Source: Minicystis rosea (GTDB taxonomy: Bacteria > Myxococcota_A > Polyangia > Polyangiales > Polyangiaceae). Taken from it: a stretch of 64,000 nt of DNA. The notes under the pieces were generated by a model. The model saw only the letters and a program-made list of their open reading frames with translations, did not search any database and had not been told where the DNA came from. A program made the position numbers and the translations under genes. This document shows, piece after piece, positions 1 to 64,000 of this stretch. Where the stretch lies: assembly GCA_001931535.1 (NCBI GenBank), contig CP016211.1:4375573-4439572 (forward strand). Reading direction: 5' to 3'. The number at the start of each line of letters is the position of its first letter. Position 1 is the first letter of the stretch.

Positions 1-116
1 CCCGTCTCGTGCGCCACCGCGGTGCCGACCATCACCGGCACCAGCGCCGCCGTGAGCGTGGCCGGACGCGCCGCGAGCACCCACGCCCGCAACGATCCCG
101 GCTGCACCGTCTTCAT
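1..116 (-). CDS. menA: 1,4-dihydroxy-2-naphthoate polyprenyltransferase (UbiA family), N-terminal fragment that runs off the window edge
   Basis: The reverse complement of 1-116 translates to [38 protein letters not shown], a typical MenA/UbiA N-terminus. ATG at 116-114 is preceded by GGAG. It lies 78 bp downstream of menD in the same orientation. It is absent from the ORF track only because no stop codon falls inside the window. Confidence 0.6.
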
Positions 117-194
117 CGCCTCGTCCACGTCTGCTCCTTGCTCATTCACACGGCGGGAGCTCGCGTCGCCGCGCCCCGACCACCGCAGTGATCT

Positions 195-1937
195 TCATGC
201 ACCGAGCTCCTTCGCCAGCTCGGCTCGGATCCGCGCCGCGATCGCTGCACCGCCGTGCGGCGGCACCACGGCCTCGACGAGCGTCGCGCCCTTCCCCGAC
301 CACGCCCGCGCGAGCGCCTCGTCGAGCGCTACCGCCGTCTCGGCCCGCGCATACGAAACCCCGAACGCCGCCGCGGCCTGCTCGAAGCGCACCGGCACCG
401 GCGTGGCGAAGCATCGATCGAAGACGGCGGCATCCGTCGCGCGCACCACGGGGAGCTGCTCGAAGATGCGCCCGCCGCCGTTCTGTACGACGACCACGAC
501 GAGCGGCGCGCGCGCCTCCGCGAGCAGCGCGAGCCCCGTGAGATCGTGGAGCAGGCTCAGGTCCCCGAGCAGCAGCGCCACGGGATCCGCCGCGACCGAT
601 CGCGCCCCCGCGACGCCCGACACGAGCCCATCGATGCCGCTCGCGCCGCGCTGATGCAGGACGCGAAGGTCACGCGTCGACGCCGCGCAATACGCATCGA
701 GGTCACGCACCGGCGTGCTGTTGCCCACCGCGAGGAGCGCTCGCTCGGGGCACGACGACACCAGCGCTCGCGCCACCGCGCCCTCACAGAAGTCGGCCGC
801 GAGCGCTCGATCGATCACCGTGCTCGCCAGCGCATCCGCGCGCGCGAACGACGCCGCCCACGGCGGCGCGGCACCGATGCGCGCCGGCAACCGCCCAGCG
901 ACGGCTCGCGCGACCGCGCCGGGCTCCGCGACGACGAACGCCGTCGCACCGTTCTGCGGATCGTTCCACCCATGCGGCGCAATCACGATCCGCGCGGCGC
1001 CCGGGCTCTGCGCGAGGAGCTCCGCATATGCCGACGACGTCGGCGGCGTGCCCATCTCCAAGATCAAATCCGGCGCGAGCCGCCCGCGCGCCGCCGGCAC
1101 CCGCAGGATGGCATCGAACGCCGAGCACGTGACCACGCCCGCGCGCTCCCCGCCGAAGCGCACCTGGCTCGTGGCCTCAGCGAGCAGCGGAAAGCCCGTG
1201 CGGCGCGCGAGCTCGAGGATGGCGTCGCGCCCCTTCGCCTGCGCGAGCGGCGCCGGCCCGCACACGATGAGCCCGCGCTCCGCGCGCAGCGCCCGCTCCA
1301 CGATCTCGTCGATGGCCTTCGGGTCCGGCGACGTCACCGGCGCATGCACGGCCGGCGCGCCGCGCGTCGCGAGCGAGGCGACGAGCGGCTCCCACGCCTC
1401 GGGCTCCGCCGTGCGCACCGGCTCGAGCGGCTTGCGAAAGCGCGCGTTCACGTGCACCGGCCCCGGCGTCGGCCCGAGCGCGCGCGCCACCGCCTGCGCG
1501 GCCACGCGCGGCACCGCGCGGATCGCGGAAGGCGCCGCGTCGGGCAACCCGAGCTCCGCGTAGTGCCGCACGAAGTCGCCGAACATCTTGGCCTGATCGA
1601 TCGTCTGCGGCGCGGCTGCGTCGTAGAGCTCCCAAGGCCTGTCGGCGGTCACGGCCAGCATCGGCACGAAGCTCTGCGCCGCCTCGATGATCGCGGGCAG
1701 GTAATGCGCGCCCGCGGTCCCCGAGGTGCACACCAACATGCTCGGCCGCCCGGTGACGCGCGCCTGCCCGAGCGCGAAGAACCCGGCCGAGCGCTCGTCC
1801 ACCACCACATGGAGGCGCACGCCCGGCTCCTCCGCGGCCGCGATCGCGAGCGGCGTCGATCGCGATCCCGGCGAGAGCACCACCTCCGTCACACCGGCGG
1901 CGGCCGCAGCGCGGACGAAGAGCTTCGCCCAAGCCAT
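195..1937 (-). CDS. menD: 2-succinyl-5-enolpyruvyl-6-hydroxy-3-cyclohexene-1-carboxylate (SEPHCHC) synthase, TPP-dependent
   Basis: The ORF 195..2063 contains MAWAKLFVRAAAAAGVTEVVLSPGSRSTPL...GTAGAHYLPAIIEAAQSFVPMLAVTADRPWEL, a MenD/TPP-enzyme signature. The start was trimmed to ATG 1937 (MAWAKLF), which avoids overlap with menF. Confidence 0.85.
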   Translation of the reverse strand: MAWAKLFVRAAAAAGVTEVVLSPGSRSTPLAIAAAEEPGVRLHVVVDERSAGFFALGQARVTGRPSMLVCTSGTAGAHYLPAIIEAAQSFVPMLAVTADRPWELYDAAAPQTIDQAKMFGDFVRHYAELGLPDAAPSAIRAVPRVAAQAVARALGPTPGPVHVNARFRKPLEPVRTAEPEAWEPLVASLATRGAPAVHAPVTSPDPKAIDEIVERALRAERGLIVCGPAPLAQAKGRDAILELARRTGFPLLAEATSQVRFGGERAGVVTCSAFDAILRVPAARGRLAPDLILEMGTPPTSSAYAELLAQSPGAARIVIAPHGWNDPQNGATAFVVAEPGAVARAVAGRLPARIGAAPPWAASFARADALASTVIDRALAADFCEGAVARALVSSCPERALLAVGNSTPVRDLDAYCAASTRDLRVLHQRGASGIDGLVSGVAGARSVAADPVALLLGDLSLLHDLTGLALLAEARAPLVVVVVQNGGGRIFEQLPVVRATDAAVFDRCFATPVPVRFEQAAAAFGVSYARAETAVALDEALARAWSGKGATLVEAVVPPHGGAAIAARIRAELAKELGA

Positions 1938-1951
1938 GTGCAGGTTCGAGC

Positions 1952-3322
1952 TCACGGCAGGAGCCCCAGCGCCGCCAGCATCGGCGCCTGCTTGGTGCGC
2001 GTCTCCGCGTACTCGAGCGCCGCGTCCGATCCTTCGACGATCCCCGCGCCCGCATAGAGCCACGCCTCGCGCCGCGAGAGCACACCCGATCGGATGGCCA
2101 CCGAGAACGCGCCGTCACCCGCGGCATCGAACCAGCCCACCGCGCCTGCATACCATCCGCGCGGTGCCGGCTCGTGCGCCGCGATCCACCGGATGGCGGC
2201 CTCGCGCGGCGTCCCGCACACCGCCGGCGTCGGGTGGAGCGTACGCACCAGATCGAGCACGTGGAGCGGCCGCGCGAGCGTCGCGGTGATCGGCGTCCAC
2301 AGGTGGTGCACGTTGCGCAGCGTGCGCACCACCGGCACGCTCGGGACACGCAGCTCGCGCGCGAGCGGCGAGAGCGCCGACTCGATGGCGTCGACCACCA
2401 CGCGATGCTCGCGTCGATCCTTGTCGCTCTCGAGGAGCGCCGACGCCGCCCGCGCATCCGCCTCCGGCCGCCGCGGCGCCGAGCCCGCGAGCGCGTCCGC
2501 TTCGACGGCGAGCCCGCTCTTCTGCACGAGCCGCTCCGGCGACGCGCCGAGGAACACGGCGTCTCCGCGCTGAAACGCGAACCGCACGCACTCGGGATAG
2601 AGCGCGCCGAGGCGCGCCAGCACCGCCGCCGGATCGAGCGCCGCGCGCGCCACCACCTTGCAGAGCGCCATGGGCACGACCTTGGTCATCTCCCCGGCGC
2701 GGATACGCGCGAGCGCGTCGTCGATCATCGCGCCCCAGACCTCGGGGCTCGTGCGCTCGAGCAGCGCTTCCGTCGCCTCCGCATGGGGCGCACGATCTCC
2801 GCCCGCCGCGAGCGCCGCGAGCGCCCCCTCGATCGTTTGAGCTCCAACGATCTCCGCGCGCGGCGTCACCGAGCGGAGGAACGCCCGCTCACCGTCCGTC
2901 CCATAGAGCCAGCGCGGCAGCGCAAAGCTCGCGTCGCGGAACGCCGACCACGGCGCCGCGCGCATCGGCTCCGCACGAAACGCGAGCCCACCGAAGAGCC
3001 GCGGCGGCGGCGCGAACGCGGCCTCGGGATGCCGCCGCTCCGCGAGCCGCGCGAAGAGCTCGTCCGCGCCGCGGCGGATCTCCTCGAACCGCGCCTCACC
3101 ATTGCCCTCCACGCGCGCGCTCTCGCCGAACCCGACGAACGAGAACGCGCGCCCACCGCTCTCCGGCACCGGCGAGTCCCAGCGAAGCACCGGCTCCCCG
3201 AGCGCCGCACACGCCGCCGTGTCGATGGGCACGACGGGCGCCGGCACGGTGATCGCGACGAGCGGAGCCGCCGAAGCGGCGAGCTCCCCGATCGCGTGCT
3301 GCACGATGGCGTCCACGTTCAC
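1952..3322 (-). CDS. menF: isochorismate synthase (menaquinone-specific)
   Basis: C-terminal chorismate-binding signature: GTPREAAIRWIAAHEPAPRGWYAGAVGWFDAAGDGAFSVAIRSGV. Start chosen at GTG 3322, which overlaps the ubiE stop (GTGA coupling). The alternative start is GTG 3352. Confidence 0.75.
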   Translation of the reverse strand: MNVDAIVQHAIGELAASAAPLVAITVPAPVVPIDTAACAALGEPVLRWDSPVPESGGRAFSFVGFGESARVEGNGEARFEEIRRGADELFARLAERRHPEAAFAPPPRLFGGLAFRAEPMRAAPWSAFRDASFALPRWLYGTDGERAFLRSVTPRAEIVGAQTIEGALAALAAGGDRAPHAEATEALLERTSPEVWGAMIDDALARIRAGEMTKVVPMALCKVVARAALDPAAVLARLGALYPECVRFAFQRGDAVFLGASPERLVQKSGLAVEADALAGSAPRRPEADARAASALLESDKDRREHRVVVDAIESALSPLARELRVPSVPVVRTLRNVHHLWTPITATLARPLHVLDLVRTLHPTPAVCGTPREAAIRWIAAHEPAPRGWYAGAVGWFDAAGDGAFSVAIRSGVLSRREAWLYAGAGIVEGSDAALEYAETRTKQAPMLAALGLLP

Positions 3323-4044
3323 GACCTCCTCGGCGTGGCCACGTACAGGCACACTACGCCGAACGTCAGCGGCGAGACCTCGAGCACCGAGAGCCCCGCC
3401 TCCTCCATCACCTTCGCGAACACGTCGGGCGGCGGGAACGCCGCGATCGAGCGCTGCAGGTACCCGTACTCCGACTTCCCCGAGAGCGCCCCACCGAGCG
3501 CCGGCACCACTTGATGAATGTGGAACCGCGCCAGCGCCGACAGCACCCCCTGCTTCGGCTCGGACAGCTCCAGGATGGCGATGCGCCCGCCGTCTTTCGT
3601 CACGCGCGCCATCTCACGCAATGCGCGCGGCCGATCCTCCACGTTGCGGATCCCGAACGCCATGCTCACCGCATCGACGCTCGCGTCCGGCAAATCGATG
3701 GCCTGCGCGTCGCCTTGCATGAAGCGGATGCGATCCCCGATCGCTCGCCCCTTCTGCACCGCCACGTCGAGCATCCCGCGCGACGGATCGGTGGCGATCA
3801 CCGCCGCGTCCGGGTGCGTCCGCGCGATCATGATCGCCAGATCGCCGGTGCCCGTCGCCAGATCGAGCCCGGTCTTGCCAGCCGCGAGCTTCATCGCCGC
3901 GACCGTCTTCCTCCGCCACCCCTGATCGAGCCCCAGCGAGATGAGCCGGTTGAGCAGGTCGTAGCGCGGCGCGATGGCGTCGAACATCTCCCCGCTGCCT
4001 GGGCGTGCGCCCGCGGGCGCAGGATCCTTCGTGGGAGCGCTCAT
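3319..4044 (-). CDS. ubiE: demethylmenaquinone/ubiquinone C-methyltransferase (class I SAM MTase)
   Basis: MFDAIAPRYDLLNRLISLGLDQGWRRK...LDLATGTGDLAI...DAVSMAFGIRNV is a typical UbiE/MenG motif. ATG at 4044 (MSAPTKD). Confidence 0.85.
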   Translation of the reverse strand: MSAPTKDPAPAGARPGSGEMFDAIAPRYDLLNRLISLGLDQGWRRKTVAAMKLAAGKTGLDLATGTGDLAIMIARTHPDAAVIATDPSRGMLDVAVQKGRAIGDRIRFMQGDAQAIDLPDASVDAVSMAFGIRNVEDRPRALREMARVTKDGGRIAILELSEPKQGVLSALARFHIHQVVPALGGALSGKSEYGYLQRSIAAFPPPDVFAKVMEEAGLSVLEVSPLTFGVVCLYVATPRRS

Positions 4045-4046
4045 GG

Positions 4047-5120
4047 CTACTTCCTCCTCCGCGGCACGCTGAGCGCGACGCTCTCGAGCGAGGTGCGCGC
4101 GCGACCCGTGGGCACGACGGAGAGGCTCTTGATCGCCTCTCGGCACAGCTTGGTCGCGAGCTCCAAGCAATCGTCCGTCACCCCCGCCCGCGCCATCGCG
4201 CGCGCCACGTGCGCCGCGAGCTCCGGATCCACCTCGGCGTCCTCGCTCGCGCACGATCGCTCGAGGTCCGGCGCCAGCGACGGATCGCGCTCCATCGCGA
4301 GGATGAGCGGATACGTCATCTTCCCCTCGCGCAGATCCGTGAGCAGCGCCTTGCCCGTAGCCGCCGGGTCGCCCGCGAAATCGAGCAGATCATCGACGAG
4401 CTGGAACGCGACCCCGAGCTTCTGCCCGTACTCTTCGAGCGCCTGCGTGGCCTCCGTCCCCACCCCGCCCGCGCGCGCTCCCGCGAACATCGCCCAGCGG
4501 AACAGCGACGCCGTCTTGCCGTCGATGATGCGGAAGTAGTCGCTCGCGCTGCACTTCACCTTCCCGCGCCGCGCGAGCTGGAGGCTCTCGGCGATGACCA
4601 TCTCCTTGATCACCTCGAGCAGCCGGCCGAGCACGTCCGCCTGCCCCGCCGACTGCACGCGGCAGAGCGCGTCCGTGAGCAGCCAATCGCCGCCGAAGAT
4701 CGAGGCCGCGTTGCCGTAGACCACGCGCGCCGCCGGGTGCCCGCGCCGCACGTCGCCCACGTCGACCACGTCGTCGTGGAGCAGCGTGGCGTTGTGCACG
4801 AGCTCGACCGCGACCGCATACGTGCGCGCCGCCGGCGTGAACCCCTGCCCCGCGCGCGACGCCAGCGCCACGCAGATCGGGCGCAGGCGCTTGCCATCCT
4901 GATCGAGCAGGTGGCGCACCGACTTGTGGGCCGGCGTGTCGCCCGAGCCCGCGGCGGCGATGGCGCGCTCGACATCGGCGAGATCGCCGGCGAGCCACGT
5001 GCGCAGCTCGATCAGCTTGCCTGCCAGCGTGTCGAGACCGCGGCCCGCGCAGACGTCCTCGAGGTGAGCGAAGACGTCGTCGTGAGGAGGCGCGGAGGAT
5101 TCCGTGAACGTCGTGGTCAT
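4047..5120 (-). CDS. trans-polyprenyl diphosphate synthase (IspB/HepT-like, long-chain)
   Basis: Two Asp-rich motifs, LLHDDVVDVGDVRRG and FQLVDDLLDF. ATG at 5120 (MTTTFTE). Sits upstream of the men genes on the same strand. Confidence 0.8.
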   Translation of the reverse strand: MTTTFTESSAPPHDDVFAHLEDVCAGRGLDTLAGKLIELRTWLAGDLADVERAIAAAGSGDTPAHKSVRHLLDQDGKRLRPICVALASRAGQGFTPAARTYAVAVELVHNATLLHDDVVDVGDVRRGHPAARVVYGNAASIFGGDWLLTDALCRVQSAGQADVLGRLLEVIKEMVIAESLQLARRGKVKCSASDYFRIIDGKTASLFRWAMFAGARAGGVGTEATQALEEYGQKLGVAFQLVDDLLDFAGDPAATGKALLTDLREGKMTYPLILAMERDPSLAPDLERSCASEDAEVDPELAAHVARAMARAGVTDDCLELATKLCREAIKSLSVVPTGRARTSLESVALSVPRRRK

Positions 5121-5205
5121 GGTCCCGTCCCTGGTGCGCCCGGATCGCGGGCACACGTTGGCTGTGCGCGGTCAGGCCGCGCGCTCGGGCGGCGCGACGG
5201 CCGCG

Positions 5206-5772
5206 TCAGTCCGTCTTGCGCTTCCCGATCGCGCGGATGGGGAAGCGCACGAGATCACCGAAGCGGGTGAAGTCGACCCGCCGAGATTTGATGAAGCCAT
5301 CGAGCGCCGTCTGCGCGACGATGACGAAGGCCAAGAGCCGCTGGGCTCGATCGATGGCGACGCGCGTGGCCGCGGTCTGCGGCGACCGCTGGAGGAGGCC
5401 GACGGCCCGCTCGATCCGGCTCCGCACCGACTCCGCGAGCAGCCGCTCGCGTTCGTCGAAGACCTTGGAGATCATTCGCCAGAAGTCGGTCTCGGCCTCG
5501 AAGAACTCCTTCCGCTCTCCGGGCCGCCACACGCGGCGAACGACGCCCCACCGTTGCAGCTCCGTGAGCGCCATGCTCACCGCGCCCGCCGACATCGACA
5601 AACGCTCGCCGATCACCGCGGCCGGCTGCGGGTCGGCCGTGAGGAAGAGCACGGTCCACACGCGTCCGAGCCCCTTGCGGAACCCCCAGTGCTCGATGAT
5701 GTCGCCGATGGCGTCGGCCACCAGGAGCTCCGCGTCGTGCACGGGGTCGGAGAGTGTTTCGGCTGGGCTCAT
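5206..5772 (-). CDS. GbsR/MarR-type winged-helix transcriptional regulator
   Basis: GERLSMSAGAVSMALTELQRWGVVRRV HTH region; 188 aa; ATG at 5772. Confidence 0.55.
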   Translation of the reverse strand: MSPAETLSDPVHDAELLVADAIGDIIEHWGFRKGLGRVWTVLFLTADPQPAAVIGERLSMSAGAVSMALTELQRWGVVRRVWRPGERKEFFEAETDFWRMISKVFDERERLLAESVRSRIERAVGLLQRSPQTAATRVAIDRAQRLLAFVIVAQTALDGFIKSRRVDFTRFGDLVRFPIRAIGKRKTD

Positions 5773-5998
5773 TGAACTTTCAAAATCTGTTGAACGAATT
5801 GATGGGTCGAAAGCATCAGGAAGTCAAGCGCGTCAACGCACAGCGCACCGCGCCAAAGGGCGGCCGGAATCGTCTCCGCAGCAACCACCGCACGTTCGCG
5901 TGTTCATGGGGCGTCCACGCAAACGCGTCACAACCCATCGCACCACGGCATCGCGACATCGACGCTGCTCTCCGCGACGCGATCGAAGCGCGCGCAGC

Positions 5999-6056
5999 TC
6001 AGCCGACGAGGATCAATGCGCGCGGCTCTGCCGACGAGGATCAATGCGCGCGGCTC
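5999..6056. repeat. 2 x 28-bp direct repeat (GCCGACGAGGATCAATGCGCGCGGCTC)
   Basis: Read directly in the intergenic region between the GbsR gene and the S8 protease gene. Confidence 0.5.
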
Positions 6057-6211
6057 AGCCGCTGCTCATCCACCGCTGCGCGACGCGACGAAAGCTCAAA
6101 GCCCGACTGAGAAAGCCAACGTCAGGCCCGAGCGGCGCGACGGAAAGAGGGCGCGGGTGGTTCGAGGTATGGGGGACCCGACGACTCCGCCGGCGGGGGC
6201 TTTCCTGTCAC

Positions 6212-7354
6212 TCAGCCCGCTGCGCGCGCCGCGGCCACGGCTGCGCGCGGCTGCACCACGCCCCAGCCTTGACGATCGAGCGCGATCCCCGGCAGCCCAC
6301 GCGCCGTCTGCATCAAGAGGCGGCGGCACTGGTAGGGCTTGAGCCGCGGGTTGGCCTCCAGCATCTGCGCCACCACGCTGCTCACGATGGGCGCCGCGAA
6401 CGACGTGCCGTCGACGTGTTTGTAGTGATCCGAGATCACCTTCTGATCGTGCCACTTGGCCGCGACGAGCTGGCGCACCAGGTACGGCTCGCGTCCCGCG
6501 ATGGCGTCGAGATCGGCATCGATCCCCGCGTGATCGACGAGCAGCCCGGGGATGGCTTCGTCGCTCGCCTCGGAGAGCATCGCGAGCAGGCTCGCCTGCG
6601 CGGCGGTGGGCGTGCCCGGAAGGATCGGCGCCGCCACCCAGATGGCCGGCGCGATCAGCTCGGGCTTCTGCAAGCCATCGATCGTGAGGCCGTACGACGA
6701 GTGATAGTGCCAGCCCTGCTCGCCGGCGCCGCCGTCGTCGAGCCCGCCCACCGCGATCACGCTCGGCGCGCTCGCCGGCGGAAGCACGTGGTGCTGCGCA
6801 TCGTGGCCCGCGTTGCCGGCCGCGGCGACGACCACGATCCCTCGGCGTGACGCTTCGTCCGCGGCCATCGAGAGACCATCGGTGAGGAACGACTCTTCGT
6901 AGTCGCCGCCGCACGAGATGTTGACGACGCGGATGTTGTACTGCGCTTGATGCGCGATCACCCACTCGATGCCGCGGCGGATGTCGTCGTGCACGATGCG
7001 GTGCGCGGACCCGGCCTTCACGAGCACGAGGTCCGACTCCCACGCGAGCCCGCGGAAGCGACCGCCCGAGAGCGCTCCGTTCCCGCACGCGACCACGGAG
7101 GTCATCATCCCGTGCCACGCGGACGCGTCCGACTGCGCGAGCGCATCGCGCCCCGCCTCGGGCGCGTGGATGTCGTGGTACGCGCGGATGCGATCGCGCC
7201 CGGAGATCAGATCGGGATGCGCATAGAACCCCGAGTCGATGAAGGCGACGGTCACGCCGCGCCCTGCATACGCCGTGTCGGCGTGGAGGCGCTCCGCGAT
7301 GGGGAGAATGCGGCGCTGCGGAGGCGCCTTGGGGATCGTCGAAGTCCGGGGCAT
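6212..7354 (-). CDS. S8 family subtilisin-like serine peptidase
   Basis: Catalytic triad motifs VAFIDSGF (Asp), HGMMTSVV (His) and GTSFAAPIVS (Ser). ATG at 7354; the alternative start is GTG 7378. Confidence 0.8.
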   Translation of the reverse strand: MPRTSTIPKAPPQRRILPIAERLHADTAYAGRGVTVAFIDSGFYAHPDLISGRDRIRAYHDIHAPEAGRDALAQSDASAWHGMMTSVVACGNGALSGGRFRGLAWESDLVLVKAGSAHRIVHDDIRRGIEWVIAHQAQYNIRVVNISCGGDYEESFLTDGLSMAADEASRRGIVVVAAAGNAGHDAQHHVLPPASAPSVIAVGGLDDGGAGEQGWHYHSSYGLTIDGLQKPELIAPAIWVAAPILPGTPTAAQASLLAMLSEASDEAIPGLLVDHAGIDADLDAIAGREPYLVRQLVAAKWHDQKVISDHYKHVDGTSFAAPIVSSVVAQMLEANPRLKPYQCRRLLMQTARGLPGIALDRQGWGVVQPRAAVAAARAAG

Positions 7355-7566
7355 CGACGAGAGAGAACGCCGAGGCACCTGCTCCCGTCAAGCACGCCGA
7401 AGCGCGGGAGCCCTCGTGATGAGGATGGATGAGGCGATGGCGCGCATCGCGATCGCATCGAAGCGCGCGCGCGATGGAATGCGGTCGCATGGAAGCGCTC
7501 GCCCCGCCTCTCGCATCGACGTGACGTCGATCGAGGGCGGGGCGTGTTCGGCTTGGAGCGACGAGC

Positions 7567-9315
7567 TTACGCGCCGAGGCGCTGCTTGAGCGCCGCGTGC
7601 TGCTGCCAGATGCCTTCGGGCATGTGGCTCTCGAACTCCTTGAGGAAGCCTTCCTGATCGTTGGCCTCCGCGATCCATCCCTCGCGGTCCACGCTGAGCA
7701 GCTCGCTCATCGCCTGCGTGCTCAGATCGAGGCCGCTCGTGTCGATGGCGCCGTCCGTCGGGAGGACGCCGATCGGCGTCTCTTGCCCGGCGGCCGTGCC
7801 GTGAACGCGCCCATGAATCCAACGCAGGACGCGGAGGTTCTCACCGAAGCCGGGCCAGAGGAACTTGCCCTGGTCGTTGGTGCGGAACCAGTTCACGTGG
7901 AAGATCTTCGGGAAATTGGCCTTGTTTTGGCCGAGCTTCAGCCAGTGCCCGAAGTAGTCGCCCATGTTGTATCCACAGAAGGGGCGCATCGCCATCGGGT
8001 CGCGGCGCACCACGCCGACCTTGCCGGTGGCGGCGGCGGTCGTCTCCGAGGCCATCGTCGAAGCGACGTAAACGCCGTGCGACCAATCGAGCGCTTCGTA
8101 CACGAGCGGCGCGACCTTGGCGCGACGACCGCCGAAGATGAACGCCGAGATGGGCACGCCTTCGGGCGCGTCGAACTTCGGCGAGATGCTCGGGCACTGG
8201 CGCGCGGGCGCGGTGAAGCGGCTGTTCGGGTGCGCGGCCGGCTCCTTGAGCTCGGGGCTCCACGCGCGGCCCTTCCAATCGGTGAGGCCCGCGGGCGGCT
8301 GCGGATCGAGGCCCTCCCACCAAGGGCAGTTGTCGGCCGTCATCGCCACGTTGGTGAAGATCGAGTTCTTCATCAAGCTGGCGAGCGCGTTGGGGTTCGT
8401 CTTCTGGCTCGTGCCGGGCGCGACGCCGAAGAAGCCGGCCTCGGGGTTCACCGCCCAAAGGCGGCCGTCGGATCCGACGCGGAGCCACGCGATGTCGTCG
8501 CCGACCGTCCACACCTTCCACCCCTTTTGCGAGGCGGGGGGCACGAGCATGGCGAGGTTGGTCTTGCCGCACGCGCTGGGGAACGCGGCCGCGACGTATG
8601 TGACGTTGCCGCTCGGATCCTCGAGGCCGAGGATGAGCATGTGCTCGGCGAGCCAACCTTCGTCGCGCGCCATCGTGCTGGCGATGCGGAGCGCGAAGCA
8701 CTTCTTCCCGAGCAGGGCGTTGCCGCCGTAGCCGGAGCCCACGCTCCAGATGAGGCGCTCTTTGGGGAAGTGACAGATGAAGCGGCGGTTGGGATCGAGA
8801 TCGCCGAGCGAGTGCAGGCCCTTGCAGTAGTCTTCCGACGTGCCGAGCGCGTCGAGCGCGACCTTCCCCATCCGGGTCATGATCCGCATGTTCGCGGCGA
8901 CGTAGGCGCTGTCCGTGATCTCGACGCCGACCTTCGACGACGGCGATCCGACGGGCCCCATCAGATAAGGCACCACGTACATCGTGCGGCCCTTCATCGA
9001 GCCGGCGAAGAGCGGCGTGAGCTTCTCGCGCGCGTCGGAGGGCGAGAGCCAGTTGTTCGTGGGGCCCGCCTCCTCCTTCGTGTCGCTGCAAATGAAGGTG
9101 AGGTGCTCGGTGCGAGCGACGTCGGTGGGGTTGCTCCGGTGCAGATAACAGCCGGGGAACTTCTCTTGGTTGAGCTCGACGACGGTCCCGTCCGCGAGCA
9201 TCGTTTGGATGAGCGCGCGGTACTCTTCCTCCGAGCCGTCGCACCAGTGGATGCGCTCGGGCTTCGTCAGCCGCGCGACGTCGTCGACCCACGCGGAAAG
9301 ACTCTGGTTGGCCAT
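7567..9315 (-). CDS. pckG: phosphoenolpyruvate carboxykinase (GTP)
   Basis: Collinear with GTP-PEPCK across its length: [79 protein letters not shown] at 9315 ([12 protein letters not shown]); the track start at 9354 is TTG. Confidence 0.9.
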
Positions 9316-9569
9316 AGTGGGGGTCACCTTAGTGCGTGGCACGGACTGCGCCAAGGGGCTGAGATCGCGGAAGGATTAGCGAGAACGGCGCTTCGCGGCA
9401 GCGCGGAGCGTTCGGCCGGGCGGGTTCCGGGCGCTCGGGAGCCGACGCCCGGAACGGCGCCGCCGCGCATGCGCAACTCGCCCGAGAAAACGCGCTGTCT
9501 TCGTCGAAGACGAATCTTCGTGCGGAGAGCTTTTCGCGTCGGGGCGGGTTTCGGCTATCCTGGCGCGCC

Positions 9570-10445
9570 GTGCGGCGCGTCATCGAACTCCCCGACCGTG
9601 GCAAGCTCATCGTAGCCACGGACGTCCAGGGCAACGTGGCCGACTTCGATCGCGTGGCCGCAGTCTTCGAAGAAGCCGTGAGGACCGAAGGTGAAGCCAC
9701 CCTCGTCGTCACCGGCGACCTCGTGCACGGCCCCGAGCTGACCGAAGACGAGTGGCCCGACTATCTCGGCACCTTCTATCACGGCGACTCGAAGACGGTG
9801 CTCGAGCATGCTCGAACGCTCTCCGATCGCTACCCAGGACGCGTGCACTACTTGCTCGGGAACCACGAGCACGCGCACGTGGGTGGGCCGGTGGTGTCGA
9901 AGTTCTTCCCCGACGAAGCGCGTCGCCTCGAGGATCTCCTCGGCGACGATGGCACGCGCCGCATGCGCGCGTGGCTGCGCACGTGGCCGTTCGTCGCCGT
10001 CGCCCGGAACGCTCGCCTGGTGATGATGCACGCCGCGCCGCACGCGCGGATCCGCAGCGCGGAGGACCTCGATCGCCTGCCGCTCGAAGGCTTCTACGAC
10101 GTGCCCCTCGAAGACATGGCGGCCCGCGGGACGCTCGGCGCGCTGCTCTGGGCGCGCACCACGTCCACCGATCGCGGCTACGAGTTCCTGCGCGCGATCG
10201 ATCCCGAGGCCCGCGTCGCCGTGTACGGCCACGACGTGGCGCGCGGCGGCTTCGCCGTCGATCGCGAGCCGCTCCTCTGCGTGAGCACGAGCTTCGGTTG
10301 CTTCGACGGCGACAAGCTCTACCTGGAGTGGGATCTGTCGCAGCCGGCCGAGAGCGCGCGCGAAGTCGCCCGCCGCGGCCTGCGCGTCCTCCACCCCGGC
10401 ACGCCGCCCGTCCACCGCGACGTGCACTTCAGCAGCTATCTCTGA
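9570..10445 (+). CDS. metallophosphoesterase (calcineurin-like phosphoesterase)
   Basis: Motifs GDLVHGP and GNHEHAHVGG; GTG start at 9570. Confidence 0.7.
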   Translation: MRRVIELPDRGKLIVATDVQGNVADFDRVAAVFEEAVRTEGEATLVVTGDLVHGPELTEDEWPDYLGTFYHGDSKTVLEHARTLSDRYPGRVHYLLGNHEHAHVGGPVVSKFFPDEARRLEDLLGDDGTRRMRAWLRTWPFVAVARNARLVMMHAAPHARIRSAEDLDRLPLEGFYDVPLEDMAARGTLGALLWARTTSTDRGYEFLRAIDPEARVAVYGHDVARGGFAVDREPLLCVSTSFGCFDGDKLYLEWDLSQPAESAREVARRGLRVLHPGTPPVHRDVHFSSYL

Positions 10446-10492
10446 GCGAACGCCGAGCGAGCCACGTCCCGAGGACACGCGGCTCGCGTCGA

Positions 10493-10685
10493 GACCGTTG
10501 GGGCTCAAACGATTCCGCTTCGGAGGAGCGCGCGAATCGTTGGTGCTCCAACGATCTGCGTCACGTTCGCGAGCGGACGAACCTCCGGCCTTCCAACGAT
10601 GGTGCGCGCGCTCGGCGACCGTTGGTACTCCAGTGATGTGCCGGCTCGTGCCAGGGCGACGGAGATCGTTTGAGCTCAAACGATC
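10493..10685. repeat. cluster of four ~20-bp palindromic (REP/BIME-like) repeats, consensus ATCGTT(T/G)G-N4-C(A/C)AACGAT
   Basis: Copies read directly: accgttggggctcaaacgat (10494-10513), atcgttggtgctccaacgat (10536-10555, perfect), ccaacgatgg...gaccgttgg (10594-10627), and gatcgtttgagctcaaacgatc (10664-10685, perfect). They lie between the 3' ends of convergent genes. Confidence 0.6.
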
Positions 10686-10694
10686 GCGCCGCGC

Positions 10695-11660
10695 TCAGAA
10701 GTGCATGAACGAGTCGAGCCAGGCACGCCGAGGACGAACGCGCAGCGCCGCGGAGAGCGGCGCGATCATCGGGAAGGCTTCGGGGCGCGCGCGCTTCACG
10801 GCGCCGGGCGGCGCGCCGCCGGGACCGAGCCAGCCGTGCACTTCGGGCGCGCGGACCTTCACGGCGAGCGCGCGGACCGTCGCCCAGATCTTCTCCGGGG
10901 CGACGCCGGGCACGGCGGCCTCGTCGAGCCAGAAGACGTCCGAAGGCGACGGGAGATCGCGCAACGGATCGTGCGGGCCGGCGATGAGGTAGCCGGCATC
11001 GCGACCGCGAACGCGCACGATCCATTCGTTGCGGATGCGGCTCCGCCAGCGGAAGAAGCGCCACACGGCGGGTGACCGCGCGGGGCGCAGGAAGGTGGGG
11101 AAGTCGCGGCGCCACGCTTCCTCGTACCAAGCGATGAGGCGCGGGAGATCGCGCGGGCCGGCGGGGCGAACGTCGAGCGCGCCGCGCGCGGGCAGCGCGG
11201 TGGTCGCGATGGAGAAGTCACGCGCGGGCAGCGCGACGAAGCCGATGCGCTCGTAGAACGCGGGCTCGATGTCCGAGTAGAGGATGGCCGCGTCGTAGCC
11301 GAGATCGCGCGCCTCCTGCATGACGTGAGCGAGGAGCGCGGCGGCGACGCCGCGACCGCGCGCCGAGGGTCGCGTGAAGAGCGCGCCGATGCCGACGGCA
11401 CGAAGCGGAGCACCGCTGCCTTCACGAAGCTGGATCGCGTAACGCTTGAGCGCGGAGACGAGACGGCCACGCGCGTCGATCATGCCGGCGTAGCGCACGA
11501 TCTCCGGGCCCGCCGTGACGAGCTGCTGATCGACGAAGGCGACGTGATCGCGAAGGGAGCGGCCGCCGCTCCAGAGCACGTGCGTCTGGCGCGACGCTTC
11601 CTCGACGAGGGCGGGGCCGAGCGCGGGGACGTAGGTCAGCGCCGGGCTCCGCCGCGTCAT
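10695..11660 (-). CDS. GNAT family N-acetyltransferase (Eis-like, with C-terminal extension)
   Basis: Acetyl-CoA-binding motif RGRGVAAALLAHVMQEARDLGYDAAILYSD; 321 aa; ATG at 11660. Confidence 0.55.
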   Translation of the reverse strand: MTRRSPALTYVPALGPALVEEASRQTHVLWSGGRSLRDHVAFVDQQLVTAGPEIVRYAGMIDARGRLVSALKRYAIQLREGSGAPLRAVGIGALFTRPSARGRGVAAALLAHVMQEARDLGYDAAILYSDIEPAFYERIGFVALPARDFSIATTALPARGALDVRPAGPRDLPRLIAWYEEAWRRDFPTFLRPARSPAVWRFFRWRSRIRNEWIVRVRGRDAGYLIAGPHDPLRDLPSPSDVFWLDEAAVPGVAPEKIWATVRALAVKVRAPEVHGWLGPGGAPPGAVKRARPEAFPMIAPLSAALRVRPRRAWLDSFMHF

Positions 11661-11667
11661 GAGAGCC

Positions 11668-12858
11668 TCACGGGCTCGCGAGGAGATCGTCGATCACCGC
11701 GTCGGTGCCGCGATCGATCTCCTGATCGGTGAGGAACGGGGCCGGCCCGAGCCGCAGCGTCTCGCCGCGCGCGTCCACGTGCACGCCGCGGGCGCGGAGG
11801 CGCTCGACGCGAGGCTCGGGATCGGTGACATGCACGGTGACGAAACCGCCGCGATGCGCGTCGTCGCGCGCGGTGACGATATCGCCGCCGCGACCGCGGG
11901 CGTCGAAGCGATCGAGGATGCGCCGCGTCTGGCGGAGCGAGATGGCGCGCAGGCGATCGGGCGTGAGGCCGAAGCGATCCCAATGTTCGAGGACGGCGTC
12001 GGCGCGGTAGATCGCAGTCGGATCGAAGGTCGCGCCCGCGAAGCGAGCGCCGCCGGAACCGTAGGAGACGCGCGCGCCCTGCGGACGCGACAGCGAGCCG
12101 AAGTCGGCGAACCAGCCCGTGTACACGGGGCGCAGCGTGCTGCCGGCGGGGATGCGCATCCAACACAGGCCTTCACCGAAGGCGGCGTACTTGTAGCCGC
12201 CGGCGACCGCGTAGACGTCGGCCGCGGCCGGGCCCCACGCGAGCGGCACCACGTTGAACGCGTGGTACCCGTCGATGAGCGGAATGGCGCCGACCTCCTG
12301 CGCGCGCGCGATGATCTCGCCGAGGCGCGGCATCACGTAGGCGTCGTCGAAGAGCACGGCCGAGACGGCGAGCATGGCCGTGCCCGGCGTGAGCGCGGCG
12401 AGCAGACGATCGGCGAGCCCTTCGCGCGGCCGCGACGGCACCCACTCGACGATCACGCCCTCCTCCTCCAAGCGCGAGAGCTGGCGGCGCAGCGAGTGGA
12501 ACTCGCTCTGCGTGGTGACGATGCGCGGGCGCGAGGCGAGCGGGAGGCTCGTCATCAAGCGGTAGACGAGCTCGTGCGTGCTCTTCCCGAAGGCGATGGC
12601 GTCGCCGGGATCGAAGCCCATGCGTGCAAGCACGCGCTGGCCTACGCGGTCGAGCTTGGGGAAGACGACCTCTTCCCATTTGTGATCGACGAAGCGCGCC
12701 GCGTCGTCGAAGGCCAGGGCGAGCGCATCGCGCGCGACGTCGGGCCACGCTTGGTGGGAGTGCCCCGTGAGGAGCACGCGGTCCTCACGCAGGAAGCTCG
12801 TGTACGCCGCGCGGAACGTGTCGAGGTCGGCGATGCGATCGGAGACGGCGACCGACAT
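11668..12858 (-). CDS. kynureninase-like class-V aminotransferase-fold PLP enzyme
   Basis: LLTGHSHQAWPD together with GGYKYAAFGEG (PLP-lysine context) resemble kynureninase; 396 aa. Confidence 0.5.
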   Translation of the reverse strand: MSVAVSDRIADLDTFRAAYTSFLREDRVLLTGHSHQAWPDVARDALALAFDDAARFVDHKWEEVVFPKLDRVGQRVLARMGFDPGDAIAFGKSTHELVYRLMTSLPLASRPRIVTTQSEFHSLRRQLSRLEEEGVIVEWVPSRPREGLADRLLAALTPGTAMLAVSAVLFDDAYVMPRLGEIIARAQEVGAIPLIDGYHAFNVVPLAWGPAAADVYAVAGGYKYAAFGEGLCWMRIPAGSTLRPVYTGWFADFGSLSRPQGARVSYGSGGARFAGATFDPTAIYRADAVLEHWDRFGLTPDRLRAISLRQTRRILDRFDARGRGGDIVTARDDAHRGGFVTVHVTDPEPRVERLRARGVHVDARGETLRLGPAPFLTDQEIDRGTDAVIDDLLASP

Positions 12859-12865
12859 GGCTCGC

Positions 12866-13924
12866 CTAAGGCCGGGAGATGGTGACGGTGGTGGTGGTCT
12901 CCACCGAGCTCTCGTCGCCGCCCGAGCCCGCGCCCTGCACCGCGATGTCCATGTTCGTCTTCAGCGACATGGTGCCGCCGAGCGGCGCGACGCTCTTGAG
13001 ATCCACCTGCGTGGTGCCCGAGCCGTTCGATCCGAAGGACTTCACCTTGGCCGACATGCCCGCCGGCATCTGCGCGGTGTGGATGGTGTCGTTGGCCGCG
13101 AGCTGGATGAGCTTCACCTCCAGCGTGGCCTTGCTGCCGTCGCGGGCCTTGAGCGTATAGATGGCCGACTGCAGGAGATCGGCGCCGCCCGTGGCCGTAC
13201 GGCTGATCACCTGCCACTTGGCGCCGACGCCGACCGGCTCGCTGGGGAGCGGGGTCACCATCGACTCGAAGGACTGGCTCATCCCTCCGAGGAGCTGCTG
13301 CGCCGCGGGCGGCATGCCCGGCGGCATGCCGAGCTTCACGTCGTGCACGTGACCCTTGGGATCGACCCAGTACGCCATCGACAAGCCCTTCATCGTTTCG
13401 AGCTGCGGGCGCAGCGCGCGGGCCATCTGCTCCTGCTGGCCGCCGTTGGCGTCGACGGTGATCGACGTGAGGTGCGAGTCGATCTTGAACTCGGCCCCGT
13501 TCTTGTCGACCGTCGCCGCGTCGAGGCTCATCGACATGCGGGGGATGGTGGTGGTCGGGAGCGTCTGGCCCTGCGCCTTCATGCCCATGGCCATGTCCAT
13601 GGCCATCACCATCTTGTTCGTCGTCCCCTTCGAGAGCGTGTAGCTGAGATCGGAGCGCGGCTCGGCGCCGGGCTCGATCAGCTTCACGATCGGCTTGCCG
13701 CCGACGGGGAGCACTTTGTCGGCCGCGCCCGCGGGGAGCACGCCGTTGGTGGCGCGCGGCAACCCTTGCTCCGGCGAGGCTGGGCCGCCCTGCTGCGCAT
13801 CGTGACGCACGGGCGTGACCTGGGTCACGGCAGGCGGCTCGGCGGAGATCGAGACGTCGCGACGCTCACAAGCGACGGCGAGGGGCAAGGCGAGGAGCAG
13901 CAGCGAGAGGCGAGATCGAAGCAC
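12866..13924 (-). CDS. hypothetical secreted lipoprotein
   Basis: Signal peptide plus lipobox (LLLLALPLAVAC); GTG start at 13924; no recognisable domain. Confidence 0.45.
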   Translation of the reverse strand: MLRSRLSLLLLALPLAVACERRDVSISAEPPAVTQVTPVRHDAQQGGPASPEQGLPRATNGVLPAGAADKVLPVGGKPIVKLIEPGAEPRSDLSYTLSKGTTNKMVMAMDMAMGMKAQGQTLPTTTIPRMSMSLDAATVDKNGAEFKIDSHLTSITVDANGGQQEQMARALRPQLETMKGLSMAYWVDPKGHVHDVKLGMPPGMPPAAQQLLGGMSQSFESMVTPLPSEPVGVGAKWQVISRTATGGADLLQSAIYTLKARDGSKATLEVKLIQLAANDTIHTAQMPAGMSAKVKSFGSNGSGTTQVDLKSVAPLGGTMSLKTNMDIAVQGAGSGGDESSVETTTTVTISRP

Positions 13925-13991
13925 AGGACGCTCCTGGTAGGACGAAGAGCGTCTTAGCCGAGTTGCCCGCGCGCTTCCACTCCCCGGCAGA

Positions 13992-15017
13992 TTACTTACG
14001 GGCCTTCGGCTTCTTGACCGAGGGCGCGTCGGCGCAGCAACGAAAGCCGGTCGAGTAGTCGTGATAGCTCGGCTCGTGCGCGTACGTGACGTACTTGCAG
14101 CCCGGCCCGAGCTGCTCGTGGGTGCTGAAGAATCCGCCCATGAAGACGCCGTTGCCCGGCCGCCAAGACTGCGACTTGCGCTCGACGGGCTCGGCCGCGA
14201 GCTTCTCGATCAGCTCCTCGTCGACGGTGTCGCTGACCCACTCGTGGAGGTTGCCGACCATGTCGAAGGTGCCTGCGTCGCTCGTGCACTGATCGTAGGC
14301 GCCGGTGGCCGCGAGGAAGCCCGGCTCACGATCGAGCGTGGGATCGTTGAACGCTTCGTACGTCCACCGGCGCGCGTCCGCGCCGAAGCGGATCGACAAG
14401 AGGTGCGCCTTGCCCATGTTGCAGCGATCGGCCACGAGCCGCCTGCCGTACGGGTAATGCGTGCCGAGCTTGCCGGCGCAGGCGCGCTGCCACTCGTGCA
14501 TGGAGCAGAGGCGCTTGCCCGCGTTCTTGCACGCGCGCGCGGCCTCCACACGGCTGATGTAGCCCTGCGGATACGCACCCTCCGCGGTGCGCGCCTCGTA
14601 CGCTCCATCCTCCGGCGGCCGCGCGAAGAAAGGGAGCGGCGTGATCTCGCCGACGGTGTTGCGCACGACGAGGTGCGCCTCCCAACGATCGATGCAGTAG
14701 CGCCCGATCTTCGCCATGCCCTCCGGACAATCGGTGGGCAGGCGCGCGCCCGCATCGATCAGATCCCGAGCGGGGCCGCCATCGATCGCCGTCACGAAAG
14801 GTCCGGCATCGGCGTCGGCGGAGGGGCCCGCATCGACGGCGATGGAAGGCGCGGCGCTCGACGATGCGACCGCTGCGACGATCGGGCTCGCGGCCGATGC
14901 AGAAGGCGTGGTCGTGACCGCTGCGGGAGCGCTCGAGGCAGGCGGCGCGGCGCGGCCTTCACGACTGCAGCCCGCGACGAAGACGAGCAGGAGGAAGCAA
15001 GGAGCAGATGTTCTCAC
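13992..15017 (-). CDS. formylglycine-generating enzyme (FGE/SUMF1) family protein, lipoprotein
   Basis: FGE-sulfatase signatures FDMVGNLHEWVSD and YSTGFRCC. Start chosen at GTG 15017, giving the signal peptide RTSAPCFLLLVFVAGCS; the track start at 15035 is TTG. Confidence 0.65.
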   Translation of the reverse strand: MRTSAPCFLLLVFVAGCSREGRAAPPASSAPAAVTTTPSASAASPIVAAVASSSAAPSIAVDAGPSADADAGPFVTAIDGGPARDLIDAGARLPTDCPEGMAKIGRYCIDRWEAHLVVRNTVGEITPLPFFARPPEDGAYEARTAEGAYPQGYISRVEAARACKNAGKRLCSMHEWQRACAGKLGTHYPYGRRLVADRCNMGKAHLLSIRFGADARRWTYEAFNDPTLDREPGFLAATGAYDQCTSDAGTFDMVGNLHEWVSDTVDEELIEKLAAEPVERKSQSWRPGNGVFMGGFFSTHEQLGPGCKYVTYAHEPSYHDYSTGFRCCADAPSVKKPKARK

Positions 15018-15219
15018 GGTGCTGGGAGCGGCCAACGCAGGACGCGGCGCGGATCATTCCCGCGGCGCGGGCGCGCGATTGTCACCTCGTTCCGGGAGCC
15101 GACACCAGCGCTGTTCCAGCATTCGCACCAGCACGCGAAAAGGGCCTGAATTCCTGGGTTCTTCTGCGCTTGTCCCGCCCGCTCGATCGGTTGCATCCGA
15201 GGGGGTAAGGCGCTACCCG

Positions 15220-16959
15220 ATGGGCCTGTCACCGAGCAAAGACCCCCAAGGCGCCGATGACACGGGAAGGTGCCGGGAGACCGGGCCTTTGCGGGGCTTC
15301 CTGCGCGGTGACACGCAGCGCACGCAGCTCGGCGCCATCGCGAGGCTCGGGGTCTTCGCGCTCACGAGCTGCGATCTCGTCGCCACCATGCACGAGACCT
15401 CCAGGGTCGTGTCCGAGATGCTCGGCACCGAGCTCGCCGGCGTGCTGGAGCTCTCTCCCGACGGCGAGCGCTTCCTCCGGCGCGCGTATCTGGGCTGCGA
15501 GAACGCCGAGTTTTCCTTCCTTCCCCGCGAAGAGGCTGGGCTCGCCGCCTACACCATGCTCTCGGCCGAGCCCGTCGTGGTCGACGATCTCCGCACCGAG
15601 ACGCGCTTTCCGCCGCCGCCGATCCTGGTCGCGGAGGGCGTGATCAGCGGGATGGCCGTGGACATTCGGGTGCCGGGCCACGGCGCGCACGCGTACGGCG
15701 TGCTCGTCACGTACGTGCGAACGCCGCGATCGTTCACCTGCGCGGACGTCGACTTCCTGATGGCAGCCGCGAACGTGATCGGCGCGGCCATCCTCCGAGC
15801 GCGCAGCGAAGCGCGGACCCGCGAGAGCGAGCGCGAGCTCGAAGCGCAGCGGAGCCTGCTCCGGGCGGTGTTGGATCAGTTTCCCGCGGGGGTCATCGTC
15901 CACGATGCGCCATCCGGAAACGTCGTGATGATCAACGCACGGCTCCAAGCCATCCTGCGCCGCTCGTTCGACGCGCTCCCCGCGTTCGCGGACCTGACGA
16001 AGGCGTTTCCGGCGCGGCACCTCGACGGCCGGCCTTACGAGAACGAAGACTACGCGGGCGTGCGCGCCATCCAAGGTCACACCGTGAGCGAGGAGGGCTT
16101 CCGCGATCGCGGTGACGGGACCGTCTGCTCGGTGCTCGCGACCGGCGCGCCCGTGCGCGATCGCGAGGGCCGGATCGTGGCGGGCGTCGCGGCCATCATC
16201 GACATCACCGAGCAAAAGGAAGCCGAGCACGAGCGCGAGCAGCTCCTCGACGAGATGCGACGCGCCGTGCGGATGCGCGACGACGTCCTCGCCGTGGTCT
16301 CGCACGATCTACGCAACCCGCTCAGCGCCGTCACCTTGGCCGCAGGCCAGTTGCTGCGCATGACGCCGAGCACCGACGCCGCGCGCGCACACGCCTCCGC
16401 GCAGCGCATCCTCCGCGCGGCCGAGGGGATGGATCAGATCATCCGCGATCTGCTCGACATCTCGCGGATCGAAAACGGCGGGCTCGAGGTGGAGCTCGGC
16501 GAGCACGACGCCGCCGAGATCCTCGCCGAAGCGGTGGAGATGTTCGCGGCGCAGGCGACCACGAGACAAATCCGGATCCGGACGGACGCAGATCGCCTCT
16601 GCGTGCCGATCCGCGGGGATCGCCGGCGCATCGTACAGATCCTCTCGAACCTCATCGGGAACGCGCTCAAGTTCACGCGTGCCGGGGGCCACGTCGAGGT
16701 CGGCGGCTACTCCGAAGAGACGCTGGCCGTGATCTTCGTGCGCGACGACGGCCTGGGGATCGCGGCCGACGATCTCCCCTACATCTTCGCGCCCTATTGG
16801 CAGGCGAAGGGGACGGGCGCGCAGAAGAAGGGCGTCGGTCTCGGCCTCGCGATCGCGCGCGGCATCACCGAGGCGCAGGGCGGGCGCATCTGGGTCGAGA
16901 GCGACTTCGGGCATGGGTCGACGTTCTACTTCTCGCTCCCGGCGGCGTTGCCCATATAG
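15220..16959 (+). CDS. sensor histidine kinase (GAF-PAS-HisKA-HATPase_c)
   Basis: H-box VVSHDLRNPLSAV; N, G1 and G2 boxes NLIGNALKFT, DDGLGI and GVGLGLAI. ATG at 15220; the upstream part of ORF 14716.. is antisense to the FGE gene. Confidence 0.8.
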   Translation: MGLSPSKDPQGADDTGRCRETGPLRGFLRGDTQRTQLGAIARLGVFALTSCDLVATMHETSRVVSEMLGTELAGVLELSPDGERFLRRAYLGCENAEFSFLPREEAGLAAYTMLSAEPVVVDDLRTETRFPPPPILVAEGVISGMAVDIRVPGHGAHAYGVLVTYVRTPRSFTCADVDFLMAAANVIGAAILRARSEARTRESERELEAQRSLLRAVLDQFPAGVIVHDAPSGNVVMINARLQAILRRSFDALPAFADLTKAFPARHLDGRPYENEDYAGVRAIQGHTVSEEGFRDRGDGTVCSVLATGAPVRDREGRIVAGVAAIIDITEQKEAEHEREQLLDEMRRAVRMRDDVLAVVSHDLRNPLSAVTLAAGQLLRMTPSTDAARAHASAQRILRAAEGMDQIIRDLLDISRIENGGLEVELGEHDAAEILAEAVEMFAAQATTRQIRIRTDADRLCVPIRGDRRRIVQILSNLIGNALKFTRAGGHVEVGGYSEETLAVIFVRDDGLGIAADDLPYIFAPYWQAKGTGAQKKGVGLGLAIARGITEAQGGRIWVESDFGHGSTFYFSLPAALPI

Positions 16960-17101
16960 GCCGCGGCGAGCCGGCGGCGTCGGCGCTCTTCGCGGGCGTG
17001 CGATTCTCGCGCAGCGCGCGCCGCGGTGCGCACGTCATGGGCGGCACTTTGCTTGCTCGCGATCCGCCCGGCGGCGCCGACGGTGCCGGTGGAGCTGCTT
17101 C

Positions 17102-17767
17102 ATGACCCAGCCCGAGCTGCAGCGCGACGTCCGCAGTGCCATCTCGATCACCTACGAGCTGCTCCGCCACGAGCACGTCCTCGAGCGGGAGTGGATCGCG
17201 CGCACGCTCGGCGATCTCGAGGACGAGCTCGCTCGCATCGAGGCCAAGCTGGGCGGCCCGCGGCGCGGCGAGATCGTGCCGAGCAGCCTCGACCCTTGGA
17301 TGGAGCGCGTGGAGCAAGTCGCGCACGACGCCGATCCCGTGGTCGCCGGACAAATCCGAGCGCTCCTCGCCAGCCTGCGCGACATCCAGGCGAAGCTCGT
17401 CGACACGCTCGCCGGCCGAGGCGGCCTCCGCGCGGCGGAACGACGTGCGGCCGTCGACTGCGCGGTCGGGGCCGGCGCGATCGCGTCGATCGCGATCGCC
17501 CGCACGACGCGCGCGAAGCTCGCCGGGGCCGCGCTCGGAGCCTCCGCGCTCTCGCTCGCAGCCGTCGGTGGGAACAGGCGCGATCGCATCCTCGGCACGC
17601 GGAAGCACATCAGCGCGTGCGGCGCGCTGGGCGCTGCGCTCGTGGCCGCACCGTTCGTGCTCGGATACGCGCACAAGGATCCCAACGCCGCGACCGCGCA
17701 GGCGCTGACCGGCCTCCTCGCGCTCGGCGGCGCCCTCGTGACCGCGCTCCGACACGCGCGCGCTTGA
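17102..17767 (+). CDS. hypothetical protein with C-terminal hydrophobic segments
   Basis: ATG at 17102 (MTQPELQRDV), in frame with ORF 16913..17767; no known domain. Confidence 0.4.
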   Translation: MTQPELQRDVRSAISITYELLRHEHVLEREWIARTLGDLEDELARIEAKLGGPRRGEIVPSSLDPWMERVEQVAHDADPVVAGQIRALLASLRDIQAKLVDTLAGRGGLRAAERRAAVDCAVGAGAIASIAIARTTRAKLAGAALGASALSLAAVGGNRRDRILGTRKHISACGALGAALVAAPFVLGYAHKDPNAATAQALTGLLALGGALVTALRHARA

Positions 17768-17840
17768 GCCGCAAAGCGCCGCTCGCCGCACCGTCGAAGC
17801 AGCACGCTCCGGTTGACGACGCGACCTCGCGCGGGCCTCA

Positions 17841-18203
17841 ATGCATCGAGCCATGAATGACCCGAGCGACTTCATCTACGTCCTCATCCCGATCGTCGAA
17901 TACGAGGCCGCGGTCACGCAGGGTCATTACCGTCCTGCGAGCGTCGATGACGAGGGCTTCATCCACGCGAGCCCCGCGGACCAGCTCACGCGCGTCGCCA
18001 ACAAGCACTATCTGCACAAGAAGGACGTTCGCCTCCTCTACGTCGATCCACGCCGCGTGCAGGCCGAGATCCGTTGGGAGCCGGCGACGGGAGGCCTCTA
18101 TCCGCACATCTACGGTCCGCTGAACCTCGACGCCGTGGTGCGCATTCGGCGGGTCGTGGCGGACTCGGACGGCAAGATTCGCATCGATCCCAAGGAGCTG
18201 TGA
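17841..18203 (+). CDS. DUF952 family protein
   Basis: GFIHASPADQL...YGPLNLDAV pattern is typical of DUF952. The alternative start is ATG 17853. Confidence 0.55.
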   Translation: MHRAMNDPSDFIYVLIPIVEYEAAVTQGHYRPASVDDEGFIHASPADQLTRVANKHYLHKKDVRLLYVDPRRVQAEIRWEPATGGLYPHIYGPLNLDAVVRIRRVVADSDGKIRIDPKEL

Positions 18204-18218
18204 TCGCGACACGCACCG

Positions 18219-19112
18219 ATGCTCGCTGGTAGCATGAGGCCCATGCCGGCCAGCAAAACCGCCGAGTACGTCGCGCTCTATCGGGCCCTGGAGACGACCG
18301 AGCGATCGCGGACACCGCTCTTCCAGGATCCCTTCGCGTCCCGCTTCCTCTCGCGCGGCCTGCGCCTCGCGCTCGGGCTCTCGCGATCGCGTCGCCTGCG
18401 CGCGGCGCTCGTGCGTTATTCGGAGTGGCGTGCGCCGGGCGCGCGCACGTCGGCGATCGGTCGCACCCGCTTCATCGACGACACCATCCTGCGCGCCGTG
18501 CAGAACGGTGTTCGTCAGATCGTGCTGCTGGGCGCCGGCTACGATTGCCGCGCGCATCGCATGCCCGAGCTCCGCGACGCGCGGGTCTTCGAGGTCGATC
18601 GCGAGGACACGCAGGCCGTGAAGCGGCGCCGCGTGGGCACCGCGCGCGGTACGGGTAACAACGCGCGTGTCACCTACGTGCCTGTCGACTTCGTGCGTGA
18701 CGATCTCGAGCGCTGCCTCGAAAGAGCGGGCTGGTCCGCCGGCGAGCCAAGCGTGTTCGTCTGGGAGGGCGTCACGAACTACCTCACCGAGCGCGCCGTC
18801 GCAGACGTCCTCCGCTTCATCGGGAGCGCCGCCGCGGGCACGGTCCTCATCTTCACGTACATCCACCGCGGCGTCATCGATGGCACCGTGCGCTTCGCCG
18901 GTGGCGACAAGCTGGTCCGCCAAGTAGCGAAGCTCGGCGAGCCGTGGCGCTTCGGGCTCCTCCCCTCCGAAGCGCCCGCCTTCGTGCGCCGCTTCGGCCT
19001 CTCGCTCGAAGAGGACATGGGCGCCGACGAGTACCGCCGCCGCTACCTCGGCGACGACGCCGGGCTCGATGGATACGCCTTCTATCGCATCGCCGTCGCT
19101 CGGGTCGGCTGA
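18219..19112 (+). CDS. class I SAM-dependent O-methyltransferase (leucine carboxyl methyltransferase/Ppm-type)
   Basis: YRALET...DPFASRFL...VLLGAGYDCRAHR...VWEGVTNYL pattern; alternative starts at 18234 and 18243. Confidence 0.7.
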   Translation: MLAGSMRPMPASKTAEYVALYRALETTERSRTPLFQDPFASRFLSRGLRLALGLSRSRRLRAALVRYSEWRAPGARTSAIGRTRFIDDTILRAVQNGVRQIVLLGAGYDCRAHRMPELRDARVFEVDREDTQAVKRRRVGTARGTGNNARVTYVPVDFVRDDLERCLERAGWSAGEPSVFVWEGVTNYLTERAVADVLRFIGSAAAGTVLIFTYIHRGVIDGTVRFAGGDKLVRQVAKLGEPWRFGLLPSEAPAFVRRFGLSLEEDMGADEYRRRYLGDDAGLDGYAFYRIAVARVG

Positions 19113-19273
19113 GCCCGAGCCTCTCTTCTCACCCAGCCATTGGCGCCTCTCTCACGCGCTGCACGCGCGTCGTTCCGTCGCGCTATCCTCTGCCCGCCTT
19201 GCCTCGACGCCGCGATCCCGTTCCCGGATACACGGCCGCGGTGCCGCCGCCGACGGCTCCCGGCCGGAGCAGG

Positions 19274-22200
19274 ATGCTCCCGCTCGAAGGCTGTGATCCG
19301 ATCCAGCTCATCGATGCCTCGTACGGGAGGTACACCCGCCAATCGAGCTCGTCGGCGCAGCCCTTCTCGGGGTGGATGTTCGCTACGGAGCCGGAGCCCG
19401 ATCCCTATTGGGAGATCTATTTGGGCGAGTCGATGTTCGTCGAGCGCATCGCCCTCTGGCTCGCGCCCGTCGCTCCGGACACGGAGGTGCGCGTCGTCGC
19501 GCACGCCATCCCCACCCCGCAAAACGAGCCCGCCGCGGGCAGCGCCACCTGGGTGAGCCGCATCGACGAGCTGCCGGTGGCGAGCGACGGGAGCGCCGTG
19601 CTCTGGATCGGCGCCGACACCGTTGCGCGCTTCGTGCGTGTCTCGCTCCATCGTGCCGACGGTGCCCCGGTGACGCTGCTCGTGCGCGGCGTCGAGATCC
19701 TCGCGGCCCCGCTCTTCCTCGAATCGCTCGCGGCGAGCTTCGCCCGCGCCTTCACGCTCTTCGCGGATCGCCCGCTCTTCGCCGCGCGGATCGGCGAAGG
19801 TCCCTTCACCGTCACGCATCGTTATCGCGACGTGTGGACCGCGGCGCGCCGCCTCGCGGGAGCTCTCGCGCACCTCACGCCGAGCGACGGCGAGACGCGC
19901 GTCTTCATCGGCCTGTGCACGCGCAACCGACCCGAGTGGCTCATGGGCGATCTCGCCGCCGTGATCCTCGGTCACGTCACCGTCCCGCTCTCGCCCGACG
20001 ACAGCGACGATCGTCTCGCCACCATCCTCGGCCGTTGCCCGCTCGCCGCCGTCCTCGTCGAGCCCGGCGACGGCGATCGCTTCGCGCGCCTCGCCGCGCG
20101 CTGCCCCTCCCTGCGCCTCATCATCGAATGCGATCCCGCGCCCGCCGATGCGCCCTCACGCGCCTCACCGGCAAATGAGCCCGAGCGCATCGGCTTCACC
20201 GATCTGCTCGCGCGCGCCGCCGAACGGCCTGCTCCATCCGCACCGGCGCGCGACGGCCGCGATCTCTGCACGGTGCTCTTCACCAGCGGCAGCAGCGGAG
20301 TCCCCAAGGGCGCGATGCGCAGCTACGCCACCTTCCTCGCGATGGTGTCGGGCTACGGCGTCGCCGAGCCTGCGATTCACCTCTCCTTCCAGCCGCTCAG
20401 CCACGTGAGCGAGCGCATGTACCTGCCCGCCGTCGTGCTGCGCGGAGGCCTCGTCGGCTTCTCCCGAGGCGGCGCGCGCGTGCTCTCCGATCTGCGCGCG
20501 CTCGAGCCCACCATCGTCGGCTCGGTGCCGCGGCTCTTCGAGCTCGTCCACGCCGCGCACCGCCGCCGGCTCGAGGCCGCCCTCCGCGCCGACGACCACA
20601 CGCCGCCCGACGAAATCGAAGCGCGCGTGCTCGCCGAATCGCGCGCCGTCTTCGGCTCGCGCCTCCAAGGTGTCGGCATCGGAAGCGCTCCGTGCAGCCC
20701 CGAGGTGCTCGCGTTCCTGCGCCGCTGCTTCGCGGATCTCTGGGTCTCGGAGGGCTATGGCAGCACCGAGCACGGCACGATCGCATCGAGCGGCCTCGTC
20801 CAACCCAACGTCGAGGTGAAGCTCGTCCCGCTCGCCGGCGTCTCCGAAGGCGCACCGGCCCGCGGCGAAATCTGGGTGCGCACGCCGCACGTCATCGACG
20901 GCTACTACGGCGATCCCGCCGCCACCGCCGCGAGCCGCGACGCCGACGGCTTCTTCCGCACCGGCGATCTCGGCGAGCTCGACGCCGACGGGCGCGTCCG
21001 CGTCGTGGGCCGCGTGCAGAACGTCATCAAGCTCGGGCAGGGCGAGTTCGTCGCCGTCGACCGCATCGAAGCCGCGCTCGCAGGCGCACCGATCGTCGAT
21101 CAAATCTTCGTCCACCCCGACGCTGCCTCCGCCTCGTTGCTGGCCGTGGTCATCCCCGCCGGCGACGTCCTCCGCGCCGAGCTCGGCGTCACCTCCGCAT
21201 CGCGCGCCGAGCTCGCATCCCATCCCGACGCTGCGCGCACCGTGCTTCGCGCGCTCCATGCCCATGGCCGGCGCGTCGGCCTCGCCCGCTACGAGCTGCC
21301 TCGCGCCGTGCTCGTGGATCCCGATCCGATGACGGTCGACACCGGCCTCCTCACGGCGAGCGGGAAGCTCGCGCGCCCCGCGGTCATCGCCCGATACGCA
21401 TCCGCGCTCGCGGCCCTCGATCGGACCGCGCCTCCTCCTGCCGCGGACGGCTCGCTCGCCGCGCAGCTCGCCGCCGTCATCGGCGTCGTCGTCGGCCGCA
21501 CCGTCGACATCGACGAGCCGCTTCACGAAGGGCTCGGCATCGACTCGCTCGCCATCGCCGAAGCCATCCACGCGGCCTCCACCTCGCTCGGGCACGACAT
21601 ACCGCTCGGTATGTGGTTCGAAGCACGCACGCTGGAAGACCTCGCCGCGCGGCTCGATCGCGGCACGCTCGGCCGGCTCGCACCGAACGACGATCAACCC
21701 GCGCGCGATCTCGCCCTCGATCCGGCGCGCGGCGCGCATCTCGCGGCCGCGCGCGTGCCCTTCGAAACCATCCTCCTCACGGGCGCCACCGGCCTGCTCG
21801 GCGCGCACCTGCTCGAATCCATCGCTGCGCGCGCCGACGCGCACGTCCTCTGCCTCGTCCGCGCGCCCTCCGACGACACCGCTGCCGAGCGCGTGCGCGC
21901 GACGCTCGCGCGCTACGCCATCCCCTCCCCTGCACCTTCACGCTGGTCCGCCATCGCCGCCGATCTCGCCGCCCCGAATCTCGGCCTCGATCCCGCGCGT
22001 TTCCGCGCCCTCGCCGCGCGCGCCGACGCCATCGTCCACGCCGGCGCCACCGTGAGCTGGCTCCACGCCTACGACGTCCTGCGCGCGCCCAACGTGCTCG
22101 GCACGCAAACGCTCCTCGAGCTCGCCATGCACGCGCGCGAGATTCCGTTTCACTTCGTCTCCACCCTCAGCACCGCGCCCGCCGACGGCGACGAATCCAC

Positions 22201-22834
22201 CATCCTCTCGTTCGCGGAAGCGCGCGCCGGCGGCGGCTACGGCCTGAGCAAGTGGGTGGCCGAGCAGCTCGTGCGCCGCGCCGGCGATCGCGGCCATCCC
22301 GTGGCGGTCTACCGCCCCTCGATGATCACCGGCCACAGCTGCCGCGGCCTCGGCAACCCCGACGACTACGTGCACCGCTACCTGCGTGCCTGCGTGCAAT
22401 TCGGCCGCTTCCTCGACGGCGACGGCGAGCGCCTCGACATGACGCCCGTCGACTTCGTCGCCGATGGCATCGCGGCCCTCATGCTCTCGCGCCCCCGCGG
22501 CGGCGCCACCCATCATCTCACCAACATCGATCAATCGATGTCGTATACCGATCTCGGGCACGCCTTCTCGAACGCGGGATATGCGTGCACGAAGACCTCG
22601 TATGCGGGCTTCCGCGCCACCGCGGTGCTCGCCTCGGGCTCGCCGCTCCGCGCCCTGGCTGCGTATTTCCCCGAGGCCGGTTTCGGGCTCCGCATGGGCC
22701 CGTGGCCCTCGGCCCGTACGCGCGACGAGCTCGCGACGCTCGGCGTCGTCTGCCCGCGCGTCGATGCCACGTTGATCGAGACCTACCTCGCCGGGCTCGC
22801 GCACCGCGGTCTCCTGCGCGATCCTGCGAAGTAG
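19274..22834 (+). CDS. NRPS-like adenylation-thiolation-reductase (carboxylic-acid-reductase-like) with an N-terminal discoidin/F5-8-C-like domain
   Basis: A-domain cores TSGSSGVPKG, GYGSTE and FRTGDLG. PCP serine motif GLGIDSLAIAE. Reductase Rossmann motif LLTGATGLLGAHLL and YGLSKWVAE (YxxxK). An N-terminal ~170 aa (PYWEIYLGESMFVERIALW...) precedes the A domain. ATG at 19274. Confidence 0.8.
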   Translation: MLPLEGCDPIQLIDASYGRYTRQSSSSAQPFSGWMFATEPEPDPYWEIYLGESMFVERIALWLAPVAPDTEVRVVAHAIPTPQNEPAAGSATWVSRIDELPVASDGSAVLWIGADTVARFVRVSLHRADGAPVTLLVRGVEILAAPLFLESLAASFARAFTLFADRPLFAARIGEGPFTVTHRYRDVWTAARRLAGALAHLTPSDGETRVFIGLCTRNRPEWLMGDLAAVILGHVTVPLSPDDSDDRLATILGRCPLAAVLVEPGDGDRFARLAARCPSLRLIIECDPAPADAPSRASPANEPERIGFTDLLARAAERPAPSAPARDGRDLCTVLFTSGSSGVPKGAMRSYATFLAMVSGYGVAEPAIHLSFQPLSHVSERMYLPAVVLRGGLVGFSRGGARVLSDLRALEPTIVGSVPRLFELVHAAHRRRLEAALRADDHTPPDEIEARVLAESRAVFGSRLQGVGIGSAPCSPEVLAFLRRCFADLWVSEGYGSTEHGTIASSGLVQPNVEVKLVPLAGVSEGAPARGEIWVRTPHVIDGYYGDPAATAASRDADGFFRTGDLGELDADGRVRVVGRVQNVIKLGQGEFVAVDRIEAALAGAPIVDQIFVHPDAASASLLAVVIPAGDVLRAELGVTSASRAELASHPDAARTVLRALHAHGRRVGLARYELPRAVLVDPDPMTVDTGLLTASGKLARPAVIARYASALAALDRTAPPPAADGSLAAQLAAVIGVVVGRTVDIDEPLHEGLGIDSLAIAEAIHAASTSLGHDIPLGMWFEARTLEDLAARLDRGTLGRLAPNDDQPARDLALDPARGAHLAAARVPFETILLTGATGLLGAHLLESIAARADAHVLCLVRAPSDDTAAERVRATLARYAIPSPAPSRWSAIAADLAAPNLGLDPARFRALAARADAIVHAGATVSWLHAYDVLRAPNVLGTQTLLELAMHAREIPFHFVSTLSTAPADGDESTILSFAEARAGGGYGLSKWVAEQLVRRAGDRGHPVAVYRPSMITGHSCRGLGNPDDYVHRYLRACVQFGRFLDGDGERLDMTPVDFVADGIAALMLSRPRGGATHHLTNIDQSMSYTDLGHAFSNAGYACTKTSYAGFRATAVLASGSPLRALAAYFPEAGFGLRMGPWPSARTRDELATLGVVCPRVDATLIETYLAGLAHRGLLRDPAK

Positions 22835-23078
22835 TCGCCGACGCGCAGTAACGCATCGTCGATGCGCGACACCGCATTCACGCGTCGCTGGCGCCTTTCG
22901 TATGCGCGTGTCGCGGAGCCGCGTTCGCAGCGCGCACACACCGCACGGAAAAACACGCGGTGAGCATGCCTTTTCCAAGGCACGCGCCTTGCGATGCCCG
23001 GAGCGCTCCTGCCGGCGCGGCGCGAATTCGTGCCTCCGCCGCCCGAGGAGCGCCTCGTTCTCGACCGGGAGACAACCC

Positions 23079-24047
23079 ATGAACGCTGACTCGATCCGAC
23101 TCGCAGCCATCGGTCTCTTGTGCGCATCGCTCGGCGCCTGTGGAGGACACGCCGAGCCTTACGTCCCCTCCTGCTCGATCGACACCGACTGCGGAGACGA
23201 CACCGACCCGTGCGTCGCGCACGTGTGTCGCTCGGGAGAGTGCGAGATGGAGAGTCGGCTCGGGACCCGCGCCTGCGAGTGCCGCACCGCCACCGACTGT
23301 GATCAGACCGAGGCCACGCCCTGCTTCGTGATCTCGTGCGCGGCGAACCAATGTGTCTCTGCGCTCGCCGCCGCCGGGCCGGCCCCCGTTCAGACCCAAG
23401 GGGACTGCGCCACGTTCCTTTGCGACGGACAGACGCGAATGCCGATGCTCACCCAAGACCTCACCGACGTTCCGCCCGACGAGCCCTGCGGCAAAGGCAT
23501 GTGCACCGCCGCGGGGCCATCCATCGAATACGATCCCGATGGCACGAGCTGCTCCGGCGACGCGGGCTTCTGCTTCCAGCATGCTTGCGTCACGGGCTGC
23601 GTCCCGCAAAACGCCTCTGCCTGCGGTGGTGAAGGCCCGAACGAGCCGGTGAACGACGACTCCACCACACCGGCCTCGTTCACGGCCCCAAACGCTTGTG
23701 GGATGCTCGATGACTCCGATGTCGACTGGTACACCTTCTACGCGAAGGACGAGGACTTCCAGACAGACATTCTCCACTTCGACGCCTGGTCCACCGCGCC
23801 GACGATCGAGCTTTGCGCCTATGCGCGTTGCACCGATGGCTCGCTCCCGAGCGGCGGCGGCTGCGAGGCCGACCTCGACGGCCCGAACGGCAGCAAAGGC
23901 TGTTGTTGGACGGGCGCCTCTCAAGGCTTCTCGAAGACGTGGGATCTCGAGTGCACGACGAGCGACGATAGCGGTGACATCTACGTCTCGATCCGCTCCA
24001 CCACCGCGGGCGCGTGCGCGGTTTACGCAGTGAGCATGTCATACTGA
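23079..24047 (+). CDS. Cys-rich secreted lipoprotein (hypothetical)
   Basis: Signal peptide plus lipobox (LAAIGLLCASLGACGG); about 36 Cys in 322 aa; ATG at 23079. Confidence 0.5.
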   Translation: MNADSIRLAAIGLLCASLGACGGHAEPYVPSCSIDTDCGDDTDPCVAHVCRSGECEMESRLGTRACECRTATDCDQTEATPCFVISCAANQCVSALAAAGPAPVQTQGDCATFLCDGQTRMPMLTQDLTDVPPDEPCGKGMCTAAGPSIEYDPDGTSCSGDAGFCFQHACVTGCVPQNASACGGEGPNEPVNDDSTTPASFTAPNACGMLDDSDVDWYTFYAKDEDFQTDILHFDAWSTAPTIELCAYARCTDGSLPSGGGCEADLDGPNGSKGCCWTGASQGFSKTWDLECTTSDDSGDIYVSIRSTTAGACAVYAVSMSY

Positions 24048-24334
24048 TTCACGCCCGGAGCGCGCCCTCTTGCACGCGCGTGTTTGCAGGGGCTCCCCAG
24101 CGCGCCGCGGCATCGGGTGTCGTCCCGAGCCGAGCGGCGCAAGATTGGTGCGATTTCGAACCAACGGGCGGTTGTTCCGCGCCGTCGCGGCACCGCTCCG
24201 CGGCCGTCCGCACGAGGAACGTGAGGCGCGTGACGAGCCGAGCTTGCAACGCGTGAGTCATCGCGACTACGCTGAACCGTAGCCCGAGGCCTACGGGGTG
24301 GCCTCAGCATCCCGCTACGCACCTGGGCATCTCC

Positions 24335-24928
24335 ATGGAAACGCCTAAAATCAAGGGTGCCGGCTTCGTCGAGATCCTGAAATGGTACGCGACGACCCCT
24401 CAAGGGCCGGCGCGGCTCAAGCGCGCCGTGCAAAAGCTCCCACCGGATCTCAGAGGGTACATCACCCGTCCGGACGAGCCCACGCTCGGGGTCCTGGCCG
24501 GCACTTGGTATCCGGCCCCGCTCGTGGGCCACGTCTTCGGGGAGATGACGAGCGATCTCTCCCCGCTCGCGGTGCGCCAGCTCGCCATCGACGCGGTGAA
24601 GGCCAGCGTGGGCACGACGCTCAACGGTCTCTACGCCGGCATCTTCCGCATGCTGGTCAGCCCCAAGATGCTGGCCAACAACTACAATCGACTCTGGCGC
24701 CTCTATCACAACACGGGTGAGTTCGAGGTCATCATAGAATCGCCAACGCGCTTCGATTTCCGATTGTCGAAGTGGCCCGTCCACGACTCTTTCTTTTGCC
24801 AGATGAACCTCCAAGCGACCAAGCTCATCCTCGAGATGCTCGGGATGAAGGAGGTCATGGGGCAGCTCACCGCCTGCGTCGACCGAGGGGACGCGCATTG
24901 CTCGTACCTCCAAATGTGGAAGGGATGA
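24335..24928 (+). CDS. hypothetical protein, DUF2378/TIGR02265-like (Myxococcales paralogous family)
   Basis: Size and composition fit this family; the call rests on recalled similarity only. Confidence 0.4.
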   Translation: METPKIKGAGFVEILKWYATTPQGPARLKRAVQKLPPDLRGYITRPDEPTLGVLAGTWYPAPLVGHVFGEMTSDLSPLAVRQLAIDAVKASVGTTLNGLYAGIFRMLVSPKMLANNYNRLWRLYHNTGEFEVIIESPTRFDFRLSKWPVHDSFFCQMNLQATKLILEMLGMKEVMGQLTACVDRGDAHCSYLQMWKG

Positions 24929-25329
24929 TGCGCCCCCGAAGCGCCCGGTGACACGCAAGCTGGTCGCGACGCGCCCGCCCCGACGGCCCTCCTCGAATAT
25001 CGAGCCGACCAATCACGATCGCATCACCCATCGATATGCCACGCCCACTCGCAATGGCGGCGCCGGCGCAATGGCTCTCGATGCGCGGGCTCATCGGGCT
25101 TTCCCGGACGACGAAGTGCCCTGGCAGTCGCCTCTGTCACGAATGGTCGCACGTCGCACCGGCCGGGTTTACCGCGGCCGGAGCGCATCTCACCTCCACA
25201 TAGAAACGCGCCGTCCCGACGCGATCGTCATCATTCGTGAGTCACGCCGCGCGCGGAGACGCCCGAAGACCACGGCCATTTTCTCGAATCTCGTGCACGC
25301 GCGGGAATGGTTCCCTTTCGTTGGCGCGC

Positions 25330-25338
25330 TGGTATGAT
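25330..25338 (+). promoter_or_regulatory. putative extended -10 element (TGGTATGAT), ~90 nt upstream of the 25430 CDS
   Basis: Sequence ctggTATGATg lies in a comparatively AT-richer intergenic stretch; no convincing -35 element. Confidence 0.25.
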
Positions 25339-25429
25339 GCCGGCTTCGTCAGGGGCGCCGCGCTGGTTTCGCGAGCGGTACGTTCGACCATCGATTGATG
25401 CAGTGGGCCGCGCCGCAGGGAGTCCGTAC

Positions 25430-27322
25430 ATGTCCAATAGTGCCTTTCCGGAGAACGAGGGCAGGGCCGCGCGCGACAGCATCGTCGTGCCGGCCCACAT
25501 CACCACGCACATGTCGGAGCCCGTCGCCCATTTCACGGAGGAGGAAGAGCCGGAGCCGATGTCGTTCGCGCCGGGCCGCCTCCGCCGGCAGAACGACATG
25601 CCGGCATCGTCCCGCCGGGGCGCCGCGCTCGAGCACGATTTCGAGGCGGTCTCCGCGCGCTTCCGCGGCATGAACGAGGTCCGGCACCATACCCAACAAC
25701 GCTCGCTCCACGAAGATGCACGGCGGATGATCGAGACCACGGGCGACGAGCTCCGCGTCCGCGCGCTCGAGGCGACTTCTCCGCAGGATCGCGCGCGCTT
25801 CACCGCCTTCGCCGAGACCATCGACAAGCTCCTCGAATCCCCTCAAGCGCTCGAATACCTGCGAAACGATCAAGTATCGCGGGAGATCGTCTCGTACCTC
25901 AAACGCTACAAGGCCGCGCAGCGCGTCTGGGGCAACGTCGACGACTTACGCGACGTGGTGTTGAAGGCCAGCGTCACGGCCATCCACATCGCCCCTTGCC
26001 TCGGTTATTGGCGCCAGAATCCCAACGTCCCCGACGAAGTGAAGAAGCTCCTCACGAGCGAGAGCGTCTTCGGCTCGGTTTTCCGCATCGCCAAGGAGCG
26101 CAAGGCCTCTTGGGTCGACCGGCTCCTCGCCCGCTATGCCGCCGTGACCACGGCGCTCCACCAGAGCCCCGGCAAAACAGGCCCGATTCCCATCAAGACA
26201 CGGAATGCTGTGCTCTGGCCTTGGTGCAAATTCAACATCAAGAACGTCACCTATCGGCTCTACCGCGGCGACTCGTCCCTCGCAGAAGCCGAGGAGACGA
26301 TCGCCGATGTGAAGCTCGTCCTCGTCGTGCTCAACGTGATGCTCGACGACATCGCCGACGCCCTCCAGGACGCCGATTTGCTGGAGCCGTTCCTCGCCAT
26401 TCCCTTCGCCGACGGCCGCTTCGGCGTGGCGCCGGCCGAGGCCTATGCGGCGCTGCGCGGCCGGCTCGCCGGGCTCGGCTGGCCGCAATTCGAGGCCTAT
26501 TTCGATCTGGCCGTCGATTGCTGGGTCGCCGCCATGGAGAAGCTGAAGGGCGTGGTCGGCAACGCGTATGACGCGCTCGAAGCCGATTTCGCGCACGATC
26601 ACGATCTCCTGCTCAAGGCCATGCGGTTCTCCGCCCATTTGAACGACGCGCCCCGCGCGGTCTTCGAGCTCGAATCTCCCATTCTCTTGGAGCGGTACGG
26701 CGGCTCCGGCTTCGGCGACATCCTCGCGCACAACGCGAATCGAGCGGTGTTCTTCACCATCGATCTGATGTGCCTCCTGGCCTTCGACCCGTCCCGCTAC
26801 AAGGATCTCGCGCGGGCCGGCGCGGTGGCCGTCTATCGCGAGAACGCCTGGATTTATCAGGACGCACACCAGATCGGAAACTCGGTGGCCACGGGCGCCC
26901 GCGAGTCGGAGAGCGACGACATCACCAACGAGCTCTTCAAAATCGCCAACGAGCGCCTCAACACCATCGATGATTGGCCCCTCCCCGGTCACCTCGCCCT
27001 CATCCCCGGCTTCCCTCGCAAGGACGCGGTGCTCCGCGCATTCGAGCTCAAGAAGGCCGCGAAACAAGCGCGGCGCCATCACCCCGAAGGCTCCCTCGCG
27101 CAGCAAATGGCGCAGGCGGAGTACAAGGCGCTGGGAGACGACATCGAGCAAATGGTCGAGATGTCGGGCGCCGAGCATTACTACTTCCTTCATTGGCTCA
27201 AGCGTCGCGAGGAAGCCGTCGACGTGTTCTACAAATGCGACGAATGGGTCGATCGCTATTCGCTCATGAGCGCGAACGATCTCGTCCTCGTGCTGCACCT
27301 GACGTACAAAGGCCGCATCTGA
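25430..27322 (+). CDS. large (630 aa) hypothetical protein with class-I terpene-synthase-like motifs
   Basis: ATG at 25430 after AGGGAG. Asp-rich LNVMLDDIADALQD (DDxxD), NSE-like triad GNSVATGARE (N-x3-T-x3-E) and RY pair VDRYS near the C-terminus. The function is inferred, not confirmed. Confidence 0.5.
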   Translation: MSNSAFPENEGRAARDSIVVPAHITTHMSEPVAHFTEEEEPEPMSFAPGRLRRQNDMPASSRRGAALEHDFEAVSARFRGMNEVRHHTQQRSLHEDARRMIETTGDELRVRALEATSPQDRARFTAFAETIDKLLESPQALEYLRNDQVSREIVSYLKRYKAAQRVWGNVDDLRDVVLKASVTAIHIAPCLGYWRQNPNVPDEVKKLLTSESVFGSVFRIAKERKASWVDRLLARYAAVTTALHQSPGKTGPIPIKTRNAVLWPWCKFNIKNVTYRLYRGDSSLAEAEETIADVKLVLVVLNVMLDDIADALQDADLLEPFLAIPFADGRFGVAPAEAYAALRGRLAGLGWPQFEAYFDLAVDCWVAAMEKLKGVVGNAYDALEADFAHDHDLLLKAMRFSAHLNDAPRAVFELESPILLERYGGSGFGDILAHNANRAVFFTIDLMCLLAFDPSRYKDLARAGAVAVYRENAWIYQDAHQIGNSVATGARESESDDITNELFKIANERLNTIDDWPLPGHLALIPGFPRKDAVLRAFELKKAAKQARRHHPEGSLAQQMAQAEYKALGDDIEQMVEMSGAEHYYFLHWLKRREEAVDVFYKCDEWVDRYSLMSANDLVLVLHLTYKGRI

Positions 27323-27452
27323 ACACGTGACGGGCGCGTGCGGCGAAGGGCGAGACCGACGTCGCACGGTGAATCCGCATGGTCGGTCACATCTCCAGTG
27401 ACGGACGCGCGCATACGCGATCGCGCTTGCACGAGGCGGCGTCGATCGCGCT

Positions 27453-29009
27453 ATGGTCGCGGCCATGGGTGCATCCGCGAACGAGCTCAAGGGCCCCGAC
27501 CTCGAGGTCGGCATCGACATCCAACAGCTCCGAGAAGGCGAGCCGCTGCTCGGACATGCGGGCGGCGAGGGCGTCGTCCTCGTCAAGCGCGGGGAGACGT
27601 GCTTCGCGGTGGGCGCGACCTGCCCGCACTATTCCGGGCCGCTTGGTGAAGGGCTCGTCGTGGGCGACACCATTCGCTGCCCGTGGCACCACGCACGCTT
27701 CGATCTCGCGAGCGGCGCATCGCTCGGCGGGCCGGCGCTCAATGCCATCCCGTGCTTCGACGTCGCGCGCGAAGGGCCGCTCGTTCGCGTCCTCGGCAAG
27801 CGCGCGGCAGCCCCGGCGAAGCGGCCGCCGCGCGCACCCGCGAGCGTGGTGATCCTCGGCTCGGGCGCGGCGGGCACCGTCGTCGCGGAGACGCTGCGCG
27901 CCGAAGGTTACGAAGGGCCCATCACGCTCGTCGGCGAAGAGGGCATTCCCATCGATCGTCCCAACCTCTCCAAGGATTACTTGGCCGGGACGGCGCCGGA
28001 AGAATGGATGCCCATCCGCGACGAGCAAGCGCTCCGCAGCAAAGGCATCGATCTCGTCGGGGCGCGCGCCACGCGCATCGATCCCGAGAGCAAGCGTGTC
28101 GCGCTCGAAGGCAAAGACGATCTCGCCTATGGCACGCTCGTGCTCGCCACCGGAGCCTCGCCCATTCGGCTCTCGATCCCGGGCGCCGATCTCCCGCACG
28201 TGCACATGGTCCGCACGCTCGCCGACAGCCGCGGCATCATCGCGGCCTTGGGCACGGCCAAGCGCGCGGTGGTGATCGGCGGCGGCTTCATCGGCCTCGA
28301 GGTCGCCGGCTCGCTGCGCGCGCGCGGCCTCGAAGTGACCGTCCTTCTGCGCGAGACGGTGCCGCTCGCGCGCGTGCTCGGCGACGAGCTCGGCAAGCTC
28401 GTCGAGTCCATCCACGTCGAGCACGGCGTCACCTTCGTGCGCGACACGCCGGCCGTCATCGACGCGACGGGCGTGACGCTCACCGGCGGACAGCGGCTCG
28501 AAGCAGACCTCGTGATCATGGGCGTCGGCGTGCGCCCCCGCGTGGAGCTGGCCCAAGCCGCGGGGATCCGCGTCGACAACGGCATCGTCGTCGACGATCG
28601 CCTGCGCACGAGCGCGCCCGATGTTTTGGCGGTCGGCGACGTCGCGCGCTTCCCGTGGGGCCCCGAAGGCACGCTGGTGCGCGTCGAGCATCTGGTCCAC
28701 GCCGAGCGCATGGGCTTCGTGGCCGCGCGCAACGCGCTCGGCTACGACGAGGCCTTCCGATTCGCTCCGTTCTTCTGGAGCCAGCATTACGACGTGCCGA
28801 TCAACTACGCAGGCACCGGCGCCTGGGACGAGGTCGAGATCATCGGCGACCCCGCGAAGCGCGATGTCCTCGCCGTCTATCGATCGCGCGGCCGCGCCGT
28901 GGCGCTGGCCTCGATCTACCGCGATTTGGAGAGCCTGCGCTTCGAGGACCTGCTCGAGCGCGGCGATGACGCCGGCATCGAAGCCATGTTGAAGGCCGCG
29001 CGCGGCTGA
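27453..29009 (+). CDS. Rieske [2Fe-2S] domain fused to FAD/NAD(P)-dependent ferredoxin-reductase-like oxidoreductase
   Basis: Rieske ligand boxes CPHYSGPL and CPWHHARF; dinucleotide-binding folds VVILGSGAAG and VVIGGGFIGLE. Confidence 0.8.
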   Translation: MVAAMGASANELKGPDLEVGIDIQQLREGEPLLGHAGGEGVVLVKRGETCFAVGATCPHYSGPLGEGLVVGDTIRCPWHHARFDLASGASLGGPALNAIPCFDVAREGPLVRVLGKRAAAPAKRPPRAPASVVILGSGAAGTVVAETLRAEGYEGPITLVGEEGIPIDRPNLSKDYLAGTAPEEWMPIRDEQALRSKGIDLVGARATRIDPESKRVALEGKDDLAYGTLVLATGASPIRLSIPGADLPHVHMVRTLADSRGIIAALGTAKRAVVIGGGFIGLEVAGSLRARGLEVTVLLRETVPLARVLGDELGKLVESIHVEHGVTFVRDTPAVIDATGVTLTGGQRLEADLVIMGVGVRPRVELAQAAGIRVDNGIVVDDRLRTSAPDVLAVGDVARFPWGPEGTLVRVEHLVHAERMGFVAARNALGYDEAFRFAPFFWSQHYDVPINYAGTGAWDEVEIIGDPAKRDVLAVYRSRGRAVALASIYRDLESLRFEDLLERGDDAGIEAMLKAARG

Positions 29010-29526
29010 TCACCCTCCCCTGCCCGCAGCGACGCGCCCGCGTCGCACCTGCCCACGATCACCACGAGCCTCCGCGCTGCCCACGGCGGCGCGGCCGCGC
29101 ACCTCGCGCTCGATGCGAGGGCGAGCGACGCACACCCGTCCTCGACATGCGCGCGGCGAACAGACGCCTCGTGTCGCGAGCACAAGGCCCCTCACCTGTG
29201 ACTCCCATTCACATGCACGTTCCGAAACCGTGCCTTGGGGTCACAGTCATCCATGCACCTGTGCCCCGAGCGCACAGGTCCCATGGTCTGTATCCTCATT
29301 TCACCGGTCGCTTCTCGCCCCATGGCATCGTGTCCTCTTGACCCTTGATGCGAATCTGAGGTTCACTCGATCTCACGATGCTTGAACGGCGGCCCTCCGC
29401 CGCTCGTGCCTCGCCTTCCTTCGTTCGCAAGCTTTCTTTCTTCAGGTTCGGTACAGCCCGTCATCGCATCCGCGACGTCCCGTCGTGAGGTCGGTGGAGG
29501 GGTGTCTCCGGGCCGGCGGAGCATTC

Positions 29527-31242
29527 ATGACCATCAGGCCTTCGGCCCCCGAAGGGCCGAGATCCGATCTCGCCTCGCGCGTGCGCCGGCACGCTCCTGC
29601 GCTCGCCGTCGTGATCGCGGCGGCCCTCGTGGGCGGCGCGATGTTCGGGCGGTTTCTCTTTCCGTATGCGGTGCCCGTCGGGTTCGACGAAGCGTACATG
29701 GTGCCTTTCGCCGAGCGCGTGATAGACGGAAAGTTCCTTCCTTACGTCGACGCCGTGAGCCAGCGCGGGCCGGTCTTGTATTGGGTGCTCGCGCTGGGGC
29801 AGCTCGTCTTCGGACGCTACGAATGGATCGGTATCCGCGTCATCGCGCTCGCGGCTTGTCTCATCACCCTGGTGGCGACGTACCTCGCCGGCGTCGCGGC
29901 GCGCTGGCCGCTCGCGGGAGCGTTCGGCGGCGCGGCGACGGTCCTCGTCATCGCCCTTCACGGCGCGCCCGTGGCCCTCTGCGGCGAGGCGGTGGCCGCG
30001 CCTTGTCTCGCGCTCGCGTTCGCCGCCCTCGCGTTCGCGCAGAGGCGCGCACCGGCGGGCCGGCGGAGAATGGCGTGGCTCGCGCTCTCCGGCGCGCTCG
30101 CGGCGACGGCGACGCTGGCCAAGCAAACCACTGGGCTCGCGTCGGGACCGCTCCTCTTGTGGGTCCTCGCACAAGCATTCTCCGAAGCGCACGAGAGCCC
30201 TTCACGCGGGCGCTTCGCTTTCCTCCGCGAGCCGTTCGCGTTCCTCGCCGGCTGGGTCGCCGTGATGGCCACGCTCTTCGTTTGGTACGCGGCGCACCAC
30301 GCCCTCGCGGAGCTCGTCTATTGGAGCACCACGTACAACTCGACCATCTACATGGCGCCGTACAAGGCGCATTATTGGCGCACCATCTTCCGCTGGCTCG
30401 GAGCGCATCTCCCCGTGCTCGCCGCCGTGATTCTGGTGCTCGTGTTCGCGGTGGCCCGCACCGTCACCGCGGGCCGATGCTCGTCGGTGCGCCACGTAGC
30501 CGCGGCCTACGCGCGCTCCGGATTCGAGGTGACGGCGGCGCTGAATGCCGTGCTGCTCTTCGCCGCCGCTGCGCTGCCGGCGCGGTTCTGGTGGCATTAC
30601 TTCCTCGTCGTCTGGCCTTGGTTCGGCGTGGTCGCGGGCGCCATCGTCGAGATCGCGTTGCGTCGCGGAGCGGGCCCTACCCTGAGAAAACAAGCTCTCC
30701 TGGCCGGTCCACTGGCCGTGCTCATCGCCGGAGCGGGCGTGTTTCGGATGGCGGCCATCGAGGAGAAGCGCGCACACGGTGCCTACGGAAACCCGCGCAA
30801 GACGGCGCTGTGCGAGACGATCGACCGCCAAGCGCGACGCGGCGAGAGCATCTTCGTTTGGGGCTTCGAGGGAGACGTCTACATCAATTGCCGGCGCCGG
30901 CCGGCGACCCGGTTCACCTACCTGACGCTCGTCGCCGGCATCGTCCCGCCCTATTGGGATGTCGCCCGCCCCGATCGCGTGGCGCGCGATGCGCGGAAGC
31001 TCCTCTTGGCCGATCTCGAGAAGAGCCGCCCAGCGCTCGTCCTCGACTATCCCATTCACGGCTTCTCGATGACCCACGTCCCCGAGCTCTCGGAGCTCCT
31101 CGCGCGCGACTACTGCCCGCTCCCCCGCCCCAAAGGCAAGATGAAGCACCGCCCCAACCTTTATGGCCGGCGCAATGCGGAGACCTGTGAAGAATCGCTG
31201 AAGAAGACGGCTCGTCCGCGTCAGGCACGCAAAGGGCGATGA
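29527..31242 (+). CDS. GT-C fold membrane glycosyltransferase (ArnT/PMT, GT39/83-like)
   Basis: More than 10 predicted TM helices, an N-terminal Asp-containing loop (FDEAYMVPFAERVIDGKF) and a C-terminal soluble domain. ATG at 29527. Confidence 0.6.
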   Translation: MTIRPSAPEGPRSDLASRVRRHAPALAVVIAAALVGGAMFGRFLFPYAVPVGFDEAYMVPFAERVIDGKFLPYVDAVSQRGPVLYWVLALGQLVFGRYEWIGIRVIALAACLITLVATYLAGVAARWPLAGAFGGAATVLVIALHGAPVALCGEAVAAPCLALAFAALAFAQRRAPAGRRRMAWLALSGALAATATLAKQTTGLASGPLLLWVLAQAFSEAHESPSRGRFAFLREPFAFLAGWVAVMATLFVWYAAHHALAELVYWSTTYNSTIYMAPYKAHYWRTIFRWLGAHLPVLAAVILVLVFAVARTVTAGRCSSVRHVAAAYARSGFEVTAALNAVLLFAAAALPARFWWHYFLVVWPWFGVVAGAIVEIALRRGAGPTLRKQALLAGPLAVLIAGAGVFRMAAIEEKRAHGAYGNPRKTALCETIDRQARRGESIFVWGFEGDVYINCRRRPATRFTYLTLVAGIVPPYWDVARPDRVARDARKLLLADLEKSRPALVLDYPIHGFSMTHVPELSELLARDYCPLPRPKGKMKHRPNLYGRRNAETCEESLKKTARPRQARKGR

Positions 31243-31260
31243 CGGGGGAAGGTCACCCGC

Positions 31261-32175
31261 TCAGGGCGCTCCCCATTGAATCTTGACGGTCCCGGATTCG
31301 GTGCACGGGCTCCAGCAGAATGGCTGTCCCTGGTTGTCGATGACCTTTTCCGTGTAGGAATAATCGAGCTGACCGGAAGAGAGCTTGCCCACGATGTGAT
31401 GGGTGGTCTGCCAAAGGCAGTTGTCGGGCGCGGAGACGACCGCGATGCCCTCCAAGAAAACCTCGCCGTTCTGCACGTTGCCCGAGAACGTGACGGAGCC
31501 GAGCTGCGCCGTGACGAGGCCGCCGCCGCAGGGAAACTCGATGAGCCCCATGCTCCCCTTCTCCACGGGGAAATCGATGCAATTCGGCGAGGAGGGCGTG
31601 GATCCGGTGACCTCGAGGACGGGCTTGCAATCACCGACCTCGCAATCGGCGTCGATGATGCCGTTGCAGTTGTCGTCGATGCCATTGCAGACTTCGATGT
31701 TGTCGGGGCCTTTGGAGCAGCCGTCGCACGTCATGACGTCGTCCGTGCAGAGATCGGAGTCGGGGCCGTCGCACGCCTCGCCGAGGTGAAAGCCCTCGTC
31801 GATTTGGCCATCGCAGTTGTCGTCGATGCCATTGCACACCTCGGGCGAGGGCTCGATCGCGCCCTCGCAGGGGCCGAGCACGCCGTCGTGACACGTGCGC
31901 AGGCCGGGCTTGCAAGCGCCGATGCTGCTGCCGCACACGACGGTCTCCCCTTCGCTGCATGCGGTGGGCGCGCCTCCCTGGCCCGCGCCGCCTTGGCTTG
32001 TGCCGCCCTGGCCCGCGTCGCTGCCGGTGGGCAGGCTGGAGCGCGCTCCGCAGGCGAGGATCGACGCGGAAACGAGCGCGAGGAAGCCGAGGCGGAGCAG
32101 CGGTTTCACGCCGGTGCTTCTACCACGATGACGCGCGGCGAGCGTCGATCCGCGGTCGAGGAGCGGCGCGCTCAC
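31261..32175 (-). CDS. MopE-like Cys-rich repeat lipoprotein (putative metal-binding motif)
   Basis: Three CNGIDDNCDG-type repeats (CNGIDDNCDGQIDEG, CNGIDDNCNGIIDADC); signal peptide LLRLGFLALVSASILACG. The GTG start overlaps the GST stop (GTGA). Confidence 0.6.
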   Translation of the reverse strand: MSAPLLDRGSTLAARHRGRSTGVKPLLRLGFLALVSASILACGARSSLPTGSDAGQGGTSQGGAGQGGAPTACSEGETVVCGSSIGACKPGLRTCHDGVLGPCEGAIEPSPEVCNGIDDNCDGQIDEGFHLGEACDGPDSDLCTDDVMTCDGCSKGPDNIEVCNGIDDNCNGIIDADCEVGDCKPVLEVTGSTPSSPNCIDFPVEKGSMGLIEFPCGGGLVTAQLGSVTFSGNVQNGEVFLEGIAVVSAPDNCLWQTTHHIVGKLSSGQLDYSYTEKVIDNQGQPFCWSPCTESGTVKIQWGAP

Positions 32176-32838
32176 AACGCTTCGGTCTGCGGGATGGTCC
32201 AGGGCTCGGCGATGGCCGCGGCCTCCCAGGCACGAAATGCCGGGTCGGCGAAGATGGCGTCGGCATAGGCCTGCGATGCGGGGCGCATCGGAACACCATA
32301 GGTGCGGAGACGCGTGGCGACGGGCGCATAGAAGGCATCGGCGATGGTGCGCGCGCCGAACAAGAAGGGACCACCCGCGCCGTAGCGCTCGCGCGTGTCA
32401 GCCCACAGCGCCTCGATGCGCGCGAGATCGGCCTGCGTGTCGTCGGGCCAGGCGCGCGGCGTGGTGCGGCGGCGGATGTTCATCGAGAGGTCACGGCGAA
32501 CCGCGCCGAAGCTCGAATGCATTTCGCAAGTCACGGCGCGGCAAATGGCACGCGTGCGCGGATCCTCGGGCCAGAGGTGAGCCGAAGGCGCGGCCTCCGC
32601 AGCCCATTCGGCGATGGCGAGCGAGTCCCAGATGGTGATGCCGTCGACCTCGAGCGCAGGGACGCGCCCGCTCGGCGAGACGGCGACCACTTCGGGGATC
32701 TGCGCTTTCCCATAACCGGGGCCGCCGAGCGGAATCACCCGCTCTTCGAAGGGAATGCCCGCCCAGGTGAGCACGAGCCACGGGCGCAGCGACCACGATG
32801 AATAGTTCTTGTTACCGATGTAGAGAACGGCGCTCATG
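32172..32838 (-). CDS. glutathione S-transferase
   Basis: ATG at 32838 (MSAVLYIGNKNYSSWSLRPW); thioredoxin-like N-domain with SxWS motif plus a helical C-domain. The upstream part of ORF ..33152 is a Arg-rich artefact. Confidence 0.75.
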
Positions 32839-33063
32839 CGCGCGAGGATAGTGCCTCGAACCGCGGGGCGCTCCCTCGATCGTGGCGCGGTGGATTCCGC
32901 CTGCGAGGTGGTCGCGATGCGCGACGGCGTACCGCGGCGGGCGCGTGGAGCCTCGCGTTCGTCGGATCCTCGCGCGGCGGGGCTTCTGGCCGTGCGTGTC
33001 CCGTGCCACCATGCGCCGGCTCGAACCCTTTCCCTTCCGCTTCCTGCGATCCGGATTCGAATC

Positions 33064-36000
33064 ATGACGAAGCTGACCGCCGCACTCCATGCCCTTTTCC
33101 TCGTCGCCGCGACGAGCTTCCTCGCCGCGTGCGGGCGCTCCGAAGTCGACATCTCCGTCGGTGGCTCATCGGCGACGAGCTGTCAGACGAACGCCGACTG
33201 CGCATCGACACCGGCCACGCCGCTGTGCCTGATACCACCCGGGCAGTGCGTCGCATGCTTGACCTCGCCGGACACGTGCCCGGCCGGCGAGACCTGCGAC
33301 GCCCAAACGCACACCTGCGTGCCGACCACGACGGGCTGTCAGAGCGACGCGGACTGCTCCGCGCCGACGCCGCACTGCCGGCTCGACACACACGTCTGCG
33401 TCGAGTGCACGAGCAACGAGCAGTGCCCCGGCGACGAGCAGTGCGCGAGCTTCCAATGCGTCGGCTTCTGCGGTGACGGATCGGCCTGCACCAACGGCAA
33501 GACCTGCTGCTCGCCGCTCTGCGTGGACGCGTCGAGCGATCCCGAGAACTGCGGCGGCTGCGGCATCAAGTGCGGGCCGTTCCCGCAGGCGTCGGGCTCG
33601 TGCTCGGGCGCGACGTGCACCGTCGGCCAATGCTTCCCCGGCTTCGCCAACTGCAACGGCCTCCTCAGCGACGGATGCGAGGTCGACACGGCCACCGATG
33701 CCACGAACTGCGGTGGATGCGGCATCACCTGCAAGCCCGATGAAACGTGCTCGGGCGGGACCTGCGCCGGGTCCTGCGGCGCCGTGGGCTCGTGCACGCC
33801 CACTCAAACGTGCTGCGGGACGCAGTGCGCGAACACGCAGAGCGATCCGCTGAACTGCGGGACCTGCGGCAACACTTGCACCGCGGTTCCGCAGGGCAAC
33901 ACCGCGTGCGTCTCGAGCGCGTGCCAGATCATCAACTGCGCGGCGGGCTTCGCCGACTGCAACGGCAAGATCATCGACGGCTGCGAAGCCGCCACCGACA
34001 AGGATCCCAACAACTGCGGCACCTGCGGGACGGTGTGCGCCGCGGGCTCCGTCTGCGTCGCGGGCACGTGCCAGTCCACGACCTGCAAGACCACGGGCTG
34101 CCCCGTGGGGCTCGCGTGCTGCGGTGTCGCCTGCACCGATACCAACAACGATCTCGGCAACTGCGGCGGCTGCGGCAACGCCTGCCCGCCGAACGCCACG
34201 GCGTGCATGGGCGGCGGCTGCTGCTTCCCGCAGCCCGGCGGCGGCGTCATCTGCTCCAGCGTGGTGTGCACGCCGCCGCTGCAGAACTGCGGCGGGACCT
34301 GCGTCGATCAGGGCACGGATCCCAGCAACTGCGGCGGCTGCGGCATCAAGTGCGGGCCCACCGAAACGTGCGTGAACGGCACGTGCACGGGCACGATCAC
34401 GTGCAACGGCGGCCCGGCGTGCGCGCCCACGCAGGCGTGCTGCGCGAGCGGGTGCGCGAGCACGGACACCGATCCGAAGAACTGCGGCAAGTGCGGCATC
34501 GTCTGCCCGGCCGGCAACAACTGCGTCGGCGGCTCCTGCCAGGCGACGTGCAACGGCGGGCCCACGTGCTCACCGACGCAGCAGTGCTGCTCGACCGGAT
34601 GCGCCAACACGGGCTCGGATCCGAACAACTGCGGCGGCTGCGGCATCGTTTGCCCGGCGGACACCACCTGCGTCAACGGCGCCTGCCAAGGCACGTGCAA
34701 CGGCGGACCGATGTGCGGCGCCGGACAGACCTGCTGCCCGAGCGGGTGCGCCAACACGACCAGCGACGTGAAGAATTGCGGCGGCTGCGGCATCGTCTGC
34801 GGCGACGAGCAGACCTGCAACAACGGCATGTGCACGACGCCCATGCAATGCAACGGCGGCCCGGCGTGCGGCGCCGGGCAGACCTGCTGCCCGACGGGCT
34901 GCGCGGATCTCAACAACGATCCCAACCACTGCGGCGGCTGCGCCACCGTGTGCGGGCCGACCGCGTCGTGCATCAATGGCTCGTGCGCGACCAACGAGGG
35001 CGCCTTCAATCCGATCGTGAATCCGACGTTCCTCGCGCCGGGCGTCCACAACTTCACGACGATCAACATCCCGGCGGGCGTCACCGTCTTCGTGGCCGGG
35101 CCGGGGCCGGCGTCGGGCACGCTCGATCTGCGCGCCACGGGCGCGATCGTCATCGACGGGACCATCGATCTCTCGGGCGGGCCCGGCACCCAAAACACCA
35201 TCACCTCGATGAGCACGCAGTCCGGCCGCGCCGGGAGCGGCGGTTACACGGGTGAGCCCTATCAATCGGCCACGCCTTCTTCAGCGTGCCAGTTCATCGC
35301 CGGCAACCCGGGTCAGCTCGGGTTCCAACTCCAGGGCACGCCGGGCACCTGCACCATCCTGTCGACGAGCATCTGCGTCTCGCAAATGGATCCGGCTGCG
35401 CTGGTGTTCACGGCGCCTCCGGCGATGTTCGGCGGCGGCGCAGGCGTGTTCACGGGCTTCCGTGGTTATGGCAGCGGCGGCGGCGGCCCGGCCGGCGGCG
35501 CGCCCGGCGCAATCGGGCCTGCCTTCGGCGGGCAACAGAACTGCTCGGGCGCTTCCGGCGGCGGCGGCGCCGTCGCGGGCAAGGGCGGCAATGCCGGCAA
35601 TGCCACCTACAATGGCAAGGACGGTGTGCTCGGACAGACGCAGTGCCAAGGCGTGATGGGCTTCCCGCCGGCCTACGTCGGCGGCGGCGGCGGCGGCAGC
35701 ATCGGTACACAAGCCGCCCTGGACCGCGCGGTGCTCACCACCTTCCAGACCGGCTCCGGCGGCGGCGGCGGCAGCGCCGATTACCTCAATCGTCCGGTGT
35801 TCGGCGGCACCTCGGGCGGCGGCGGCGGCGGCGGCGCGCTCAAGCTGTCCACGCCCGCGAGCATCACCATCAAGGGTCAGCTTCTCGCCAACGGCGGTGT
35901 GGGCGGCGATGCCTTCATCGGCAATGGCGCCGCGGCCGGCTGCGATCCGCAGCCCGGCGCGGCGGGTGGCGGTGGATCGGGCGGTGTGATCTACCTGTCG

Positions 36001-36237
36001 GCGCCGAGCGTCTCGGTGAGCAATGGTGCCGTCATCTCGGCGGCCGGGGGCGCTGGTGGCTTCGGCAGCTTGTTCGCGAGCGGCGGCGGCGGTGGCGCCG
36101 GTGGCCTCGGTCGGATCCGACTCTCGGTGTCGCCGGCGACGTGCTCGCTGAGCGGGACGTTCAAGCCGCCGCTCCAGGCTGGATGCGGGACGGCGAATGC
36201 GGCTGGGTTTGCATACGTGGGGACGTATCCGAATTGA
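33064..36237 (+). CDS. giant extracellular Cys-rich repeat lipoprotein (more than 20 DPxNCGxCGxxC repeats) with a Gly-rich C-terminal region
   Basis: ATG at 33064 and lipobox LAAC. Repeats such as SDPENCGGCGIKCG, TDPSNCGGCGIKCG and SDPNNCGGCGIVCP. The last ~350 aa are Gly-rich (GGGGGG runs). Confidence 0.75.
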   Translation: MTKLTAALHALFLVAATSFLAACGRSEVDISVGGSSATSCQTNADCASTPATPLCLIPPGQCVACLTSPDTCPAGETCDAQTHTCVPTTTGCQSDADCSAPTPHCRLDTHVCVECTSNEQCPGDEQCASFQCVGFCGDGSACTNGKTCCSPLCVDASSDPENCGGCGIKCGPFPQASGSCSGATCTVGQCFPGFANCNGLLSDGCEVDTATDATNCGGCGITCKPDETCSGGTCAGSCGAVGSCTPTQTCCGTQCANTQSDPLNCGTCGNTCTAVPQGNTACVSSACQIINCAAGFADCNGKIIDGCEAATDKDPNNCGTCGTVCAAGSVCVAGTCQSTTCKTTGCPVGLACCGVACTDTNNDLGNCGGCGNACPPNATACMGGGCCFPQPGGGVICSSVVCTPPLQNCGGTCVDQGTDPSNCGGCGIKCGPTETCVNGTCTGTITCNGGPACAPTQACCASGCASTDTDPKNCGKCGIVCPAGNNCVGGSCQATCNGGPTCSPTQQCCSTGCANTGSDPNNCGGCGIVCPADTTCVNGACQGTCNGGPMCGAGQTCCPSGCANTTSDVKNCGGCGIVCGDEQTCNNGMCTTPMQCNGGPACGAGQTCCPTGCADLNNDPNHCGGCATVCGPTASCINGSCATNEGAFNPIVNPTFLAPGVHNFTTINIPAGVTVFVAGPGPASGTLDLRATGAIVIDGTIDLSGGPGTQNTITSMSTQSGRAGSGGYTGEPYQSATPSSACQFIAGNPGQLGFQLQGTPGTCTILSTSICVSQMDPAALVFTAPPAMFGGGAGVFTGFRGYGSGGGGPAGGAPGAIGPAFGGQQNCSGASGGGGAVAGKGGNAGNATYNGKDGVLGQTQCQGVMGFPPAYVGGGGGGSIGTQAALDRAVLTTFQTGSGGGGGSADYLNRPVFGGTSGGGGGGGALKLSTPASITIKGQLLANGGVGGDAFIGNGAAAGCDPQPGAAGGGGSGGVIYLSAPSVSVSNGAVISAAGGAGGFGSLFASGGGGGAGGLGRIRLSVSPATCSLSGTFKPPLQAGCGTANAAGFAYVGTYPN

Positions 36238-36245
36238 GGGTGGGG

Positions 36246-36279
36246 TCAACCTGGGTGGGGTGAGCCCCACCCAGGTTGA
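36246..36279 (+). terminator. perfect 15-bp stem / 4-nt loop hairpin immediately after the stop codon of the giant Cys-rich gene
   Basis: tcaacctgggtgggg-tgag-ccccacccaggttga; GC-rich with no T-tract, so also compatible with a REP-like hairpin. Confidence 0.4.
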
Positions 36280-36440
36280 GGTTGAGCCCCGCGCAGATTG
36301 AAAAGGCAGCTGAGCCCCACCCGGGTTGAGCTGAGCCTCACCCAGGTTGACCCCACAGCCTGCTTCTTTCTCAGCCCACCCAGGTTGAGCTTTCCTCACC
36401 CAGGTTGAGCCCACCCCTGTACAGCTCGTTCAGGGGTGAG
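36267..36440. repeat. array of 5 direct repeats (C/T)CACCC(A/G)GGTTGA(G/C)C plus a second hairpin (cacccctg...caggggtg)
   Basis: Copies at about 36267, 36318, 36338, 36376 and 36396; the core AGGTTGAGC is shared with the 37277-37410 array. Confidence 0.6.
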
Positions 36441-36489
36441 GCAGCTTCAGCTCGACCTGATGGCGCGGTTGCGCCGCCTGCGCCAGCGC

Positions 36490-37203
36490 TCACACCATCG
36501 CTCTCCGCCCTGGTTGGATATCCAGCGACAGCTCGCCTCGCCGGAGAGCCTCCCAGGTTGCCTCCGGTGTGGCCGGTTGCCGAGCACACCACTCGAGATA
36601 CGCGAAGAACGTGATGTCAGGATCCCGCGCCTCCTCATCCGAGACATCAAAGCGCCCTTCGATGGCACGCTCCACCGCTGCCAACAGATTCTCGTGATAG
36701 CGCTCGTACACCGTCAGGTCCCGAAGCCACCGGAAGCGGGCAGTGTCGTGAGCGACCACCTCTGCCGCAGCGTCGCGCACCCGCTCCAGCCAACCCGGGT
36801 AGCACCGGAGCATCTGAAGATCGTAAGCAAACTGATTGCCATCGTGATGCGCGGCCAGGAGATGCTTGAGCACCCGCTCCGGAGAGCTCGCGAGCCCAGA
36901 CGCGTCCAGCGGAGCGATGGCTTGCTCCCAAACGAGAAACGGAAACCGCATCGGTCGATGACGTAGAAGCCGTGCCCGCAACGTCGGACGAACCGGGTGC
37001 TCCACACAGGTCCCGATCGTCTCGGATCGGAAGAGGATGCGCTGCCACATCCGCACGACGCCGAGAAAGATCTGCCAGAGATTGGGACACGGCTCCACCA
37101 GCGCCGCGGCCCGCACCCGCTCGAGGCCGCGATGGACCCGCTCAGGCTCGACCAGGATCAACCTCGCGAACCAGGGTAACGCGCGAACCTCGTCGGTCGT
37201 CAT
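36490..37203 (-). CDS. hypothetical protein flanked by AGGTTGAGC repeat arrays
   Basis: 237 aa; ATG at 37203; no recognisable domain. Confidence 0.45.
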   Translation of the reverse strand: MTTDEVRALPWFARLILVEPERVHRGLERVRAAALVEPCPNLWQIFLGVVRMWQRILFRSETIGTCVEHPVRPTLRARLLRHRPMRFPFLVWEQAIAPLDASGLASSPERVLKHLLAAHHDGNQFAYDLQMLRCYPGWLERVRDAAAEVVAHDTARFRWLRDLTVYERYHENLLAAVERAIEGRFDVSDEEARDPDITFFAYLEWCARQPATPEATWEALRRGELSLDIQPGRRAMV

Positions 37204-37276
37204 ATGCCACTTTTACCGGCCGGGGCCCGCGTTGGACAGGAGTGTTTTAACCGACGCCCTCAAAGCCCTCAGCCCC

Positions 37277-37410
37277 GACCGAGGTTGAGCCCAGCTAGAA
37301 ACCTCGATCGAGGTTGAGCCCAGCTCCCAGCTCACCGGAGCTCCCAACTCATCGGCGAGCCAGAAGCAGCGTGGCCCATCCTGACGCCTCGACCGAGGTT
37401 GAGCTGAGCT
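37277..37410. repeat. 3 direct repeats GA(C/T)CGAGGTTGAGC(C/T)(C/G)AGCT
   Basis: Copies at 37277-96, 37306-25 and 37391-410, between the hypothetical gene and the RAYT-like gene. Confidence 0.6.
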
Positions 37411-37710
37411 GAGCTGGAGCTGCGCCCAACATCCGATGCAAGGCATGCCCGCCGCACAGGGCCGCCGCTCGCTTCGCGACAAACCTTCGCCGTGCATCAT
37501 CCCATATGTCGTGAGGTGGCCGGTCTGACAGAGCGCCTCCTCCATCGACGATGCCATTCATCTCGACCCAGGTGACGCGGCCGCAGCCATCCACCGAAGA
37601 CCATCAGCGCATATCGCTCAAGAGCATCAGAGCACGCAACACCCCCGCAATTGACTTCACCAAACAATCCCTATCGCAACATCCCCCATCGCGACTGGCT
37701 CAAACATCGA

Positions 37711-38664
37711 TCAGCCTACGATACAAGTCGGCAGCAACCCACCAGCAGAACAGCTCGACGGTTCAGCCACGTCGGCGCCGTGAAACACCCGCATCCACCA
37801 TGTTCCGCTCGGGAATGCGACACTACGGAGGCCTGCGCGCCATCGCTCGATTGCAGCTCGATACGACATGCGAAACGAGCGAACGGCTTCCACGGCTCGG
37901 TGCCATGCACCCCCTTGCTCACGCCCAACGGCGAACGTGGGGTTGCGATCTCGCGCGGGCTCGAAGCTCGAAATGCGATCTTGTGGCGAGATCTTCCTCA
38001 CTCGCTCCGGCCCCAGAAAACGAAGCCCCTTTCGTCGCATCTCTGCATGCGCCTCCTGCTCGAGTCGCTCGACCTCGGCGGCAACTTCAGCCCGAAATGG
38101 ATCGGCCCCGCTTCGCTCGATCGAGGGAGGCAGCAGGATGGGCAGGGACACCTCCGCCGGCCATTGAGGATTGCTTGGATCGAAGTAGGTTTGAGGCCGG
38201 CTCGCGCGCAGCACCCCAGTCCCCACCTCGCTCGAGCCGACCATCGCGCCGGGCCACTCGCGCGCATGTCTGACGAGGCCTGCAGCTACGGGGTTTGCGA
38301 GAACATAAGCGATCTTCTCCACAATCGCAGCCCGTGTCAGCAGCCTGACGACGCTCGTGGCCTCATGGTCCCATACCGGCCCTTCCCATCGGCGGAGCAG
38401 CTTTGTACCGAGCGCCACCAAGCGATGAAAGAACTGCAAGAAACGTGGAAGAAGCCCATGCACGTCGGTCACCACGAGATGCAGGTGCGTCGACATCGCG
38501 CAAAATGCGTGCACCTGGAGACCCAATCGATGCGCCGACACCGCAAGCGCATAGGTCAAGAGCTGATTGATGCGCGCGTCGGGTCGGAAGAGGAGATGTC
38601 GACGCAACGTACGTCGGGTAATGAGGTAAGTCGCTCCGAGAACGACCTCGCGAGGTTGGCTCAT
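37711..38664 (-). mobile_element. IS200/IS605-family HuH Y1 transposase, long REP-associated (RAYT)-like form
   Basis: HuH motif MSTHLHLVV and catalytic-Tyr motif IAYVLANPVAAGLV (Y-x3-NPV-AGLV). 318 aa from ATG 38664; TTG 38694 is possible. Repeats flank it on both sides, and the sequence is locally AT-richer. Confidence 0.65.
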
Positions 38665-38779
38665 GCCCGAATGTATCTTCAAATATCGAGCCAAAGACTG
38701 AATCGAGCAATATCAACAGCTTGGGCAACCACGTAGGGCCTCGAAGCCCGCCAGCCCGCCAATTTCCGCCAGCCATTCA

Positions 38780-38841
38780 CGCCAACGTGGGTCGGTCCAG
38801 CCACCCAATCCGCCAACGTGGGTTGGCCCAACCCATTGACA
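38780..38841. repeat. 2 x ~31-bp tandem repeat CGCCAACGTGGGTYGG..CC, the second copy palindromic (gggttgg-c-ccaaccc)
   Basis: Read directly upstream of the RAYT-like gene. Confidence 0.5.
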
Positions 38842-38951
38842 AATCCCCGAAATCCCCGCCATAACCTCCCCCTCCTCATGACTGCCCCCCGCCCAGCCGC
38901 GAGCAACTCATCCACGCGCTCTACGAAGCTGCCGAGCTCGAGCACAACCTC

Positions 38952-40474
38952 ATGTGCACGTACCTCTACGCAGCCTTCAGCCTCCGCAGCGGTGAGGAGG
39001 ATGGCCTTTCCCCTCACGAAGCCGCCGCCGTCGCGCGCTGGCGCCGTGAAATCATCGATATCGCCATCCAGGAGATGGGCCACCTCACGGCGGTATGGAA
39101 CATCACCGCCGCGCTCGGCGGCTCACCGAGGTTCGGCCGCGGCAACTTCCCCCTCGACCCGGGGGCCCTGCCTGCCGGCGTGGTGGTGAAGCTCGCCCCC
39201 TTCAGCGACGCCGTCCTCCAGCACTTCATCCACCTCGAGCGCCCCGAAGGCTCTTCCGAGCCCGACGGAGAGGGCTTTGCCCCCGAGTTCACCTATCAGC
39301 GCGGTTCGCATACTCCCCGCATCACCCCCATGCCCACCGATTACGACACGGTCGGTGCCTTTTACGCCTCGCTCGGCGCCTCTCTCCGCGCCTTCGTGGA
39401 GCACGTCGGTGAGGCCACGGCCTTCTGCGGTGATCCGGCCCTGCAACTTTCGCCCACGGAGGTCGCGCTCGCGGGCGCCAAACCCGTCATCTGTTTGAAG
39501 ACCTCGCTCGCCGCCTTCACCACCATCGTCGAGCAGGGCGAGGGCGCGCCGCTCCAATCGCGGGATTCGCACTATCAGAAATTCCTCGCCATCCGCACCG
39601 AGCTCGCGGAGCTCCAGGCGGCGAATCCGAGCTTTTCGCCGGCGTTTCCGGCCGCGCACAATCCCGTGCTCCGTCCGCCGGTGCGCCGCGAAGGGCGTGT
39701 TTGGCTGGAGAACGAGGAGGCCGCCGCCGCCGTCGATCTCGCCAACACGGGATATGCGCTCATGCTCCGGCTGATGGCGTATTCGTACACCGTGCCTCGG
39801 CCCACGGCCGAAAAGACGCTCTCCGTCGATCTCGCGCTCGGCCTCATGCGCGCCGTCACCTACCTCGCAGAGCGCGCGGTGCGTTTGCCCGCGGGCCCGT
39901 CGAATCCCGGTTGCAATGCGGGGATGTCGTTCTCCGCCCTGCGGGACGCAGCGCCGTTGCCCATGGGCCCGAGCGCGCGGCGCTTCTTCACCGAGCGGTT
40001 CGACGAGATGGTGCGGGCCGCAACCATCCTCGACGCGTCCGGCGATCGGCGGGTGAACACCGCGACACGCATCCTCACCGATCTCGCCAGGCGCGCGCAC
40101 CGCGGCTTCGACGCCGCGACGGCAGCGCAGGCCGCGGCGCCCGCCCCCGCTCCGGCTGTGCGCCCGACGACCGCGACGGCTGTGGCAGCGGCGGCCGCCG
40201 GCCCGGAGGCGCTTCCGGGCACCCCGCCGACGCCCGTCACCATCAATGGTGTCGATCACATCGAGGGCAAGAAGCTCACGCTGCTGTACGAAGGCAAGAA
40301 GTGCATTCACGCGCGCTTCTGTGTCACCGGCGCGCCGAAGGTGTTCATCGCCAACGTCCAAGGCCCGTGGATTCACCCCGACGCCGTGGATGTCGAAGCG
40401 CTCGTGGAGATCGCGCACATCTGCCCGTCCGGTGCGATTCGCTATCAGCGCAAGGACGGCAAGAGCGATGAAGG
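38952..40474 (+). CDS. ferritin-like domain + divergent 4Fe-4S mono-cluster domain protein (frame-0 segment of an apparently frameshifted gene)
   Basis: PF12902-like N-terminus ...EQLIHALYEAAELEHNLMCTYLYAAFSL...EMGHLTAVWNITAALGG. C-terminal GKKCIHARFCVTGAP...HICPSGAIRYQRKDG. No in-frame start exists upstream of 38952, although homology continues; ATG 38878 (MTAP) is in the +1 frame before a C6 run. Confidence 0.55.
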
Positions 40475-40879
40475 CCCCCGCCCGTCAACCTCATCGCCGT
40501 CCGCGAGGCAGGCCCGTATGCCGTGCGCGGAGACATCCAGCTCGACGGCGAATCCATCAACTATCGAGCCACGCTGTGCCGCTGCGGCGCCTCGAAGAAC
40601 AAGCCTTATTGCGACGGCTCCCATCACGAGGTCGGATTCGCTGCCTCCGGCGAGCCGCCCTCGGGAAAGACGGACATGCTGGCGGTCCGCAATGGCCCGC
40701 TCGCCATCGACCCGCAGGTCGACGGCCCCCTGCACGTGCGGGGGAACCTCGAGATCACGAGCGGCACGGGGCGCGTCGTCACCCGCGTCCAGGAAGCGCG
40801 CCTCTGCCGCTGCGGCGGCAGCAGCACCAAGCCCTTCTGCGACGGCACCCACGCTCGCATCGGATTCAAATCCGTTTGA
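40472..40879 (+). CDS. CDGSH iron-sulfur domain segment (frame +2 continuation of the ferritin-like gene)
   Basis: Two CDGSH motifs, CRCGASKNKPYCDGSH and CRCGGSSTKPFCDGTH. The frame opens at 40472 (RPPPVNLIAVREAGPYAVRGDIQL) immediately after a C5 run, where the frame-0 ORF loses homology. Confidence 0.6.
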   Translation, partial: RPPPVNLIAVREAGPYAVRGDIQLDGESINYRATLCRCGASKNKPYCDGSHHEVGFAASGEPPSGKTDMLAVRNGPLAIDPQVDGPLHVRGNLEITSGTGRVVTRVQEARLCRCGGSSTKPFCDGTHARIGFKSV

Positions 40880-40892
40880 GCATGCGAGCGCG

Positions 40893-40925
40893 CGCGAGCC
40901 GGATGACCGACGACTGCGGACATCC
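40893..40925 (+). terminator. 9-bp stem hairpin (agccggatg...catccggct) between convergent genes
   Basis: Read directly; no T-tract. Confidence 0.3.
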
Positions 40926-40957
40926 GGCTCGCAAACGCTTCTTCGATCTCGTGGCAA

Positions 40958-42601
40958 TCAAGGCGTCGCGAGCTTGAGGACGATCGAGCGCCCGCTACGC
41001 TCGATGCTCCCCACCAGCCGATCGGGGATCGTGGCACCCGTGATGTTGAGGTGCTCCCGCTTCAACAGCGCGGGCAGGGACAGCTCGACGCGTGCGGGCC
41101 CGATGTCGTGCAGTTGAATCGCCGCAGGGAGCAGGTGCGGATCGTCGACGACGACGACCACGAAGCGCCCTTCGGCCTGAAGCAGCCGCGCGGATTGATG
41201 ACCGATGGCCGTCACGCCCCCGAGCTTGAGCTTATGTGGGGCACTGCACGGCGTCTTCTCGGCCAGGGCACACTCGGCGGCTGCCCGTGAGGTCTTTTCG
41301 GGCAGCACCCCGAAGAACAGATGCCCCTCCGAAAGCGACACGCTCCCGAAGCGCGCGAACGTCGCGCTCCCCTTCGGGCGATCTCCCAACATGCGCAGCC
41401 GCTGCGAAAGCCTGATTCGAGGCACCTCGCTGACGAGCCAAGGCAATGCCACCAAGTACCCGGACCAACCCGCTTCGCGCACCCGATTCACGAGCATCGA
41501 CCCACCCTCGCGGCGCGGCTGATCCCCCGGAAATCCCCAAGCTTGCGAAAACGCCTCCGCGATGTCGACCGAGGCCGATGCGCCCGGCACCGTCATCGAC
41601 TTCGACGGGAGCCAAACCTCGTCCGGAGGCATGGGAAACGCAGCGCCGGTGTCGACGGTGAGGGTGATATCCATCTTCCCCGCGGCTTCGCCCGCGGACA
41701 CGTCGACGGTATCGAAGTAATTGCCTTTGGCCGAGCCCGCGAGCACGTGAGAGCGCGCCGATTCCCACATGCCTTGTGCGGCCAAGAGCCCGCGTTGATC
41801 GGGTGTGATCGGGGCGCCTTCGAGGGCCGCGACGGTGGTGGCGACGCCGTGCAAGAACCCGAGATCGGCGACGCCTGCCGGTGAATAGCGCACCCGCAGG
41901 GCACGTCCCGAGAGCGCCGGCGCCTCCCCACGTCCATCGCTCGTGGAGAGCTCGCGAAGCGCGGCGCGGCCTTGTTTTCCAATGGCCATGTCGACGACCA
42001 CGCCATCACCGTTCACACGCGTCACCACGTGTCGTTGTCCGTGCGTCCATGCGCTGCCATCGCTGCGAAAACCGAGCTCCTCCAGGGCTTTGACGATCAT
42101 GCGATGAAGCGCCTCCGCATCCCTGGCCGGCACGAGCGCGCGCAGCGCCACCGTGGGCGGCTCTCCGGCCACGGCGTCTCGCACCTGCTGCACTTGATCC
42201 GCAGTGAGCGGCTGGGACGAGTCCCCCGGATTGTTCGCCGGGATCAGCGGCCGGAGGGCCTCGATCGTGCGGCGCGCGGCAGGCGATGCGCCGGCGAGCG
42301 CGAACGTGATGGGACGCGAAGGATCGAGGACGGGCGTGAATCGCGCGAGCAAGCTCATCACTCCATCCATCGGGAGCTCGAGCACCTTCATGGGCGCGAG
42401 CCGCGCGAATACGCCGGTATCGATGCTTCCCGAAAGGACCGCTCCGCTCGGCAGCCCCACGACGGCGGGCGCAGGCGGCGGAGGCGGGGGCAGGCCCTCA
42501 CTCGCCGTGGCAATGGCAATCGAGGGTGGAGGCGGAGACGATCCGCCACATCCAACCATGGAGATGCCGAGCGCGAGCCATGCCATTCGACGAAAACGCA
42601 T
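40958..42601 (-). CDS. hypothetical lipoprotein
   Basis: ATG at 42601 (MRFRRMAWLALGISMVGCGG lipobox) followed by a Pro-rich linker; the N-terminal part of ORF ..42781 is discarded. Confidence 0.5.
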   Translation of the reverse strand: MRFRRMAWLALGISMVGCGGSSPPPPSIAIATASEGLPPPPPPAPAVVGLPSGAVLSGSIDTGVFARLAPMKVLELPMDGVMSLLARFTPVLDPSRPITFALAGASPAARRTIEALRPLIPANNPGDSSQPLTADQVQQVRDAVAGEPPTVALRALVPARDAEALHRMIVKALEELGFRSDGSAWTHGQRHVVTRVNGDGVVVDMAIGKQGRAALRELSTSDGRGEAPALSGRALRVRYSPAGVADLGFLHGVATTVAALEGAPITPDQRGLLAAQGMWESARSHVLAGSAKGNYFDTVDVSAGEAAGKMDITLTVDTGAAFPMPPDEVWLPSKSMTVPGASASVDIAEAFSQAWGFPGDQPRREGGSMLVNRVREAGWSGYLVALPWLVSEVPRIRLSQRLRMLGDRPKGSATFARFGSVSLSEGHLFFGVLPEKTSRAAAECALAEKTPCSAPHKLKLGGVTAIGHQSARLLQAEGRFVVVVVDDPHLLPAAIQLHDIGPARVELSLPALLKREHLNITGATIPDRLVGSIERSGRSIVLKLATP

Positions 42602-42815
42602 GCCTCGTTCTAGCCTCATCATCCCGAAATCCGCCAGGAATTTGGGCCGTGCGCAGCGCGACGAACGCGGCTCCGTCGCCACCGAGAGCGGCGCCGACAT
42701 TCGGCCGTGCACAGCCGAGCTTCGGGATGGACACGCAAGGTCCGATGCTCGAGAAGCGCGCTTGCCGCTCCGCACGAGCAAGCGTACCGCGGAGCTTCAC
42801 CTCAACATCGGAGTC

Positions 42816-43925
42816 ATGCTCATGAAGCTTCCTGTCTCCCTCACTGCGCTCGCCTTCCTCGCCATGGGCTGCGCCGGCACCGATCTCGGAACCGCGACGG
42901 AGAGTGTCACCTCCGACGACACAGCCGTCTTCGCCGTTCGCGCCGACACCAACACCTGTGCATTCCCTGCCTGCGGCGGCTACTACGTCTCACGCGTCAA
43001 TCGCACCACGACCACCTGTGCCGACGGCACCGACGCGGCCGAGTGCTACGTCGCCGAGCTCGACTTCTCCTCGGTCGGCCTCACGACCCAACAAGAGACG
43101 GATTTGCGCGCTTCGGTGACGACCTCGGCGCTCACGGTCTCTTCGCTCTTCCGCGGCAAGATCTTGAAGAGGAAGTTCGGCACGGCAGGCACGTTCGGCC
43201 GGCTCGCCATCACCGTGCCCTTCGTGTCCCCTGCGCCCGTGACGCTCGACAGCATGGTTTACAAGATGTCGACCATCGGCGGCAATTGCACCAACGAGAC
43301 CTGTCCGACGATCCGCGAGGTCGAGCTCAACACCAGCGTTGGCCGCCTCGTCTCCCACCTCGATCTCACCGGCACGCCCGGCACTGCCACCCAGAAGAAC
43401 GAGGCGCTCGTCGCTGCCTATTCGACGGATTCGATGCTCACCCTGGGCACGCAGGTCGGCGGCTCGACCGATCGTGTCTTCACCGCGACGAGCTATTTCA
43501 CGCCGGTGGATCCGGGCGAAACACTGTGCGGCACCGATTTCACCGACGAGCTCTCGGCGGTGACCGACGGCTTCCTTTGGATGAGCGAGTCGGACTATCC
43601 CGTCGATCCCGTGATGTTCCCCGGCGAAGGCTCGGCCGCGCCCACCGCGGAGCAAGTCCGCGCGCTCGTCGGCTTGCCCGCGGGCACATCCGTGGACGAG
43701 CGCTCGATGGTCGTCTTCCAGTGGGCCGGACGCAACGATCTCGGCATGGCCCCCGAAGAGACCGCGCTCGCCATGCGCTATCGTGCTCTGCGCAAGGTCC
43801 TCGAGCACAACCTGACCGATCTTCGTTTCTACTATTACGGCACCATCCAAGTGCAGGTCTACATCGTGGGCCGCACACGCTGTGGTGATCTCGCGGGCAT
43901 GCACACCGTCTCCATCGAGACCTGA
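42816..43925 (+). CDS. hypothetical lipoprotein
   Basis: ATG at 42816 after GGAG; lipobox LAFLAMGCAG; 369 aa. Confidence 0.5.
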   Translation: MLMKLPVSLTALAFLAMGCAGTDLGTATESVTSDDTAVFAVRADTNTCAFPACGGYYVSRVNRTTTTCADGTDAAECYVAELDFSSVGLTTQQETDLRASVTTSALTVSSLFRGKILKRKFGTAGTFGRLAITVPFVSPAPVTLDSMVYKMSTIGGNCTNETCPTIREVELNTSVGRLVSHLDLTGTPGTATQKNEALVAAYSTDSMLTLGTQVGGSTDRVFTATSYFTPVDPGETLCGTDFTDELSAVTDGFLWMSESDYPVDPVMFPGEGSAAPTAEQVRALVGLPAGTSVDERSMVVFQWAGRNDLGMAPEETALAMRYRALRKVLEHNLTDLRFYYYGTIQVQVYIVGRTRCGDLAGMHTVSIET

Positions 43926-44062
43926 GTCGATCCGCCCAATCACCGGCGGATCGAGCCTCGATGCGCGCTCGCGACGTGACCGAGACAGCGTCGCGCGCGC
44001 CGCTCCGAGGGGAAGACATCTCCCCATCACGCGCGGCGCGGAGCGGCCTCATCGGTCACATC

Positions 44063-45763
44063 TCAGCCGGTGATCTCGACCGTCGTCTCCACGCGCCCGG
44101 TGCGGGCGGAGCTCGCTTGTACGGTCACGCTCCCCTTCCCCTTCACCACCCATGAAAGGCGCTGACGGACAGGCGCCGATACCGAGCGTGCGAAGGAGGG
44201 TGTCGCCGATCGCTCGCAGCTCCCCCACCCTTCGAGATGGCCCACCACTTGTTCGTTGTCGGTGCCCACGACCGTCACGTCGCCGCCGAGCACGAGGCGC
44301 GCGCGCAGCGGATCGCTCCACGGCAGCTCGCGCGCCGACGAGAGCACGTACGTGGGGAGGAAACCGTCGTTCTGCACGATGGCCGTGATCCGTGAGACGC
44401 CGGAGCCCACGGGCGTGACCGTGACCTCCGCCACGCGCACGCGCGGCGTCAGCGCGGCGATGCGGAAGAACACCTTGGCTTGCCCCTCGCAGAGCGTGGC
44501 AATTTGCTCCTCGGGCGGGTTCCAAACGCCGATGCGCGGATCATAACCGCCGACCTCCACCGGGCCGAGCTGCGGATGCACGAACGGCCGCCAAGCACCC
44601 ACGACGCGACCACCGTTCTTGTCGCGATCCCAGCGGCCGATGGCCTCGATGTCGTCGCGCGTGCGGCGCGAATAGTTGAGGACGAAGGGCCGATGCACCG
44701 TGAGGCCGGCCTGCTTCCAGAAGTCCCACAGCTCGCAGACCATGGCCACGGTCCCGCGCTGCACGTACGCGAAGGTGCTGAGATCGCCGCGCAGCGGTTT
44801 GTCGGGCTCGTAGGTGAACTCCTCGAAGCCGCTCACCATCGGATAACCGGCGTACGCCTCCGCCCACTCGCCGATCTGCAGATACAAGTTGAGATCGCGC
44901 TGATCCATCTTGCGATCGGGCATGTCTCCCGCAGGGCGGATGTAGCAGCCGCCATAACAATGGAGGTTGAGCCACGCGAAGATGTTCGGGTGTTGGGTGG
45001 CAAAGACGGTGACCGCGCGCGACTCGGGCTCGCTGGTGGCGAAGGCGCCCGCGCCGATCTGCTTGGGCTCGGGGGCCCAGTCGTAGGGGAAATTGCGGTT
45101 CATGTCCGTCTCGCTGTTCGACAGGAAGTTGTCGACAGGCACGGTGAAGCCGTCCCAATTCTCGATCATGCCCTCGGGATAGAGGCTGTAATACGGGCCG
45201 GGGTCCTCGAGGCGCCGCGGCAACATGAGGCCGGGAATCGTCGGGCTGCAAACGAACTCGCCCGCGGGATCTTCGCGGCGCATGAGGCGCGCGCGGCCGT
45301 CGCCGTCGACGTCGCCGGCGTTCCAATAGGGCGCGGTGCGGCCGAGCCGGCCGTCACGTGGGTTCGAGCGAACGTATGCGCCCGTGCGGAGGATCTGCTC
45401 CGCGCCATCCGGGCACATGCGCGGAAGCACGTACACGAGGATGTCGTCACGCAAGATGGCGGCGAGGTGCGGGGGCAGATCGTGAATCGGGGCGCCCGAG
45501 GCGTGGGCCGTGATGAGATCCTCCGCTATCGCGAGCGCCACGCACGAGCCGGCGAGCTCGGAGGCATGCATGTTGGCGTCGACCCACGCGGCGGGGCGGG
45601 TGCGATCGGGATCTCGACCGATGGTGAGCAACCAAAGCTCGCGCCCCTCCGGCGAGGTCGCCAGGCTTTCGAGGCGCACGAACGAAGGGTTTGCTTCGGC
45701 CCACGCTCGAACGATGCGCGTGATTTCATCGTAGCTCGGATACTTCGTGCGAAAGAGCGACAT
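44063..45763 (-). CDS. M14 family zinc carboxypeptidase-like protein
   Basis: Zinc-binding context WVDANMHASELAG and NLHCYGG; ATG at 45763. Confidence 0.7.
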   Translation of the reverse strand: MSLFRTKYPSYDEITRIVRAWAEANPSFVRLESLATSPEGRELWLLTIGRDPDRTRPAAWVDANMHASELAGSCVALAIAEDLITAHASGAPIHDLPPHLAAILRDDILVYVLPRMCPDGAEQILRTGAYVRSNPRDGRLGRTAPYWNAGDVDGDGRARLMRREDPAGEFVCSPTIPGLMLPRRLEDPGPYYSLYPEGMIENWDGFTVPVDNFLSNSETDMNRNFPYDWAPEPKQIGAGAFATSEPESRAVTVFATQHPNIFAWLNLHCYGGCYIRPAGDMPDRKMDQRDLNLYLQIGEWAEAYAGYPMVSGFEEFTYEPDKPLRGDLSTFAYVQRGTVAMVCELWDFWKQAGLTVHRPFVLNYSRRTRDDIEAIGRWDRDKNGGRVVGAWRPFVHPQLGPVEVGGYDPRIGVWNPPEEQIATLCEGQAKVFFRIAALTPRVRVAEVTVTPVGSGVSRITAIVQNDGFLPTYVLSSARELPWSDPLRARLVLGGDVTVVGTDNEQVVGHLEGWGSCERSATPSFARSVSAPVRQRLSWVVKGKGSVTVQASSARTGRVETTVEITG

Positions 45764-45899
45764 TCGATTGGGCATGCCGGAACCGGCGCCGCGCCGCAAG
45801 GCTCTCTCGGACGCCGCGAAGAGCCCCGCACGCCGTGCGAGCGCGCTCGAACGACACCGACATTCCTGGTTGTCTCGTTCACGCTGGAGCGTTGCGAGC

Positions 45900-47219
45900 T
45901 CAACGCACGCAGCGCACTCGGTTTCGCGCGCTCACCACGGTCTCGGCCGTCCGTCCGGTGGAGAAGTGCACCGCCCACGCCGCGCCCGGGCCCGCGTTCG
46001 TGCCCGACCAAAACACGTCGATGGCGGAGGTGGGGAAGCTCTCCGGATCGAGCGGTGGATCCATGGTGGTGACTTGCACGAGGCTCTTCAGCTCGTCGGC
46101 GGTAGGCAGTCGATAACCGCCGCCGACGCGCAGACAATGGGAGCGCGCCGATGACCAATCCATCGCCGAGGAAGCCGGGCGTCGCTGCCACGTGAGCTTC
46201 TTCTCGCTATCGACGAGCGTGTCGGCCGAGAGCGTGAAGCGATCCGGAGGCGGTGGCCCGCCGCGCCCGCGGCCGAGACCGAAAGCGATGATCAAGACGA
46301 TGACCGTGACCATGCCAATGGCCACACCTGCCATCGGCGAGAGGGTGCGCTTCACGCCCGGGCTCGCAGGTGTCGCGGCCGAGGGCTGCGCAAAGGGCGC
46401 GAGCGCGGCGGAGAGCGCGGCGACGTTGGCGTAACGCTTGTGCGGGTCTTTCTCCAGACAGCGGAGGATCACCGCTTCGAGCCCAGCTGGGATTTCCGGT
46501 CGATGCTGGCGCGGAGGCAACGGATCGCGCGCCAACACGAACGCGAGCACGTTGCCCACGCTGTCGGCGTGAAAGGGTGTGCGCCCCGTGAGAAGCTCGT
46601 AGAGCGTGACGCCGAGCGACCACACGTCCGTGCGCGCGTCCACGTCACCGGCCGATCGCATCTGCTCGGGAGACATGTATTCGGCGGATCCCATCCCCGT
46701 GTGCGCCTCGGTGATGCGCGTGTCCTCGCTCAGCTTGGAGATGCCGAAATCGAGCACCTTGATCACGGGCTCGCCGGTGCGCTTCTTCGCGAGGAACAGG
46801 TTCGCCGGCTTGACGTCGCGGTGAATGATGCCGAGCGCGTGGGCCTCGGCGATCCCTTGGCACGCCTCGCGGACGTAGCCCACGGCCTCGGCGAGCGCGA
46901 GCTGCCGCCGGCGCACGAGGGCCGCGAGATCGCAGCCGTCGAGCAGCTCCATGACGATGAACGGCGTCCCGTCGTCGAGCGTCTCCACGTCGAGCACGCG
47001 CGCGACGTTCTGGCCCTCCATGCGGCTCGCGGCGCGCGCCTCGCGGAGGAAGCGCTCGATCACCTCGGGCTGCTGCGGCGACCCCGGCTTGAGGAGCTTG
47101 ATGGCCACGCGCTGCTGGAGCGTCAGGTGCGTGGCCGCGTGGACGACCGCCATCCCGCCCTGGCCGAGCTGCTCCTCCAAGCGGTATTTCTGGCGGAGGA
47201 TGTCGCCGGGCGCAGCCAT
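45900..47219 (-). CDS. Ser/Thr protein kinase with TM helix and extracellular DUF1566 (Lcl C-terminal) domain
   Basis: Kinase subdomain motifs GQGGMAVV, VAIKLL, HRDVKPANLF and DFGISK; TM helix AGVAIGMVTVIVLIIAFGL. The C-terminal TWQRRP...WSSARSHC...GGYRLPTADELKSL matches DUF1566. Confidence 0.8.
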   Translation of the reverse strand: MAAPGDILRQKYRLEEQLGQGGMAVVHAATHLTLQQRVAIKLLKPGSPQQPEVIERFLREARAASRMEGQNVARVLDVETLDDGTPFIVMELLDGCDLAALVRRRQLALAEAVGYVREACQGIAEAHALGIIHRDVKPANLFLAKKRTGEPVIKVLDFGISKLSEDTRITEAHTGMGSAEYMSPEQMRSAGDVDARTDVWSLGVTLYELLTGRTPFHADSVGNVLAFVLARDPLPPRQHRPEIPAGLEAVILRCLEKDPHKRYANVAALSAALAPFAQPSAATPASPGVKRTLSPMAGVAIGMVTVIVLIIAFGLGRGRGGPPPPDRFTLSADTLVDSEKKLTWQRRPASSAMDWSSARSHCLRVGGGYRLPTADELKSLVQVTTMDPPLDPESFPTSAIDVFWSGTNAGPGAAWAVHFSTGRTAETVVSARNRVRCVR

Positions 47220-47677
47220 CACGCCCCCTCGGCGCGGACCATCCGCTGGGCTTCGAGAATGAGCGTTCGGCGCGTCGTCGGCATTTGCGATCGCCGACGA
47301 TAGCGGGGCCCGGTCCGGCTGTCTCCGGGCTCGCGCACGCGGCTTCCGGCGGGGCCGTCATACCGCGTCCGGCGGCTCCGGATCCCGACCTACAGCGAAC
47401 GCTCCGTCCCAATGCACGGGGACGTGGAGGGGCGTGGCGAGCGCGCCCGGATGAGCCTGTGATCTCCAGAGGATTCGTCATCCCCTCCCAGGGCCTTCAC
47501 GGGTCTTTCCCTCCCCGGTGATTGGGTATCATCCCGACCCGGGCGACTGGCACGTTCGCCAGCCTTCGTCATCTTGTCGGGACTGACATCCTCGCGACGC
47601 TGTCCGCGTGTTTCATGCGGGAGCGCCCGCGGCGAAATTCAACCTCAGGCGGCACCGCAACAGCGAGAGGTCAACGC

Positions 47678-48154
47678 ATGGGCCTGATCCAAGAAGTGGC
47701 CAGGACGGACCGGCCAATCCTCGGAAACGACATTCCCATTCTCGTGTTCCGTGTCTTTCGTCACTTCTCGGCGGGCTACGTCGAGGAGGTGCTCGGGCGG
47801 GGCGCGGCCGTCGTCTTCCAAAATGGTGGGCGCGATCTCGGCCGAGAGGCGGGGACGATGCTCTACAAGCCCGATCCGACCGAGTATCTCCGGGAAGTGT
47901 GCCAATTCGTCCGGGACTCTCGCATCGGGATCCTCCAGCCTCGCGAGGTGAGCGACAAATTGCTGGTCGTCGATCTCGACGAGTGCATCACCTGCGCTGG
48001 AATGGCAAACATCGGCAAACGAATCTGCCAATTCGAGGTCGGGTTCGTGGCCGGGGTCGCCGAGGTGCTCGTGAAGAAGAAGCCGAAGGCGTACGAGACC
48101 AAGTGCAACGCCAACGGTGAGAATACCTGTCAGGTGACCGTGGAGCTCGGCTGA
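47678..48154 (+). CDS. V4R (4-vinyl reductase) domain protein
   Basis: ATG at 47678 after GAGAGG; conserved Cys pair (CITCAGM...C) typical of V4R. Confidence 0.6.
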   Translation: MGLIQEVARTDRPILGNDIPILVFRVFRHFSAGYVEEVLGRGAAVVFQNGGRDLGREAGTMLYKPDPTEYLREVCQFVRDSRIGILQPREVSDKLLVVDLDECITCAGMANIGKRICQFEVGFVAGVAEVLVKKKPKAYETKCNANGENTCQVTVELG

Positions 48155-48174
48155 GCTCGGCAGGGGGGAAGAAC

Positions 48175-48549
48175 GTGGCCAGCACGAATCGTATCGAGAG
48201 GATCCAGGACGTACTGCGCTCCCTCCGAGCCGTGTCGCCCGACATCATCGGATCGGCGATGGTGAGCACCGACGGCTTCATCATCGCCTCGCTGCTCCCG
48301 GCGGAGGTGGATGAAGAGCTGGTGAGCGGCATGGCCGCGGCGCTGCTCGGCGTGGGCGAGCGCATCGCCGGTGAGCTCATGGGTGGGTCGATGGAGCAGA
48401 CCTATGTGCGAGGTCGCCTCGGCTATGTCATCCTTCATGCGGTCGGGCAGGAGGCGCTCCTCATCGTCCTCACCACGCCGGACGCGAAGCTCGGGCTCGT
48501 GTTCCTGGACGTGAAACGAAGGGTGCAGGAGCTGACGAAGATCCTTTGA
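48175..48549 (+). CDS. Roadblock/LC7 (MglB-like) domain protein
   Basis: 124 aa; GAMVSTDGFIIAS...ALLIVLT pattern; GTG start 20 nt after the V4R stop. Confidence 0.7.
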   Translation: MASTNRIERIQDVLRSLRAVSPDIIGSAMVSTDGFIIASLLPAEVDEELVSGMAAALLGVGERIAGELMGGSMEQTYVRGRLGYVILHAVGQEALLIVLTTPDAKLGLVFLDVKRRVQELTKIL

Positions 48550-48837
48550 CGGATCCTGGCAGGATGGTGAAAAGCGTCGCGAGCGCACCAAAGCTAGGGA
48601 GCGCGACCGAGGAATCCTCGTGGATTTCGAGGGAGCCCGACCGACGATTCGAGGCGCACCGCAGCGTTTCAGCATCCTGCTAGGCTCGAAAGGCCACCTG
48701 CTCTCACCAAGGTCGATGGACGGCGCCGCGCGCGGGCGGCAGGCGGAGTCGCGTCTCCGACCGCTCGCGGTGCCGCTTCACGGCGAGAGCGCTCGTCGGG
48801 GGACGAGGCGCGCCCGTACGAGGAGGAGCGTTAGGAT

Positions 48838-49422
48838 ATGCACGCCCGCGTCGCATCAGGGGTCTTCCTGGCGCTCGGCTTCGCCGATCTGGCGCTGTTG
48901 AATCTGCTCTTGGCCCCACGGCTCGCGGCCGAGAGGGCGCTCGCCGACAAGGCTTCTCCACAAGAGATCTCCGCGCCGGTCGAGCCGCCGCGAGCTCCCG
49001 CCCAAGCGGTGACGGTGGTCAAACCACCTTCGAGCCCGCCGCCGTCGTCGACGGCGACCATCGCCGCCAATGCCCACGCGGGGCAGAGCGAGGCCGCGCC
49101 CGACGTGCTGTTCAGCCTGGAATCGGAGCGGATCACGAGCTTCGACGCGGCCATGGCGCTGGATCGCGTGGCGCGCGAGCTGCGCGCCGATCCCAAGCGC
49201 CGCGTGCTCCTCCGCGGGCACACCGATCGACTCGGCACCTCCTCGTTCAACGTGGTTCTCAGCCGCCGACGGGCCGAGTCGGTGCGTCACTTTCTCATCG
49301 CGCACGGCGCCCCGGGGGAGCGCATCGACATCGAGTCAGTGGGCGACACCGAGCCGGCCGACCCCGGCGACGGCTTCATGGCATGGGCGAAGAACCGCCG
49401 CGTGCAGGTCATCTGGCGATAA
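48838..49422 (+). CDS. OmpA-family peptidoglycan-binding protein
   Basis: C-terminal OmpA-like box LLRGHTDRLGTSSFNVVLSRRRAESVRHFL; RBS GAGGAGGAG. Confidence 0.75.
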   Translation: MHARVASGVFLALGFADLALLNLLLAPRLAAERALADKASPQEISAPVEPPRAPAQAVTVVKPPSSPPPSSTATIAANAHAGQSEAAPDVLFSLESERITSFDAAMALDRVARELRADPKRRVLLRGHTDRLGTSSFNVVLSRRRAESVRHFLIAHGAPGERIDIESVGDTEPADPGDGFMAWAKNRRVQVIWR

Positions 49423-49434
49423 CGGGACGACGCA

Positions 49435-51024
49435 ATGGATATCGTGCCTTCGATCTGCCTCTCGTCGCTGGCGGGAGCGATCTTCTTTTTCACGGGCGGC
49501 CGGCTCTCGGCGCGCGGGTCGCAATCGACCTCCGGTGGGGAGCTCGCGGCGGAGCGGGAAGCGCGCACGCGCGCCGAAGAAGAAATGGCGCGCTCGGCCA
49601 CGGCGCGCGACGAGGCGACGCGGGCGCGCGACGAAGCCGCCCGCTCACGCGACGAAGCCACACGCGCGCGCGATGAGGCGACGCGGGCGCTCGCGGCGGA
49701 GCAGGGACGCGCCATGGCGCAGGCGCGCGCGATCGAGAACGAGCGCGCCTCGCGAGCGCAGGAGGCACAGCACGCGGCCGCGGAGATCGCGCGGCTCGGT
49801 GAAGAGGGCACGCGCCTCCGCGCGCACGCCGCGAGCCTCGCGCAGCAGATCACGGAGATGCAAGCGCGCCTCGTCGCCGGAGCGAGCGAAGCCCGCGCGC
49901 AGATGAGGTCGGCACCCGACGATGGGCGCGCTGCGGCCGCCGAGAAGCGCGCGACCACGCTCTCGGCCGATCTCGAGAAGGCCCGCGGCGAGCTCGCACG
50001 AGCAATCGACGCGAAGAATCGGCTCGACACCGAGATCACCGATCTGAAAGCCCGGCTCGCGCAGCGCGGGAACGGCGCCGACGAAGCACGTCGCGAGGCC
50101 GAGGCGCAGGCCACGCGACGCGTGGCGGAGATGCAGAAGGAGATCGAGCAAGCGCGGAGCGAACGCGCGGCCACACGCTCGCAGCTCGATCAGACGCGCA
50201 CGCAACTGAACCAGGCGCGCACGGCGCTCACCGCCGCCGAGACGCGCGCCACCGCGGCGGAAGCGCGCGCGACCGCCGCGGAGAAACGCGTGGCCGACGC
50301 GGAGAAGCACGCGGCCGAAGCGGAGAAGCACGCGGCCGACGCGGATCGATTGCGCGCCGAGAACGCTCAGCTGCGCGCCGAAAAGGCCGCGACGCCGAGC
50401 CCGGGAGGCGATCTCGCGGAGCTGCAGCGACGCGGCCTCGAGCTGACCATGAGGACGCGCGTGATCGAGCAGCGCACCGGCGAGCTCGAGCGCGCCAATG
50501 CCGAGAACCACGAGCTGCGCACCCGCGTCGAGGCGCTCACCGAGGCCGCGCGCGAGGCGGACGAGCTGCGCCGCCGCGTGGCCGAGCTCGAGGCGATGGG
50601 CTTCGCCAAGCGCCTCGAAGAGCCGCCGCCGCCGAGCCGTCCGCCGCCCGAAGGCGCGCGCCTCTCCACGGTGCTCGAGCGCGAGCTCGATCGGCTCGTG
50701 AGCCGCGAAGAAGGCTGCCGCATGGCGGTGCTCGCCGACCCGCGCGGGCTCTTGATCGCCGCCTCGGCAGGCGCGTCGTATCCGCACGAGGTCGCGGCCG
50801 CGTCGTCGCTCACCACCACCACCTCCGATCGGCTGCGCGAGCTGATGCCGCTCGGCGCGCCCGCGAGCCTCGAGCTCTACGACGAGAACGGGCTCTGCAT
50901 GCGGACGCGATGGATCCGCTTCGAGAAGGAATGGTTCTTGGTGAGCACGGTGGGCATGGTGGATCCGCAGGACACGGAGGCCGCGGATCTGCGCTCGCGG
51001 CTCGGAGAGCTCATCGGCCGCTGA
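49435..51024 (+). CDS. long coiled-coil protein with C-terminal Roadblock/LC7-like domain
   Basis: About 330 aa of heptad-like Ala/Arg/Glu-rich coiled coil, then RMAVLADPRGLLIAASAG...LVSTVGMVDP. Confidence 0.55.
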   Translation: MDIVPSICLSSLAGAIFFFTGGRLSARGSQSTSGGELAAEREARTRAEEEMARSATARDEATRARDEAARSRDEATRARDEATRALAAEQGRAMAQARAIENERASRAQEAQHAAAEIARLGEEGTRLRAHAASLAQQITEMQARLVAGASEARAQMRSAPDDGRAAAAEKRATTLSADLEKARGELARAIDAKNRLDTEITDLKARLAQRGNGADEARREAEAQATRRVAEMQKEIEQARSERAATRSQLDQTRTQLNQARTALTAAETRATAAEARATAAEKRVADAEKHAAEAEKHAADADRLRAENAQLRAEKAATPSPGGDLAELQRRGLELTMRTRVIEQRTGELERANAENHELRTRVEALTEAAREADELRRRVAELEAMGFAKRLEEPPPPSRPPPEGARLSTVLERELDRLVSREEGCRMAVLADPRGLLIAASAGASYPHEVAAASSLTTTTSDRLRELMPLGAPASLELYDENGLCMRTRWIRFEKEWFLVSTVGMVDPQDTEAADLRSRLGELIGR

Positions 51025-51044
51025 CGGACGATCGCGGGGGGATC

Positions 51045-52151
51045 ATGGATCACGAGCTCGCAACCAACGACGAGACGAAGGGCTGGGACGCGGCCACGGA
51101 TCGCGAGAGCGGATTCACCCCGATCGCGGGGCGCTATCCGGGCAGCGCGGTGCTCGACGAAGCGGGCCTCGGCGTCGTCCTCTTCGATCCCGGCGGGGAG
51201 ATCGCGGCCAGCAACGCCACCGCCGAGGAGCTCCTCGGCCGCCGCGTGGATCGGACGACGCTGCTCCGTCAGGTGCTCGAGCGAGCGCACGCCGGCGGCC
51301 CCAGCGAAGGCGAGCACGACGAGCAGCAGCTCGTCGAGGTCGAGGCCGCCGGCGGCCGGCGCGGCGTCGTTGGCTACCGCGTGGTGCGATCCCCGCGGCT
51401 CGGCACGATCTTCACGCTGCGCGACATCACCGAGCTGGAGCGCACGCGCGCCGAGCGGCGAGCGCTCGAGCGGCTCTCGCAGGTCGGGCGCGCCTGCGCC
51501 ATGGTGGCGCACGAGATCGGCAATCCCCTCGCGGCGCTCAAAGCCACGTTGCAATCGATCGAGCGCGAGGCCGCCGCCGCGGGGCTCGGCGACACCATCG
51601 CCGCCGTGTTCCGCGAGATCGATCGGCTCGACAACATCCTCGGCCAGCTCCTCGGGTTCGTGCGTCACCGCATGCCGCGGCGCGTGCGCACCGATCTCTC
51701 GGTCGTGATCGCGCGCGCCCGCGAGGCGACGCGCGATCGCCTGCAGCACATCTCCTTCCACGCGCCGCGCGGCCCGCTCCCGGACGTCCACTGCGATCCG
51801 GATCAGATGGAGCAGGTCTTCTTGAACCTCTTCCTCAACGCTGCCGAAGCGATGGGCCATCGCGGCGAGATCCGCGTGCGCGCCGGCGCCTCCTCCACGC
51901 ACCTCTGGATCCGCGTGGAGGACTCGGGCCCGGGCGTGCCCGCGGGGCTCCGCGAAAAGGTCTTCGAGTCCTTCTTCACCACCCGGACCACGGGCGTCGG
52001 CCTCGGCCTCCCCGTGTGCCTCCGGATCATGAGCGATCACCACGGATCCATCTCCATCGAAGATCGCGAGGGAGGCAAAGGCGCGAGCGTGCGCCTGTCC
52101 CTGCCCTTCGGTACGGTCACCGGGCGCCGGCCGCGAGAGGAGCGGAAATGA
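51045..52151 (+). CDS. sensor histidine kinase (PAS-HisKA-HATPase_c), cytoplasmic
   Basis: H-box MVAHEIGNPLAAL; N and G boxes NLFLNAAEAM, DSGPGV and GVGLGL. Confidence 0.8.
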   Translation: MDHELATNDETKGWDAATDRESGFTPIAGRYPGSAVLDEAGLGVVLFDPGGEIAASNATAEELLGRRVDRTTLLRQVLERAHAGGPSEGEHDEQQLVEVEAAGGRRGVVGYRVVRSPRLGTIFTLRDITELERTRAERRALERLSQVGRACAMVAHEIGNPLAALKATLQSIEREAAAAGLGDTIAAVFREIDRLDNILGQLLGFVRHRMPRRVRTDLSVVIARAREATRDRLQHISFHAPRGPLPDVHCDPDQMEQVFLNLFLNAAEAMGHRGEIRVRAGASSTHLWIRVEDSGPGVPAGLREKVFESFFTTRTTGVGLGLPVCLRIMSDHHGSISIEDREGGKGASVRLSLPFGTVTGRRPREERK

Positions 52152-53233
52152 CACCACGAAGGCCGAAGGTGCTGATCGTCGACGACGAGGACAACATCGT
52201 CCTCGCGCTGCACCGCGTGCTCTACCAGGACAACGTCCGCTACGACGTGCTCCTGGCGCGGTCGGCCGAGATCGCCCAGCAGATCTTGGAGGACACGCGC
52301 ATCGACGTGCTCGTCACCGACGTGCACCTGCCCGAAAAGAGCGGGATGGATCTCTTGAGCTGGGTGGCGGTGCAGACGCCGAGCACCCGCGTGATCGTGA
52401 TGACCGCGTTCGACGTGCTCCGCATCAAGGATCGCGCGCATGCCTTCGGCTGCCTGCGCCTCGTGCGCAAGCCCTTCGACGTGCACGAGATGCGGGCCGC
52501 CATCATCAGCGCCCTCGGGGTGCGCGACACCTTCAAGGGTCACCTCTCCGAGCTGTCCTGCGTCGACGTGATCCAGATGCTCTGCATTGCGCGCAAGACC
52601 ACGGCGCTCCGGCTGTCCGAGGGCGAGAGCGCCGGTGTCATCCACATCGAGAACGGCGAGATCGTGCACGCGGTGTGGGACGACATCGTCGGCGAAGAGG
52701 CCTTCTTCCGCATGCTCGCGGTGAAGAACGGGCTCTTCAACACCGGGCCTCTGCCGCCGGAGATCGAGCGGACCATCCGCGGCGATTGGCAATATCTCCT
52801 CATCGAAGGCCTCCGCCGGCTCGACGAGGCCGCCGCCGGCATCTCCGAGCCCGAGCGCCCCTCGGTACGCCCCGCACCGCCGCCCGAAACGAGCAACGAG
52901 ACGACCACGCCCTTCTCGCGCCCGCGGCCTGTGGAGCGCGAGAGCACCACGGTCACCCTCGCGCGCTCCACCATGGGATCGATGCTGAGCGGCCCCGCCA
53001 GCACGCCGGCGCCGAGCTCGTCACCACGCAGCCCCGAGGTCACGCGACTCATCGACGAAGGCTTCAGCGCCCTCCGGGACCGCCGCCGTGACGACGCCCG
53101 GCGCGCCTGGGAGGCCGCGCTCCGGCTCGATCCCGGCAATCGCATGATCGAGCTCAACCTCCGCAAATTGGGTGTGGAGGTCCCGCCGCCGCCGCACTCG
53201 GGCCGAGGCTCCGGAGAGCTCGAGACCGGCTGA
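52148..53233 (+). CDS. response regulator: REC domain + DUF4388 domain + Pro-rich tail
   Basis: REC motif KVLIVDDEDNIV...DVLVTDVHLP...VIVMTA; the start ATGA overlaps the histidine-kinase stop; GHLSELSCVDVIQML matches DUF4388. Confidence 0.75.
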   Translation: MTPRRPKVLIVDDEDNIVLALHRVLYQDNVRYDVLLARSAEIAQQILEDTRIDVLVTDVHLPEKSGMDLLSWVAVQTPSTRVIVMTAFDVLRIKDRAHAFGCLRLVRKPFDVHEMRAAIISALGVRDTFKGHLSELSCVDVIQMLCIARKTTALRLSEGESAGVIHIENGEIVHAVWDDIVGEEAFFRMLAVKNGLFNTGPLPPEIERTIRGDWQYLLIEGLRRLDEAAAGISEPERPSVRPAPPPETSNETTTPFSRPRPVERESTTVTLARSTMGSMLSGPASTPAPSSSPRSPEVTRLIDEGFSALRDRRRDDARRAWEAALRLDPGNRMIELNLRKLGVEVPPPPHSGRGSGELETG

Positions 53234-53238
53234 CGCCC

Positions 53239-53473
53239 CGCAAAGCCCTCTCGGCCTCCATCCGGGACATCCCCTCTCCCTCTTCGCAAAGCCATCTCGG
53301 TCTCCATCCCGGACATCGCCTCTCCTCGTTCGCAAAAGCCACCTCGCCCTCCATCCGGGACATCCCCTCTCCCTCTTCGCAAAGCCATCTCGGTCTCCAT
53401 CCGGGACATCTCATCTCCTCGCGCCCAAGCCATCTCGCCATCCACTCCGGACAGCGCCCATCGCGCAAAAGCT
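53239..53473. repeat. ~46-bp tandem repeat, about 5 copies (CGCAAAGCCATCTCGGTCTCCATCCGGGACATCCCCTCTCCCTCTT)
   Basis: Read directly, immediately after the response-regulator stop and ~120 bp upstream of the flavoprotein-membrane fusion gene. Confidence 0.85.
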
Positions 53474-53589
53474 TCGTTGTGCGCCTGGACCGAACACCGC
53501 TCCTGGCGCGTGAGGTTGTAATCGGTATTATTGGCAATGTTGGCCTGACTCGTCATTTCGGGAGAGCCAAGGGCCGGGCGGGGGGCGCC

Positions 53590-56500
53590 ATGGTCGACCT
53601 CGGTGAACGACAGACCCTGGTGGTCATCGGCAATGGCATGACCAGCCACGCGCTCTGCCGCAGGCTCGCGGAGTGCGGGGTCACACGCGGTGAGCTCGAG
53701 GTCGTGGTCTTCGGCGAAGAGCCGCGGCCCGCGTACGATCGCGTGCACCTCACGGATCTCCTCGGCGGCAAGACCGAGGCCGATCTCTCGCTTGCCCCGC
53801 GCTCCTGGTACGAAGATCGCGCCATCACGCTCCACCTCGGCGATCCCGTGGTGGAGATCGATCGCGACGAGTGCCTCGTGCGCTCCGCGTCCGGCGCCAC
53901 CGTGCTCTTCGATCGGCTCGTCTTCGCTACGGGATCACGGCCGTTCATCCCGCCCATCCCGGGCGTCGATCTGCCGGGCGTCTTCGTCTATCGCACCGTC
54001 ACCGATCTCCACGCCATCCTCGCGCATGCGTCGTCCGCCAAGCGCGCCGCGGTGATCGGCGGCGGCCTGCTCGGGTTGGAGGCCGCGCGCGCGGTGCACG
54101 CCCTGGGGCTCGAGGTGCACATCATCGAGGCCCATCCAGGGCTGATGTCGCGCCAACTCGACGCCACGGGCGCGCGCCTCCTCGGCGAGCGCGTCGAGAC
54201 GCTCGGCGTGCGCGTGAAGACGGGCGCGCGCACCGCGCGCATCGACGCCGGCAAGTCCGCGAGCGCCGCCTCCAAGCGGATCCTCCGTTTCGAAGACGGC
54301 TCCACACTCGAGGTCGATCTCGTGATCTTCGCCGCCGGCGTTCGCCCTCGCACCGAGCTCGGCGTCGCCTGCGGGCTCCTCACGGCGCCGAGCGGCGGGC
54401 TCCTCGTCGACGATCGCCTCACCACCTCCGATCCACGCATCTTCGCGGTCGGCGAGTGCGCCACGCATCGAGGCATCACCTATGGCCTGGCCGCGCCCGG
54501 CTATCAGATGGTCGACGTGCTCGTGAACAACATCGGCGGCGGGGACGCCACGTTCACGGGCGCGAGCCAGTCGACCCGCTTGAAGCTGCTCGGCGTGCAC
54601 GTCGCCTCGCTCGGTCGGCCCGATGAAAAGAGCACGCCGGGCGCGACCACGCATACGTACCTCGCCGGGGGCGCCTATCGAAAGCTGGTGATCGCCGATG
54701 GCCACATCATCGGTGCCATCGCGATCGGTGAATGGGAAGATCTGGTGCGCATCGAGGACGCGCTCGCCGAGCCGCGCCGCGTCTCGTTCTGGGATCTGCG
54801 CCGCTTTCGCAGCACGGGCAGCCTCTTTCTCAAATCGGAGTCGCCGCCCGTGCACGAGTGGCCGGCGGAAGCGCTCGTGTGCGGCTGCCTCGGCGTGCGG
54901 CGCGGCGCGCTCAGCGATGCGGAGATCAAAGGCTGCTCCACCGTCGAAGCCATGTCGGCCCACACCGGCGCTGGCACCATGTGCGGCTCCTGCAAACCGC
55001 TCCTCGCGGATTACCTCCGTCGCGAGCGCGCCGATTCTCTCCCTGCCTCTCAGCTCCTGCGGCTCGCCCCGCCGCGCGTGCCGACCTTCGACGGCGTCGC
55101 TCCTTCGAGCAAGGCGCGCCCCGCCTCGGCCGCGCCCCTGCCTTCCAAGCCCACCCCCGCGCCCATCCCTGCGGCGCCCACGCCGCCGAGCACAGCCGGC
55201 GTCGCCGCGCCCAAAGGACGCAAGAGCTCGAATGCACCCTCGCGCAAAGCGCGTCACAACTCGGGAGCTCCGTCGCGCCAGGCAAAGGCCCTATCGAACA
55301 TTCCGCCGCGCCGAACGACGGCCCCTTCGCAAGCTCCGCTTCCTGCACCCAAGGACAAGACCCTTTCCGTTGCTCCCCTGCCCAAAGCGAAGACCAGCTC
55401 GGCGCCTCCGAGCACGGCGCGGTCCGAGCCGACCGCCGCGCCTCGCAATGCACCTTCGCACGCGGCCTCTCCGGCGAGCGTGGCAAAGCCCCCTGCGGTC
55501 GCGGCCCCGCGCGATGCAGAGCCCCTTTCGGTTGCACCTCCGAGCACCGCACGCTCCGAGCCCGCCGCGTCGTCCAACAAGGCTCGTCCCGTTGCCCCAC
55601 CGGCGCCGCGAATCGAGACCGCGGTTGCCCGACGCGAGGCCAAGCCTGACTCCGTAACTCCGCCCAGCACCGCTCGTCCGGGAGCGCCCCTTTGCTCGGC
55701 GCGCCGCGATTCCGCCGCTCCACCGAGCACCGCGCGTCCCGGCTCGGCTGCGCCGCGGTGCGCTTCATCCAACGAGCTTGTCGAGCAACGATGCTCGCTG
55801 CGCGCCGATTCGATTGTTCCTCCGTGCGCCGCCCATGTCGACGAAGTGAATCAACCCCGATCCACCCCCGCGGCGAGTGACGATCGCGGGGAGGACTCGC
55901 CGCCGACGCTGCGCTGCAATGACGAGGGGAATGGAGCCGTGATCGAGCCGGCCGCGCCTGAAGCGCCGACGTCCGATGATGAGGATCCTCTCTCGATTCC
56001 GGCGCTCGCACCGCCGCAGGCCGCGGAGCCCGCAAAGCCGCCCGCGCCTTCCCCGCCTCCACCACCGGACTCGACGCCCGGCGAAGGCCCTCTCTCCGTG
56101 CGCTCGCCGCGTGCCGGACGCGTGCGCCCGCGGCGTCGTCAGGCTTTCGATACGCTGCAGAGCACACCGCCCATCGGCGCGGTCACCGCGCGCGAGGCAG
56201 CGTCGATCCGCCTCGATGCGCCGTCCAAACGCACCCTCACCGCCGCGCTTCCATCCATCGCGGCCCATTTGAGCGCCGCCCGCGCCGAGCGTGCACCGAT
56301 CTCGGTCGCACCCGCGTCCACCATCTCGACACGACAAGAGTCCTCGACGCGGCTGCGACCTTCGATTGCAGAGCAGGGGCCCGTCTCGGAGGCGCAGCGC
56401 GCCAAAGCACCTTCGATCGTTCCACCGCCCAAACCACCTTCGCTCGTTCCACCACCCAAACCACCTTCGATCGTCCCACCGCCCAAACCACCTTCGATCA

Positions 56501-57210
56501 TTCCCCCGCCGCTCAGCGTCCGTGGTCCCGACTCGAATGCACGCGGCGTCGACAGCGCGCCTCCGTCGACGCGACGCGGATCGATGCCACCGCTCCGCCC
56601 CCTCTCCGTGCCTCCGGGGCGGCTCCCTTCGATTCCACCACCGCGCCTCTCGCTCGCGCCCATGGCGCCCGCCCAGCGCGCCGAGGAGCGCCGCCGGCAG
56701 GCGTTGCTCGGATCGGCGGCGAGCGCGTTCGCGGGCGTGTTGATGCTCCTCCTCGCGCCGTCCCTCGGCCCCGCGCGCTCGTTCCTCGGCTTTCATCTGG
56801 ACGCGCTCATCGTCGATCGCATCGTCCGCCAAGCGAGCGGTTATGCCGTGCTCGTCCTCTCGCTCTTGGGGCTCTTCCTTTCGATTCGCAAGCGCGTTCC
56901 GCGCCTCGCTTCCCGCGACATCCCCGGCGCGCGCGCGTTCCATGGAGTCGTCGGCGCGGCGGCGATCGCGTTCCTCTTCCTCCACACCGGCCTGCACCTC
57001 GGCGTGCGCTTGAATCGACTGCTCATGCTCGACTTCCTCGCGCTCTCCGCGCTCGGCGCGGTTGCGGGCCTCTTCGCCGCCGTCATCGGCAACGGTGATC
57101 CGGCCGCTGCGCAGGCGCGGAGGCTCTTCGTCTTCCGCGTGCACGTCATCCTCTTTCTCCCCTTCCCCATCCTGGTCGCCCTGCACGTGCTCGGCGCCTA
57201 CTACTTTTGA
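53590..57210 (+). CDS. NirB-like FAD/NAD(P)H oxidoreductase + BFD-like [2Fe-2S] domain, ~560-aa Pro/Ala-rich disordered linker, C-terminal ferric-reductase-like bis-heme-b transmembrane domain
   Basis: N-terminus VVIGNGMTSHA, AAVIGGGLLGLEAA and AVGECA (class-II pyridine-nucleotide disulfide oxidoreductase fold). BFD box CGCLGVRRGALSDAEIKGCSTVEAMSAHTGAGTMCGSCKPLL. Linker repeats KPPSIVPPP x4 and PPSTARSEP. C-terminal TM helices carry FHGVVGAAAIAFLFLH (H-x13-H) and VHVILFLPFPILVALH (H-x13-H). Confidence 0.75.
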   Translation: MVDLGERQTLVVIGNGMTSHALCRRLAECGVTRGELEVVVFGEEPRPAYDRVHLTDLLGGKTEADLSLAPRSWYEDRAITLHLGDPVVEIDRDECLVRSASGATVLFDRLVFATGSRPFIPPIPGVDLPGVFVYRTVTDLHAILAHASSAKRAAVIGGGLLGLEAARAVHALGLEVHIIEAHPGLMSRQLDATGARLLGERVETLGVRVKTGARTARIDAGKSASAASKRILRFEDGSTLEVDLVIFAAGVRPRTELGVACGLLTAPSGGLLVDDRLTTSDPRIFAVGECATHRGITYGLAAPGYQMVDVLVNNIGGGDATFTGASQSTRLKLLGVHVASLGRPDEKSTPGATTHTYLAGGAYRKLVIADGHIIGAIAIGEWEDLVRIEDALAEPRRVSFWDLRRFRSTGSLFLKSESPPVHEWPAEALVCGCLGVRRGALSDAEIKGCSTVEAMSAHTGAGTMCGSCKPLLADYLRRERADSLPASQLLRLAPPRVPTFDGVAPSSKARPASAAPLPSKPTPAPIPAAPTPPSTAGVAAPKGRKSSNAPSRKARHNSGAPSRQAKALSNIPPRRTTAPSQAPLPAPKDKTLSVAPLPKAKTSSAPPSTARSEPTAAPRNAPSHAASPASVAKPPAVAAPRDAEPLSVAPPSTARSEPAASSNKARPVAPPAPRIETAVARREAKPDSVTPPSTARPGAPLCSARRDSAAPPSTARPGSAAPRCASSNELVEQRCSLRADSIVPPCAAHVDEVNQPRSTPAASDDRGEDSPPTLRCNDEGNGAVIEPAAPEAPTSDDEDPLSIPALAPPQAAEPAKPPAPSPPPPPDSTPGEGPLSVRSPRAGRVRPRRRQAFDTLQSTPPIGAVTAREAASIRLDAPSKRTLTAALPSIAAHLSAARAERAPISVAPASTISTRQESSTRLRPSIAEQGPVSEAQRAKAPSIVPPPKPPSLVPPPKPPSIVPPPKPPSIIPPPLSVRGPDSNARGVDSAPPSTRRGSMPPLRPLSVPPGRLPSIPPPRLSLAPMAPAQRAEERRRQALLGSAASAFAGVLMLLLAPSLGPARSFLGFHLDALIVDRIVRQASGYAVLVLSLLGLFLSIRKRVPRLASRDIPGARAFHGVVGAAAIAFLFLHTGLHLGVRLNRLLMLDFLALSALGAVAGLFAAVIGNGDPAAAQARRLFVFRVHVILFLPFPILVALHVLGAYYF

Positions 57211-57212
57211 TC

Positions 57213-58544
57213 ATGGGCGCACGGCGTACGCTCCTCGTCGGATCGCTGGTCACCGCCGCGCTCGGTGCCTATCACGGCGCACCTCTGGTGCTCGCCGGCG
57301 CCGACAAGCGCGACCATCTTCCGGGCCGCACGTCACGCGGACACGAAGCCTTCGAGTCCGCCTGCGCCACGTGTCACACACCCTTTCGCGGCGTGACCAA
57401 CGATGCTTGCAAACGCTGTCACGAAGAGGGGCTCGCGGCCGCCGAAGACTCGCACCCCGAGAGCAAGTTCACCGATCCACGCAACGCGACCCGCGTCGCC
57501 GCGCTGGATGCGCGCGCCTGCGTGACCTGTCATCGCGAGCACGTGCCCGATCGCACGAACGCAGGCGTCACGCTCCCCGCCGATTTCTGCGGCGCGTGCC
57601 ACCAAGACATCCGCCACGAGCGAGCGAGCCACGCGAGCTTCTCGTTCGAGGGTTGCGCGCGCGCCGGCTGTCATCGCTTCCACGACAACCGTGGTCTCTA
57701 CGAAGGCTTCCTCGCCAAGCACCAGCACGAGCCCGAGAACCTGCCCAAGGCCGTCGTTCTCCTCGTCACGCGCACGGCGGCCGCAGGCAAGGCGCTCACC
57801 GTCGCCGATGCGGACGCACCGCCTGCTTCTCGCACCGAAGCGGTGATGCATGCTTGGTCGACCACCGCGCACGCGCGTGGAGGCGTGGGGTGCAAAGCCT
57901 GTCACGACGTGCGCGACGCCGCGACGGGGACGCGTGCTTGGAAGGATCATCCCGGCACCGCGTCCTGCGAAGGTTGCCACGGCGGCGAGCACGCGAGCTT
58001 CCTCCGCGGCCAGCACGGCGTGCGCACGGCCGTGGGCCTCTCGCCGCTCACACCGGCCATGGCCCGTCTCCCCATGAAACCCGAGGCGCGCGGCCGCACG
58101 CTCGATTGCGAGTCTTGCCACGGCGCGCACGCGTACGACACCGCGCGCGCCGCCGCCGATGCCTGCCTCGGATGCCACGACGATCGCCACAGCCGCGGCT
58201 GGGCGACGACGCGACACGCGCTCGCCTTTCGTCGCGAGCAGAGCGGCGCCGCCGCGCCGGGGACGGGGGTTTCCTGCGCCACCTGTCACTTGCCCCGCGT
58301 GGCGCGACGCGCGCACGGCACCGACGAAGTGAGCGCGAGCCACGACGTGAGCGCGGCGCTCCGCCCGCGCGACAAGATGCTGCGGGCCGTGTGCGTGCGT
58401 TGTCACGGCCTCGGCTTCGCCATCGACGCGCTCGCCGACGGCGATCTCGTGCAACGCAACTTCAACGGCCGCCCAGCGGTGCACGTCGAGAGCCTGGAGA
58501 TGGTCGAGCGCCGCGCGCACGAAGATCAGGGAGGTGGGGGATGA
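57213..58544 (+). CDS. multiheme c-type cytochrome (10 CxxCH + 1 CX4CH)
   Basis: Heme motifs CATCH, CKRCH, CVTCH, CGACH, CARAGCH, CKACH, CEGCH, CESCH, CLGCH, CATCH and CVRCH. The N-terminal TM/signal is LLVGSLVTAALGA. ATG at 57213 follows the upstream stop. Confidence 0.85.
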   Translation: MGARRTLLVGSLVTAALGAYHGAPLVLAGADKRDHLPGRTSRGHEAFESACATCHTPFRGVTNDACKRCHEEGLAAAEDSHPESKFTDPRNATRVAALDARACVTCHREHVPDRTNAGVTLPADFCGACHQDIRHERASHASFSFEGCARAGCHRFHDNRGLYEGFLAKHQHEPENLPKAVVLLVTRTAAAGKALTVADADAPPASRTEAVMHAWSTTAHARGGVGCKACHDVRDAATGTRAWKDHPGTASCEGCHGGEHASFLRGQHGVRTAVGLSPLTPAMARLPMKPEARGRTLDCESCHGAHAYDTARAAADACLGCHDDRHSRGWATTRHALAFRREQSGAAAPGTGVSCATCHLPRVARRAHGTDEVSASHDVSAALRPRDKMLRAVCVRCHGLGFAIDALADGDLVQRNFNGRPAVHVESLEMVERRAHEDQGGGG

Positions 58545-59116
58545 CCATGACGACGCGTTTCCTGTCGAAGCTCCTCCCGGCCGCGGCGCTCGTCGCCGCC
58601 GCCGGATGCGGTAAATCCGAGCCCCATGGAGGCATCGCCCCGCAGACGATGGCCGACGGCCTCTATGCGGTCATGTCCGCCGATCGCGCCGTCTACACGC
58701 GTGAGGTCGTGGCCCGTTTGCAAGACGACGAGGGCGTGATCAAAGCCAGCGAGCACTTCAAGGACGACAAGGCCCTTCCGCTGCCCGCCCAGATGTTCCG
58801 CATGGGCGCGGAGACGGCGCGCAAACAATCTCCCGGCTTCACCTATGCGCTGCTCTCGCAATGGCCCATCAACAAACAGAACCTGCCTCGCACCGAGATC
58901 GAAAAGACCGGCCTCCGCCGCGTGGCCGAGACCGGCAACCCCTTTTACGGCGAGGAGACGCTGGCCGGCACGCGCTACTTCACCGCCGTCTACGCGGATC
59001 GCGCGGTGTCGACGGCGTGCGCCAACTGCCACAACGGCCATCGCGACAGCCCGAGGCACGATTTCAAGCAAGGCGACACGTTGGGTGGCGTGGTGATCCG
59101 CATCGCGCTCAAGTGA
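58541..59116 (+). CDS. DUF3365-like monoheme lipoprotein
   Basis: ATGA overlap with the cytochrome stop; lipobox LVAAAGCG; single CANCH near the C-terminus. Confidence 0.6.
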   Translation: MTMTTRFLSKLLPAAALVAAAGCGKSEPHGGIAPQTMADGLYAVMSADRAVYTREVVARLQDDEGVIKASEHFKDDKALPLPAQMFRMGAETARKQSPGFTYALLSQWPINKQNLPRTEIEKTGLRRVAETGNPFYGEETLAGTRYFTAVYADRAVSTACANCHNGHRDSPRHDFKQGDTLGGVVIRIALK

Positions 59117-59191
59117 CGCCTTTTCCCTGATTGCGCGCGCCTCCGCACGCGCCCCTTTCAATGCGCCGTCCGCTGTCGCATCCTCGCGGCG

Positions 59192-60976
59192 ATGCAGGCC
59201 CGGTCAAAGCGTTTGCTCGCCGCCGTCGAGCGCTTCGGGAGCGGCCCTCGGGGGCTCCTTCGTCTCGTCGTCTTGGTCTTGGTGCTGCTCGGCTCGGTGT
59301 GCTTCCAGGGCTTGCAGGTCGATGACCTCTGGCACCGCGGGCTCTTCATCAAGGACCCTTTCTGGGCCATCGGCCCCAAACATTGGTGGCAGCTCTTCAC
59401 CTTCTTCGACGGCAAACCCGAGCTCGTGCAGCACGCGCGCGATCTCGGCATGGTCCCTTGGTGGGCCGACGATCACGTGCGCCTCGCTTTTCTGCGCCCG
59501 CTCTCGTGCCTGACACACGTCCTCGATTACGCGCTCTGGCCGGGCCTCCCGGGCGTCATGCACCTGCACTCGCTCGCTTGGTACGTGGCGCTCGTGCTCG
59601 TCGCGGCGAGCCTGTATCGGCGCGTCCTCCCGCCCGCCGCGGCCGCGCTCGCCGCGCTCTTCTACGCCGTCGATCACAACCACGGCGGCGTCGCCGGCTG
59701 GATCGCCAACCGCAACGCCATCGTCGCGGCCACCTTCGGCCTCGCCGCGGTCGTCTTCCAAGATCGCGCGAGCCGCGGTGAAGCGCGCGCCCGCTGGCTC
59801 GGCGCGCTCTGCTTCGGCCTCGGCCTCCTCTCCGGCGAAAGCGCGCTGGGCGCCGCGGGCTACCTCGCCGCCCACGCGCTCACCCTCGATCGCCGCCCGC
59901 TCCGCGAGCGCCTGCGCGATCTCGCGCCGCACGCCGCCGTGCTCGTGACATGGATGGCCGCTTATCGCATCTTCCATTATGGAGCCTCCGGTTCGGGGAT
60001 GTACCTCGATCCCGGCCGAGCCCCGCTGCGCGTCCTCGCCCACGTCCCGGAATACGCTTCGCTCCTCATCGCCTCCGAGTGGGGATCCATCGCTCCCGAG
60101 ACGGAGATCATCATGCCTCCCGCGGCGCGCATCGGCCTCGTCGCGATGGCCTTCGTCATCGTCCTCGCCGGCCTCGCCGTCCTCTCCCGCAGCCTGCGAA
60201 CGCGCGCCTCCAGCCGCTTTTTGCTGCTCGGCGCGCTGCTCGCCATCCTCCCGTGCTGCGCGACCATGCCGGCCACACGCCTCCTGTTGCTCCCAGGCGT
60301 CGGCCTGATTGGCCTGCTCGCCGAGATCGTCACCGACTTCGTCTCCGGCGAGCATTGGAATCGAGGGCCGATTCGCGTCGCCGCCGGCTATTTCACCTAT
60401 TGGGCCGGCCTCGGCCACCTCGTGCTCTCACCGCTCCTGCTCGGTCCGATGGCGTGGCAGATGGTCATTCTGCAGGACAACCTCATGCAGTTCGCGCAGA
60501 GCTTCCCGCCGGACGACACCGCTCTTCCCCGACAACGCGTCATCGCCGTCGGCGTCCCCGATCCTGCCTTTTCCGGCTACATTCCTCTGCTCCGCCACGA
60601 CCGCGCGTGGACGCTCCCGCGCGCCTCGCTCGGCCTCACCAACGGCACGCGCCCCAGCGAGGTTCGCCGCATCGCCGACGACGTCGTCGAGGTCCACGCC
60701 CCCGGCGGCTTCTACCAATGGGGCACCGACTTCCTGGAGCGTGATCCCGAAGTGCCTTTGCCGGTGGGCACCCGTCATCGCCTCTCCGACGTGACCATCG
60801 AAGTCACGCACGCCACGGAAAAAGGCATCCCGGACGTCGCCCGTTTGACCTTCGACGCCGCCGCGACCGACGCCCGCTATCGTTGGGTCACCTGGAGCGA
60901 CCGCAAATACGTCCCCTTCCCCCTACCCGCCGTGGGCTCGTCCACGACGGTGCCCGCGCAAAAGCCGGGGACGTGA
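59192..60976 (+). CDS. polytopic integral membrane protein (hypothetical; GT-C/DUF-like)
   Basis: About 10 predicted TM segments plus a C-terminal soluble ~150 aa; no motif recognised. Confidence 0.5.
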   Translation: MQARSKRLLAAVERFGSGPRGLLRLVVLVLVLLGSVCFQGLQVDDLWHRGLFIKDPFWAIGPKHWWQLFTFFDGKPELVQHARDLGMVPWWADDHVRLAFLRPLSCLTHVLDYALWPGLPGVMHLHSLAWYVALVLVAASLYRRVLPPAAAALAALFYAVDHNHGGVAGWIANRNAIVAATFGLAAVVFQDRASRGEARARWLGALCFGLGLLSGESALGAAGYLAAHALTLDRRPLRERLRDLAPHAAVLVTWMAAYRIFHYGASGSGMYLDPGRAPLRVLAHVPEYASLLIASEWGSIAPETEIIMPPAARIGLVAMAFVIVLAGLAVLSRSLRTRASSRFLLLGALLAILPCCATMPATRLLLLPGVGLIGLLAEIVTDFVSGEHWNRGPIRVAAGYFTYWAGLGHLVLSPLLLGPMAWQMVILQDNLMQFAQSFPPDDTALPRQRVIAVGVPDPAFSGYIPLLRHDRAWTLPRASLGLTNGTRPSEVRRIADDVVEVHAPGGFYQWGTDFLERDPEVPLPVGTRHRLSDVTIEVTHATEKGIPDVARLTFDAAATDARYRWVTWSDRKYVPFPLPAVGSSTTVPAQKPGT

Positions 60977-61145
60977 CGACGCGCACGGCCCCAACACCGC
61001 TTCGCTCGAGCACGCGACGTCCGACTCCCAAGCTCACGAGCATCGGAGTCGATTCAACACCTCGCCGCGACTCCACCTCTCGACACGCGCTCCATTCACC
61101 ATCACGGAGCTCGCCGCCCTCGCGGCGAGCCCGTCCCCTCTGCCG

Positions 61146-61667
61146 TCACCAGGCCCGATCGCGCATCTTCATGCGGTAATCCTGCTTGTAGGCGTCGTGG
61201 CATTTCTTGCACGAGGCCTTGGCTCCATCGATGTCGCCGGCTTTGGCCTTGGCGGCGCCTTCTTTGGAGATGGCGACCCATTGGTCGTAGCCGGGCGGAG
61301 GCCGCTTCCCTGCATAAGTCAGCGCCTCGGAGAGCTTCTCGCCGTCGCCGCTCGAGGACGCGGGCGCCATCACCTTCTTCATCCACCCTTGCATCGGACA
61401 GGGCTTTTGACCTTTGGCGCCGCAAGCCCACTTCGTCAGCTCGAGCTGCGGCTCCGAGGTCTCGGTCGCGTCCGACGTCGTCGTCGTGACCGTGGTCGGT
61501 GCCGAGGTCGGCGTCGCGCTCCCGGCGGCGGTCGTGGTCGCAGCCGCCGTCACGCTCGCGGTCGCGGTCGCAGTGGGCACGCCTGAAGCGCCTTTTTCCC
61601 CACACCCCGCGACCAAGCCCAACATGCCCGCCAGCAACGCCGCGAGCCGATTCGTCGTTCTCTCCAT
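61146..61667 (-). CDS. c-type cytochrome lipoprotein (cytochrome c'-like, C-terminal CxxCH)
   Basis: ATG at 61667 (MERTTNRLAALLAGMLGLVAGCG lipobox); CKKCH lies 18 aa from the C-terminus. The upstream part of ORF ..62333 is antisense to 61795..62754. Confidence 0.6.
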   Translation of the reverse strand: MERTTNRLAALLAGMLGLVAGCGEKGASGVPTATATASVTAAATTTAAGSATPTSAPTTVTTTTSDATETSEPQLELTKWACGAKGQKPCPMQGWMKKVMAPASSSGDGEKLSEALTYAGKRPPPGYDQWVAISKEGAAKAKAGDIDGAKASCKKCHDAYKQDYRMKMRDRAW

Positions 61668-61794
61668 CGCGCGCACCATAACGCGACCGGGCTCTCCCTC
61701 GCGAGCCTCGAAGACCAACCCGACGCCGGCCAGGCAGTCCCGCAACCGCAGGTCAGGCACAGCATCCCAAACCAGCGGAAGGGGGATCTTACCC

Positions 61795-62754
61795 ATGCGC
61801 TTCTGGCATGTATCGCTGTTCGTGACCGCGCTCACCGCGCCCGTCCTGGTCACCCCGAGCACCGACGCCGCCGAGTGCTCGCAACCGCCGCGCGGCGGCA
61901 GCTCCTCCGGCGGCACCGTCACGCCACCGGCGACCACCGGATCTTCCGGCAGCAATACCTCTTCTGGTGATCCGGCCACGTCCGGCGCCGGCGGCGCGAG
62001 CACGGGCACCTCCGGCAGCTCCAACGCAGGTGGCGCGCCGAGCGGCGGTGAGCCGAGCGAGGGTGGCGCCGCAAACGCAGGTGGAGCGGCAAACGAGGGT
62101 GGTGCTGCGAACGCAGGTGGTGCACCGAGCGGTGGTGAGCCCAACGAGGGTGGTGCCGCAAATGCAGGTGGCGCGCCCAACGAGGGTGGAGCTGCGAACG
62201 CAGGTGGCGCGCCCAATGGTGGTGAGCCCAACGAGGGTGGTGCACCCGGCGATCCCAACGCCGGTGTCGGCGGTGGCACGAGCAGTGGAGATCCTCCGAT
62301 CCCCCGCGATCGCACGACCTGCGATGCGGCCAAGGCCTGTTACGAGCGCTGCACGCCGGAGTGCACGTGGTACTGCGCCGACATCCACGATTGTGCGCCC
62401 ACCTGCATCGATCGCTGCGAGCACGAGTGTGACAAGGTCTGCCCCATTTCCAACTGCGAGAAGTACTGCACCACCACGTGCAACCTCGATTGCCGGATCC
62501 AGTGCCTCGAGGCCGACGATCGCGAGGGGTGCATCGCGTCATGCTCGTCCACCTGCCCCGCCCAGTGCGACGCCAAGTGCGGGCCGACCGAGCTTGGCCC
62601 GGCCGAGATCAAGAGCGCGCGCAAGGCCGCGAGCTGCGCGCTGTCCGAGCCGATTGGCTCGCTCGGCAATGGGTCCGTGCTCGGCCTCGGTGTCCTCGCC
62701 GGTCTCGCCGCCTGCCGGCGCCGGGCGAAGCGGGGTTCTCCCGGACGCGCGTGA
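61795..62754 (+). CDS. secreted repeat protein: (GGAANAGGAPNEGG)n repeats, Cys-rich module, MYXO-CTERM-like tail
   Basis: ATG at 61795 after GGAAGGGGGA; signal peptide; about 9 Gly/Ala/Asn repeats; 26 Cys; C-terminal GSVLGLGVLAGLAACRRRAKR. Confidence 0.6.
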   Translation: MRFWHVSLFVTALTAPVLVTPSTDAAECSQPPRGGSSSGGTVTPPATTGSSGSNTSSGDPATSGAGGASTGTSGSSNAGGAPSGGEPSEGGAANAGGAANEGGAANAGGAPSGGEPNEGGAANAGGAPNEGGAANAGGAPNGGEPNEGGAPGDPNAGVGGGTSSGDPPIPRDRTTCDAAKACYERCTPECTWYCADIHDCAPTCIDRCEHECDKVCPISNCEKYCTTTCNLDCRIQCLEADDREGCIASCSSTCPAQCDAKCGPTELGPAEIKSARKAASCALSEPIGSLGNGSVLGLGVLAGLAACRRRAKRGSPGRA

Positions 62755-62770
62755 CGTGTAAAACGGCAGG

Positions 62771-64000
62771 GTGATCCGCCGCTCCTCGATCCACGCCATT
62801 CCCTTCGCCATCGCCTCCCTCGCCGTCGTCGCCTGCGAGAGCTTGCCGCCGCCTCCGCCGCCGCAGGTGGCGTCGACACCCGCGCCCGAGCAGAGCGCCG
62901 CGCCGGCCGCCGCGCCGCCGACCGAAGAAGAGGCGCGCGCTTTCCTGGCCGCGGTCGACGGCGATCTGCGCAAGCTGTGGACGGCGTCTTCGCGCGCCGC
63001 GTGGGTCGCGCAGAACTTCATCACCGACGACAGCGAGGCGCTCTCCGCCTCCGCCGAAGAGGCGAGCATGGAGTTCATGTCGCGCACCATCAAGTCCGCG
63101 ACGCGCTTCGACGGGGTCAAGCTCCCGTCCGATCTCACCCGCCAGCTCTGGCTCCTCAAGATCGGCAGTCAGCTCCCCGCCCCGAGCGATCCGAAGGAGC
63201 GCGCCGAGCTCGCCGAGACGAGCGTGGCCATGACCGGCGAGTACGGCAAAGGCAAGTATTGCCCCGAGCGCCTGAAGAACGATCCCAAGGCCAAGAAGAA
63301 GTGTCTCTCGCTCGGCGATCTCACCAACATCATGGAGAAGAGCCGCAAGTACGACGAGCTCCTCGACGCCTGGCGCGGCTGGCACTCCATCGCTCCGCCC
63401 ATCAAGCCCAAGTTCGTCCGCTACGTCGAGCTCGGCAACAAGGGCGCGCGGGAGATCGGCTTCAAGGATCTCGGCGAGCTCTGGCGCTCCGGCTACGACA
63501 TGCCGGCCGCCGATTTCGAGGCCGACACCGACCGTCTCTGGAGCCAGGTCAAACCGCTCTACGACGATCTCCACTGCTACGTCCGGAGCCGCCTGCAAAA
63601 GGCCTACGGCAAGGACAAGATCCCCGACAAGGCCCCCATCCCCGCGCACCTCCTCGGCAACATGTGGGCGCAGGAGTGGCAAAACATCTACGAGCTCGTG
63701 GAGCCCTACAAGGGTGAAGCCCCGCTCGACGTCACCAAGAAGATCAAGCAGAAGAAGCTCGACGAGAAGGCCATGGTGCGCATCGGCGAAGGCTTCTTCG
63801 TCTCGCTCGGCCTCGATCCGCTGCCGAAATCGTTCTGGGAGCGCTCGCTCTTCCGGAAGCCGGCCGACCGCGACGTGGTCTGTCACGCGAGCGCGTGGGA
63901 CGTCGGCTTCAACGACGATCTGCGCATCAAGATGTGCATCGAGCCGAAGGAGGACGATCTCATCACCATCCACCACGAGCTCGGGCACGATTACTACTTC
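62771..64000 (+). CDS. M2 family peptidyl-dipeptidase (angiotensin-converting-enzyme-like), 5' partial that continues past the window end
   Basis: GTG at 62771 with lipoprotein signal AIASLAVVAC; the ACE-like region ends at the HExxH motif (TIHHELGHDYYF) at the window edge. Confidence 0.8.
   Translation, partial: MIRRSSIHAIPFAIASLAVVACESLPPPPPPQVASTPAPEQSAAPAAAPPTEEEARAFLAAVDGDLRKLWTASSRAAWVAQNFITDDSEALSASAEEASMEFMSRTIKSATRFDGVKLPSDLTRQLWLLKIGSQLPAPSDPKERAELAETSVAMTGEYGKGKYCPERLKNDPKAKKKCLSLGDLTNIMEKSRKYDELLDAWRGWHSIAPPIKPKFVRYVELGNKGAREIGFKDLGELWRSGYDMPAADFEADTDRLWSQVKPLYDDLHCYVRSRLQKAYGKDKIPDKAPIPAHLLGNMWAQEWQNIYELVEPYKGEAPLDVTKKIKQKKLDEKAMVRIGEGFFVSLGLDPLPKSFWERSLFRKPADRDVVCHASAWDVGFNDDLRIKMCIEPKEDDLITIHHELGHDYYF

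Follow-up and report, generated by a model that had tools for sequence, protein, structure and literature searches.

Two single-base deficits at C runs interrupt a three-domain ferritin-like/Fe-S gene in the Minicystis rosea assembly and are most likely residual sequencing errors

The window analysed is a whole stretch of 64,000 nucleotides from contig CP016211.1 of Minicystis rosea, and has a GC content of 69.06%. Its forward strand hosts, between positions 38878 and 40879, a gene in which homology to known proteins is distributed over three reading frames; all the features of the gene described below lie on the same strand. The two switches between frames are both of the -1 type, as expected if one base is missing, and each could be narrowed to an interval of at most 12 nt, in which a run of C residues is the sole homopolymer. 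The first-pass annotation of the region had described one gene broken by two frameshifts, each at a poly-C run, and this is confirmed in every detail. A single uninterrupted ORF is not found in the deposited sequence, and is obtained only if one C is added to each run. The gene thus repaired spans 38878-40879 and encodes a 667-aa protein, colinear with its orthologues, in which a ferritin-like domain is followed by a Fer4_19 domain and two CDGSH modules. The coding GC3 signal tracks the homologous frames across the gene.

The first interruption is close to the 5' end. The ATG at 38878-38880 opens frame 1, which reads MTAPRPAASN..., and homology is gone after four codons. The homologous reading at this site is found in frame 0 (...PPSREQLIHALYEAAELEH... 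/ ...PPSREQLIHALYEAAELEHNLMCTYLY...), open from a TAA located at 38862. From this stop to the ATG at 38952 frame 0 contains no ATG, GTG or TTG codons, and ATG 38952 falls within the conserved first helix. Homology had been said to extend upstream of the only available start, and it does run 5' of ATG 38952 in frame 0. Similarly, the ATG of the MTAP reading is located in a shifted frame ahead of the C6 run at 38885-38890, frames and coordinates being as described. ATG 38878 is taken as the true start of the gene, and the M-T-A N-terminus is common to orthologues P0010, P0014 and P0019. The missing base falls between this ATG and the codons CCG CCC AGC (P-P-S), and the C6 run would have a true length of C7. 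A non-canonical start in frame 0, the ATC at 38910, has been considered and discarded, because the Arg-Glu of SREQL, invariant among the aligned orthologues, would be lost.

The second interruption is found between the Fer4_19 domain and the CDGSH modules. Frame 0 homology ends with ...RYQRKDGKSDEGP at about position 40478, and is followed by nonsense up to 41117. Frame 2 is open from the stop codon TGA at 40469-40471, reads PPPVNLIAVREAGPYAVRGD..., includes both CDGSH motifs, and ends at the TGA at 40877-40879. The switch from frame 0 to frame 2 homology falls therefore between the TGA at 40469-40471 and position 40481. The homopolymer is here a C5 run (40475-40479, presumed true length C6), and the base is missing within a conserved junction of the type D-E-x-P-P-P-V-N-L. 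A frame switch at this very run, leading into a double CDGSH domain, had been proposed from the start; it is substantiated, and the frame 2 stop sets its upstream bound. Sites 1 and 2 share an identical 9-mer (C CCC CGC CC) in identical phase, and the identical correction, one additional base, applies to both.

Three types of domain are recognized by Pfam in the repaired translation, all above gathering thresholds and in the order typical of the family, and the ferritin-like, 4Fe-4S mono-cluster and CDGSH content previously assigned to the gene is hence correct. The N-terminal helical ferritin-like domain extends from 38898 to 40136. Its PF12902 core, at 38922-39596, corresponds to residues 16-240 (E 1.8e-38, 133 bits vs a cut-off of 22.3). 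Fer4_19 (PF06902), a divergent 4Fe-4S mono-cluster domain, is encoded at 40260-40454 (residues 462-526, E 3.5e-16, 59.4 bits vs a cut-off of 24), and features Cys476, Cys482 and Cys516. The zf-CDGSH domain (PF09360) is found in two copies (E 3.6e-31, 107.6 bits vs a cut-off of 29.5), the corresponding 2Fe-2S motifs being CRCGASKNKPYCDGSH at 40577-40624 and CRCGGSSTKPFCDGTH at 40805-40852. Two ExxH motifs, ELEH (residues 20-23, 38934-38945) and EMGH (residues 66-69, 39072-39083), are invariant in 49 aligned orthologues. Putative metal ligands are kept throughout, as the protein retains both ExxH motifs, the three Fer4_19 cysteines and both C-x-C-x8-C-D-G-x-H signatures. A further match links residues 209-349 to positions 798-935 of the VioB profile TIGR04492 (E 9.4e-17). 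Identity to VioB has been rejected, the score (60 bits) being far under the 1250-bit cut-off and the match being restricted to a sub-domain; the likeness to the C-terminal region of VioB reflects a PF12902-type helical domain common to both.

The AlphaFold model of orthologue P0001 is all-helical over residues ~10-420 (pLDDT ~85-95). The model is poor for the C-terminal Fe-S modules, which is taken to reflect the absence of cofactors in the prediction. The best PDB match of the N-terminal domain model is 3HL1 (Foldseek E 3.6e-6, TM-score 0.67 on target), followed by Dps and ferritin folds with weak scores. 3HL1 is the uncharacterised ferritin-like protein CC_0557 of Caulobacter vibrioides, obtained in a structural genomics effort; in contrast to the protein described here, it is 289 aa long and has no Fe-S modules, and identity is limited to 19%. 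Solved relatives detectable by sequence are available for the CDGSH modules only, and include 3TBM (E 5.8e-10), 3TBO, 3TBN and mitoNEET. The first three are bacterial or archaeal stand-alone CDGSH modules of 60-87 aa, the motifs of which match those of the C-terminal tandem. The invariant ExxH motifs sit on the first two long helices in the aligned orthologues. Given that two such motifs occur together with one module of the [4Fe-4S] type and two of the [2Fe-2S] type, the protein is proposed to combine a metal-dependent oxidoreductase domain with an electron-transfer chain in the same polypeptide. The role in Fe/redox sensing envisaged in the first-pass annotation is a conjecture.

Relatives of the repaired protein are abundant. 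By searching 5.8 billion proteins, 3413 matches were found at E <=1e-10. The 120 best of these 3413 matches are all 640-726 aa long, carry all three Pfam domains in one chain, and cover 98-100% of the query. The first of them, P0001 (673 aa), is encoded by a Minicystis sp. MAG (GCA_047601355.1), and is 80% identical to the repaired protein at 100% coverage; a second M. rosea assembly is not represented in the protein collection. A scan of GTDB genomes identified 547 stretches encoding relatives. Eighty loci, the M. rosea locus not being among them, were kept; they are found in Polyangiaceae, other Myxococcota, Steroidobacteraceae, Burkholderiales (Roseateles, Pelomonas) and Hyphomonadaceae. 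All 81 genome loci cover the repaired protein in one piece, from residues ~1-8 to 664-667, and the ORF is unbroken between the junctions in the 53 loci in which both were found by motif search. Neither frameshift is present among the 120 listed proteins (of 3413) or the 81 genome loci.

Alignment of the three segments to intact orthologues had been recommended as a check; the segments are colinear end to end, and the PPSREQL and PPPVNL tracts are restored. At junction 1 the repaired MTAPPPSREQL agrees with the orthologue sequence (M)TA..PPSREQL, and at junction 2 the repaired DEGPPPVNLIAV (DEGPPPVNL) agrees with DE.(P/A)PPVNL. The pattern observed is not a matter of chance, given that intact orthologues can be aligned with the repaired product over its whole length, both junctions included. 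The intact protein had been regarded as an interesting fusion. This view is not sustained, as the PF12902+PF06902+PF09360 architecture is very common and already catalogued, and CDGSH has already been described in association with Fer4_19 as well as with ferritin-like domains (PMC5859297). The family is large, bacterial and catalogued, and the gene is one of its ordinary members.

In the deposited annotation, the interval 40523-40879 is a separate CDS, encoding a 118-aa 'hypothetical protein' (A7982_03771, APR78424.1), to which the C-terminal fragment corresponds by exact sequence match. Taken as it stands, the GenBank entry would imply two separate genes, one for a ferritin-like/Fer4_19 protein and one for an independent CDGSH protein, and stand-alone CDGSH proteins do exist. 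Homology extends, however, beyond GTG 40523 in its own frame, back to the stop at 40469. It continues also upstream of ATG 38952, and spans there the residues R, E and LYEAAELEH, all invariant among the aligned orthologues. It had been argued that orthologues organized as separate genes with their own starts would speak against the one-gene interpretation; the 120 listed proteins and the 81 loci are instead single-chain, each encoded by a single ORF. The annotated division is almost certainly wrong.

Constraint on the gene was monitored by aligning the repaired protein with 120 orthologues. The protein deviates at 1 of the 260 columns conserved at >=97%; when each of the 120 intact orthologues is left out in turn, deviations are 1 (median) to 8 (maximum). 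Judged from its sequence, the repaired gene shows no decay. One could still imagine a genuine, very recent pseudogene, resulting from replication slippage that deleted one C per run in the lineage of DSM 24000, perhaps while it was kept in the laboratory; such a gene would be dead, and substitutions would not yet have accumulated. C runs are real indel hot spots, and deletions within them are predicted by artefact and mutation alike. The junction codons are CCG CCG CCC, with C runs of <=4, in most of the 53 loci, and C6 is found at site 2 in only three. By comparison, the C runs of the M. rosea lineage would be unusually long at its two Pro-Pro-Pro sites, a circumstance favouring real slippage. 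Against this stand the lack of relaxed constraint just described (1/260 conserved columns), and the finding that the gene is intact in all the relatives examined. In addition, one would have to assume that the gene was hit by two independent inactivating indels before it received any damaging substitution, and a known technical error, occurring at a matching rate, is the more parsimonious explanation. A recent pseudogene appears on the whole unlikely, although both the lesions detectable in the window hit this one gene and leave the remainder intact.

The identity of context and phase at the two sites is a coincidence if the shifts are artefacts. In part it follows from the encoded peptide, Pro-Pro-Pro being specified at each site by GC-rich codons. 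The same 9-mer, occurring twice in the same phase, could alternatively hint at deletions that are real and bypassed in expression. Either tRNA-Pro would slip by -1 in the P site on C CCC, or RNA polymerase would stutter and add a C; by slipping at a polyproline stall site, CCC CGC would be read as CCC CCG CCC, and full-length protein would be produced to some extent. A -1 slip from CCC to CCC involves no mismatch and regenerates the conserved Pro-Pro-Pro, and downstream of site 2 there is a modest hairpin (z = -1.85, reached by 8 of 200 shuffles). Yet this hairpin is not significant given that four folds were tested, and no structure follows site 1 (z = -0.34). The heptamer X XXY YYZ is absent, and the A-site codon CGC cannot re-pair on CCG. 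The shift is absent from the 120 listed proteins (of 3413) and the 81 loci, and two serial events of low efficiency would give a negligible yield. As for transcription, insertions predominate in A and T runs, according to an excerpt of a published study (PMC5574713). Bypass of real deletions seems very improbable. Were the shifts nonetheless real, the common Pro-Pro-Pro/C-run context would make the gene a candidate for polyproline-linked frameshifting, in favour of which nothing has been found here. In such a scheme, two tRNA-Pro slips would tie the yield of the Fe-S protein to polyproline translation, through EF-P or tRNA-Pro modification; the odds of this are slimmer still.

C tracts located inside an ORF, one near the start and the other at a domain junction, are also reminiscent of phase-variable contingency loci, in which expression is turned ON or OFF by changes in tract length. 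Classical contingency tracts are longer than 5-7 nt. The tracts described here measure 5-6 nt, and orthologues have mostly C runs of <=4 at both sites. It would moreover be odd to find both tracts in the OFF state, and the benefit of such a switch for a cytoplasmic Fe-S protein is not evident. The chance that this is a contingency locus is slight.

The distribution of homopolymers in the window has been analyzed. The gene hosts 10 of the 64 C/G runs of at least 5 nt. Six runs have an inferred true length of at least 6, three being G6 runs at gene junctions, one being located in the PEPCK gene, and two corresponding to the frameshift sites. Of the three such runs in coding DNA, two are thus found in the gene under study; the third, at 8536, is intact, and the PEPCK gene hosting it gives full-length Pfam matches. 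Since the gene is rich in long C/G runs, the presence of two errors in it is unsurprising. The G6 runs at 48163, 51036 and 53580 were evaluated as further frameshifts and dismissed, being Shine-Dalgarno-like sequences located a few nt upstream of ATG starts. An indel in tracts of this sort would be invisible. C/G runs of at least 6 nt number 5 in the window vs 11.4 expected from high-GC comparator loci (Poisson P = 0.03), the comparators being heterogeneous. The deficit is weak evidence, compatible with homopolymer under-calling.

No other forced frameshift was detected by GC3 segmentation and Pfam completeness in the ~43 kb of coding sequence of the window. In the hidden Markov segmentation of GC3, site 2 is the sole internal switch on the same strand, and all others are ordinary stop/start boundaries. 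The segmentation mislabelled lower-GC3 genes as non-coding and assigned a Cys-rich repeat gene to the wrong strand, and was therefore backed by Pfam completeness. Every gene of the window with a Pfam match encodes a complete or near-complete domain. The regions called non-coding are mostly lower-GC3 coding DNA, and no forced frame switch was detected in them. The ORF at 27453-29009 encodes a Rieske/FAD reductase, 100% identical over its full length to the M. rosea 'Ferredoxin reductase'. No conserved operon was found around the gene, the best neighbour cluster occurring in only 16 of the 81 loci. Synteny of neighbours with the Minicystis MAG is absent, and a scan for sigma-70 promoters found nothing.

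The way in which the genome was obtained is relevant to the origin of the two deficits. According to an excerpt of the genome report, the M. rosea DSM 24000 genome measures 16,040,666 bp, with a GC content of 69.07%, and was sequenced with PacBio P6C4 chemistry (RS II, three SMRT cells, 217x), and assembled with HGAP (SMRT v2.3.0) and Quiver; short-read polishing is not mentioned in the excerpt (PMC8436480). For Streptomyces albus SM254 (73.3% GC), P6-C4 reads at 262x were assembled with HGAP3, and the consensus, although repeatedly polished with Quiver to QV >50, still contained 205 indels, nearly all in G/C homopolymers, or ~1 per 35 kb (PMC4832174). At this rate, 1.83 indels are expected per 64 kb vs the 2 observed, and the probability of finding at least two is 0.55. 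It should be said that Quiver usually calls runs of 6-7 correctly at 217x coverage.

Assembly error is favoured by three circumstances: only PacBio data went into the assembly, each lesion is the loss of one base from a C run, and the number of lesions fits the published error rate. Both frameshifts are most likely, with a probability of about 0.8, residual PacBio consensus errors of the DSM 24000 assembly. The deposited consensus would under-call one C per run, a true C7 being reported as C6 at 38885-38890 and a true C6 as C5 at 40475-40479. The chromosome would contain the bases missing from the assembly, and the gene would most probably consist there of an uninterrupted ORF of 667 codons, with ATG 38878 as its start. 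Three alternatives had been offered in the first-pass annotation. Of these, the first, an error of sequencing or assembly, has the strongest support, and recent pseudogenization and programmed slippage are less likely.

The finding amounts to an annotation correction and to a warning on the M. rosea assembly, and not to new biology. In the deposited annotation, an ordinary Fe-S/ferritin-like protein of 667 aa is broken up into pieces, APR78424.1 included. At the rate published for the pipeline, the 16-Mb genome may harbour ~460 indels of this kind.

The closest technical parallel is the S. albus SM254 assembly, which has chemistry, assembler and polisher in common with that of M. rosea, and similar coverage and GC content. 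The two cases differ in that Illumina reads served to demonstrate and correct the S. albus errors, whereas the run errors of M. rosea are inferred. Programmed -1 frameshifts of the dnaX or IS3 type feature a heptamer, a stimulatory structure and conservation in orthologues; in the locus described here the heptamer and the conservation are missing, and no significant structure follows either site. The protein in turn finds its counterparts in the three-domain orthologues, which number in the thousands, measure 650-700 aa, and have the same domain order and length as the repaired product. All these are encoded by single uninterrupted ORFs, from which the copy in the window differs by the lack of one base at each of two C runs.

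The gene encoding the ferritin-like, Fer4_19 and double CDGSH protein (38878-40879, +) is preceded by a 23-nt direct repeat, CGCCAACGTGGGTyGGyCCArCC, found in two copies (38780-38802 and 38811-38833) at a spacing of 31 bp. Downstream of the repeat are located TTGACA (38836-38841) and, at 38860-38865, CATAAC, whose 3' end is about 12 nt upstream of the ATG at 38878. No Shine-Dalgarno sequence is found ahead of this ATG. As judged from the sequence, the repeat and the TTGACA/CATAAC pair could be a candidate operator and promoter, directing the synthesis of a nearly leaderless mRNA. The pair (38836-38865) was not picked up by a consensus promoter scan.

The product of the divergent ORF located upstream (37711-38694, -) resembles, by its sequence, REP-associated tyrosine transposases (RayT). 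Its match to NF047646 has an E value of 6e-13 and, at 48.9 bits, falls short of the cut-off of 80 bits. No Pfam domain is matched at 1e-3. The ORF lies in a stretch, about 37.3-38.9 kb, where the codon-position GC signal is weak.

GC at third codon positions (GC3) is clearly reduced, 0.7-0.85 vs about 0.93 elsewhere, in several kilobase-scale stretches (22820-24480, 35240-38880, 40880-43020, 54930-56650, 60740-62770). Their products mostly lack Pfam matches, as is the case for the 607-aa ORF at 40958-42781 (-), and the genes may be recently acquired or fast-evolving. At 61940-62240 the GC-richest codon phase changes locally, inside the open 395-aa ORF 61146-62333 (-), where no stop forces a frameshift; the change may be one of composition or may mark a further indel. 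The 1133-aa ORF at 32836-36237 (+) encodes a large Cys-rich protein with four STIG1-like repeats (CGGxC...DPxNCGG). The antisense frame of this ORF imitates a coding GC3 pattern and has two in-frame stops, giving the false look of a minus-strand pseudogene.

Four adjoining genes on one strand (195-5156, -), encoding a MenD-like TPP enzyme, a chorismate-binding enzyme, a UbiE/COQ5 methyltransferase and a polyprenyl synthetase, look like a quinone biosynthesis cluster.

Three of the five 6-nt C/G runs in the window are G6 tracts located a few nt 5' of an ATG (48163-48168, ATG 48175; 51036-51041, ATG 51046; 53580-53585, ATG 53590), and probably serve as Shine-Dalgarno-like sequences. A wrong run length at these three tracts would escape notice. 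In GenBank, the CDGSH tail (40523-40879, +) is a separate 118-aa 'hypothetical protein' (A7982_03771, APR78424.1). Extrapolating from the error rate published for the same PacBio P6-C4/HGAP/Quiver pipeline in Streptomyces albus SM254 (PMC4832174), the 16-Mb genome may host about 460 indels of the same sort.

Follow-up and report, generated by a model that had tools for sequence, protein, structure and literature searches.

Several described systems resemble parts of the locus analysed here. The MglA/MglB systems of Myxococcus xanthus and Thermus thermophilus share with it a Roadblock/LC7-fold protein, a myxobacterial host and an interface with response regulators, and in a large prokaryotic survey of these systems 328 of 749 MglB homologues (44%) were orphans and V4R was never mentioned (PMC4316618). 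The Streptomyces conservon is a membrane-associated complex composed of a histidine kinase (CvnA), a Roadblock protein (CvnB), a DUF742 protein (CvnC) and a GTPase (CvnD). The eukaryotic Ragulator (LAMTOR, including MP1-p14) is a platform of several Roadblock domains, tethered to the membrane by lipidated LAMTOR1, that docks Rag GTPases which themselves bear Roadblock domains. PATAN regulators such as PatA, PixG and PixE fuse REC to PATAN (DUF4388) and act by protein-protein contact, and PATAN neighbourhoods with MglB homologues (Roadblock-PATAN) were reported already in 2006. The V4R domain of methanogen MsvR, finally, is redox-sensing (PMC3729527), and V4R domains of other proteins bind phenolics (PoxR/DmpR) and lipids (TRAPPC3).

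A conserved six-gene block in Polyangia

The window, a 64-kb (64,000-nucleotide) stretch of the Minicystis rosea genome, contains a block of six genes at 47678-53233, all on the + strand, next to a divergently transcribed Ser/Thr kinase gene:

45900..47222, - strand: Ser/Thr kinase gene (Pkinase + Lcl_C, Pfam), divergently transcribed
47678..48154, + strand: V4R gene, 158 aa (Pfam V4R, E 2.6e-13)
48175..48549, + strand: small Roadblock/LC7 gene, 124 aa (Pfam Robl_LC7, E 1.5e-12)
48838..49422, + strand: TM-OmpA_C anchor gene, 194 aa (Pfam OmpA, E 2.7e-15)
49435..51024, + strand: TM-coiled-coil-Roadblock gene, 529 aa (hydrophobicity, composition, orthologues P0121-P0134)
50662..51021, + strand: Roadblock-fold domain at the C-terminus of the coiled-coil protein, residues ~410-529 (family profiles, AF2, Foldseek)
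51042..52151, + strand: soluble histidine kinase gene, 369 aa (Pfam HisKA + HATPase_c)
52145..53233, + strand: response regulator gene, REC-PATAN(DUF4388)-TPR (Pfam)

Intergenic distances within the block are 12-20 nt or overlaps, with a 288-nt gap as the sole exception, and the response regulator start overlaps the histidine kinase stop by 7 nt. The histidine kinase ORF opens at 50910, and we consider 51042 its likely start because translation from there begins past the upstream stop codon and yields a protein of 369 aa, comparable with the 367 aa of the Minicystis orthologue. The domain calls that an earlier note had made for the six genes hold by Pfam, except that the second Roadblock domain is recognised only by family profiles and fold.

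For comparison, 67 loci (the window and 66 relatives) were gathered by means of two peptide motifs from the small Roadblock protein, and the tallies given here hold for that subfamily only. The block occurs with varied flanks in Minicystis, Polyangium, Byssovorax and many Polyangiaceae MAGs; all six genes are found together amid unrelated flanks at L007, L010, L013-L021 and L069, and L004-6 carry the block minus the histidine kinase. Because this gene order recurs across species with unrelated flanks, the block is a real unit beyond chance, and the six genes make up a single operon-like signalling module that is conserved in Polyangia. A chance neighbourhood, or a decaying and functionless remnant of a hydrogenase operon, might be read from the loss of the histidine kinase in the closest relatives (L004-6) and from the lack of a hydrogenase in the window, but such a reading is extremely improbable and runs against both synteny and selection: gene order is kept across genera whose flanks differ, and purifying selection acts on each of the six genes (dN/dS 0.02-0.44, lowest for V4R and the small Roadblock).

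Two Roadblock domains and no GTPase in cis

The small Roadblock protein is 53-96% identical over the 67 loci, with dN/dS of 0.10-0.12. Its family profile matches Asgard Roadblock at E 1e-26 and the conservon protein CvnB5 (PDB 3leq) at E 7e-9, but MglB only at E 2e-3, with no specific affinity to MglB over other Roadblocks in the PDB. The label "MglB-like" given to it earlier is therefore too specific; judged by sequence, Asgard Roadblock and the CvnB of Streptomyces are much nearer relatives.

The coiled-coil protein begins with a predicted TM helix (residues 3-21, by hydrophobicity), followed by ~370 residues (~31-400) in which Ala, Arg and Glu make up 54% and whose DNA carries 21-nt (heptad) repeats. 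The last coiled-coil segment is a single long helix in the AF2 model, and in the family alignment (A1) the N- and C-termini are conserved and the middle is variable. Its C-terminus is a divergent Roadblock fold, which becomes visible only through family-wide profiles and AlphaFold/Foldseek. The window protein alone falls under the Pfam cut-off (17 bits versus a GA of 23, E 0.005). Among 19 family members, 11 match Robl_LC7 (best E 1.9e-5) and four match LAMTOR5; the top five PDB hits of the family profile are all Roadblock/MglB chains, and hhalign places the domain in register with the small Roadblock (E 0.0064). The model itself, of moderate confidence (domain pLDDT 60-78), shows the order alpha-beta-beta-alpha-beta-beta-beta-alpha, and nearly every Foldseek match it has in the PDB is to LAMTOR/MP1-p14, Asgard Roadblock, MglB, MglC or dynein LC7 (E from 7.5e-5, TM 0.55-0.66), with LAMTOR2/3 the best. 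Both Roadblock assignments of the earlier note pass profile searches, the second by virtue of its family profile.

Neither protein has a GTPase for a neighbour. No Walker-A motif occurs in any frame of 47.2-53.3 kb, and ten alternative-frame ORFs gave no Pfam match, so the hidden GTPase ORF that had been set beforehand as grounds for rejecting the claim was not found there. The whole window holds only three Walker-A motifs. One is in the gene of a UbiE-type methyltransferase and one in that of a CDGSH protein, neither of them an NTPase, and the third falls in an ORF of a shadow frame (10993-11256). A PDB-validated MglA query found nothing in these 64 kb by tblastn, and Pfam revealed no Ras-like GTPase over essentially all window genes. 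By the measure of Wuichet and Søgaard-Andersen for "coupled" genes, which asks for an MglA-family GTPase only a few genes away from the Roadblock, the block is uncoupled. Likewise, no Ras-like GTPase lies within ±10 kb of the 66 related loci carrying the small Roadblock gene; counting the window, MglA occurs at 0 of 67 loci over that range and a small P-loop ORF is equally absent. The earlier claim that no GTPase is nearby thus extends from the window to its relatives. The description of the locus as an MglB module minus its GTPase fares less well: it is right about the absence in cis, but the small Roadblock is nearer to other families, and a Roadblock without a neighbouring GTPase is not unusual per se given the orphan share of MglB homologues.

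Alternatively, the Roadblocks may be GAP/GEF-type regulators of a distant MglA/SofG-family GTPase in a polarity or localisation switch. Polyangia presumably encode GTPases of this type elsewhere in the genome, and MglC, an orphan Roadblock with a crystal structure that joins MglB among the Foldseek matches, acts in the MglA circuit. MglA-family GTPases are moreover the established Roadblock partners. PATAN genes are found near some MglA genes (PMC4316618). We nevertheless regard action in trans as unlikely in view of the 67 loci lacking MglA and small P-loop ORFs, the preference of the small Roadblock for non-MglB Roadblocks, conserved neighbours that are V4R, hydrogenase and ferredoxin-like genes rather than motility genes, and the possibility of several paralogous modules per genome (two loci each in four MAGs).

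Besides the missing MglA-family GTPase and the distance from MglB, the module departs from MglA/MglB in its partners (V4R, OmpA anchor and TM-coiled-coil-Roadblock) and in having relatives inside hydrogenase operons. With the conservon it shares a histidine kinase and a Roadblock in one operon, the resemblance to CvnB5 and, in our proposal only, a membrane-associated complex; the four-gene set is not present, as there is no DUF742 match, no GTPase and no TM segment in the kinase, which is soluble and optional, and the module has a response regulator whereas the conservon has none. The likeness to Ragulator lies in the structural matches of the second Roadblock and, in concept, in a membrane-tethered platform of several Roadblock domains, although the module has no GTPase to dock and its tether would be a TM helix plus coiled coil rather than a lipidated protein.

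V4R protein, anchor and phospho-signalling genes

The V4R protein scores 50.3 bits with Pfam PF02830 (cut-off 31), and its V4R part matches NCBIfam MsvR at E 3.9e-15. It has 184 homologues (identity 55-95%), carries the Cys cluster of the V4R family in the form of five invariant residues (C103/C106/C117/C143/C151) and is the most constrained gene product of the block (dN/dS 0.017-0.076). Like MsvR it combines a V4R domain with conserved Cys, but it has no DNA-binding domain. By analogy, this probably cytoplasmic protein may sense redox through a Cys/metal site. Its description as a classical MglA partner finds no backing in the large MglA/MglB survey.

The 194-aa anchor protein has an N-terminal transmembrane helix (hydrophobic stretch at residues 8-26, KD 2.08), a Pro-rich linker and a Pfam OmpA_C peptidoglycan-binding domain. 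NCBIfam returns Pal/YiaD/MotB-type domain matches, every one under the family cut-offs, and we take the protein to be a putative MotB/Pal-like peptidoglycan-binding anchor at the level of domain membership only.

The histidine kinase matches Pfam HisKA (E 7.6e-9), HATPase_c (E 3.7e-23) and, weakly, PAS, and has domain-level similarity to AtoS/ZraS in NCBIfam. No hydrophobic or TM segment was found in it, hence its designation as soluble. It occurs at 11 of the 41 full loci, and some relatives do without it. The response regulator matches Response_reg (E 2.5e-18), DUF4388 (E 7.9e-20) and, weakly, TPR, with dN/dS of 0.13-0.20; REC spans residues 9-120 and PATAN/DUF4388 residues 131-229, followed by a linker and one TPR-like repeat (303-332). 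The REC domain is nearest to NtrC/AtoC-type receivers, which fits an AtoS-like kinase, and its phospho-acceptor pocket, read straight from the translation, is intact (DD in KVLIVDDED, acceptor Asp in VLVTDVHLP, Thr in VIVMTAF and Lys in VRKPF). Thus, the protein has the REC-DUF4388 fusion of a PATAN response regulator, although REC precedes PATAN, in the opposite order to PatA, a TPR-like tail follows, and the context is neither chemotaxis-like nor pilus-related. It has no DNA-binding domain. For this reason, and because the cytochrome operon adjoins the block only in a Minicystis-like clade (the window, L004-6, L008 and L069) and is absent from that place in Polyangium and L007, the earlier suggestion that the block controls this operon is doubtful.

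The divergent Ser/Thr kinase, a possible alternative signalling partner, keeps the same position in L004-6 and L069. At 22 of the 41 full loci a Ser/Thr kinase gene is no more than ~6 kb from the module, and a REC-PATAN gene and/or a Ser/Thr kinase is found in all 41. This pattern also bears on the idea that the module regulates type IV pili or gliding, with REC-PATAN contacting a pilus or secretion ATPase as in Synechocystis PixG and PixH and the Roadblock/V4R proteins only modulating. PATAN regulators do bind PilB1/PilC in Synechocystis, and PATAN proteins are tied to social motility in M. xanthus (10.1101/2021.06.11.447907; 10.1101/2024.03.11.584430). Nevertheless, with no pilus, secretion or gliding genes in the window or the inspected loci, the order REC-PATAN instead of PATAN-REC, and a Ser/Thr kinase in place of the PATAN regulator in many relatives, we find the idea improbable.

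Hydrogenase linkage and a proposed redox-signalling scaffold

In the tally of the 67 loci, a V4R-like gene is found at 56/58, an OmpA-like gene after the Roadblock gene at 48/63 and a coiled-coil-Roadblock gene at 42/57. The new point is a hydrogenase: in 34 of 60 informative relatives, genes for the small (HydS) and large (HydL) hydrogenase subunits and for a ferredoxin-like protein (Fer4) lie directly upstream of the Roadblock gene, between it and the V4R-like gene. Pfam, NCBIfam (VhuA/VhuG) and a match to MvhA at E 1e-118 assign this enzyme, by sequence, to the group 3c (Mvh/Vhu-like) [NiFe]-hydrogenases. HydS and HydL have no match anywhere in the window, which is a hydrogenase-less version of a wider V4R/Roadblock cluster. 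Its V4R gene is homologous to the V4R-like gene heading the hydrogenase operon of relatives (hhalign 93%, E 3e-7), although the identity of the two types is only ~26%, and the window-clade gene is also found alone (L001-L003). Some loci have the order V4R-HydSL-Fer4-Robl-HycI without OmpA or coiled-coil genes, which ties Roadblock and V4R to the hydrogenase itself. In the logic of HoxBC-HoxJ-HoxA, an H2-sensing system, a regulatory hydrogenase is likewise coupled to a kinase and regulator, and the coupling in the relatives is genetic; their enzyme, however, belongs to group 3c and comes with a maturation protease, unlike the group 2b sensor HoxBC, and the window has none.

One could also imagine a structural tether, made of the small Roadblock, the OmpA anchor and the coiled-coil protein, that holds a soluble redox enzyme in place beside the membrane or wall, with kinase and regulator only tuning it; the cargo would be the hydrogenase in relatives and perhaps a NirB-like flavoprotein/cytochrome system in the window. 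The occurrence of the module inside hydrogenase operons, with the maturation protease HycI after it, the membrane and peptidoglycan anchors, and a Ragulator-like architecture suggestive of a docking platform would all suit a tether. Yet the full block is kept without an adjoining redox enzyme in Polyangium and L007, every complete locus has a kinase or regulator, and some hydrogenase loci have Roadblock and V4R but lack both anchors, all of which makes a purely structural role rather unlikely.

Of the two options left by the earlier note, the evidence thus favours a GTPase-independent Roadblock signalling or scaffold unit. The hydrogenase operon setting of most relatives speaks for a role in redox sensing and not in the control of cell polarity, and we tentatively propose, at somewhat less than even confidence, that the module is a membrane-tethered V4R/Roadblock redox-signalling scaffold. 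Its core would be the cytoplasmic Cys-rich V4R sensor and the small Roadblock, held at the inner membrane by the TM-coiled-coil protein, whose second Roadblock would sit at the cytoplasmic end and would be expected to pair with the first, as in MglB dimers or LAMTOR2/3. The MotB/Pal-like TM-OmpA_C protein would tie the assembly to peptidoglycan. Most likely, the V4R Cys/metal site would report redox or electron-carrier state, on this Roadblock platform and without a dedicated GTPase, to the soluble PAS histidine kinase and the REC-PATAN-TPR regulator, or to a Ser/Thr kinase instead in other lineages, with an output of PATAN/TPR protein-protein interaction rather than transcription. A bolder and distinctly speculative version is a bacterial Ragulator-like scaffold without any GTPase, on a platform tethered to membrane and wall; the fuller version would let a cytosolic [NiFe]-hydrogenase of group 3c signal H2 or the redox state of ferredoxin to Ser/Thr kinases or PATAN regulators, by a route not described before, and the window would hold the same chassis under another input.

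Almost all that is understood of prokaryotic Roadblocks concerns their regulation of MglA-type GTPases, and nearly half of them are orphans; the unusually well-defined, conserved non-GTPase partners of this module make it a concrete test case for Roadblock proteins that have no GTPase. Furthermore, V4R, a TRAPP ancestor, and Roadblock, a relative of Ragulator and longin proteins, have eukaryotic descendants that act with GTPases, and their joint occurrence in bacteria without an adjoining GTPase bears on that comparison. Through its link with a group-3c hydrogenase in relatives, the module suggests a new way in which abundant soil myxobacteria could wire hydrogen or redox state into signalling.

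The six genes and a second Roadblock domain

The window has ~70% G+C and its raw ORF lists are consequently full of shadow frames; genes were picked via codon-position G+C. For the block at 47678-53233, the earlier note had called V4R, Roadblock, OmpA, histidine kinase and REC-DUF4388 proteins from the sequence alone, and Pfam agrees with each of these calls.

Genes of the block (window positions, strand, product)
47678-48154, +, V4R protein, 158 aa (Pfam V4R, E 2.6e-13)
48175-48549, +, small Roadblock protein, 124 aa (Pfam Robl_LC7, E 1.5e-12)
48838-49422, +, OmpA-like protein, 194 aa (Pfam OmpA, E 2.7e-15)
49435-51024, +, coiled-coil protein, 529 aa (whole protein without a significant Pfam match)
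ORF from 50910, probable start 51042, end 52151, +, histidine kinase (Pfam HisKA and HATPase_c; weak PAS)
52145-53233, +, response regulator (Pfam Response_reg, E 2.5e-18; DUF4388/PATAN, E 7.9e-20; one TPR-like repeat)

Neighboring genes overlap or lie 12-20 nt apart, the sole exception being a 288-nt gap between the small Roadblock and OmpA-like genes. A promoter and terminator scan of the block returned nothing above chance level, and an Rfam scan of the window gave no match. The OmpA-like and coiled-coil proteins each have an N-terminal hydrophobic helix, which none of the other four block proteins has. Judging from the flanking charges, the OmpA_C domain is likely to be periplasmic and the coiled coil with its C-terminal domain cytoplasmic.

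The middle ~370 residues of the coiled-coil protein are 54% Ala+Arg+Glu, and the underlying DNA has 21-nt tandem repeats (49602-49690 and 50176-50345) that encode heptads, among them ARDEATR and AAEKHAA. Orthologues differ strongly in how long this region is (whole proteins of 365-667 aa), and an exact look-up found no identical sequence on record. A fusion of this coiled coil to a Roadblock domain had been claimed previously. Alone, the last 129 residues reach only E 0.005 and 17 bits against Pfam Robl_LC7, under the cut-off of 23, and the 125-aa C-terminal domain as sole query retrieved no homologues, although the full-length query did. When the same domain was gathered from related loci, 11 of the 19 family members matched Robl_LC7 (best E 1.9e-5) and four matched LAMTOR5. 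The top of the list for the family profile against the PDB consisted exclusively of Roadblock/MglB chains (E 0.009-0.06), and hhalign placed the domain in register with the small Roadblock family over 80 columns (E 0.0064). An AF2 model built from 12 orthologues (mean pLDDT 72; 60-78 within the domain) has a long helix followed by alpha-beta-beta-alpha-beta-beta-beta-alpha, and its Foldseek matches in the PDB (E from 7.5e-5, target TM 0.55-0.66) are almost solely LAMTOR2/3 (MP1-p14), Asgard Roadblock, MglB, MglC and dynein LC7/Roadblock. Taken together, the family profiles, the hhalign result and the model thus bear out the second-Roadblock assignment as far as the fold is concerned.

Absence of a GTPase in cis

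No GxxxxGK[ST] (Walker-A) motif occurs in any of the six frames of the block. Only three are found in the window, two of them in the genes for a UbiE-type methyltransferase and a CDGSH protein and the third in a shadow-frame ORF (10993-11256). Ten alternative-frame ORFs had no Pfam match, and Pfam on essentially every window gene detected no Ras-like GTPase, the sole GTP-using enzyme being PEP carboxykinase. An MglA query, validated against PDB MglA entries (429 bits), gave no tblastn match in the window or the related loci, and MglA is present in 0/67 tallied loci. P-loop ORFs in the related loci are, from their Walker-A context, ABC, MutS2-like, PhoH-like and AAA proteins, and no such ORF is a conserved companion of the module. 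The earlier statement that no P-loop GTPase lies nearby thus stands: no small GTPase ORF emerged in an alternative frame, and both Roadblock assignments held. The accompanying label of an MglB-like module is too specific: the profile of the small Roadblock is much closer to Asgard Roadblock (E 1e-26) and CvnB5 (E 7e-9) than to MglB (E 2e-3). Judged by coupling, as the main survey (PMC4316618) defines it, the block is not an MglA/MglB module. Nor is it a conservon, because it has neither a DUF742 protein nor a GTPase. Orphan MglB homologues are common (328/749; PMC4316618).

A GTPase encoded elsewhere in the genome might nevertheless act on the Roadblock proteins in trans; we regard this explanation as unlikely, albeit one to be taken seriously.

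Conservation and a hydrogenase-linked sister form

The window V4R has 184 homologues at 55-95% identity, and context look-ups, together with a scan of a genome collection that took the small Roadblock as its seed, yielded 69 related loci. The locus closest to the window, in a Minicystis sp. MAG, has the identical order of M14 peptidase, Ser/Thr kinase (STK), six genes, flavoprotein and cytochrome genes. All six genes are also found together, but in quite different surroundings, in Polyangium fumosum (strain DSM 14668), P. jinanense, further Polyangium strains, a Sandaracinus-labelled MAG and locus L007; in Byssovorax cruenta, only the first three are present on a short contig (L009, 2.7 kb). 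The closest metagenomic relatives (L004-L006; for example L004 10001-13995), with V4R 94% and Roadblock 95-96% identical, do not have the histidine kinase gene but are otherwise intact. In L008, the kinase match is shortened or fragmented. Against one close and one distant orthologous block, dN/dS is 0.017 and 0.076 for V4R, 0.10 and 0.12 for the small Roadblock, 0.13 and 0.20 for the regulator, 0.33 and 0.24 for the kinase, 0.33 and 0.32 for the OmpA-like protein, and 0.31 and 0.44 for the coiled-coil protein. The shared order in differing surroundings and these ratios thus indicate that the block is a selected unit with V4R and Roadblock at its heart; that the six genes form no functional unit is scarcely credible.

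Solitary close homologues of the window V4R (62-80% identity) are found in L001 (10001-11280), L002 and L003 (10001-10474), with a rhomboid gene adjoining in L001 and L002. L003 comes from the same MAG as a hydrogenase-type cluster (L037), which makes the window V4R type a separate paralogue, able to occur apart from the module.

Loci with a small Roadblock 54-71% identical to that of the window carry, directly upstream of it, genes for [NiFe]-hydrogenase small and large subunits (HydS, HydL) and a 2x[4Fe-4S] ferredoxin-like protein (Fer4). The arrangement is seen in L022-L057, L063-L065 and L067 (for example L023 6410-13000 and L041 5342-13460). The large subunit contains RICGTCPHAHH and DPCLSCSTH, and its matches to MvhA (E 1e-118) and to VhuA/VhuG in NCBIfam, with which Pfam agrees, place the enzyme in group 3c (Mvh/Vhu-like). 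The trio is preceded by a 150-163-aa gene whose product, without a Pfam match, is homologous to the window V4R (hhalign 93%, E 3e-7). The maturation protease gene hycI usually follows, and a REC-PATAN (DUF4388) gene or STKs lie upstream. The ferredoxin-like protein weakly matches V4R in its C-terminal half (E 0.004), a resemblance not claimed here.

A tally over 67 loci, with informative loci per feature as denominators, found a V4R-like gene in 56/58. The hydrogenase trio separates it from Roadblock in 34/60, and V4R lies directly upstream of Roadblock, as in the window, in 20/60. Downstream of Roadblock are an OmpA-like gene (48/63) and a coiled-coil-Roadblock gene (42/57). All 41 loci with full flanks have REC-PATAN (27) and/or STK (22) within about 6 kb, and only 11 of them have a histidine kinase. 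Four loci (L059-L062) depart from this order, with Roadblock, OmpA, a short Roadblock protein and a V4R that follows rather than precedes, near STK and a multihaem cytochrome. Their ~208-aa protein (L060 10955-11581) replaces the long coiled-coil one, and its C-terminus scores above the Robl_LC7 cut-off. The window block is therefore a version, lacking the hydrogenase, of a wider V4R/Roadblock cluster in which linkage to redox enzymes is recurrent.

Redox context and proposed function

Downstream of the block in the window lie three genes for candidate electron carriers.

Genes downstream of the block (window positions, product)
53479-57210, NirB-like flavoprotein (Pyr_redox_2, Rubredoxin_C, BFD [2Fe-2S]; TIGR02374, E 6e-137)
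57207-59116, decahaem cytochrome c (10 CXXCH), then Tll0287-like putative lipoprotein (one CXXCH-type motif)

Together they look like an electron-transfer conduit. The flavoprotein ORF is 1243 aa, versus 872-921 aa in relatives, and includes a low-complexity linker of ~550 aa, rich in Pro, Ala and Ser, ahead of a His-containing multi-TM segment at the C-terminus. The spacer between regulator and flavoprotein is filled by a tandem array (53239-53450; a 46-bp unit x 4.6, or 93 bp x 2.3), and the 46-bp unit occurs neither elsewhere in the window nor in any of the 69 related loci. The earlier suggestion that the block possibly controls these genes is rejected as a general rule, since Polyangium and L007 have other flanks and adjacency is confined to the Minicystis-like clade (the window, L004-6, L008 and L069). 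The regulator combines PATAN with TPR and has no DNA-binding domain; direct transcriptional control by it is unlikely. A functional redox link may exist and would be in keeping with the hydrogenase and cytochrome neighbors elsewhere.

Other window genes include a TPP enzyme, a chorismate-binding enzyme, a UbiE-type methyltransferase and a polyprenyl synthetase at 195-5156 (Pfam), which from these matches looks like a menaquinone/isoprenoid-quinone biosynthesis cluster and is further redox-related context. An angiotensin-converting-enzyme-like M2 peptidase (62771-64000, cut by the window end) and a DUF6748 + NuiA nuclease-inhibitor-like protein (42204-43925) seem unrelated to the block.

Our tentative preference is that the block is a GTPase-independent redox-signalling scaffold. 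V4R would be the sensor: the window protein has five invariant cysteines, and its closest named relative, the V4R domain of MsvR, has conserved cysteines that govern redox-dependent behaviour (PMC3729527); V4R/TRAPPC3 folds bind Zn via Cys and have ligand cavities (PMC10933270). Because Roadblock domains work as dimers, we propose that the small Roadblock pairs with the C-terminal Roadblock of the coiled-coil protein, which would hold the sensor at the membrane, and the OmpA_C protein may fix the assembly to peptidoglycan. Such anchoring could instead be the main task, the block then being chiefly a structural tether for a redox enzyme; some hydrogenase loci consist of V4R-HydSL-Fer4-Roadblock-HycI and have no anchor genes, and we consider the tether rather improbable. 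In the scaffold we favor, the regulator appears to be the cognate partner of the AtoS-like kinase, since its receiver most resembles those of AtoC/NtrC, and STK may take over in other lineages. Regulator output is probably through protein-protein contact, by analogy with Synechocystis PATAN regulators, for which this has been demonstrated (10.1101/2021.06.11.447907). Via the same domain the block might instead regulate pili or motility, for which we see little likelihood.

PATAN-MglB neighborhoods were noted earlier by Makarova et al. 2006, as cited in PMC4316618, a survey that nowhere mentions V4R. Searches on hydrogenase with Roadblock and V4R, and on Myxococcota with group 3c, found no description of the hydrogenase-linked cluster, and no paper on the six-gene block was found either. 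Roadblock/PATAN signalling neighborhoods are thus already known, and what is undescribed is the block's conserved architecture. The hydrogenase-linked sister form is informative for the block, and the finding would gain weight should both the GTPase-free scaffold and the coupling to hydrogenase prove true.

Follow-up and report, generated by a model that had tools for sequence, protein, structure and literature searches.

A phased tandem array of C-rich cores in the spacer between a response-regulator gene and a flavoprotein-membrane gene: a candidate clade-specific regulatory element

Mycobacterial interspersed repetitive units (MIRUs) are arrays of head-to-tail, imperfect units of ~46-53 bp that occupy spacers between co-directional genes of an operon in a high-GC host. 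The classic example is found within the two-component system senX3-regX3. About 40 dispersed loci are known, the copy number varies among strains, and small open reading frames of the repeats overlap the flanking stop and start codons. The description of these elements (MIRU-VNTR) is said to go back to Supply et al. in 1997 and 2000. In iterated operator arrays, such as the metboxes of MetJ, the plasmid iterons and the 43-bp sopC repeats of F, many sites are bound by one regulator. The repeats of contingency loci are short, identical and often slipping, and are located near a gene start, inside a promoter spacer or an open reading frame. Rho-utilisation (rut) sites are defined by composition and are not usually tandem with a position-specific core and a fixed phase. 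Their prediction requires a stretch of 78 nt or more in which C/G > 1 and the C residues are spaced regularly (PMC6407284).

The array analysed here is located in a 64-kb stretch of DNA, referred to below as the window, and occupies the sole spacer between a response-regulator gene and a flavoprotein-membrane gene. In format it comes closest to the intergenic minisatellites found in high-GC bacteria, MIRUs among them. The feature is of an ordinary kind; probably it serves as a clade-specific regulatory element and is neither a hypervariable nor a coding repeat. The reading preferred here, with a probability of roughly 0.36, is that the array provides phased recognition sites for a putative sequence-specific factor controlling the downstream genes. 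The coordinates of the array units and of the neighbouring features are collected in Table 1.

Table 1. Repeat units of the array, the conserved block and the neighbouring genes (window coordinates).
Feature	Position	Strand	Remarks
Histidine-kinase gene	50910-52151		upstream of the regulator gene
Response-regulator gene	52148-53233	+	REC, DUF4388/PATAN, disordered linker, one TPR-like hairpin (Pfam, translation, AlphaFold model)
Repeat unit 1, type A	53239-53284	+	CGCAAAGCCCTCTCGGCCTCCATCCGGGACATCCCCTCTCCCTCTT; nhmmer E = 2e-11
Repeat unit 2, type B	53285-53330	+	nhmmer E = 1e-12
Repeat unit 3, type A', 47 nt	53331-53377	+	91% identity to unit 1
Repeat unit 4, type B'	53378-53423	+	89% identity to unit 2
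Repeat unit 5, degenerate, nearest the conserved block	53424-53465	+	nhmmer E = 3e-7
Possible vestigial sixth unit, weak	53464-53502	+	starts CGCAAAAGC as unit 3 does; read from sequence and alignment
Conserved non-coding block	53503-53564 (roughly)	+	CTGGCGCGTGAGGTTGTAATCGGTATTATTGGCAATGTTGGCCTGACTCGTCATTTCGGGAG; aligned in five lineages
Flavoprotein-membrane gene	53590-57210	+	NirB-like FAD/NAD, Rubredoxin_C and BFD [2Fe-2S] domains
Multihaem cytochrome c gene	57207-58544		3' of the flavoprotein-membrane gene
Tll0287-like gene	about 58541-59116		3' of the multihaem cytochrome c gene

The array begins 5 nt 3' of the TGA stop codon of the regulator gene (53231-53233) and ends ~40 bp upstream of the ~60-bp conserved block, so that it lies between the regulator stop and the flavoprotein ATG (53590) exactly where the original prediction had placed it. 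Upstream, the ATG of the regulator gene overlaps the stop codon of the histidine-kinase gene (ATGA). The description of the genes given in that prediction is sound as well. In the product of the flavoprotein-membrane gene, a NirB-like N-terminus and a BFD [2Fe-2S] domain are followed by a ~530-aa linker rich in Pro, Ser and Ala and by five hydrophobic helices at the C-terminus. The gene order V4R, Roadblock/LC7, OmpA, coiled-coil protein, kinase, regulator, flavoprotein, cytochrome and Tll0287-like is kept in the relatives.

Tandem Repeats Finder reports the array at 53239-53450 with a period of 46 (4.6 copies, 83% matches, 5% indels, score 276) and also at 53242-53450 with a period of 93 (2.3 copies, 88% matches, score 328). 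A repeat search places the 32-nt core of the array at 53243, 53289, 53336, 53382 and 53427, with successive spacings of 46, 47, 46 and 45 bp and identities of 81-100% to the reference copy; no inverted repeats were found in the array by the same search. The five-copy, ~46-bp tandem repeat that had been predicted is thus confirmed by both the Tandem Repeats Finder result and the core positions, whereas its description as perfect or near perfect is too strong for units that are only 66-91% identical. The unit borders were set by hand. Units 1-4 have pairwise identities of 0.79-0.91 in an ABAB pattern, with the highest values for units of like type, and the two-unit higher order has a length of 93 bp. 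The identity of unit 5 to units 1-4 is 0.66-0.72.

The 16-mer CTCCATCCGGGACATC occurs four times in the array with 0-1 mismatch, and the chance expectation is 1.09 per whole window even at up to 3 mismatches. The nhmmer E-values of the five units range from 1e-12 to 3e-7. On both counts the array is far beyond chance. Each unit is composed of a conserved ~28-nt asymmetric, C-rich core with the consensus AAGCCATCTCGSYCTCCATCCSGGACA and a rapidly evolving spacer of ~18 nt, and all of the cores are on one strand. No dyad symmetry was found in the core. The period of 46-47 bp corresponds to ~4.4 helical turns and places adjacent sites on opposite faces of the helix. The possible sixth unit gave no nhmmer match; the CCTGGAC that it contains is also present in the relative L001.

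Two candidate explanations for the unit itself were discarded. An origin in the regulator gene's 3' end was suggested by a match at 53113-53144, which is 63% identical, out of register and at about chance level. Formation of a G-quadruplex or i-motif was considered in view of the G3+ tracts, which appear in the A-type units only, and this feature is hence not conserved.

Units of 40-100 bp in tandem between co-directional genes, as in MIRU-like elements, are found in the array. Unlike MIRUs, the array has no coding signal; no start codon overlapping the regulator TGA was found on reading the sequence by hand, and the frame relative to the downstream ATG is not the same in the window as in L001 and L003. 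Neither a second array nor a dispersed family was seen in the 64-kb window or in the metagenome and viral collections scanned, which do not contain the nearest relatives, and two assemblies of one relative do not vary.

A repeat with five of six frames open and a period of 93 bp, divisible by 3, could in principle be coding. The array is non-coding. Its GC3 is flat at 0.59-0.69 across the six frames, compared with 0.91 and 0.80 for the flanking genes, and stop codons appear in all three minus-strand frames of the L001 array. The original prediction had likewise taken the open frames to be probably non-coding; the minus-strand peptide CPGWRPRWLCEEGEGMSRME, counted there three times, is present twice. 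A structured leader, as had also been proposed, is at odds with the folding of the array. The plus-strand RNA folds worse than its shuffles (z = +1.42), the minus-strand value is not significant (z = -1.57), and the value for the whole spacer is z = +0.43. No excess fold stability was found for the array on either strand, the conserved block or the whole spacer. Consensus folding of the block yields a weak structure (-13.9 kcal/mol, with little covariation). A search of 52800-53900 against Rfam 15 gave no match to the array at E up to 10, and the two matches obtained in this region are chance-level miRNA models (E = 8-9) located outside the array.

The conserved cores and variable spacers of L001 are superficially similar to those of a CRISPR array. 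Such an assignment was rejected, as the spacers are only ~18 nt, compared with at least ~26 nt in CRISPR arrays, are mutually similar in the window and stand between cores that are degenerate in L001; in addition, no Rfam match to the array was obtained and no cas-like domains were found in the flanking genes scanned. For a dispersed mobile repeat, further copies would be expected. An nhmmer search of the rest of the window found nothing (best E = 11). The core pattern GCCATCTCN{3,6}TCCATCCNGGAC has 44 single matches in the metagenome collection, with unrelated flanks and diverse GC, and one single match in the viral contigs. The 44 metagenome matches look like chance on the basis of their sequence context. 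Taken as one class, a coding repeat, a structured non-coding RNA or leader, and a CRISPR-like or dispersed mobile repeat are barely credible as explanations.

The closest homologs of the regulator are in Polyangiales metagenomes and in a Minicystis MAG. The gap between the regulator and flavoprotein genes is 356 bp in the window. It is 338 bp in L001/L002 (96% regulator identity to the window), 265 bp in L003, the Minicystis MAG (87%), 200 bp in L004 (83%), 198 bp in L047 (83%), 175 bp in L049 (76%) and about 110 bp in L046 (80%). The gap is 27 bp, with a Shine-Dalgarno sequence only, in L040-L045 (80%) and 1 bp in L006 (70%). A scan of genome contigs with a profile of the regulator provided two true orthologs, of which one ends before the spacer and the other has the two genes 1 bp apart. 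A homolog search with the N-terminus of the flavoprotein was dominated by the large NirB-like family and found no close relatives. Since distant orthologous operons have a gap of 1-27 bp, the spacer is a derived feature of one clade. Judged from these gap lengths, it is a clade-specific addition to an operon that would formerly have been contiguous.

The motif was traced in these relatives with an nhmmer model built from the five window units only and a database of 586 kb. Four matches were obtained in a 234-bp part of the L001/L002 spacer (E = 1e-4, 1.4e-3, 0.08, and 0.19). The spacer of L003 provided one clear match (E = 0.0065) and one weak match. Matches in L004 are at noise level only, and the sharing of 9-mers of the motif with L004 and L047 is no better than with shuffles. 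In a pairwise alignment, the five window units match five L001 units in position, the first L001 unit being degenerate, and the unit counts are 5 in the window, 4-5 in L001 and 2 in L003. The distances from the core ends to the block are 59, 104, 150, 197, and 243 bp in the window (period of 45-47 bp), 48, 96, 143, and 189 bp in L001 (period of 46-48 bp) and 70 and 126 bp in L003 (period of 56 bp). The core of unit 5 agrees with the block-proximal L001 unit at 22 of 26 positions and with one L003 unit at 26 of 31 (hand count), and the flanks of these cores are unalignable.

Conservation within the unit was quantified for seven old units, namely unit 5 of the window together with four L001 and two L003 units, divided into a ~29-nt core and a ~17-nt spacer; the resulting statistics apply to three related lineages only and to units picked by similarity to the core. 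The mean pairwise identity is 0.60 for the core and 0.37 for the spacer, and the random expectation from composition is 0.30. A difference of this size was reached in 17 of 10,000 column permutations. The core and spacer values are 0.59 and 0.37 between loci and 0.64 and 0.39 within loci. Conservation of the core over the inter-core sequence across orthologous loci, as in an iterated operator array, is thus found here, and with it a cis-regulatory role of the repeat, as originally predicted, is plausible.

These values also bear on the somewhat unlikely alternative that the array is a functionless, drifting minisatellite that arose by tandem duplication in a duplication-prone genome. Tandem repeats are common at other loci of the window, an example being the four copies of a 27-bp unit at 56402-56510 within the flavoprotein gene. 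The spacer is dispensable, as indicated by the orthologous operons with gaps of 1-27 bp, and the conserved block is found without the motif in some lineages (L047, and L004 with its noise-level matches). The repeat-bearing, distal part of the spacer is only 54% identical to L001, which is below the neutral expectation, and cannot be aligned with L003. A drifting minisatellite does not, however, account for the difference in conservation between core and spacer or for the core of unit 5, which remains about 84-85% identical to the L001 and L003 units between unalignable flanks. With spacers that are near random, L001 still retains a 46-48-bp phase, which argues against unconstrained decay, and five units match in position in the window and L001.

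The age of the last rearrangement was estimated from the two 93-bp halves of the window array, which differ by eight substitutions and one indel (d = 0.09). The neutral divergence of the window from L001, taken from the 4-fold sites of the regulator gene, is d = 0.36. On this scale, the age of the most recent duplication or conversion is about one quarter of that of the split of the two lineages. As five units occupy matching positions in both lineages, it is more parsimonious to assume that one two-unit block was converted by another than that units were gained.

A phase-variable spacer, in which changes in copy number would alter the geometry of a promoter, had been among the original proposals. 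The array is a tandem repeat beside a probable promoter region near a gene start, and its copy number differs among lineages. The comparison of copy number that had been proposed as a check gave the same number for L001 and L002; these are from different samples and independent assemblies, and their arrays are identical, the 2 mismatches found over 4022 bp both being located elsewhere. The copy numbers of 5, 4-5 and 2 are differences between species. Divergence among the units is 9-34%, the most recent rearrangement is old, and the array is located upstream of the conserved block and not between promoter elements. In contrast to the repeats of contingency loci, the units of the array are long, diverged and long-stable, and classification as a contingency repeat was rejected on the unit identity and on the two d values. 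A copy-number contingency locus is accordingly highly improbable.

The region at 53484-53589, which holds the conserved block, is 87.7% identical to L001 and 80.2% identical to L003. The corresponding values for the regulator gene are 90.7% and 79.9%, and the neutral expectation from 4-fold sites is about 71%. The distance from the block to the ATG is 30 nt in the window, 28 nt in L001 and 25 nt in L003, and the block is out of frame in L001 and L003. A conserved peptide through the block, LAREVVIGIIGNVGLTRHFG, was rejected as a coding product: the third-position GC is about 45% in the sole conserved frame (hand count), no canonical start codon for this frame was found in L001 by hand reading, and the frame relative to the downstream ATG differs in L001 and L003. 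On sequence comparison, the block is conserved as highly as coding DNA yet is non-coding. It may contain an internal promoter or operator serving the flavoprotein genes, or be their leader. A search of both strands of the block in the window, L001 and L003 found no conserved sigma-70 consensus. The single sigma-70-like match lies on the window's minus strand, is missing from L001 and L003 and was rejected. A sigma-54-like GG...TTGT, examined by hand, was rejected also; its spacing is off by one base, and L047 does not conserve it.

The recognition-site reading is favoured because the core is position-specific, is retained in three lineages, keeps its phase and has a conserved block nearby. The failure of the coding and structured-RNA explanations adds to it. 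The arrangement is like that of iterated operator arrays in that a core of constant orientation is repeated at a fixed phase, with laxer sequence between the copies, beside a putatively controlled gene. According to the proposed mechanism, a spacer would have opened up in a once contiguous operon, separating the regulator gene from the flavoprotein gene, and would have been filled by the array. The cores would serve as phased sites for a putative factor, most likely a DNA-binding regulator, whose target would be an internal promoter or operator within the conserved block 40-100 bp downstream. Control of the flavoprotein, cytochrome and Tll0287-like genes would thereby be set apart from that of the upstream sensory genes. 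The array would have been enlarged and partly homogenised through tandem duplication or gene conversion of the 93-bp two-unit block. The anatomy of the array, its non-coding nature, its restriction to one clade, the stronger conservation of core than of spacer, the kept phase and the age of the last homogenisation are shown by the analysis. Binding of a protein to the cores, action on DNA and not on RNA, and a promoter in the block are the parts of this mechanism that we infer.

Several observations stand against recognition sites of this kind. No binding protein can be named, and no gene for a DNA-binding domain was found among the neighbouring operon genes scanned for domains. The block is without a conserved sigma-70 or sigma-54 consensus (the latter judged by hand), and the sites reach to about -280 from the putative start site, which is far for ordinary activators. 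Unlike iterated operators with a known cognate protein, the array has a long (~28 nt), asymmetric core without a dyad, a ~4.4-turn period that sets neighbouring sites on opposite faces of the helix, and a reach of about 280 bp. The spacing in L003 is 56 bp, and the motif is present in three lineages only. The C-rich, G-poor composition of the spacers and the fit to Rho utilisation are left unexplained by DNA binding.

The plus strand of the array contains 107 C and 38 G. The array is the most C-rich, G-poor and pyrimidine-rich 200-nt stretch in the 64-kb window, with a GC skew of -0.50 (z = -4.3) and 68% pyrimidine. In 78-nt windows, the C/G ratio of the array has a median of 3.0 and peaks at 3.9, and a ratio of at least 3 appears in only 0.2% of such windows across both strands of the 64 kb. 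The density of YC dinucleotides is 0.34 in the array and 0.17 in the window, and the C residues are regularly spaced. The spacer C/G ratios of L001 and L003 are 2.42 and 2.29, respectively, and the bias is absent in the lineages without the motif (1.23, 1.08, and 0.70). The positions of the array spacers that are not conserved are C-rich and G-poor also, with C/G of about 2.3 (hand count).

This composition is that of a rut site (PMC6407284), and the array could act as an intercistronic terminator or insulator of this type, in which the untranslated tail of the regulator mRNA would load Rho and stop read-through. The flavoprotein genes would then rely on a promoter of their own or be attenuated. 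The array exceeds 78 nt, is non-coding and lacks structure, as the plus-strand folding indicates. It follows the stop codon of a co-directional gene directly, and no intrinsic terminator was found in the spacer. The extension of the C over G bias into non-conserved spacer positions is in agreement with such a function. Against it, Rho requires composition, which leaves a 28-nt core with conserved A, T and G and a phase of 46-48 bp unexplained; the composition could be a by-product of a C-rich core and its duplication; and the RhoTermPredict criteria are permissive, as C/G > 1 is found in about half of the windows here. Rho loading is possible, though doubtful, and is a close second to recognition sites. 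The two are not mutually exclusive.

For the recognition sites of the preferred reading, the original prediction had named the adjacent REC-DUF4388 regulator as the binding protein, and this has no support beyond the adjacency of the genes. No DNA-binding domain was found in the regulator by Pfam, NCBIfam or PDB sequence searches. NCBIfam identifies the REC domain only, Pfam identifies REC, DUF4388 and a weak TPR match, and no PDB entry is related in sequence to the output half. In the AlphaFold model, REC is followed by an alpha/beta domain (130-230), then by a disordered linker and by three TPR-like helices. No helix-turn-helix is seen in this predicted structure, and a Foldseek search with the full model provided REC domains only. 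Operons that lack the motif also carry orthologous regulators, with 76-83% identity. PATAN response regulators that have been characterised act via protein-protein contact with type IV pilus motor proteins (bioRxiv 10.1101/2021.06.11.447907). Binding of the cores by this regulator is very unlikely.

A more provocative version, to which equally long odds apply, is that the phased C-rich cores, whose opposite strand is purine-rich, are read directly by a protein encoded in the sensory module. The boldest candidate would be the REC-PATAN regulator itself, with single-stranded DNA or nascent RNA of the intercistronic stretch as its target. If so, phosphorylation of this regulator, for which no nucleic-acid-binding domain is known, would gate read-through or initiation into the flavoprotein and multihaem-cytochrome genes, and this would be a new output function for PATAN.

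If the cores are functional recognition sites, a tight operon would have been split by a spacer that carries a conserved block together with phased sites in an array able to expand, and a putative flavoprotein/multihaem-cytochrome electron-transfer module would be uncoupled from the sensory genes in one myxobacterial clade. The 28-nt core could then be used as bait for the regulator of this module. The locus also lends itself to a clean test of Rho loading by very C-rich intercistronic repeats in high-GC bacteria. A neutral array would be only an example of the birth and concerted evolution of a minisatellite. In either case, the array is not a hypervariable switch.

The sequence upstream of the conserved block was also compared in the two lineages L047 and L004, neither of which has the motif. 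A perfect 14-bp palindrome appears in this region in L047 and a 6-N7-6 inverted repeat in L004. These operator-like sequences are consistent with regulatory DNA that turns over.

The gene order of the operon is kept in the Polyangiales, as seen in the window and in the related loci L003, L004, L040 and L046. Genes for V4R, Roadblock/LC7, OmpA-like and coiled-coil proteins, a histidine kinase and the REC-PATAN regulator are followed by those for the flavoprotein-membrane protein, a multihaem cytochrome c and a Tll0287-like protein. The operon thus joins a redox module to one of a sensory or polarity type. Between the regulator and flavoprotein genes lies a gap of 1 to 356 bp, depending on the locus.

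A noncoding block of approximately 60 bp upstream of the flavoprotein gene is 80–88% identical between lineages, which equals the conservation of coding DNA, and its AT content exceeds that of the genome. The block contains TGTAAT, a TAnnAT hexamer and the direct repeat TTGGC-N4-TTGGC. It showed no conserved match to the sigma-70 or sigma-54 consensus, and an RNA fold is weakly supported by covariation. Upstream of this block, at the position of the C-rich 46-bp repeat array of the window, two related loci that lack the C-rich motif carry different sites: a perfect 14-bp palindrome, GATCATCGATGATC, in L047 and a 6-N7-6 inverted repeat (CCGAGA...TCTCGG) in L004. These differences suggest a turnover of regulatory sites just upstream of the block. 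At its 3′ end, the regulator gene has a stretch that encodes LRLDPGNRM and matches the repeat core at 20/32 positions (15/19 over CTCGATCCCGGCAATCGCA), in a register that differs from that of the array and at a level that is about chance.

Coordinates of the sequence features.
Feature	Locus	Position
Conserved gene order	window	47600-59120
Conserved block	window	53503-53564
Conserved block	L001	1997-2056
Conserved block	L003	11261-11320
Conserved block	L004	about 7179-7240
Conserved block	L047	about 2811-2870
Palindrome	L047	2785-2798
Inverted repeat	L004	7161-7179
Partial core match	window	53113-53144
In-frame tandem repeat, 27 bp x4	window	56402-56510
Divergent intergenic region	window	38745-38860
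Tandem repeat, 28 bp x2.6, GCGCGCGGCTCAGCCGACGAGGATCAAT	window	5990-6061
Tandem repeat, 147 bp x3.7	window	34398-34953
Tandem repeat, 87 bp x2.5, G-rich, 18-bp substructure	window	62023-62243

The in-frame repeat within the flavoprotein gene encodes PPPKPPS(I/L)V repeats, part of a Pro/Ser/Ala-rich linker of ~530 aa. The protein is 1206 aa long in the window versus 831–921 aa in the orthologs, so the linker has expanded in the window's lineage.

The divergent intergenic region contains two copies of a 31-bp unit, each with the imperfect palindrome CCAACGTGGGTYGG, and two adjacent copies of AAATCCCCG. C/G is at least 3 here, as in few other stretches of the window. The region looks like a duplicated operator. 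With the remaining tandem repeats listed, tandem duplication seems to be frequent in this genome.

Follow-up and report, generated by a model that had tools for sequence, protein, structure and literature searches.

Three adjacent genes of Minicystis rosea, here called G1, G2 and G3, probably form a module that carries electrons from NAD(P)H to periplasmic haem, with nitrogen oxides as the likeliest chemistry and G3 as the reactive or ligand-binding end. The genes and their neighbours are listed in Table 1.

Table 1. Features in the window, i.e., the whole 64-kb stretch of Minicystis rosea DNA that was analysed.
Feature	Coordinates	Strand	Basis or remark
Histidine kinase, cytoplasmic, HisKA + HATPase_c	50910..52151	+	Pfam
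Response regulator, REC + DUF4388/PatA_N + TPR, no DNA-binding domain	52148..53233	+	Pfam
G1, flavo-iron-sulfur-cytochrome b fusion	53590..57210	+	1206 aa, APR78435.1
G1 dehydrogenase module, Pyr_redox_2 + Rubredoxin_C-type + BFD-like [2Fe-2S]	53617..55020	+	Pfam
G1 linker, aa 485-1035, low-complexity Pro/Ala/Ser/Arg	55042..56694	+	composition, motifs
G1 membrane domain, aa 1036-1206, 5 TM helices	56695..57207	+	hydropathy, AlphaFold
G2, secreted or anchored 11-haem cytochrome c	57213..58544	+	translation, Pfam
G3, Cache-haem (Tll0287-like/DUF3365) monohaem c lipoprotein	58541..59116	+	Pfam, APR78437.1
G4, multi-pass membrane protein	59192..60976		594 aa, 75 nt after G3

Co-conservation of G1, G2 and G3 is strict, and the three genes show translational coupling. 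The ATG of G2 follows the G1 stop codon after a gap of 2 nt, and G2 and G3 share an ATGA overlap with GGAGG ahead of it, as the coupling claimed for these genes in the original prediction implied. The arrangement recurs in 87 related loci, and its features are not due to chance. By tblastn, irrespective of reading frame, the N-terminal module of G1 is found upstream of the membrane domain at 61/61 loci with room for it; the fusion is immediately followed by a G2 homologue at 72/73 loci, and G2 by a G3 homologue at 58/59. The synteny predicted for a four-gene cassette holds for these three genes and fails for G4, which has a homologue in 0/87 related loci and, judged from this comparison, is outside the module.

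G1 is a single open frame from the ATG at 53590 to the TGA at 57210 without an internal stop, and GenBank entry APR78435.1 (Minicystis rosea) matches it exactly. The name of this entry, 'Nitrite reductase [NAD(P)H] large subunit protein', is a wrong label. Pfam assigns Pyr_redox_2 to aa 10-293 (E = 4e-53), Rubredoxin_C to aa 328-392 and Fer2_BFD to aa 429-477 (E = 1.5e-9). The NirB model TIGR02374 (NCBIfam) matches over model positions 1-472 of 794 only; the score of 461.7 bits falls below the cut-off of 578.35 bits because the sirohaem half is missing. NIR_SIR and NIR_SIR_ferr (Pfam) match nowhere on G1, and the sirohaem half is therefore absent. The solved structures closest to the module in sequence are ferredoxin/rubredoxin reductases and NADH oxidases. 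Both Pfam and TIGR02374 thus bear out the predicted NirB-type NAD(P)H/FAD module with a BFD [2Fe-2S] domain, and the N-terminus is not a complete nitrite/sulfite reductase. That G1 could be the large subunit of an ordinary assimilatory nitrite reductase, as its database name and the strong match to the N-terminal half of NirB would have it, is next to impossible: this identity is ruled out by domain content, since both NIR_SIR domains are lacking, the TIGR02374 score is below cut-off and the C-terminus is a membrane domain.

Hydropathy shows five hydrophobic segments at the C-terminus of G1, and a confident AlphaFold model (pLDDT 92.2) likewise has five long helices, with H1118-x13-H1132 on TM3 and H1185-x13-H1199 on TM5. 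These four His are invariant in 60 sequences of 27-63% identity, both H-x13-H pairs occur in nearly all of the best 150 cluster representatives, and RKR (aa 1100-1102) in the cytoplasmic TM2-TM3 loop is likewise invariant. The five-helix domain with two His pairs, read earlier from the sequence, is thereby confirmed. Conservation and fold point to a predicted di-haem b site in which H1118/H1185 would lie towards the cytoplasm and H1132/H1199 towards the periplasm. The proposed topology, with the N-terminus in and the C-terminus out, would place one His per pair near each face, and positive charges fit it (RAEERRR ahead of TM1, RKR after TM2). A resemblance to di-haem cytochromes b is supported by the modelled fold; the two-His-pair pattern with such spacing also occurs in cytochrome b of bc1.

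No significant Pfam, NCBIfam or PDB sequence match was obtained for this domain. Ferric_reduct (PF01794) scores 10.2 bits (E = 0.79; cut-off 28) on G1 and gives any match in only 12/60 homologues, with a best E of 2.5e-4 and 0 at cut-off. DUF4405 (PF14358) gives weak matches more often than any other Pfam family (42/60 homologues, best E = 4e-4) and Ni_hydr_CYTB is matched in 32/60 (best E = 1e-3), all below cut-off; membership in prokaryotic cytochrome b561 (PF01292) or DUF4405 has no profile match above the curated cut-off. The recurrent weak matches (DUF4405, Ni_hydr_CYTB, DUF4079, Ferric_reduct) are all to haem b membrane families. They suggest kinship at the superfamily level only, and speak for DUF4405 and Ni_hydr_CYTB no less than for Ferric_reduct. 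Haem b binding by DUF4405 has been demonstrated experimentally (PMC11334425). The bis-haem domain of NOX/FRE/YedZ type that had been predicted stands as regards His spacing, helix positions and invariance, but ferric-reductase membership is unsupported because the domain scores below threshold with every Pfam model, Ferric_reduct included, and the helices number five, not six.

The 551-aa linker between the two parts of G1 (P 21.6%, A 17.6%, S 12.5%, R 9.6%) contains the motifs PPST[AR]R (five times) and PPPKPPS[IL][IV] (three times) as well as a 27-nt tandem repeat in four copies (56402-56510). GC by codon position is flat in the linker (0.72/0.71/0.72), and GC3 in the folded G1 domains is 0.87-0.88. 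The segment RRxS.PPLRP.SVPP immediately precedes TM1 and is conserved among long-linker homologues. The fusion is common in bacteria and not unique to Minicystis rosea. The majority of family members are 640-690 aa long and nearly linker-free, the median gap between the two parts being 43 aa. The giant Pro-rich linker is therefore a property of G1 but not a defining trait of the family, and the N-terminal NirB module joined to a membrane domain, described earlier as an unfamiliar architecture, is present yet shared by 603 clusters at 50% identity.

G2 contains 10 CxxCH motifs and one CxxxxCH, i.e., the 11 haem sites that had been estimated. In 67 orthologues all 11 motifs are invariant, together with exactly 11 further invariant His, the count expected of an all-bis-His wire. 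Such a complement of distal His suggests that G2 would have no open catalytic haem, and a catalytic role would therefore fall on G3. Pfam matches are to Cytochrom_c3_2 and Cytochrome_C7, and an N-terminal hydrophobic segment, judged by eye, is a candidate export signal.

G3 bears the GenBank name 'Adenylate cyclase' (APR78437.1). Its match to PF11845 (59.6 bits; cut-off 24.1), lipobox AAGC and single CANCH agree with the DUF3365 monohaem lipoprotein expected at this position. The CANCH (CxxCH) motif is invariant across 52 orthologues, as are many polar residues; a lipobox-like motif is present in the window protein and its closest relatives, in only 23/52 orthologues altogether. The cysteines of G3 are those of the lipobox (Cys23) and of CANCH, and among the orthologues no candidate axial Cys was found, Cys occurring only in the lipobox and CxxCH. 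M85, conserved at 98%, is a candidate distal ligand of the haem. In the Cache-haem family haem c is bound covalently, and members without the axial Cys bind NO and behave as NO sensors (bioRxiv 10.64898/2026.02.01.703092).

Hints of the chemistry come from neighbouring genes in other lineages. At 35/48 loci, a co-directional globin gene is encoded no more than 1.6 kb beyond G3; of these globins, 28 are Hmp-globin-like and 7 are truncated. Roughly one in five loci with room (10/48) is globin-less. A monohaem cytochrome c follows G3 at 24/48 loci, and genes for nitrate-type ABC transporters or ANTAR regulators are nearby at 13/48. At L003, an Rrf2 regulator and a divergent haem-copper oxidase adjoin the cassette, a further hint of this kind. 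The Minicystis window itself contains neither a globin gene nor genes for a monohaem cytochrome c or nitrate transport. Taken from other lineages, the globin and nitrate-transport neighbours hint circumstantially that the chemistry involves nitrogen oxides or NO and not metal respiration.

The analysis establishes the domain content, the invariance of haem ligands, the fold, and the co-conservation and coupling of G1, G2 and G3. The electron path is inferred, as are the cofactors bound, the direction in which electrons move, the docking and the substrate; it would run as follows. FAD of the NirB-type module would be reduced by NAD(P)H and would in turn reduce the BFD [2Fe-2S] cluster. The cluster could then dock at the cytoplasmic face of the five-helix domain and reduce the inner haem b (H1118/H1185); in Minicystis, docking of the iron-sulfur domain to the membrane domain across the disordered 551-aa tether is assumed. 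Electrons would pass to the outer haem b (H1132/H1199), to the 11 bis-His haems of periplasmic G2 and finally to the Cache-haem lipoprotein G3 or to a small molecule bound to it. The sirohaem catalytic half of NirB would in effect be exchanged for a transmembrane wire and periplasmic haem proteins. Outward flow would be downhill, aided by the membrane potential, and the system would therefore dissipate energy, which makes a reductive service (detoxification, repair, sensing) likelier than respiration. The recurrent neighbours at the 87 loci include neither an outer-membrane porin nor an outer-membrane cytochrome; of the extracytoplasmic or extracellular export put forward originally, transfer to the periplasm is therefore retained and extracellular transfer is not.

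No published description of the G1-G2-G3 module was found in a literature search, and the module is rated here as an uncharacterised variant of NOX/MsrQ-type transmembrane electron transfer. NOX/FRE enzymes (PMC3591440) resemble G1 in combining an NAD(P)H-flavin dehydrogenase and a membrane domain in one polypeptide, in two His pairs, 13 apart, on the third and fifth helices, and, as predicted for G1, in a haem near each face and outward electron flow. Their dehydrogenase is C-terminal and FNR-like, whereas that of G1 is N-terminal, of the two-dinucleotide-binding NirB type and equipped with an extra [2Fe-2S] domain; they have six helices against five, and the acceptor is O2 or Fe(III) instead of the multihaem cytochrome c proposed for G1. 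MsrQ (YedZ)/Fre/MsrP, DUF4405, PepSY-like FoxB and FezC share with G1 a small haem b membrane protein and a periplasmic redox partner; cytochromes of this type pass cytoplasmic or quinol electrons to that partner (PMC11334425, PMC12525009). The reductase is separate in these systems, or replaced by the quinone pool, and is fused in G1; their partners (molybdoenzymes, flavinylated proteins or siderophores) contrast with the c-type haem proteins encoded beside G1. NirB is clearly homologous in its N-terminal module, but has its sirohaem/[4Fe-4S] catalytic half where G1 has the linker and the membrane cytochrome domain.

In Bradyrhizobium, the NAD(P)H flavoprotein Flp is encoded with the single-domain globin Bjgb, its partner, and nitrate-assimilation genes, and NO detoxification is implicated (PMC4724949). 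The likeness is one of gene context, as the same neighbours recur around short-form G1 homologues; Flp is soluble and without membrane or c-type haem partners, unlike G1, and a globin is absent from the Minicystis locus. Tll0287 and a P. putida protein share their Pfam family with G3 and, like it, are stand-alone with a single CxxCH. Characterised stand-alone Cache-haem proteins have Cys/His ligation (bioRxiv 10.64898/2026.02.01.703092), for which the G3 subfamily has no candidate Cys; also unlike them, G3 invariably has an 11-haem cytochrome encoded ahead of it and is a lipoprotein in the window and its closest relatives.

Several other functions could be considered. The di-haem b domain could exchange electrons mainly with the quinone pool, like CybB, NarI, FdnI and HyaC, so that quinol feeds G2/G3 and the flavoprotein either provides an NADH:quinone input, as NDH-2 does, or acts as a regulator. 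This is unlikely, since flavoprotein and membrane domain occur together at every locus with room for both, and the usual gap of about 43 aa argues for direct electron hand-over. Sensor maintenance, in which G3 is a periplasmic NO or redox haem sensor kept ferrous and ligand-competent by G1 and G2, with output to the signalling genes adjoining the cassette, is given a similarly low probability. The NO-sensing Cache-haem domains share with G3 the missing axial Cys, and the adjoining signalling genes vary by lineage (histidine kinase/regulator, Ser/Thr kinase, PilZ protein or Rrf2 regulator); against it, G3 is a stand-alone lipoprotein without a transmitter domain, the histidine kinase of the window has no membrane segment, and an 11-haem wire is costly for keeping one haem reduced.

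A cytoplasmic job, i.e., reduction of a globin NO dioxygenase or another partner with the membrane domain mostly an anchor, is quite improbable. The globin is frequently co-operonic, it is similar to the globin domain of Hmp, which depends on a reductase, and Flp/Bjgb provides a precedent; yet the four invariant membrane His and an almost absolute linkage with G2 and G3 would be left unexplained, and the globin is missing from Minicystis and from the globin-less loci noted above. Extracellular electron transfer or dissimilatory metal reduction of the Mtr or porin-cytochrome kind, the broader reading proposed initially, is highly improbable despite weak profile similarity of G2 to an MtrC domain and the DmsE family. 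Such conduits have an outer-membrane beta-barrel and a surface cytochrome, neither of which recurs near the cassette (87 loci), outward flow from NAD(P)H wastes energy, and aerobic lineages from marine and soil habitats are among the carriers found. The preferred NAD(P)H-to-periplasmic-haem module can also be extended to a widespread periplasmic NO/nitrogen-oxide reductase powered by NAD(P)H, with G3 catalytic and G1 also re-reducing the co-operonic cytoplasmic globin. This joint reading is tentative and somewhat unlikely; if true, the reductase would be previously unrecognised, NirB keeping its input half and swapping the sirohaem half for wires and G3, and one enzyme would guard both cytoplasm and periplasm against NO.

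Regulation by the kinase/regulator pair upstream, suggested originally, does not hold as a general feature. The kinase stop codon and the regulator start form an ATGA overlap, and no TM segment was detected in the kinase by hydropathy. Among the 87 loci the pair adjoins the cassette only in L001, L002 and L007, with the same synteny; both genes are lineage-specific, myxobacterial neighbours outside the conserved core. An OmpA-family protein encoded upstream of the cassette has a peptidoglycan-binding domain only.

On the forward strand of the window, a histidine kinase/response regulator pair is followed by G1, which encodes a NirB-type NAD(P)H/FAD/[2Fe-2S] module, a linker and a membrane domain, and then by G2 (cytochrome c), G3 (Tll0287-like/DUF3365, or Cache-haem, lipoprotein) and G4 (multi-pass membrane protein). 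The G1 stop codon lies 2 nt before the G2 start; G2 and G3 overlap in ATGA, preceded by GGAGG, and 75 nt separate G3 from G4. Scanning the sequence around the operon for promoters and terminators yielded no signal above background. Most of the 356-nt gap between the response regulator and G1 is taken up by a 46-nt tandem repeat (4.6 copies, 83% matches). The four occurrences of its core CTCCATCCGGGACATC in the 64 kb all lie in this gap (0.08 expected), and the repeat may be an array with a regulatory function or may have arisen by local expansion.

Features of the Minicystis rosea window and of the G1 protein
Feature	Position (nt of window)	Strand	Remarks
M14 carboxypeptidase gene	44063-45799	-	adjoins the next gene
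Ser/Thr protein kinase gene	45900-47222	-	C-terminal Lcl_C domain
Roadblock/LC7 gene	48175-48549		upstream block
OmpA-domain gene	48838-49422		upstream block
Coiled-coil protein gene	49435-51024		upstream block; 529 aa, one N-terminal TM
Histidine kinase gene	50910-52151	+	cytoplasmic
Response regulator gene	52148-53233	+	REC-PatA_N-TPR
46-nt tandem repeat	53239-53450
G1	ATG 53590 to TGA 57210	+	1206 aa
G1, Pyr_redox_2			aa 10-293; Pfam, E = 4e-53
G1, Rubredoxin_C-type domain			aa 328-392; Pfam
G1, BFD-like [2Fe-2S] domain			aa 429-477; Pfam
G1, low-complexity tether	55042-56694	+	aa 485-1035
G1, membrane domain			final 171 residues; five hydrophobic helices
G2	57213-58544	+	cytochrome c
G3	58541-59116	+	Cache-haem lipoprotein
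G4	59192-60976	+	594 aa

The window proteins were compared by tblastn with a collection of 87 related loci. The metagenome scan was run with eight sequences, a GTDB genome scan with a narrow search pattern yielded one locus, and word-index protein searches returned mostly contig fragments. Among loci with sufficient room, the NirB-type module lies upstream of the membrane domain in 61/61, a G2 homologue directly downstream in 72/73 and a G3 homologue after G2 in 58/59; the one locus that departs from this for G2 is on an error-prone nanopore contig and has a G2 match that is only displaced. Therefore, G1-G2-G3 is the conserved unit. The co-conserved cassette of the original prediction stands for these three genes and fails for G4, which lacks homologues in all 87 loci and is excluded as a member of the system. 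G4 has no match in Pfam, NCBIfam or PDB. Its sequence matches Minicystis rosea A7982_03785 at 100% identity, and its family consists of myxobacterial membrane proteins with about 595 aa, among them one named "glycosyltransferase RgtA/B/C/D-like".

The genes upstream of G1, from Roadblock/LC7 to the regulator (48175-53233), form a conserved myxobacterial signalling block. They recur, in the same order, only in three myxobacterial loci (L001, L002 and L007), and all five are absent from the Polyangium locus; the kinase and regulator genes overlap in ATGA. Elsewhere, genes beside the cassette include those for a Ser/Thr kinase and a PilZ protein, or for an Rrf2 regulator.

The N-terminal module of G1 covers only positions 1-472 of the 794 in the NCBIfam NirB model (461.7 bits, below the cut-off of 578), and the nitrite/sulfite reductase haemoprotein domain is absent. 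Since the match is partial and the sirohaem half is missing, G1 represents the electron-input half of NirB and not a complete canonical nitrite reductase, an identity ruled out by its Pfam/NCBIfam domain content; the predicted NirB-type module was thus confirmed. GenBank lists G1 as 'Nitrite reductase [NAD(P)H] large subunit protein' (APR78435.1, Minicystis rosea) and G3 as 'Adenylate cyclase', though Cache-haem is its only domain; both product names are misleading. Fragments of the family carry the JGI label 'nitrite reductase (NADH) large subunit'. Recognition of the module would correct this systematic mis-annotation of G1 and G3.

The tether joining the two parts of G1 is rich in P (21.6%), A (17.6%), S (12.5%) and R (9.6%); PPST[AR]R occurs in it five times, PPPKPPS[IL][IV] three times and a 27-nt repeat in four copies. 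GC at its three codon positions is 0.72/0.71/0.72, so that the third position is not enriched; GC3 is 0.87-0.88 in the flanking G1 domains and 0.81-0.91 when neighbouring genes are included. Full-length family members mostly have 636-690 aa, with about 15-50 residues (median 43 aa) between the BFD and membrane domains in most of them. Fusion of the two parts is common, a long linker between them exceptional. Long linkers are found in the closest relatives, whose proteins measure 1256 aa in Polyangium sp. y55x31, 1038 aa in Byssovorax MAGs, 868 aa in a deltaproteobacterial MAG and 774-795 aa in a Rhodanobacteraceae group. Chance merger of two genes into one long ORF was rejected, as the module and the membrane domain occur together in every locus with room and the Polyangium and Byssovorax homologues are annotated as single proteins. 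The long-linker proteins share an RRxS.PPLRP.SVPP motif about 25 residues ahead of the first helix. This motif and the two repeated ones are possible phosphorylation or docking sites, and the tether could serve regulation by Ser/Thr kinases, which are abundant in myxobacteria.

The membrane domain of G1 contains two histidine pairs, H1118-x13-H1132 and H1185-x13-H1199. When 1.84 billion cluster representatives were searched exhaustively with a profile, 603 relatives were obtained at E <= 1e-3 (503 at E <= 1e-10), and both pairs are kept in nearly all of the best 150. Sixty members, sharing 27-63% identity with the window sequence, were aligned; only seven columns are invariant, and these histidines account for four of them. 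AlphaFold2 with this alignment gave a confident model (pLDDT 92.2, pTM 0.87); 12 close sequences gave a poor one (pLDDT 69.7). The figures listed for the domain, which carry no label, are 10.6 for the de novo di-haem bundle 4D2, 10.2 for E. coli cytochrome b561 CybB, 9.1 for eukaryotic b561 and for the NOX5 membrane domain, 8.8 for hydrogenase cytochrome b (HyaC), 8.7 for Dcytb and 8.5 for cytochrome b6. A Foldseek search of the model against PDB gave no match below E = 0.25, the 60-sequence profile matched none of the PDB sequences, and Pfam and NCBIfam returned nothing significant.

The original assignment to the ferric-reductase (FRD) family is not supported: in the window protein Ferric_reduct reaches only E = 0.79, next to 0.87 for Ni_hydr_CYTB and 4.5 for DUF4405, all sub-significant. 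Among the 60 members, sub-threshold Pfam matches were to DUF4405 (42), Ni_hydr_CYTB (32), DUF4079 (13) and Ferric_reduct (12), all of them haem b membrane families. Haem b binding by DUF4405 has been shown (PMC11334425). The domain is read as a distinct, unmodelled branch of predicted two-haem membrane cytochromes that would act like a ferric-reductase domain, with His pairs on helices 3 and 5 and a predicted haem near each face. Its topology is read as N-terminus in and C-terminus out; since the dehydrogenase is N-terminal, a sixth helix is unnecessary. Wider, likewise unmodelled relatives are the stand-alone membrane proteins P0200-P0205 (about 290 aa, also without a Pfam family), which have the G1-type motifs RKR...W..H-x13-HTG and H-x13-H...YY and a cytoplasmic insert of about 110 aa ahead of the last helix.

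G2 carries ten CxxCH motifs and one CxxxxCH, and all 11 are invariant in 67 orthologues, as are exactly 11 further histidines. Judged from sequence, this is the number required by an electron wire with all haems bis-His ligated, and an open catalytic haem is not obvious. An NrfA/HAO-type enzyme was rejected, because the similarity of G2 to NrfA and octahaem enzymes is local and weak (about E = 1e-5) and each of the 11 haems has an invariant distal His candidate. G3 has a single CANCH motif and shows very strong conservation, in which many polar residues are invariant; this is more suggestive of a pocket for binding or catalysis than of a simple carrier. The cysteines of G3 and its orthologues are confined to the lipobox and CxxCH. 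A recent reclassification places the family among Cache domains carrying covalent haem c; its stand-alone members with Cys/His ligation behave as redox proteins, and members without Cys bind NO tightly (bioRxiv 10.64898/2026.02.01.703092).

In the proposed mechanism, electrons from NAD(P)H would pass via FAD to the [2Fe-2S] cluster, cross the membrane through the inner and then the outer haem b, enter the 11 c haems of G2 and end at the Cache-haem of G3 or its ligand. Outward flow of NAD(P)H electrons is downhill and assisted by the membrane potential, so a reductive service is more plausible than energy-conserving respiration. An extracellular reading of the electron transfer is not supported: no outer-membrane component is conserved with the cassette, and the evidence therefore reaches only the periplasm. 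Considered alongside this periplasmic reductive service were a quinone-linked cytochrome b, a device holding a periplasmic haem sensor reduced and a globin reductase with a mainly cytoplasmic role.

The last of these touches the genes beyond the core, for which ORFs from the 87 loci were clustered and counted in the 48 loci with at least 1.3 kb past G3. Co-directional genes within 1.6 kb after G3 encode a single-domain globin (PF00042) in 28, a truncated globin (PF01152) in seven and a monohaem cytochrome c (PF13442) in 24; nitrate-type ABC transporter or ANTAR response-regulator genes occur anywhere in the locus in 13. The single-domain globin most resembles the globin domain of NO-inducible flavohaemoprotein, and the transporter ATPase scores above the TIGR01184 cut-off. 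In Bradyrhizobium, a NO-detoxifying unit consists of a flavoprotein (Flp), a single-domain globin and nitrate-assimilation genes (PMC4724949). The Minicystis window contains neither a globin nor a small cytochrome c, and the associations from other lineages point circumstantially to nitrogen-oxide chemistry. Should the globin link prove real, the module would be a candidate reductase for single-domain bacterial globins, an enzyme that has long been sought.

Few bacterial systems are known to take NAD(P)H electrons directly across the inner membrane, namely NOX-like enzymes and MsrQ with Fre. NOX/FRE and MsrQ with Fre already exemplify the principle of a course from NAD(P)H via flavin and transmembrane haems to an outside acceptor; the parts list of G1-G2-G3 is new and widespread. 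With at least 603 sequence clusters in metagenomes from soil, sediment and ocean, the module would represent a third, populous design, set apart by its type of dehydrogenase, its iron-sulfur relay and its multihaem acceptor. About half of the large Cache-haem family are stand-alone proteins, and these would gain a concrete redox partner and a testable role. No description of the fusion or the cassette was found within the literature searched; an Idiomarina paper mentioning DUF3365 merely lists a family member. The catalogued fusion partners of bacterial ferric-reductase domains are FNR-like, FMN, ferredoxin, Rieske and DOMON, and a NirB-type partner is not among them (PMC3591440). The first observation was right in essentials, and the interest in it was justified.

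In most non-myxobacterial loci, the cassette is extended, with short gaps, by a monohaem cytochrome c and a cytoplasmic globin (L010 6515-6934, L024 10514-11313, L012 7312-8134 and many others). Beside the short-form cassette of another locus (L003, 1976-4636) lies a divergently transcribed Rrf2 regulator, RirA/NsrR-like with scores below cut-offs. Also beside this cassette are genes for a CuA-type subunit II, SCO1 and a haem-copper oxidase subunit I; the last is very divergent (68.6 bits, cut-off 670), and the oxidase may belong to one of the NO-reductase-like oxidase families.
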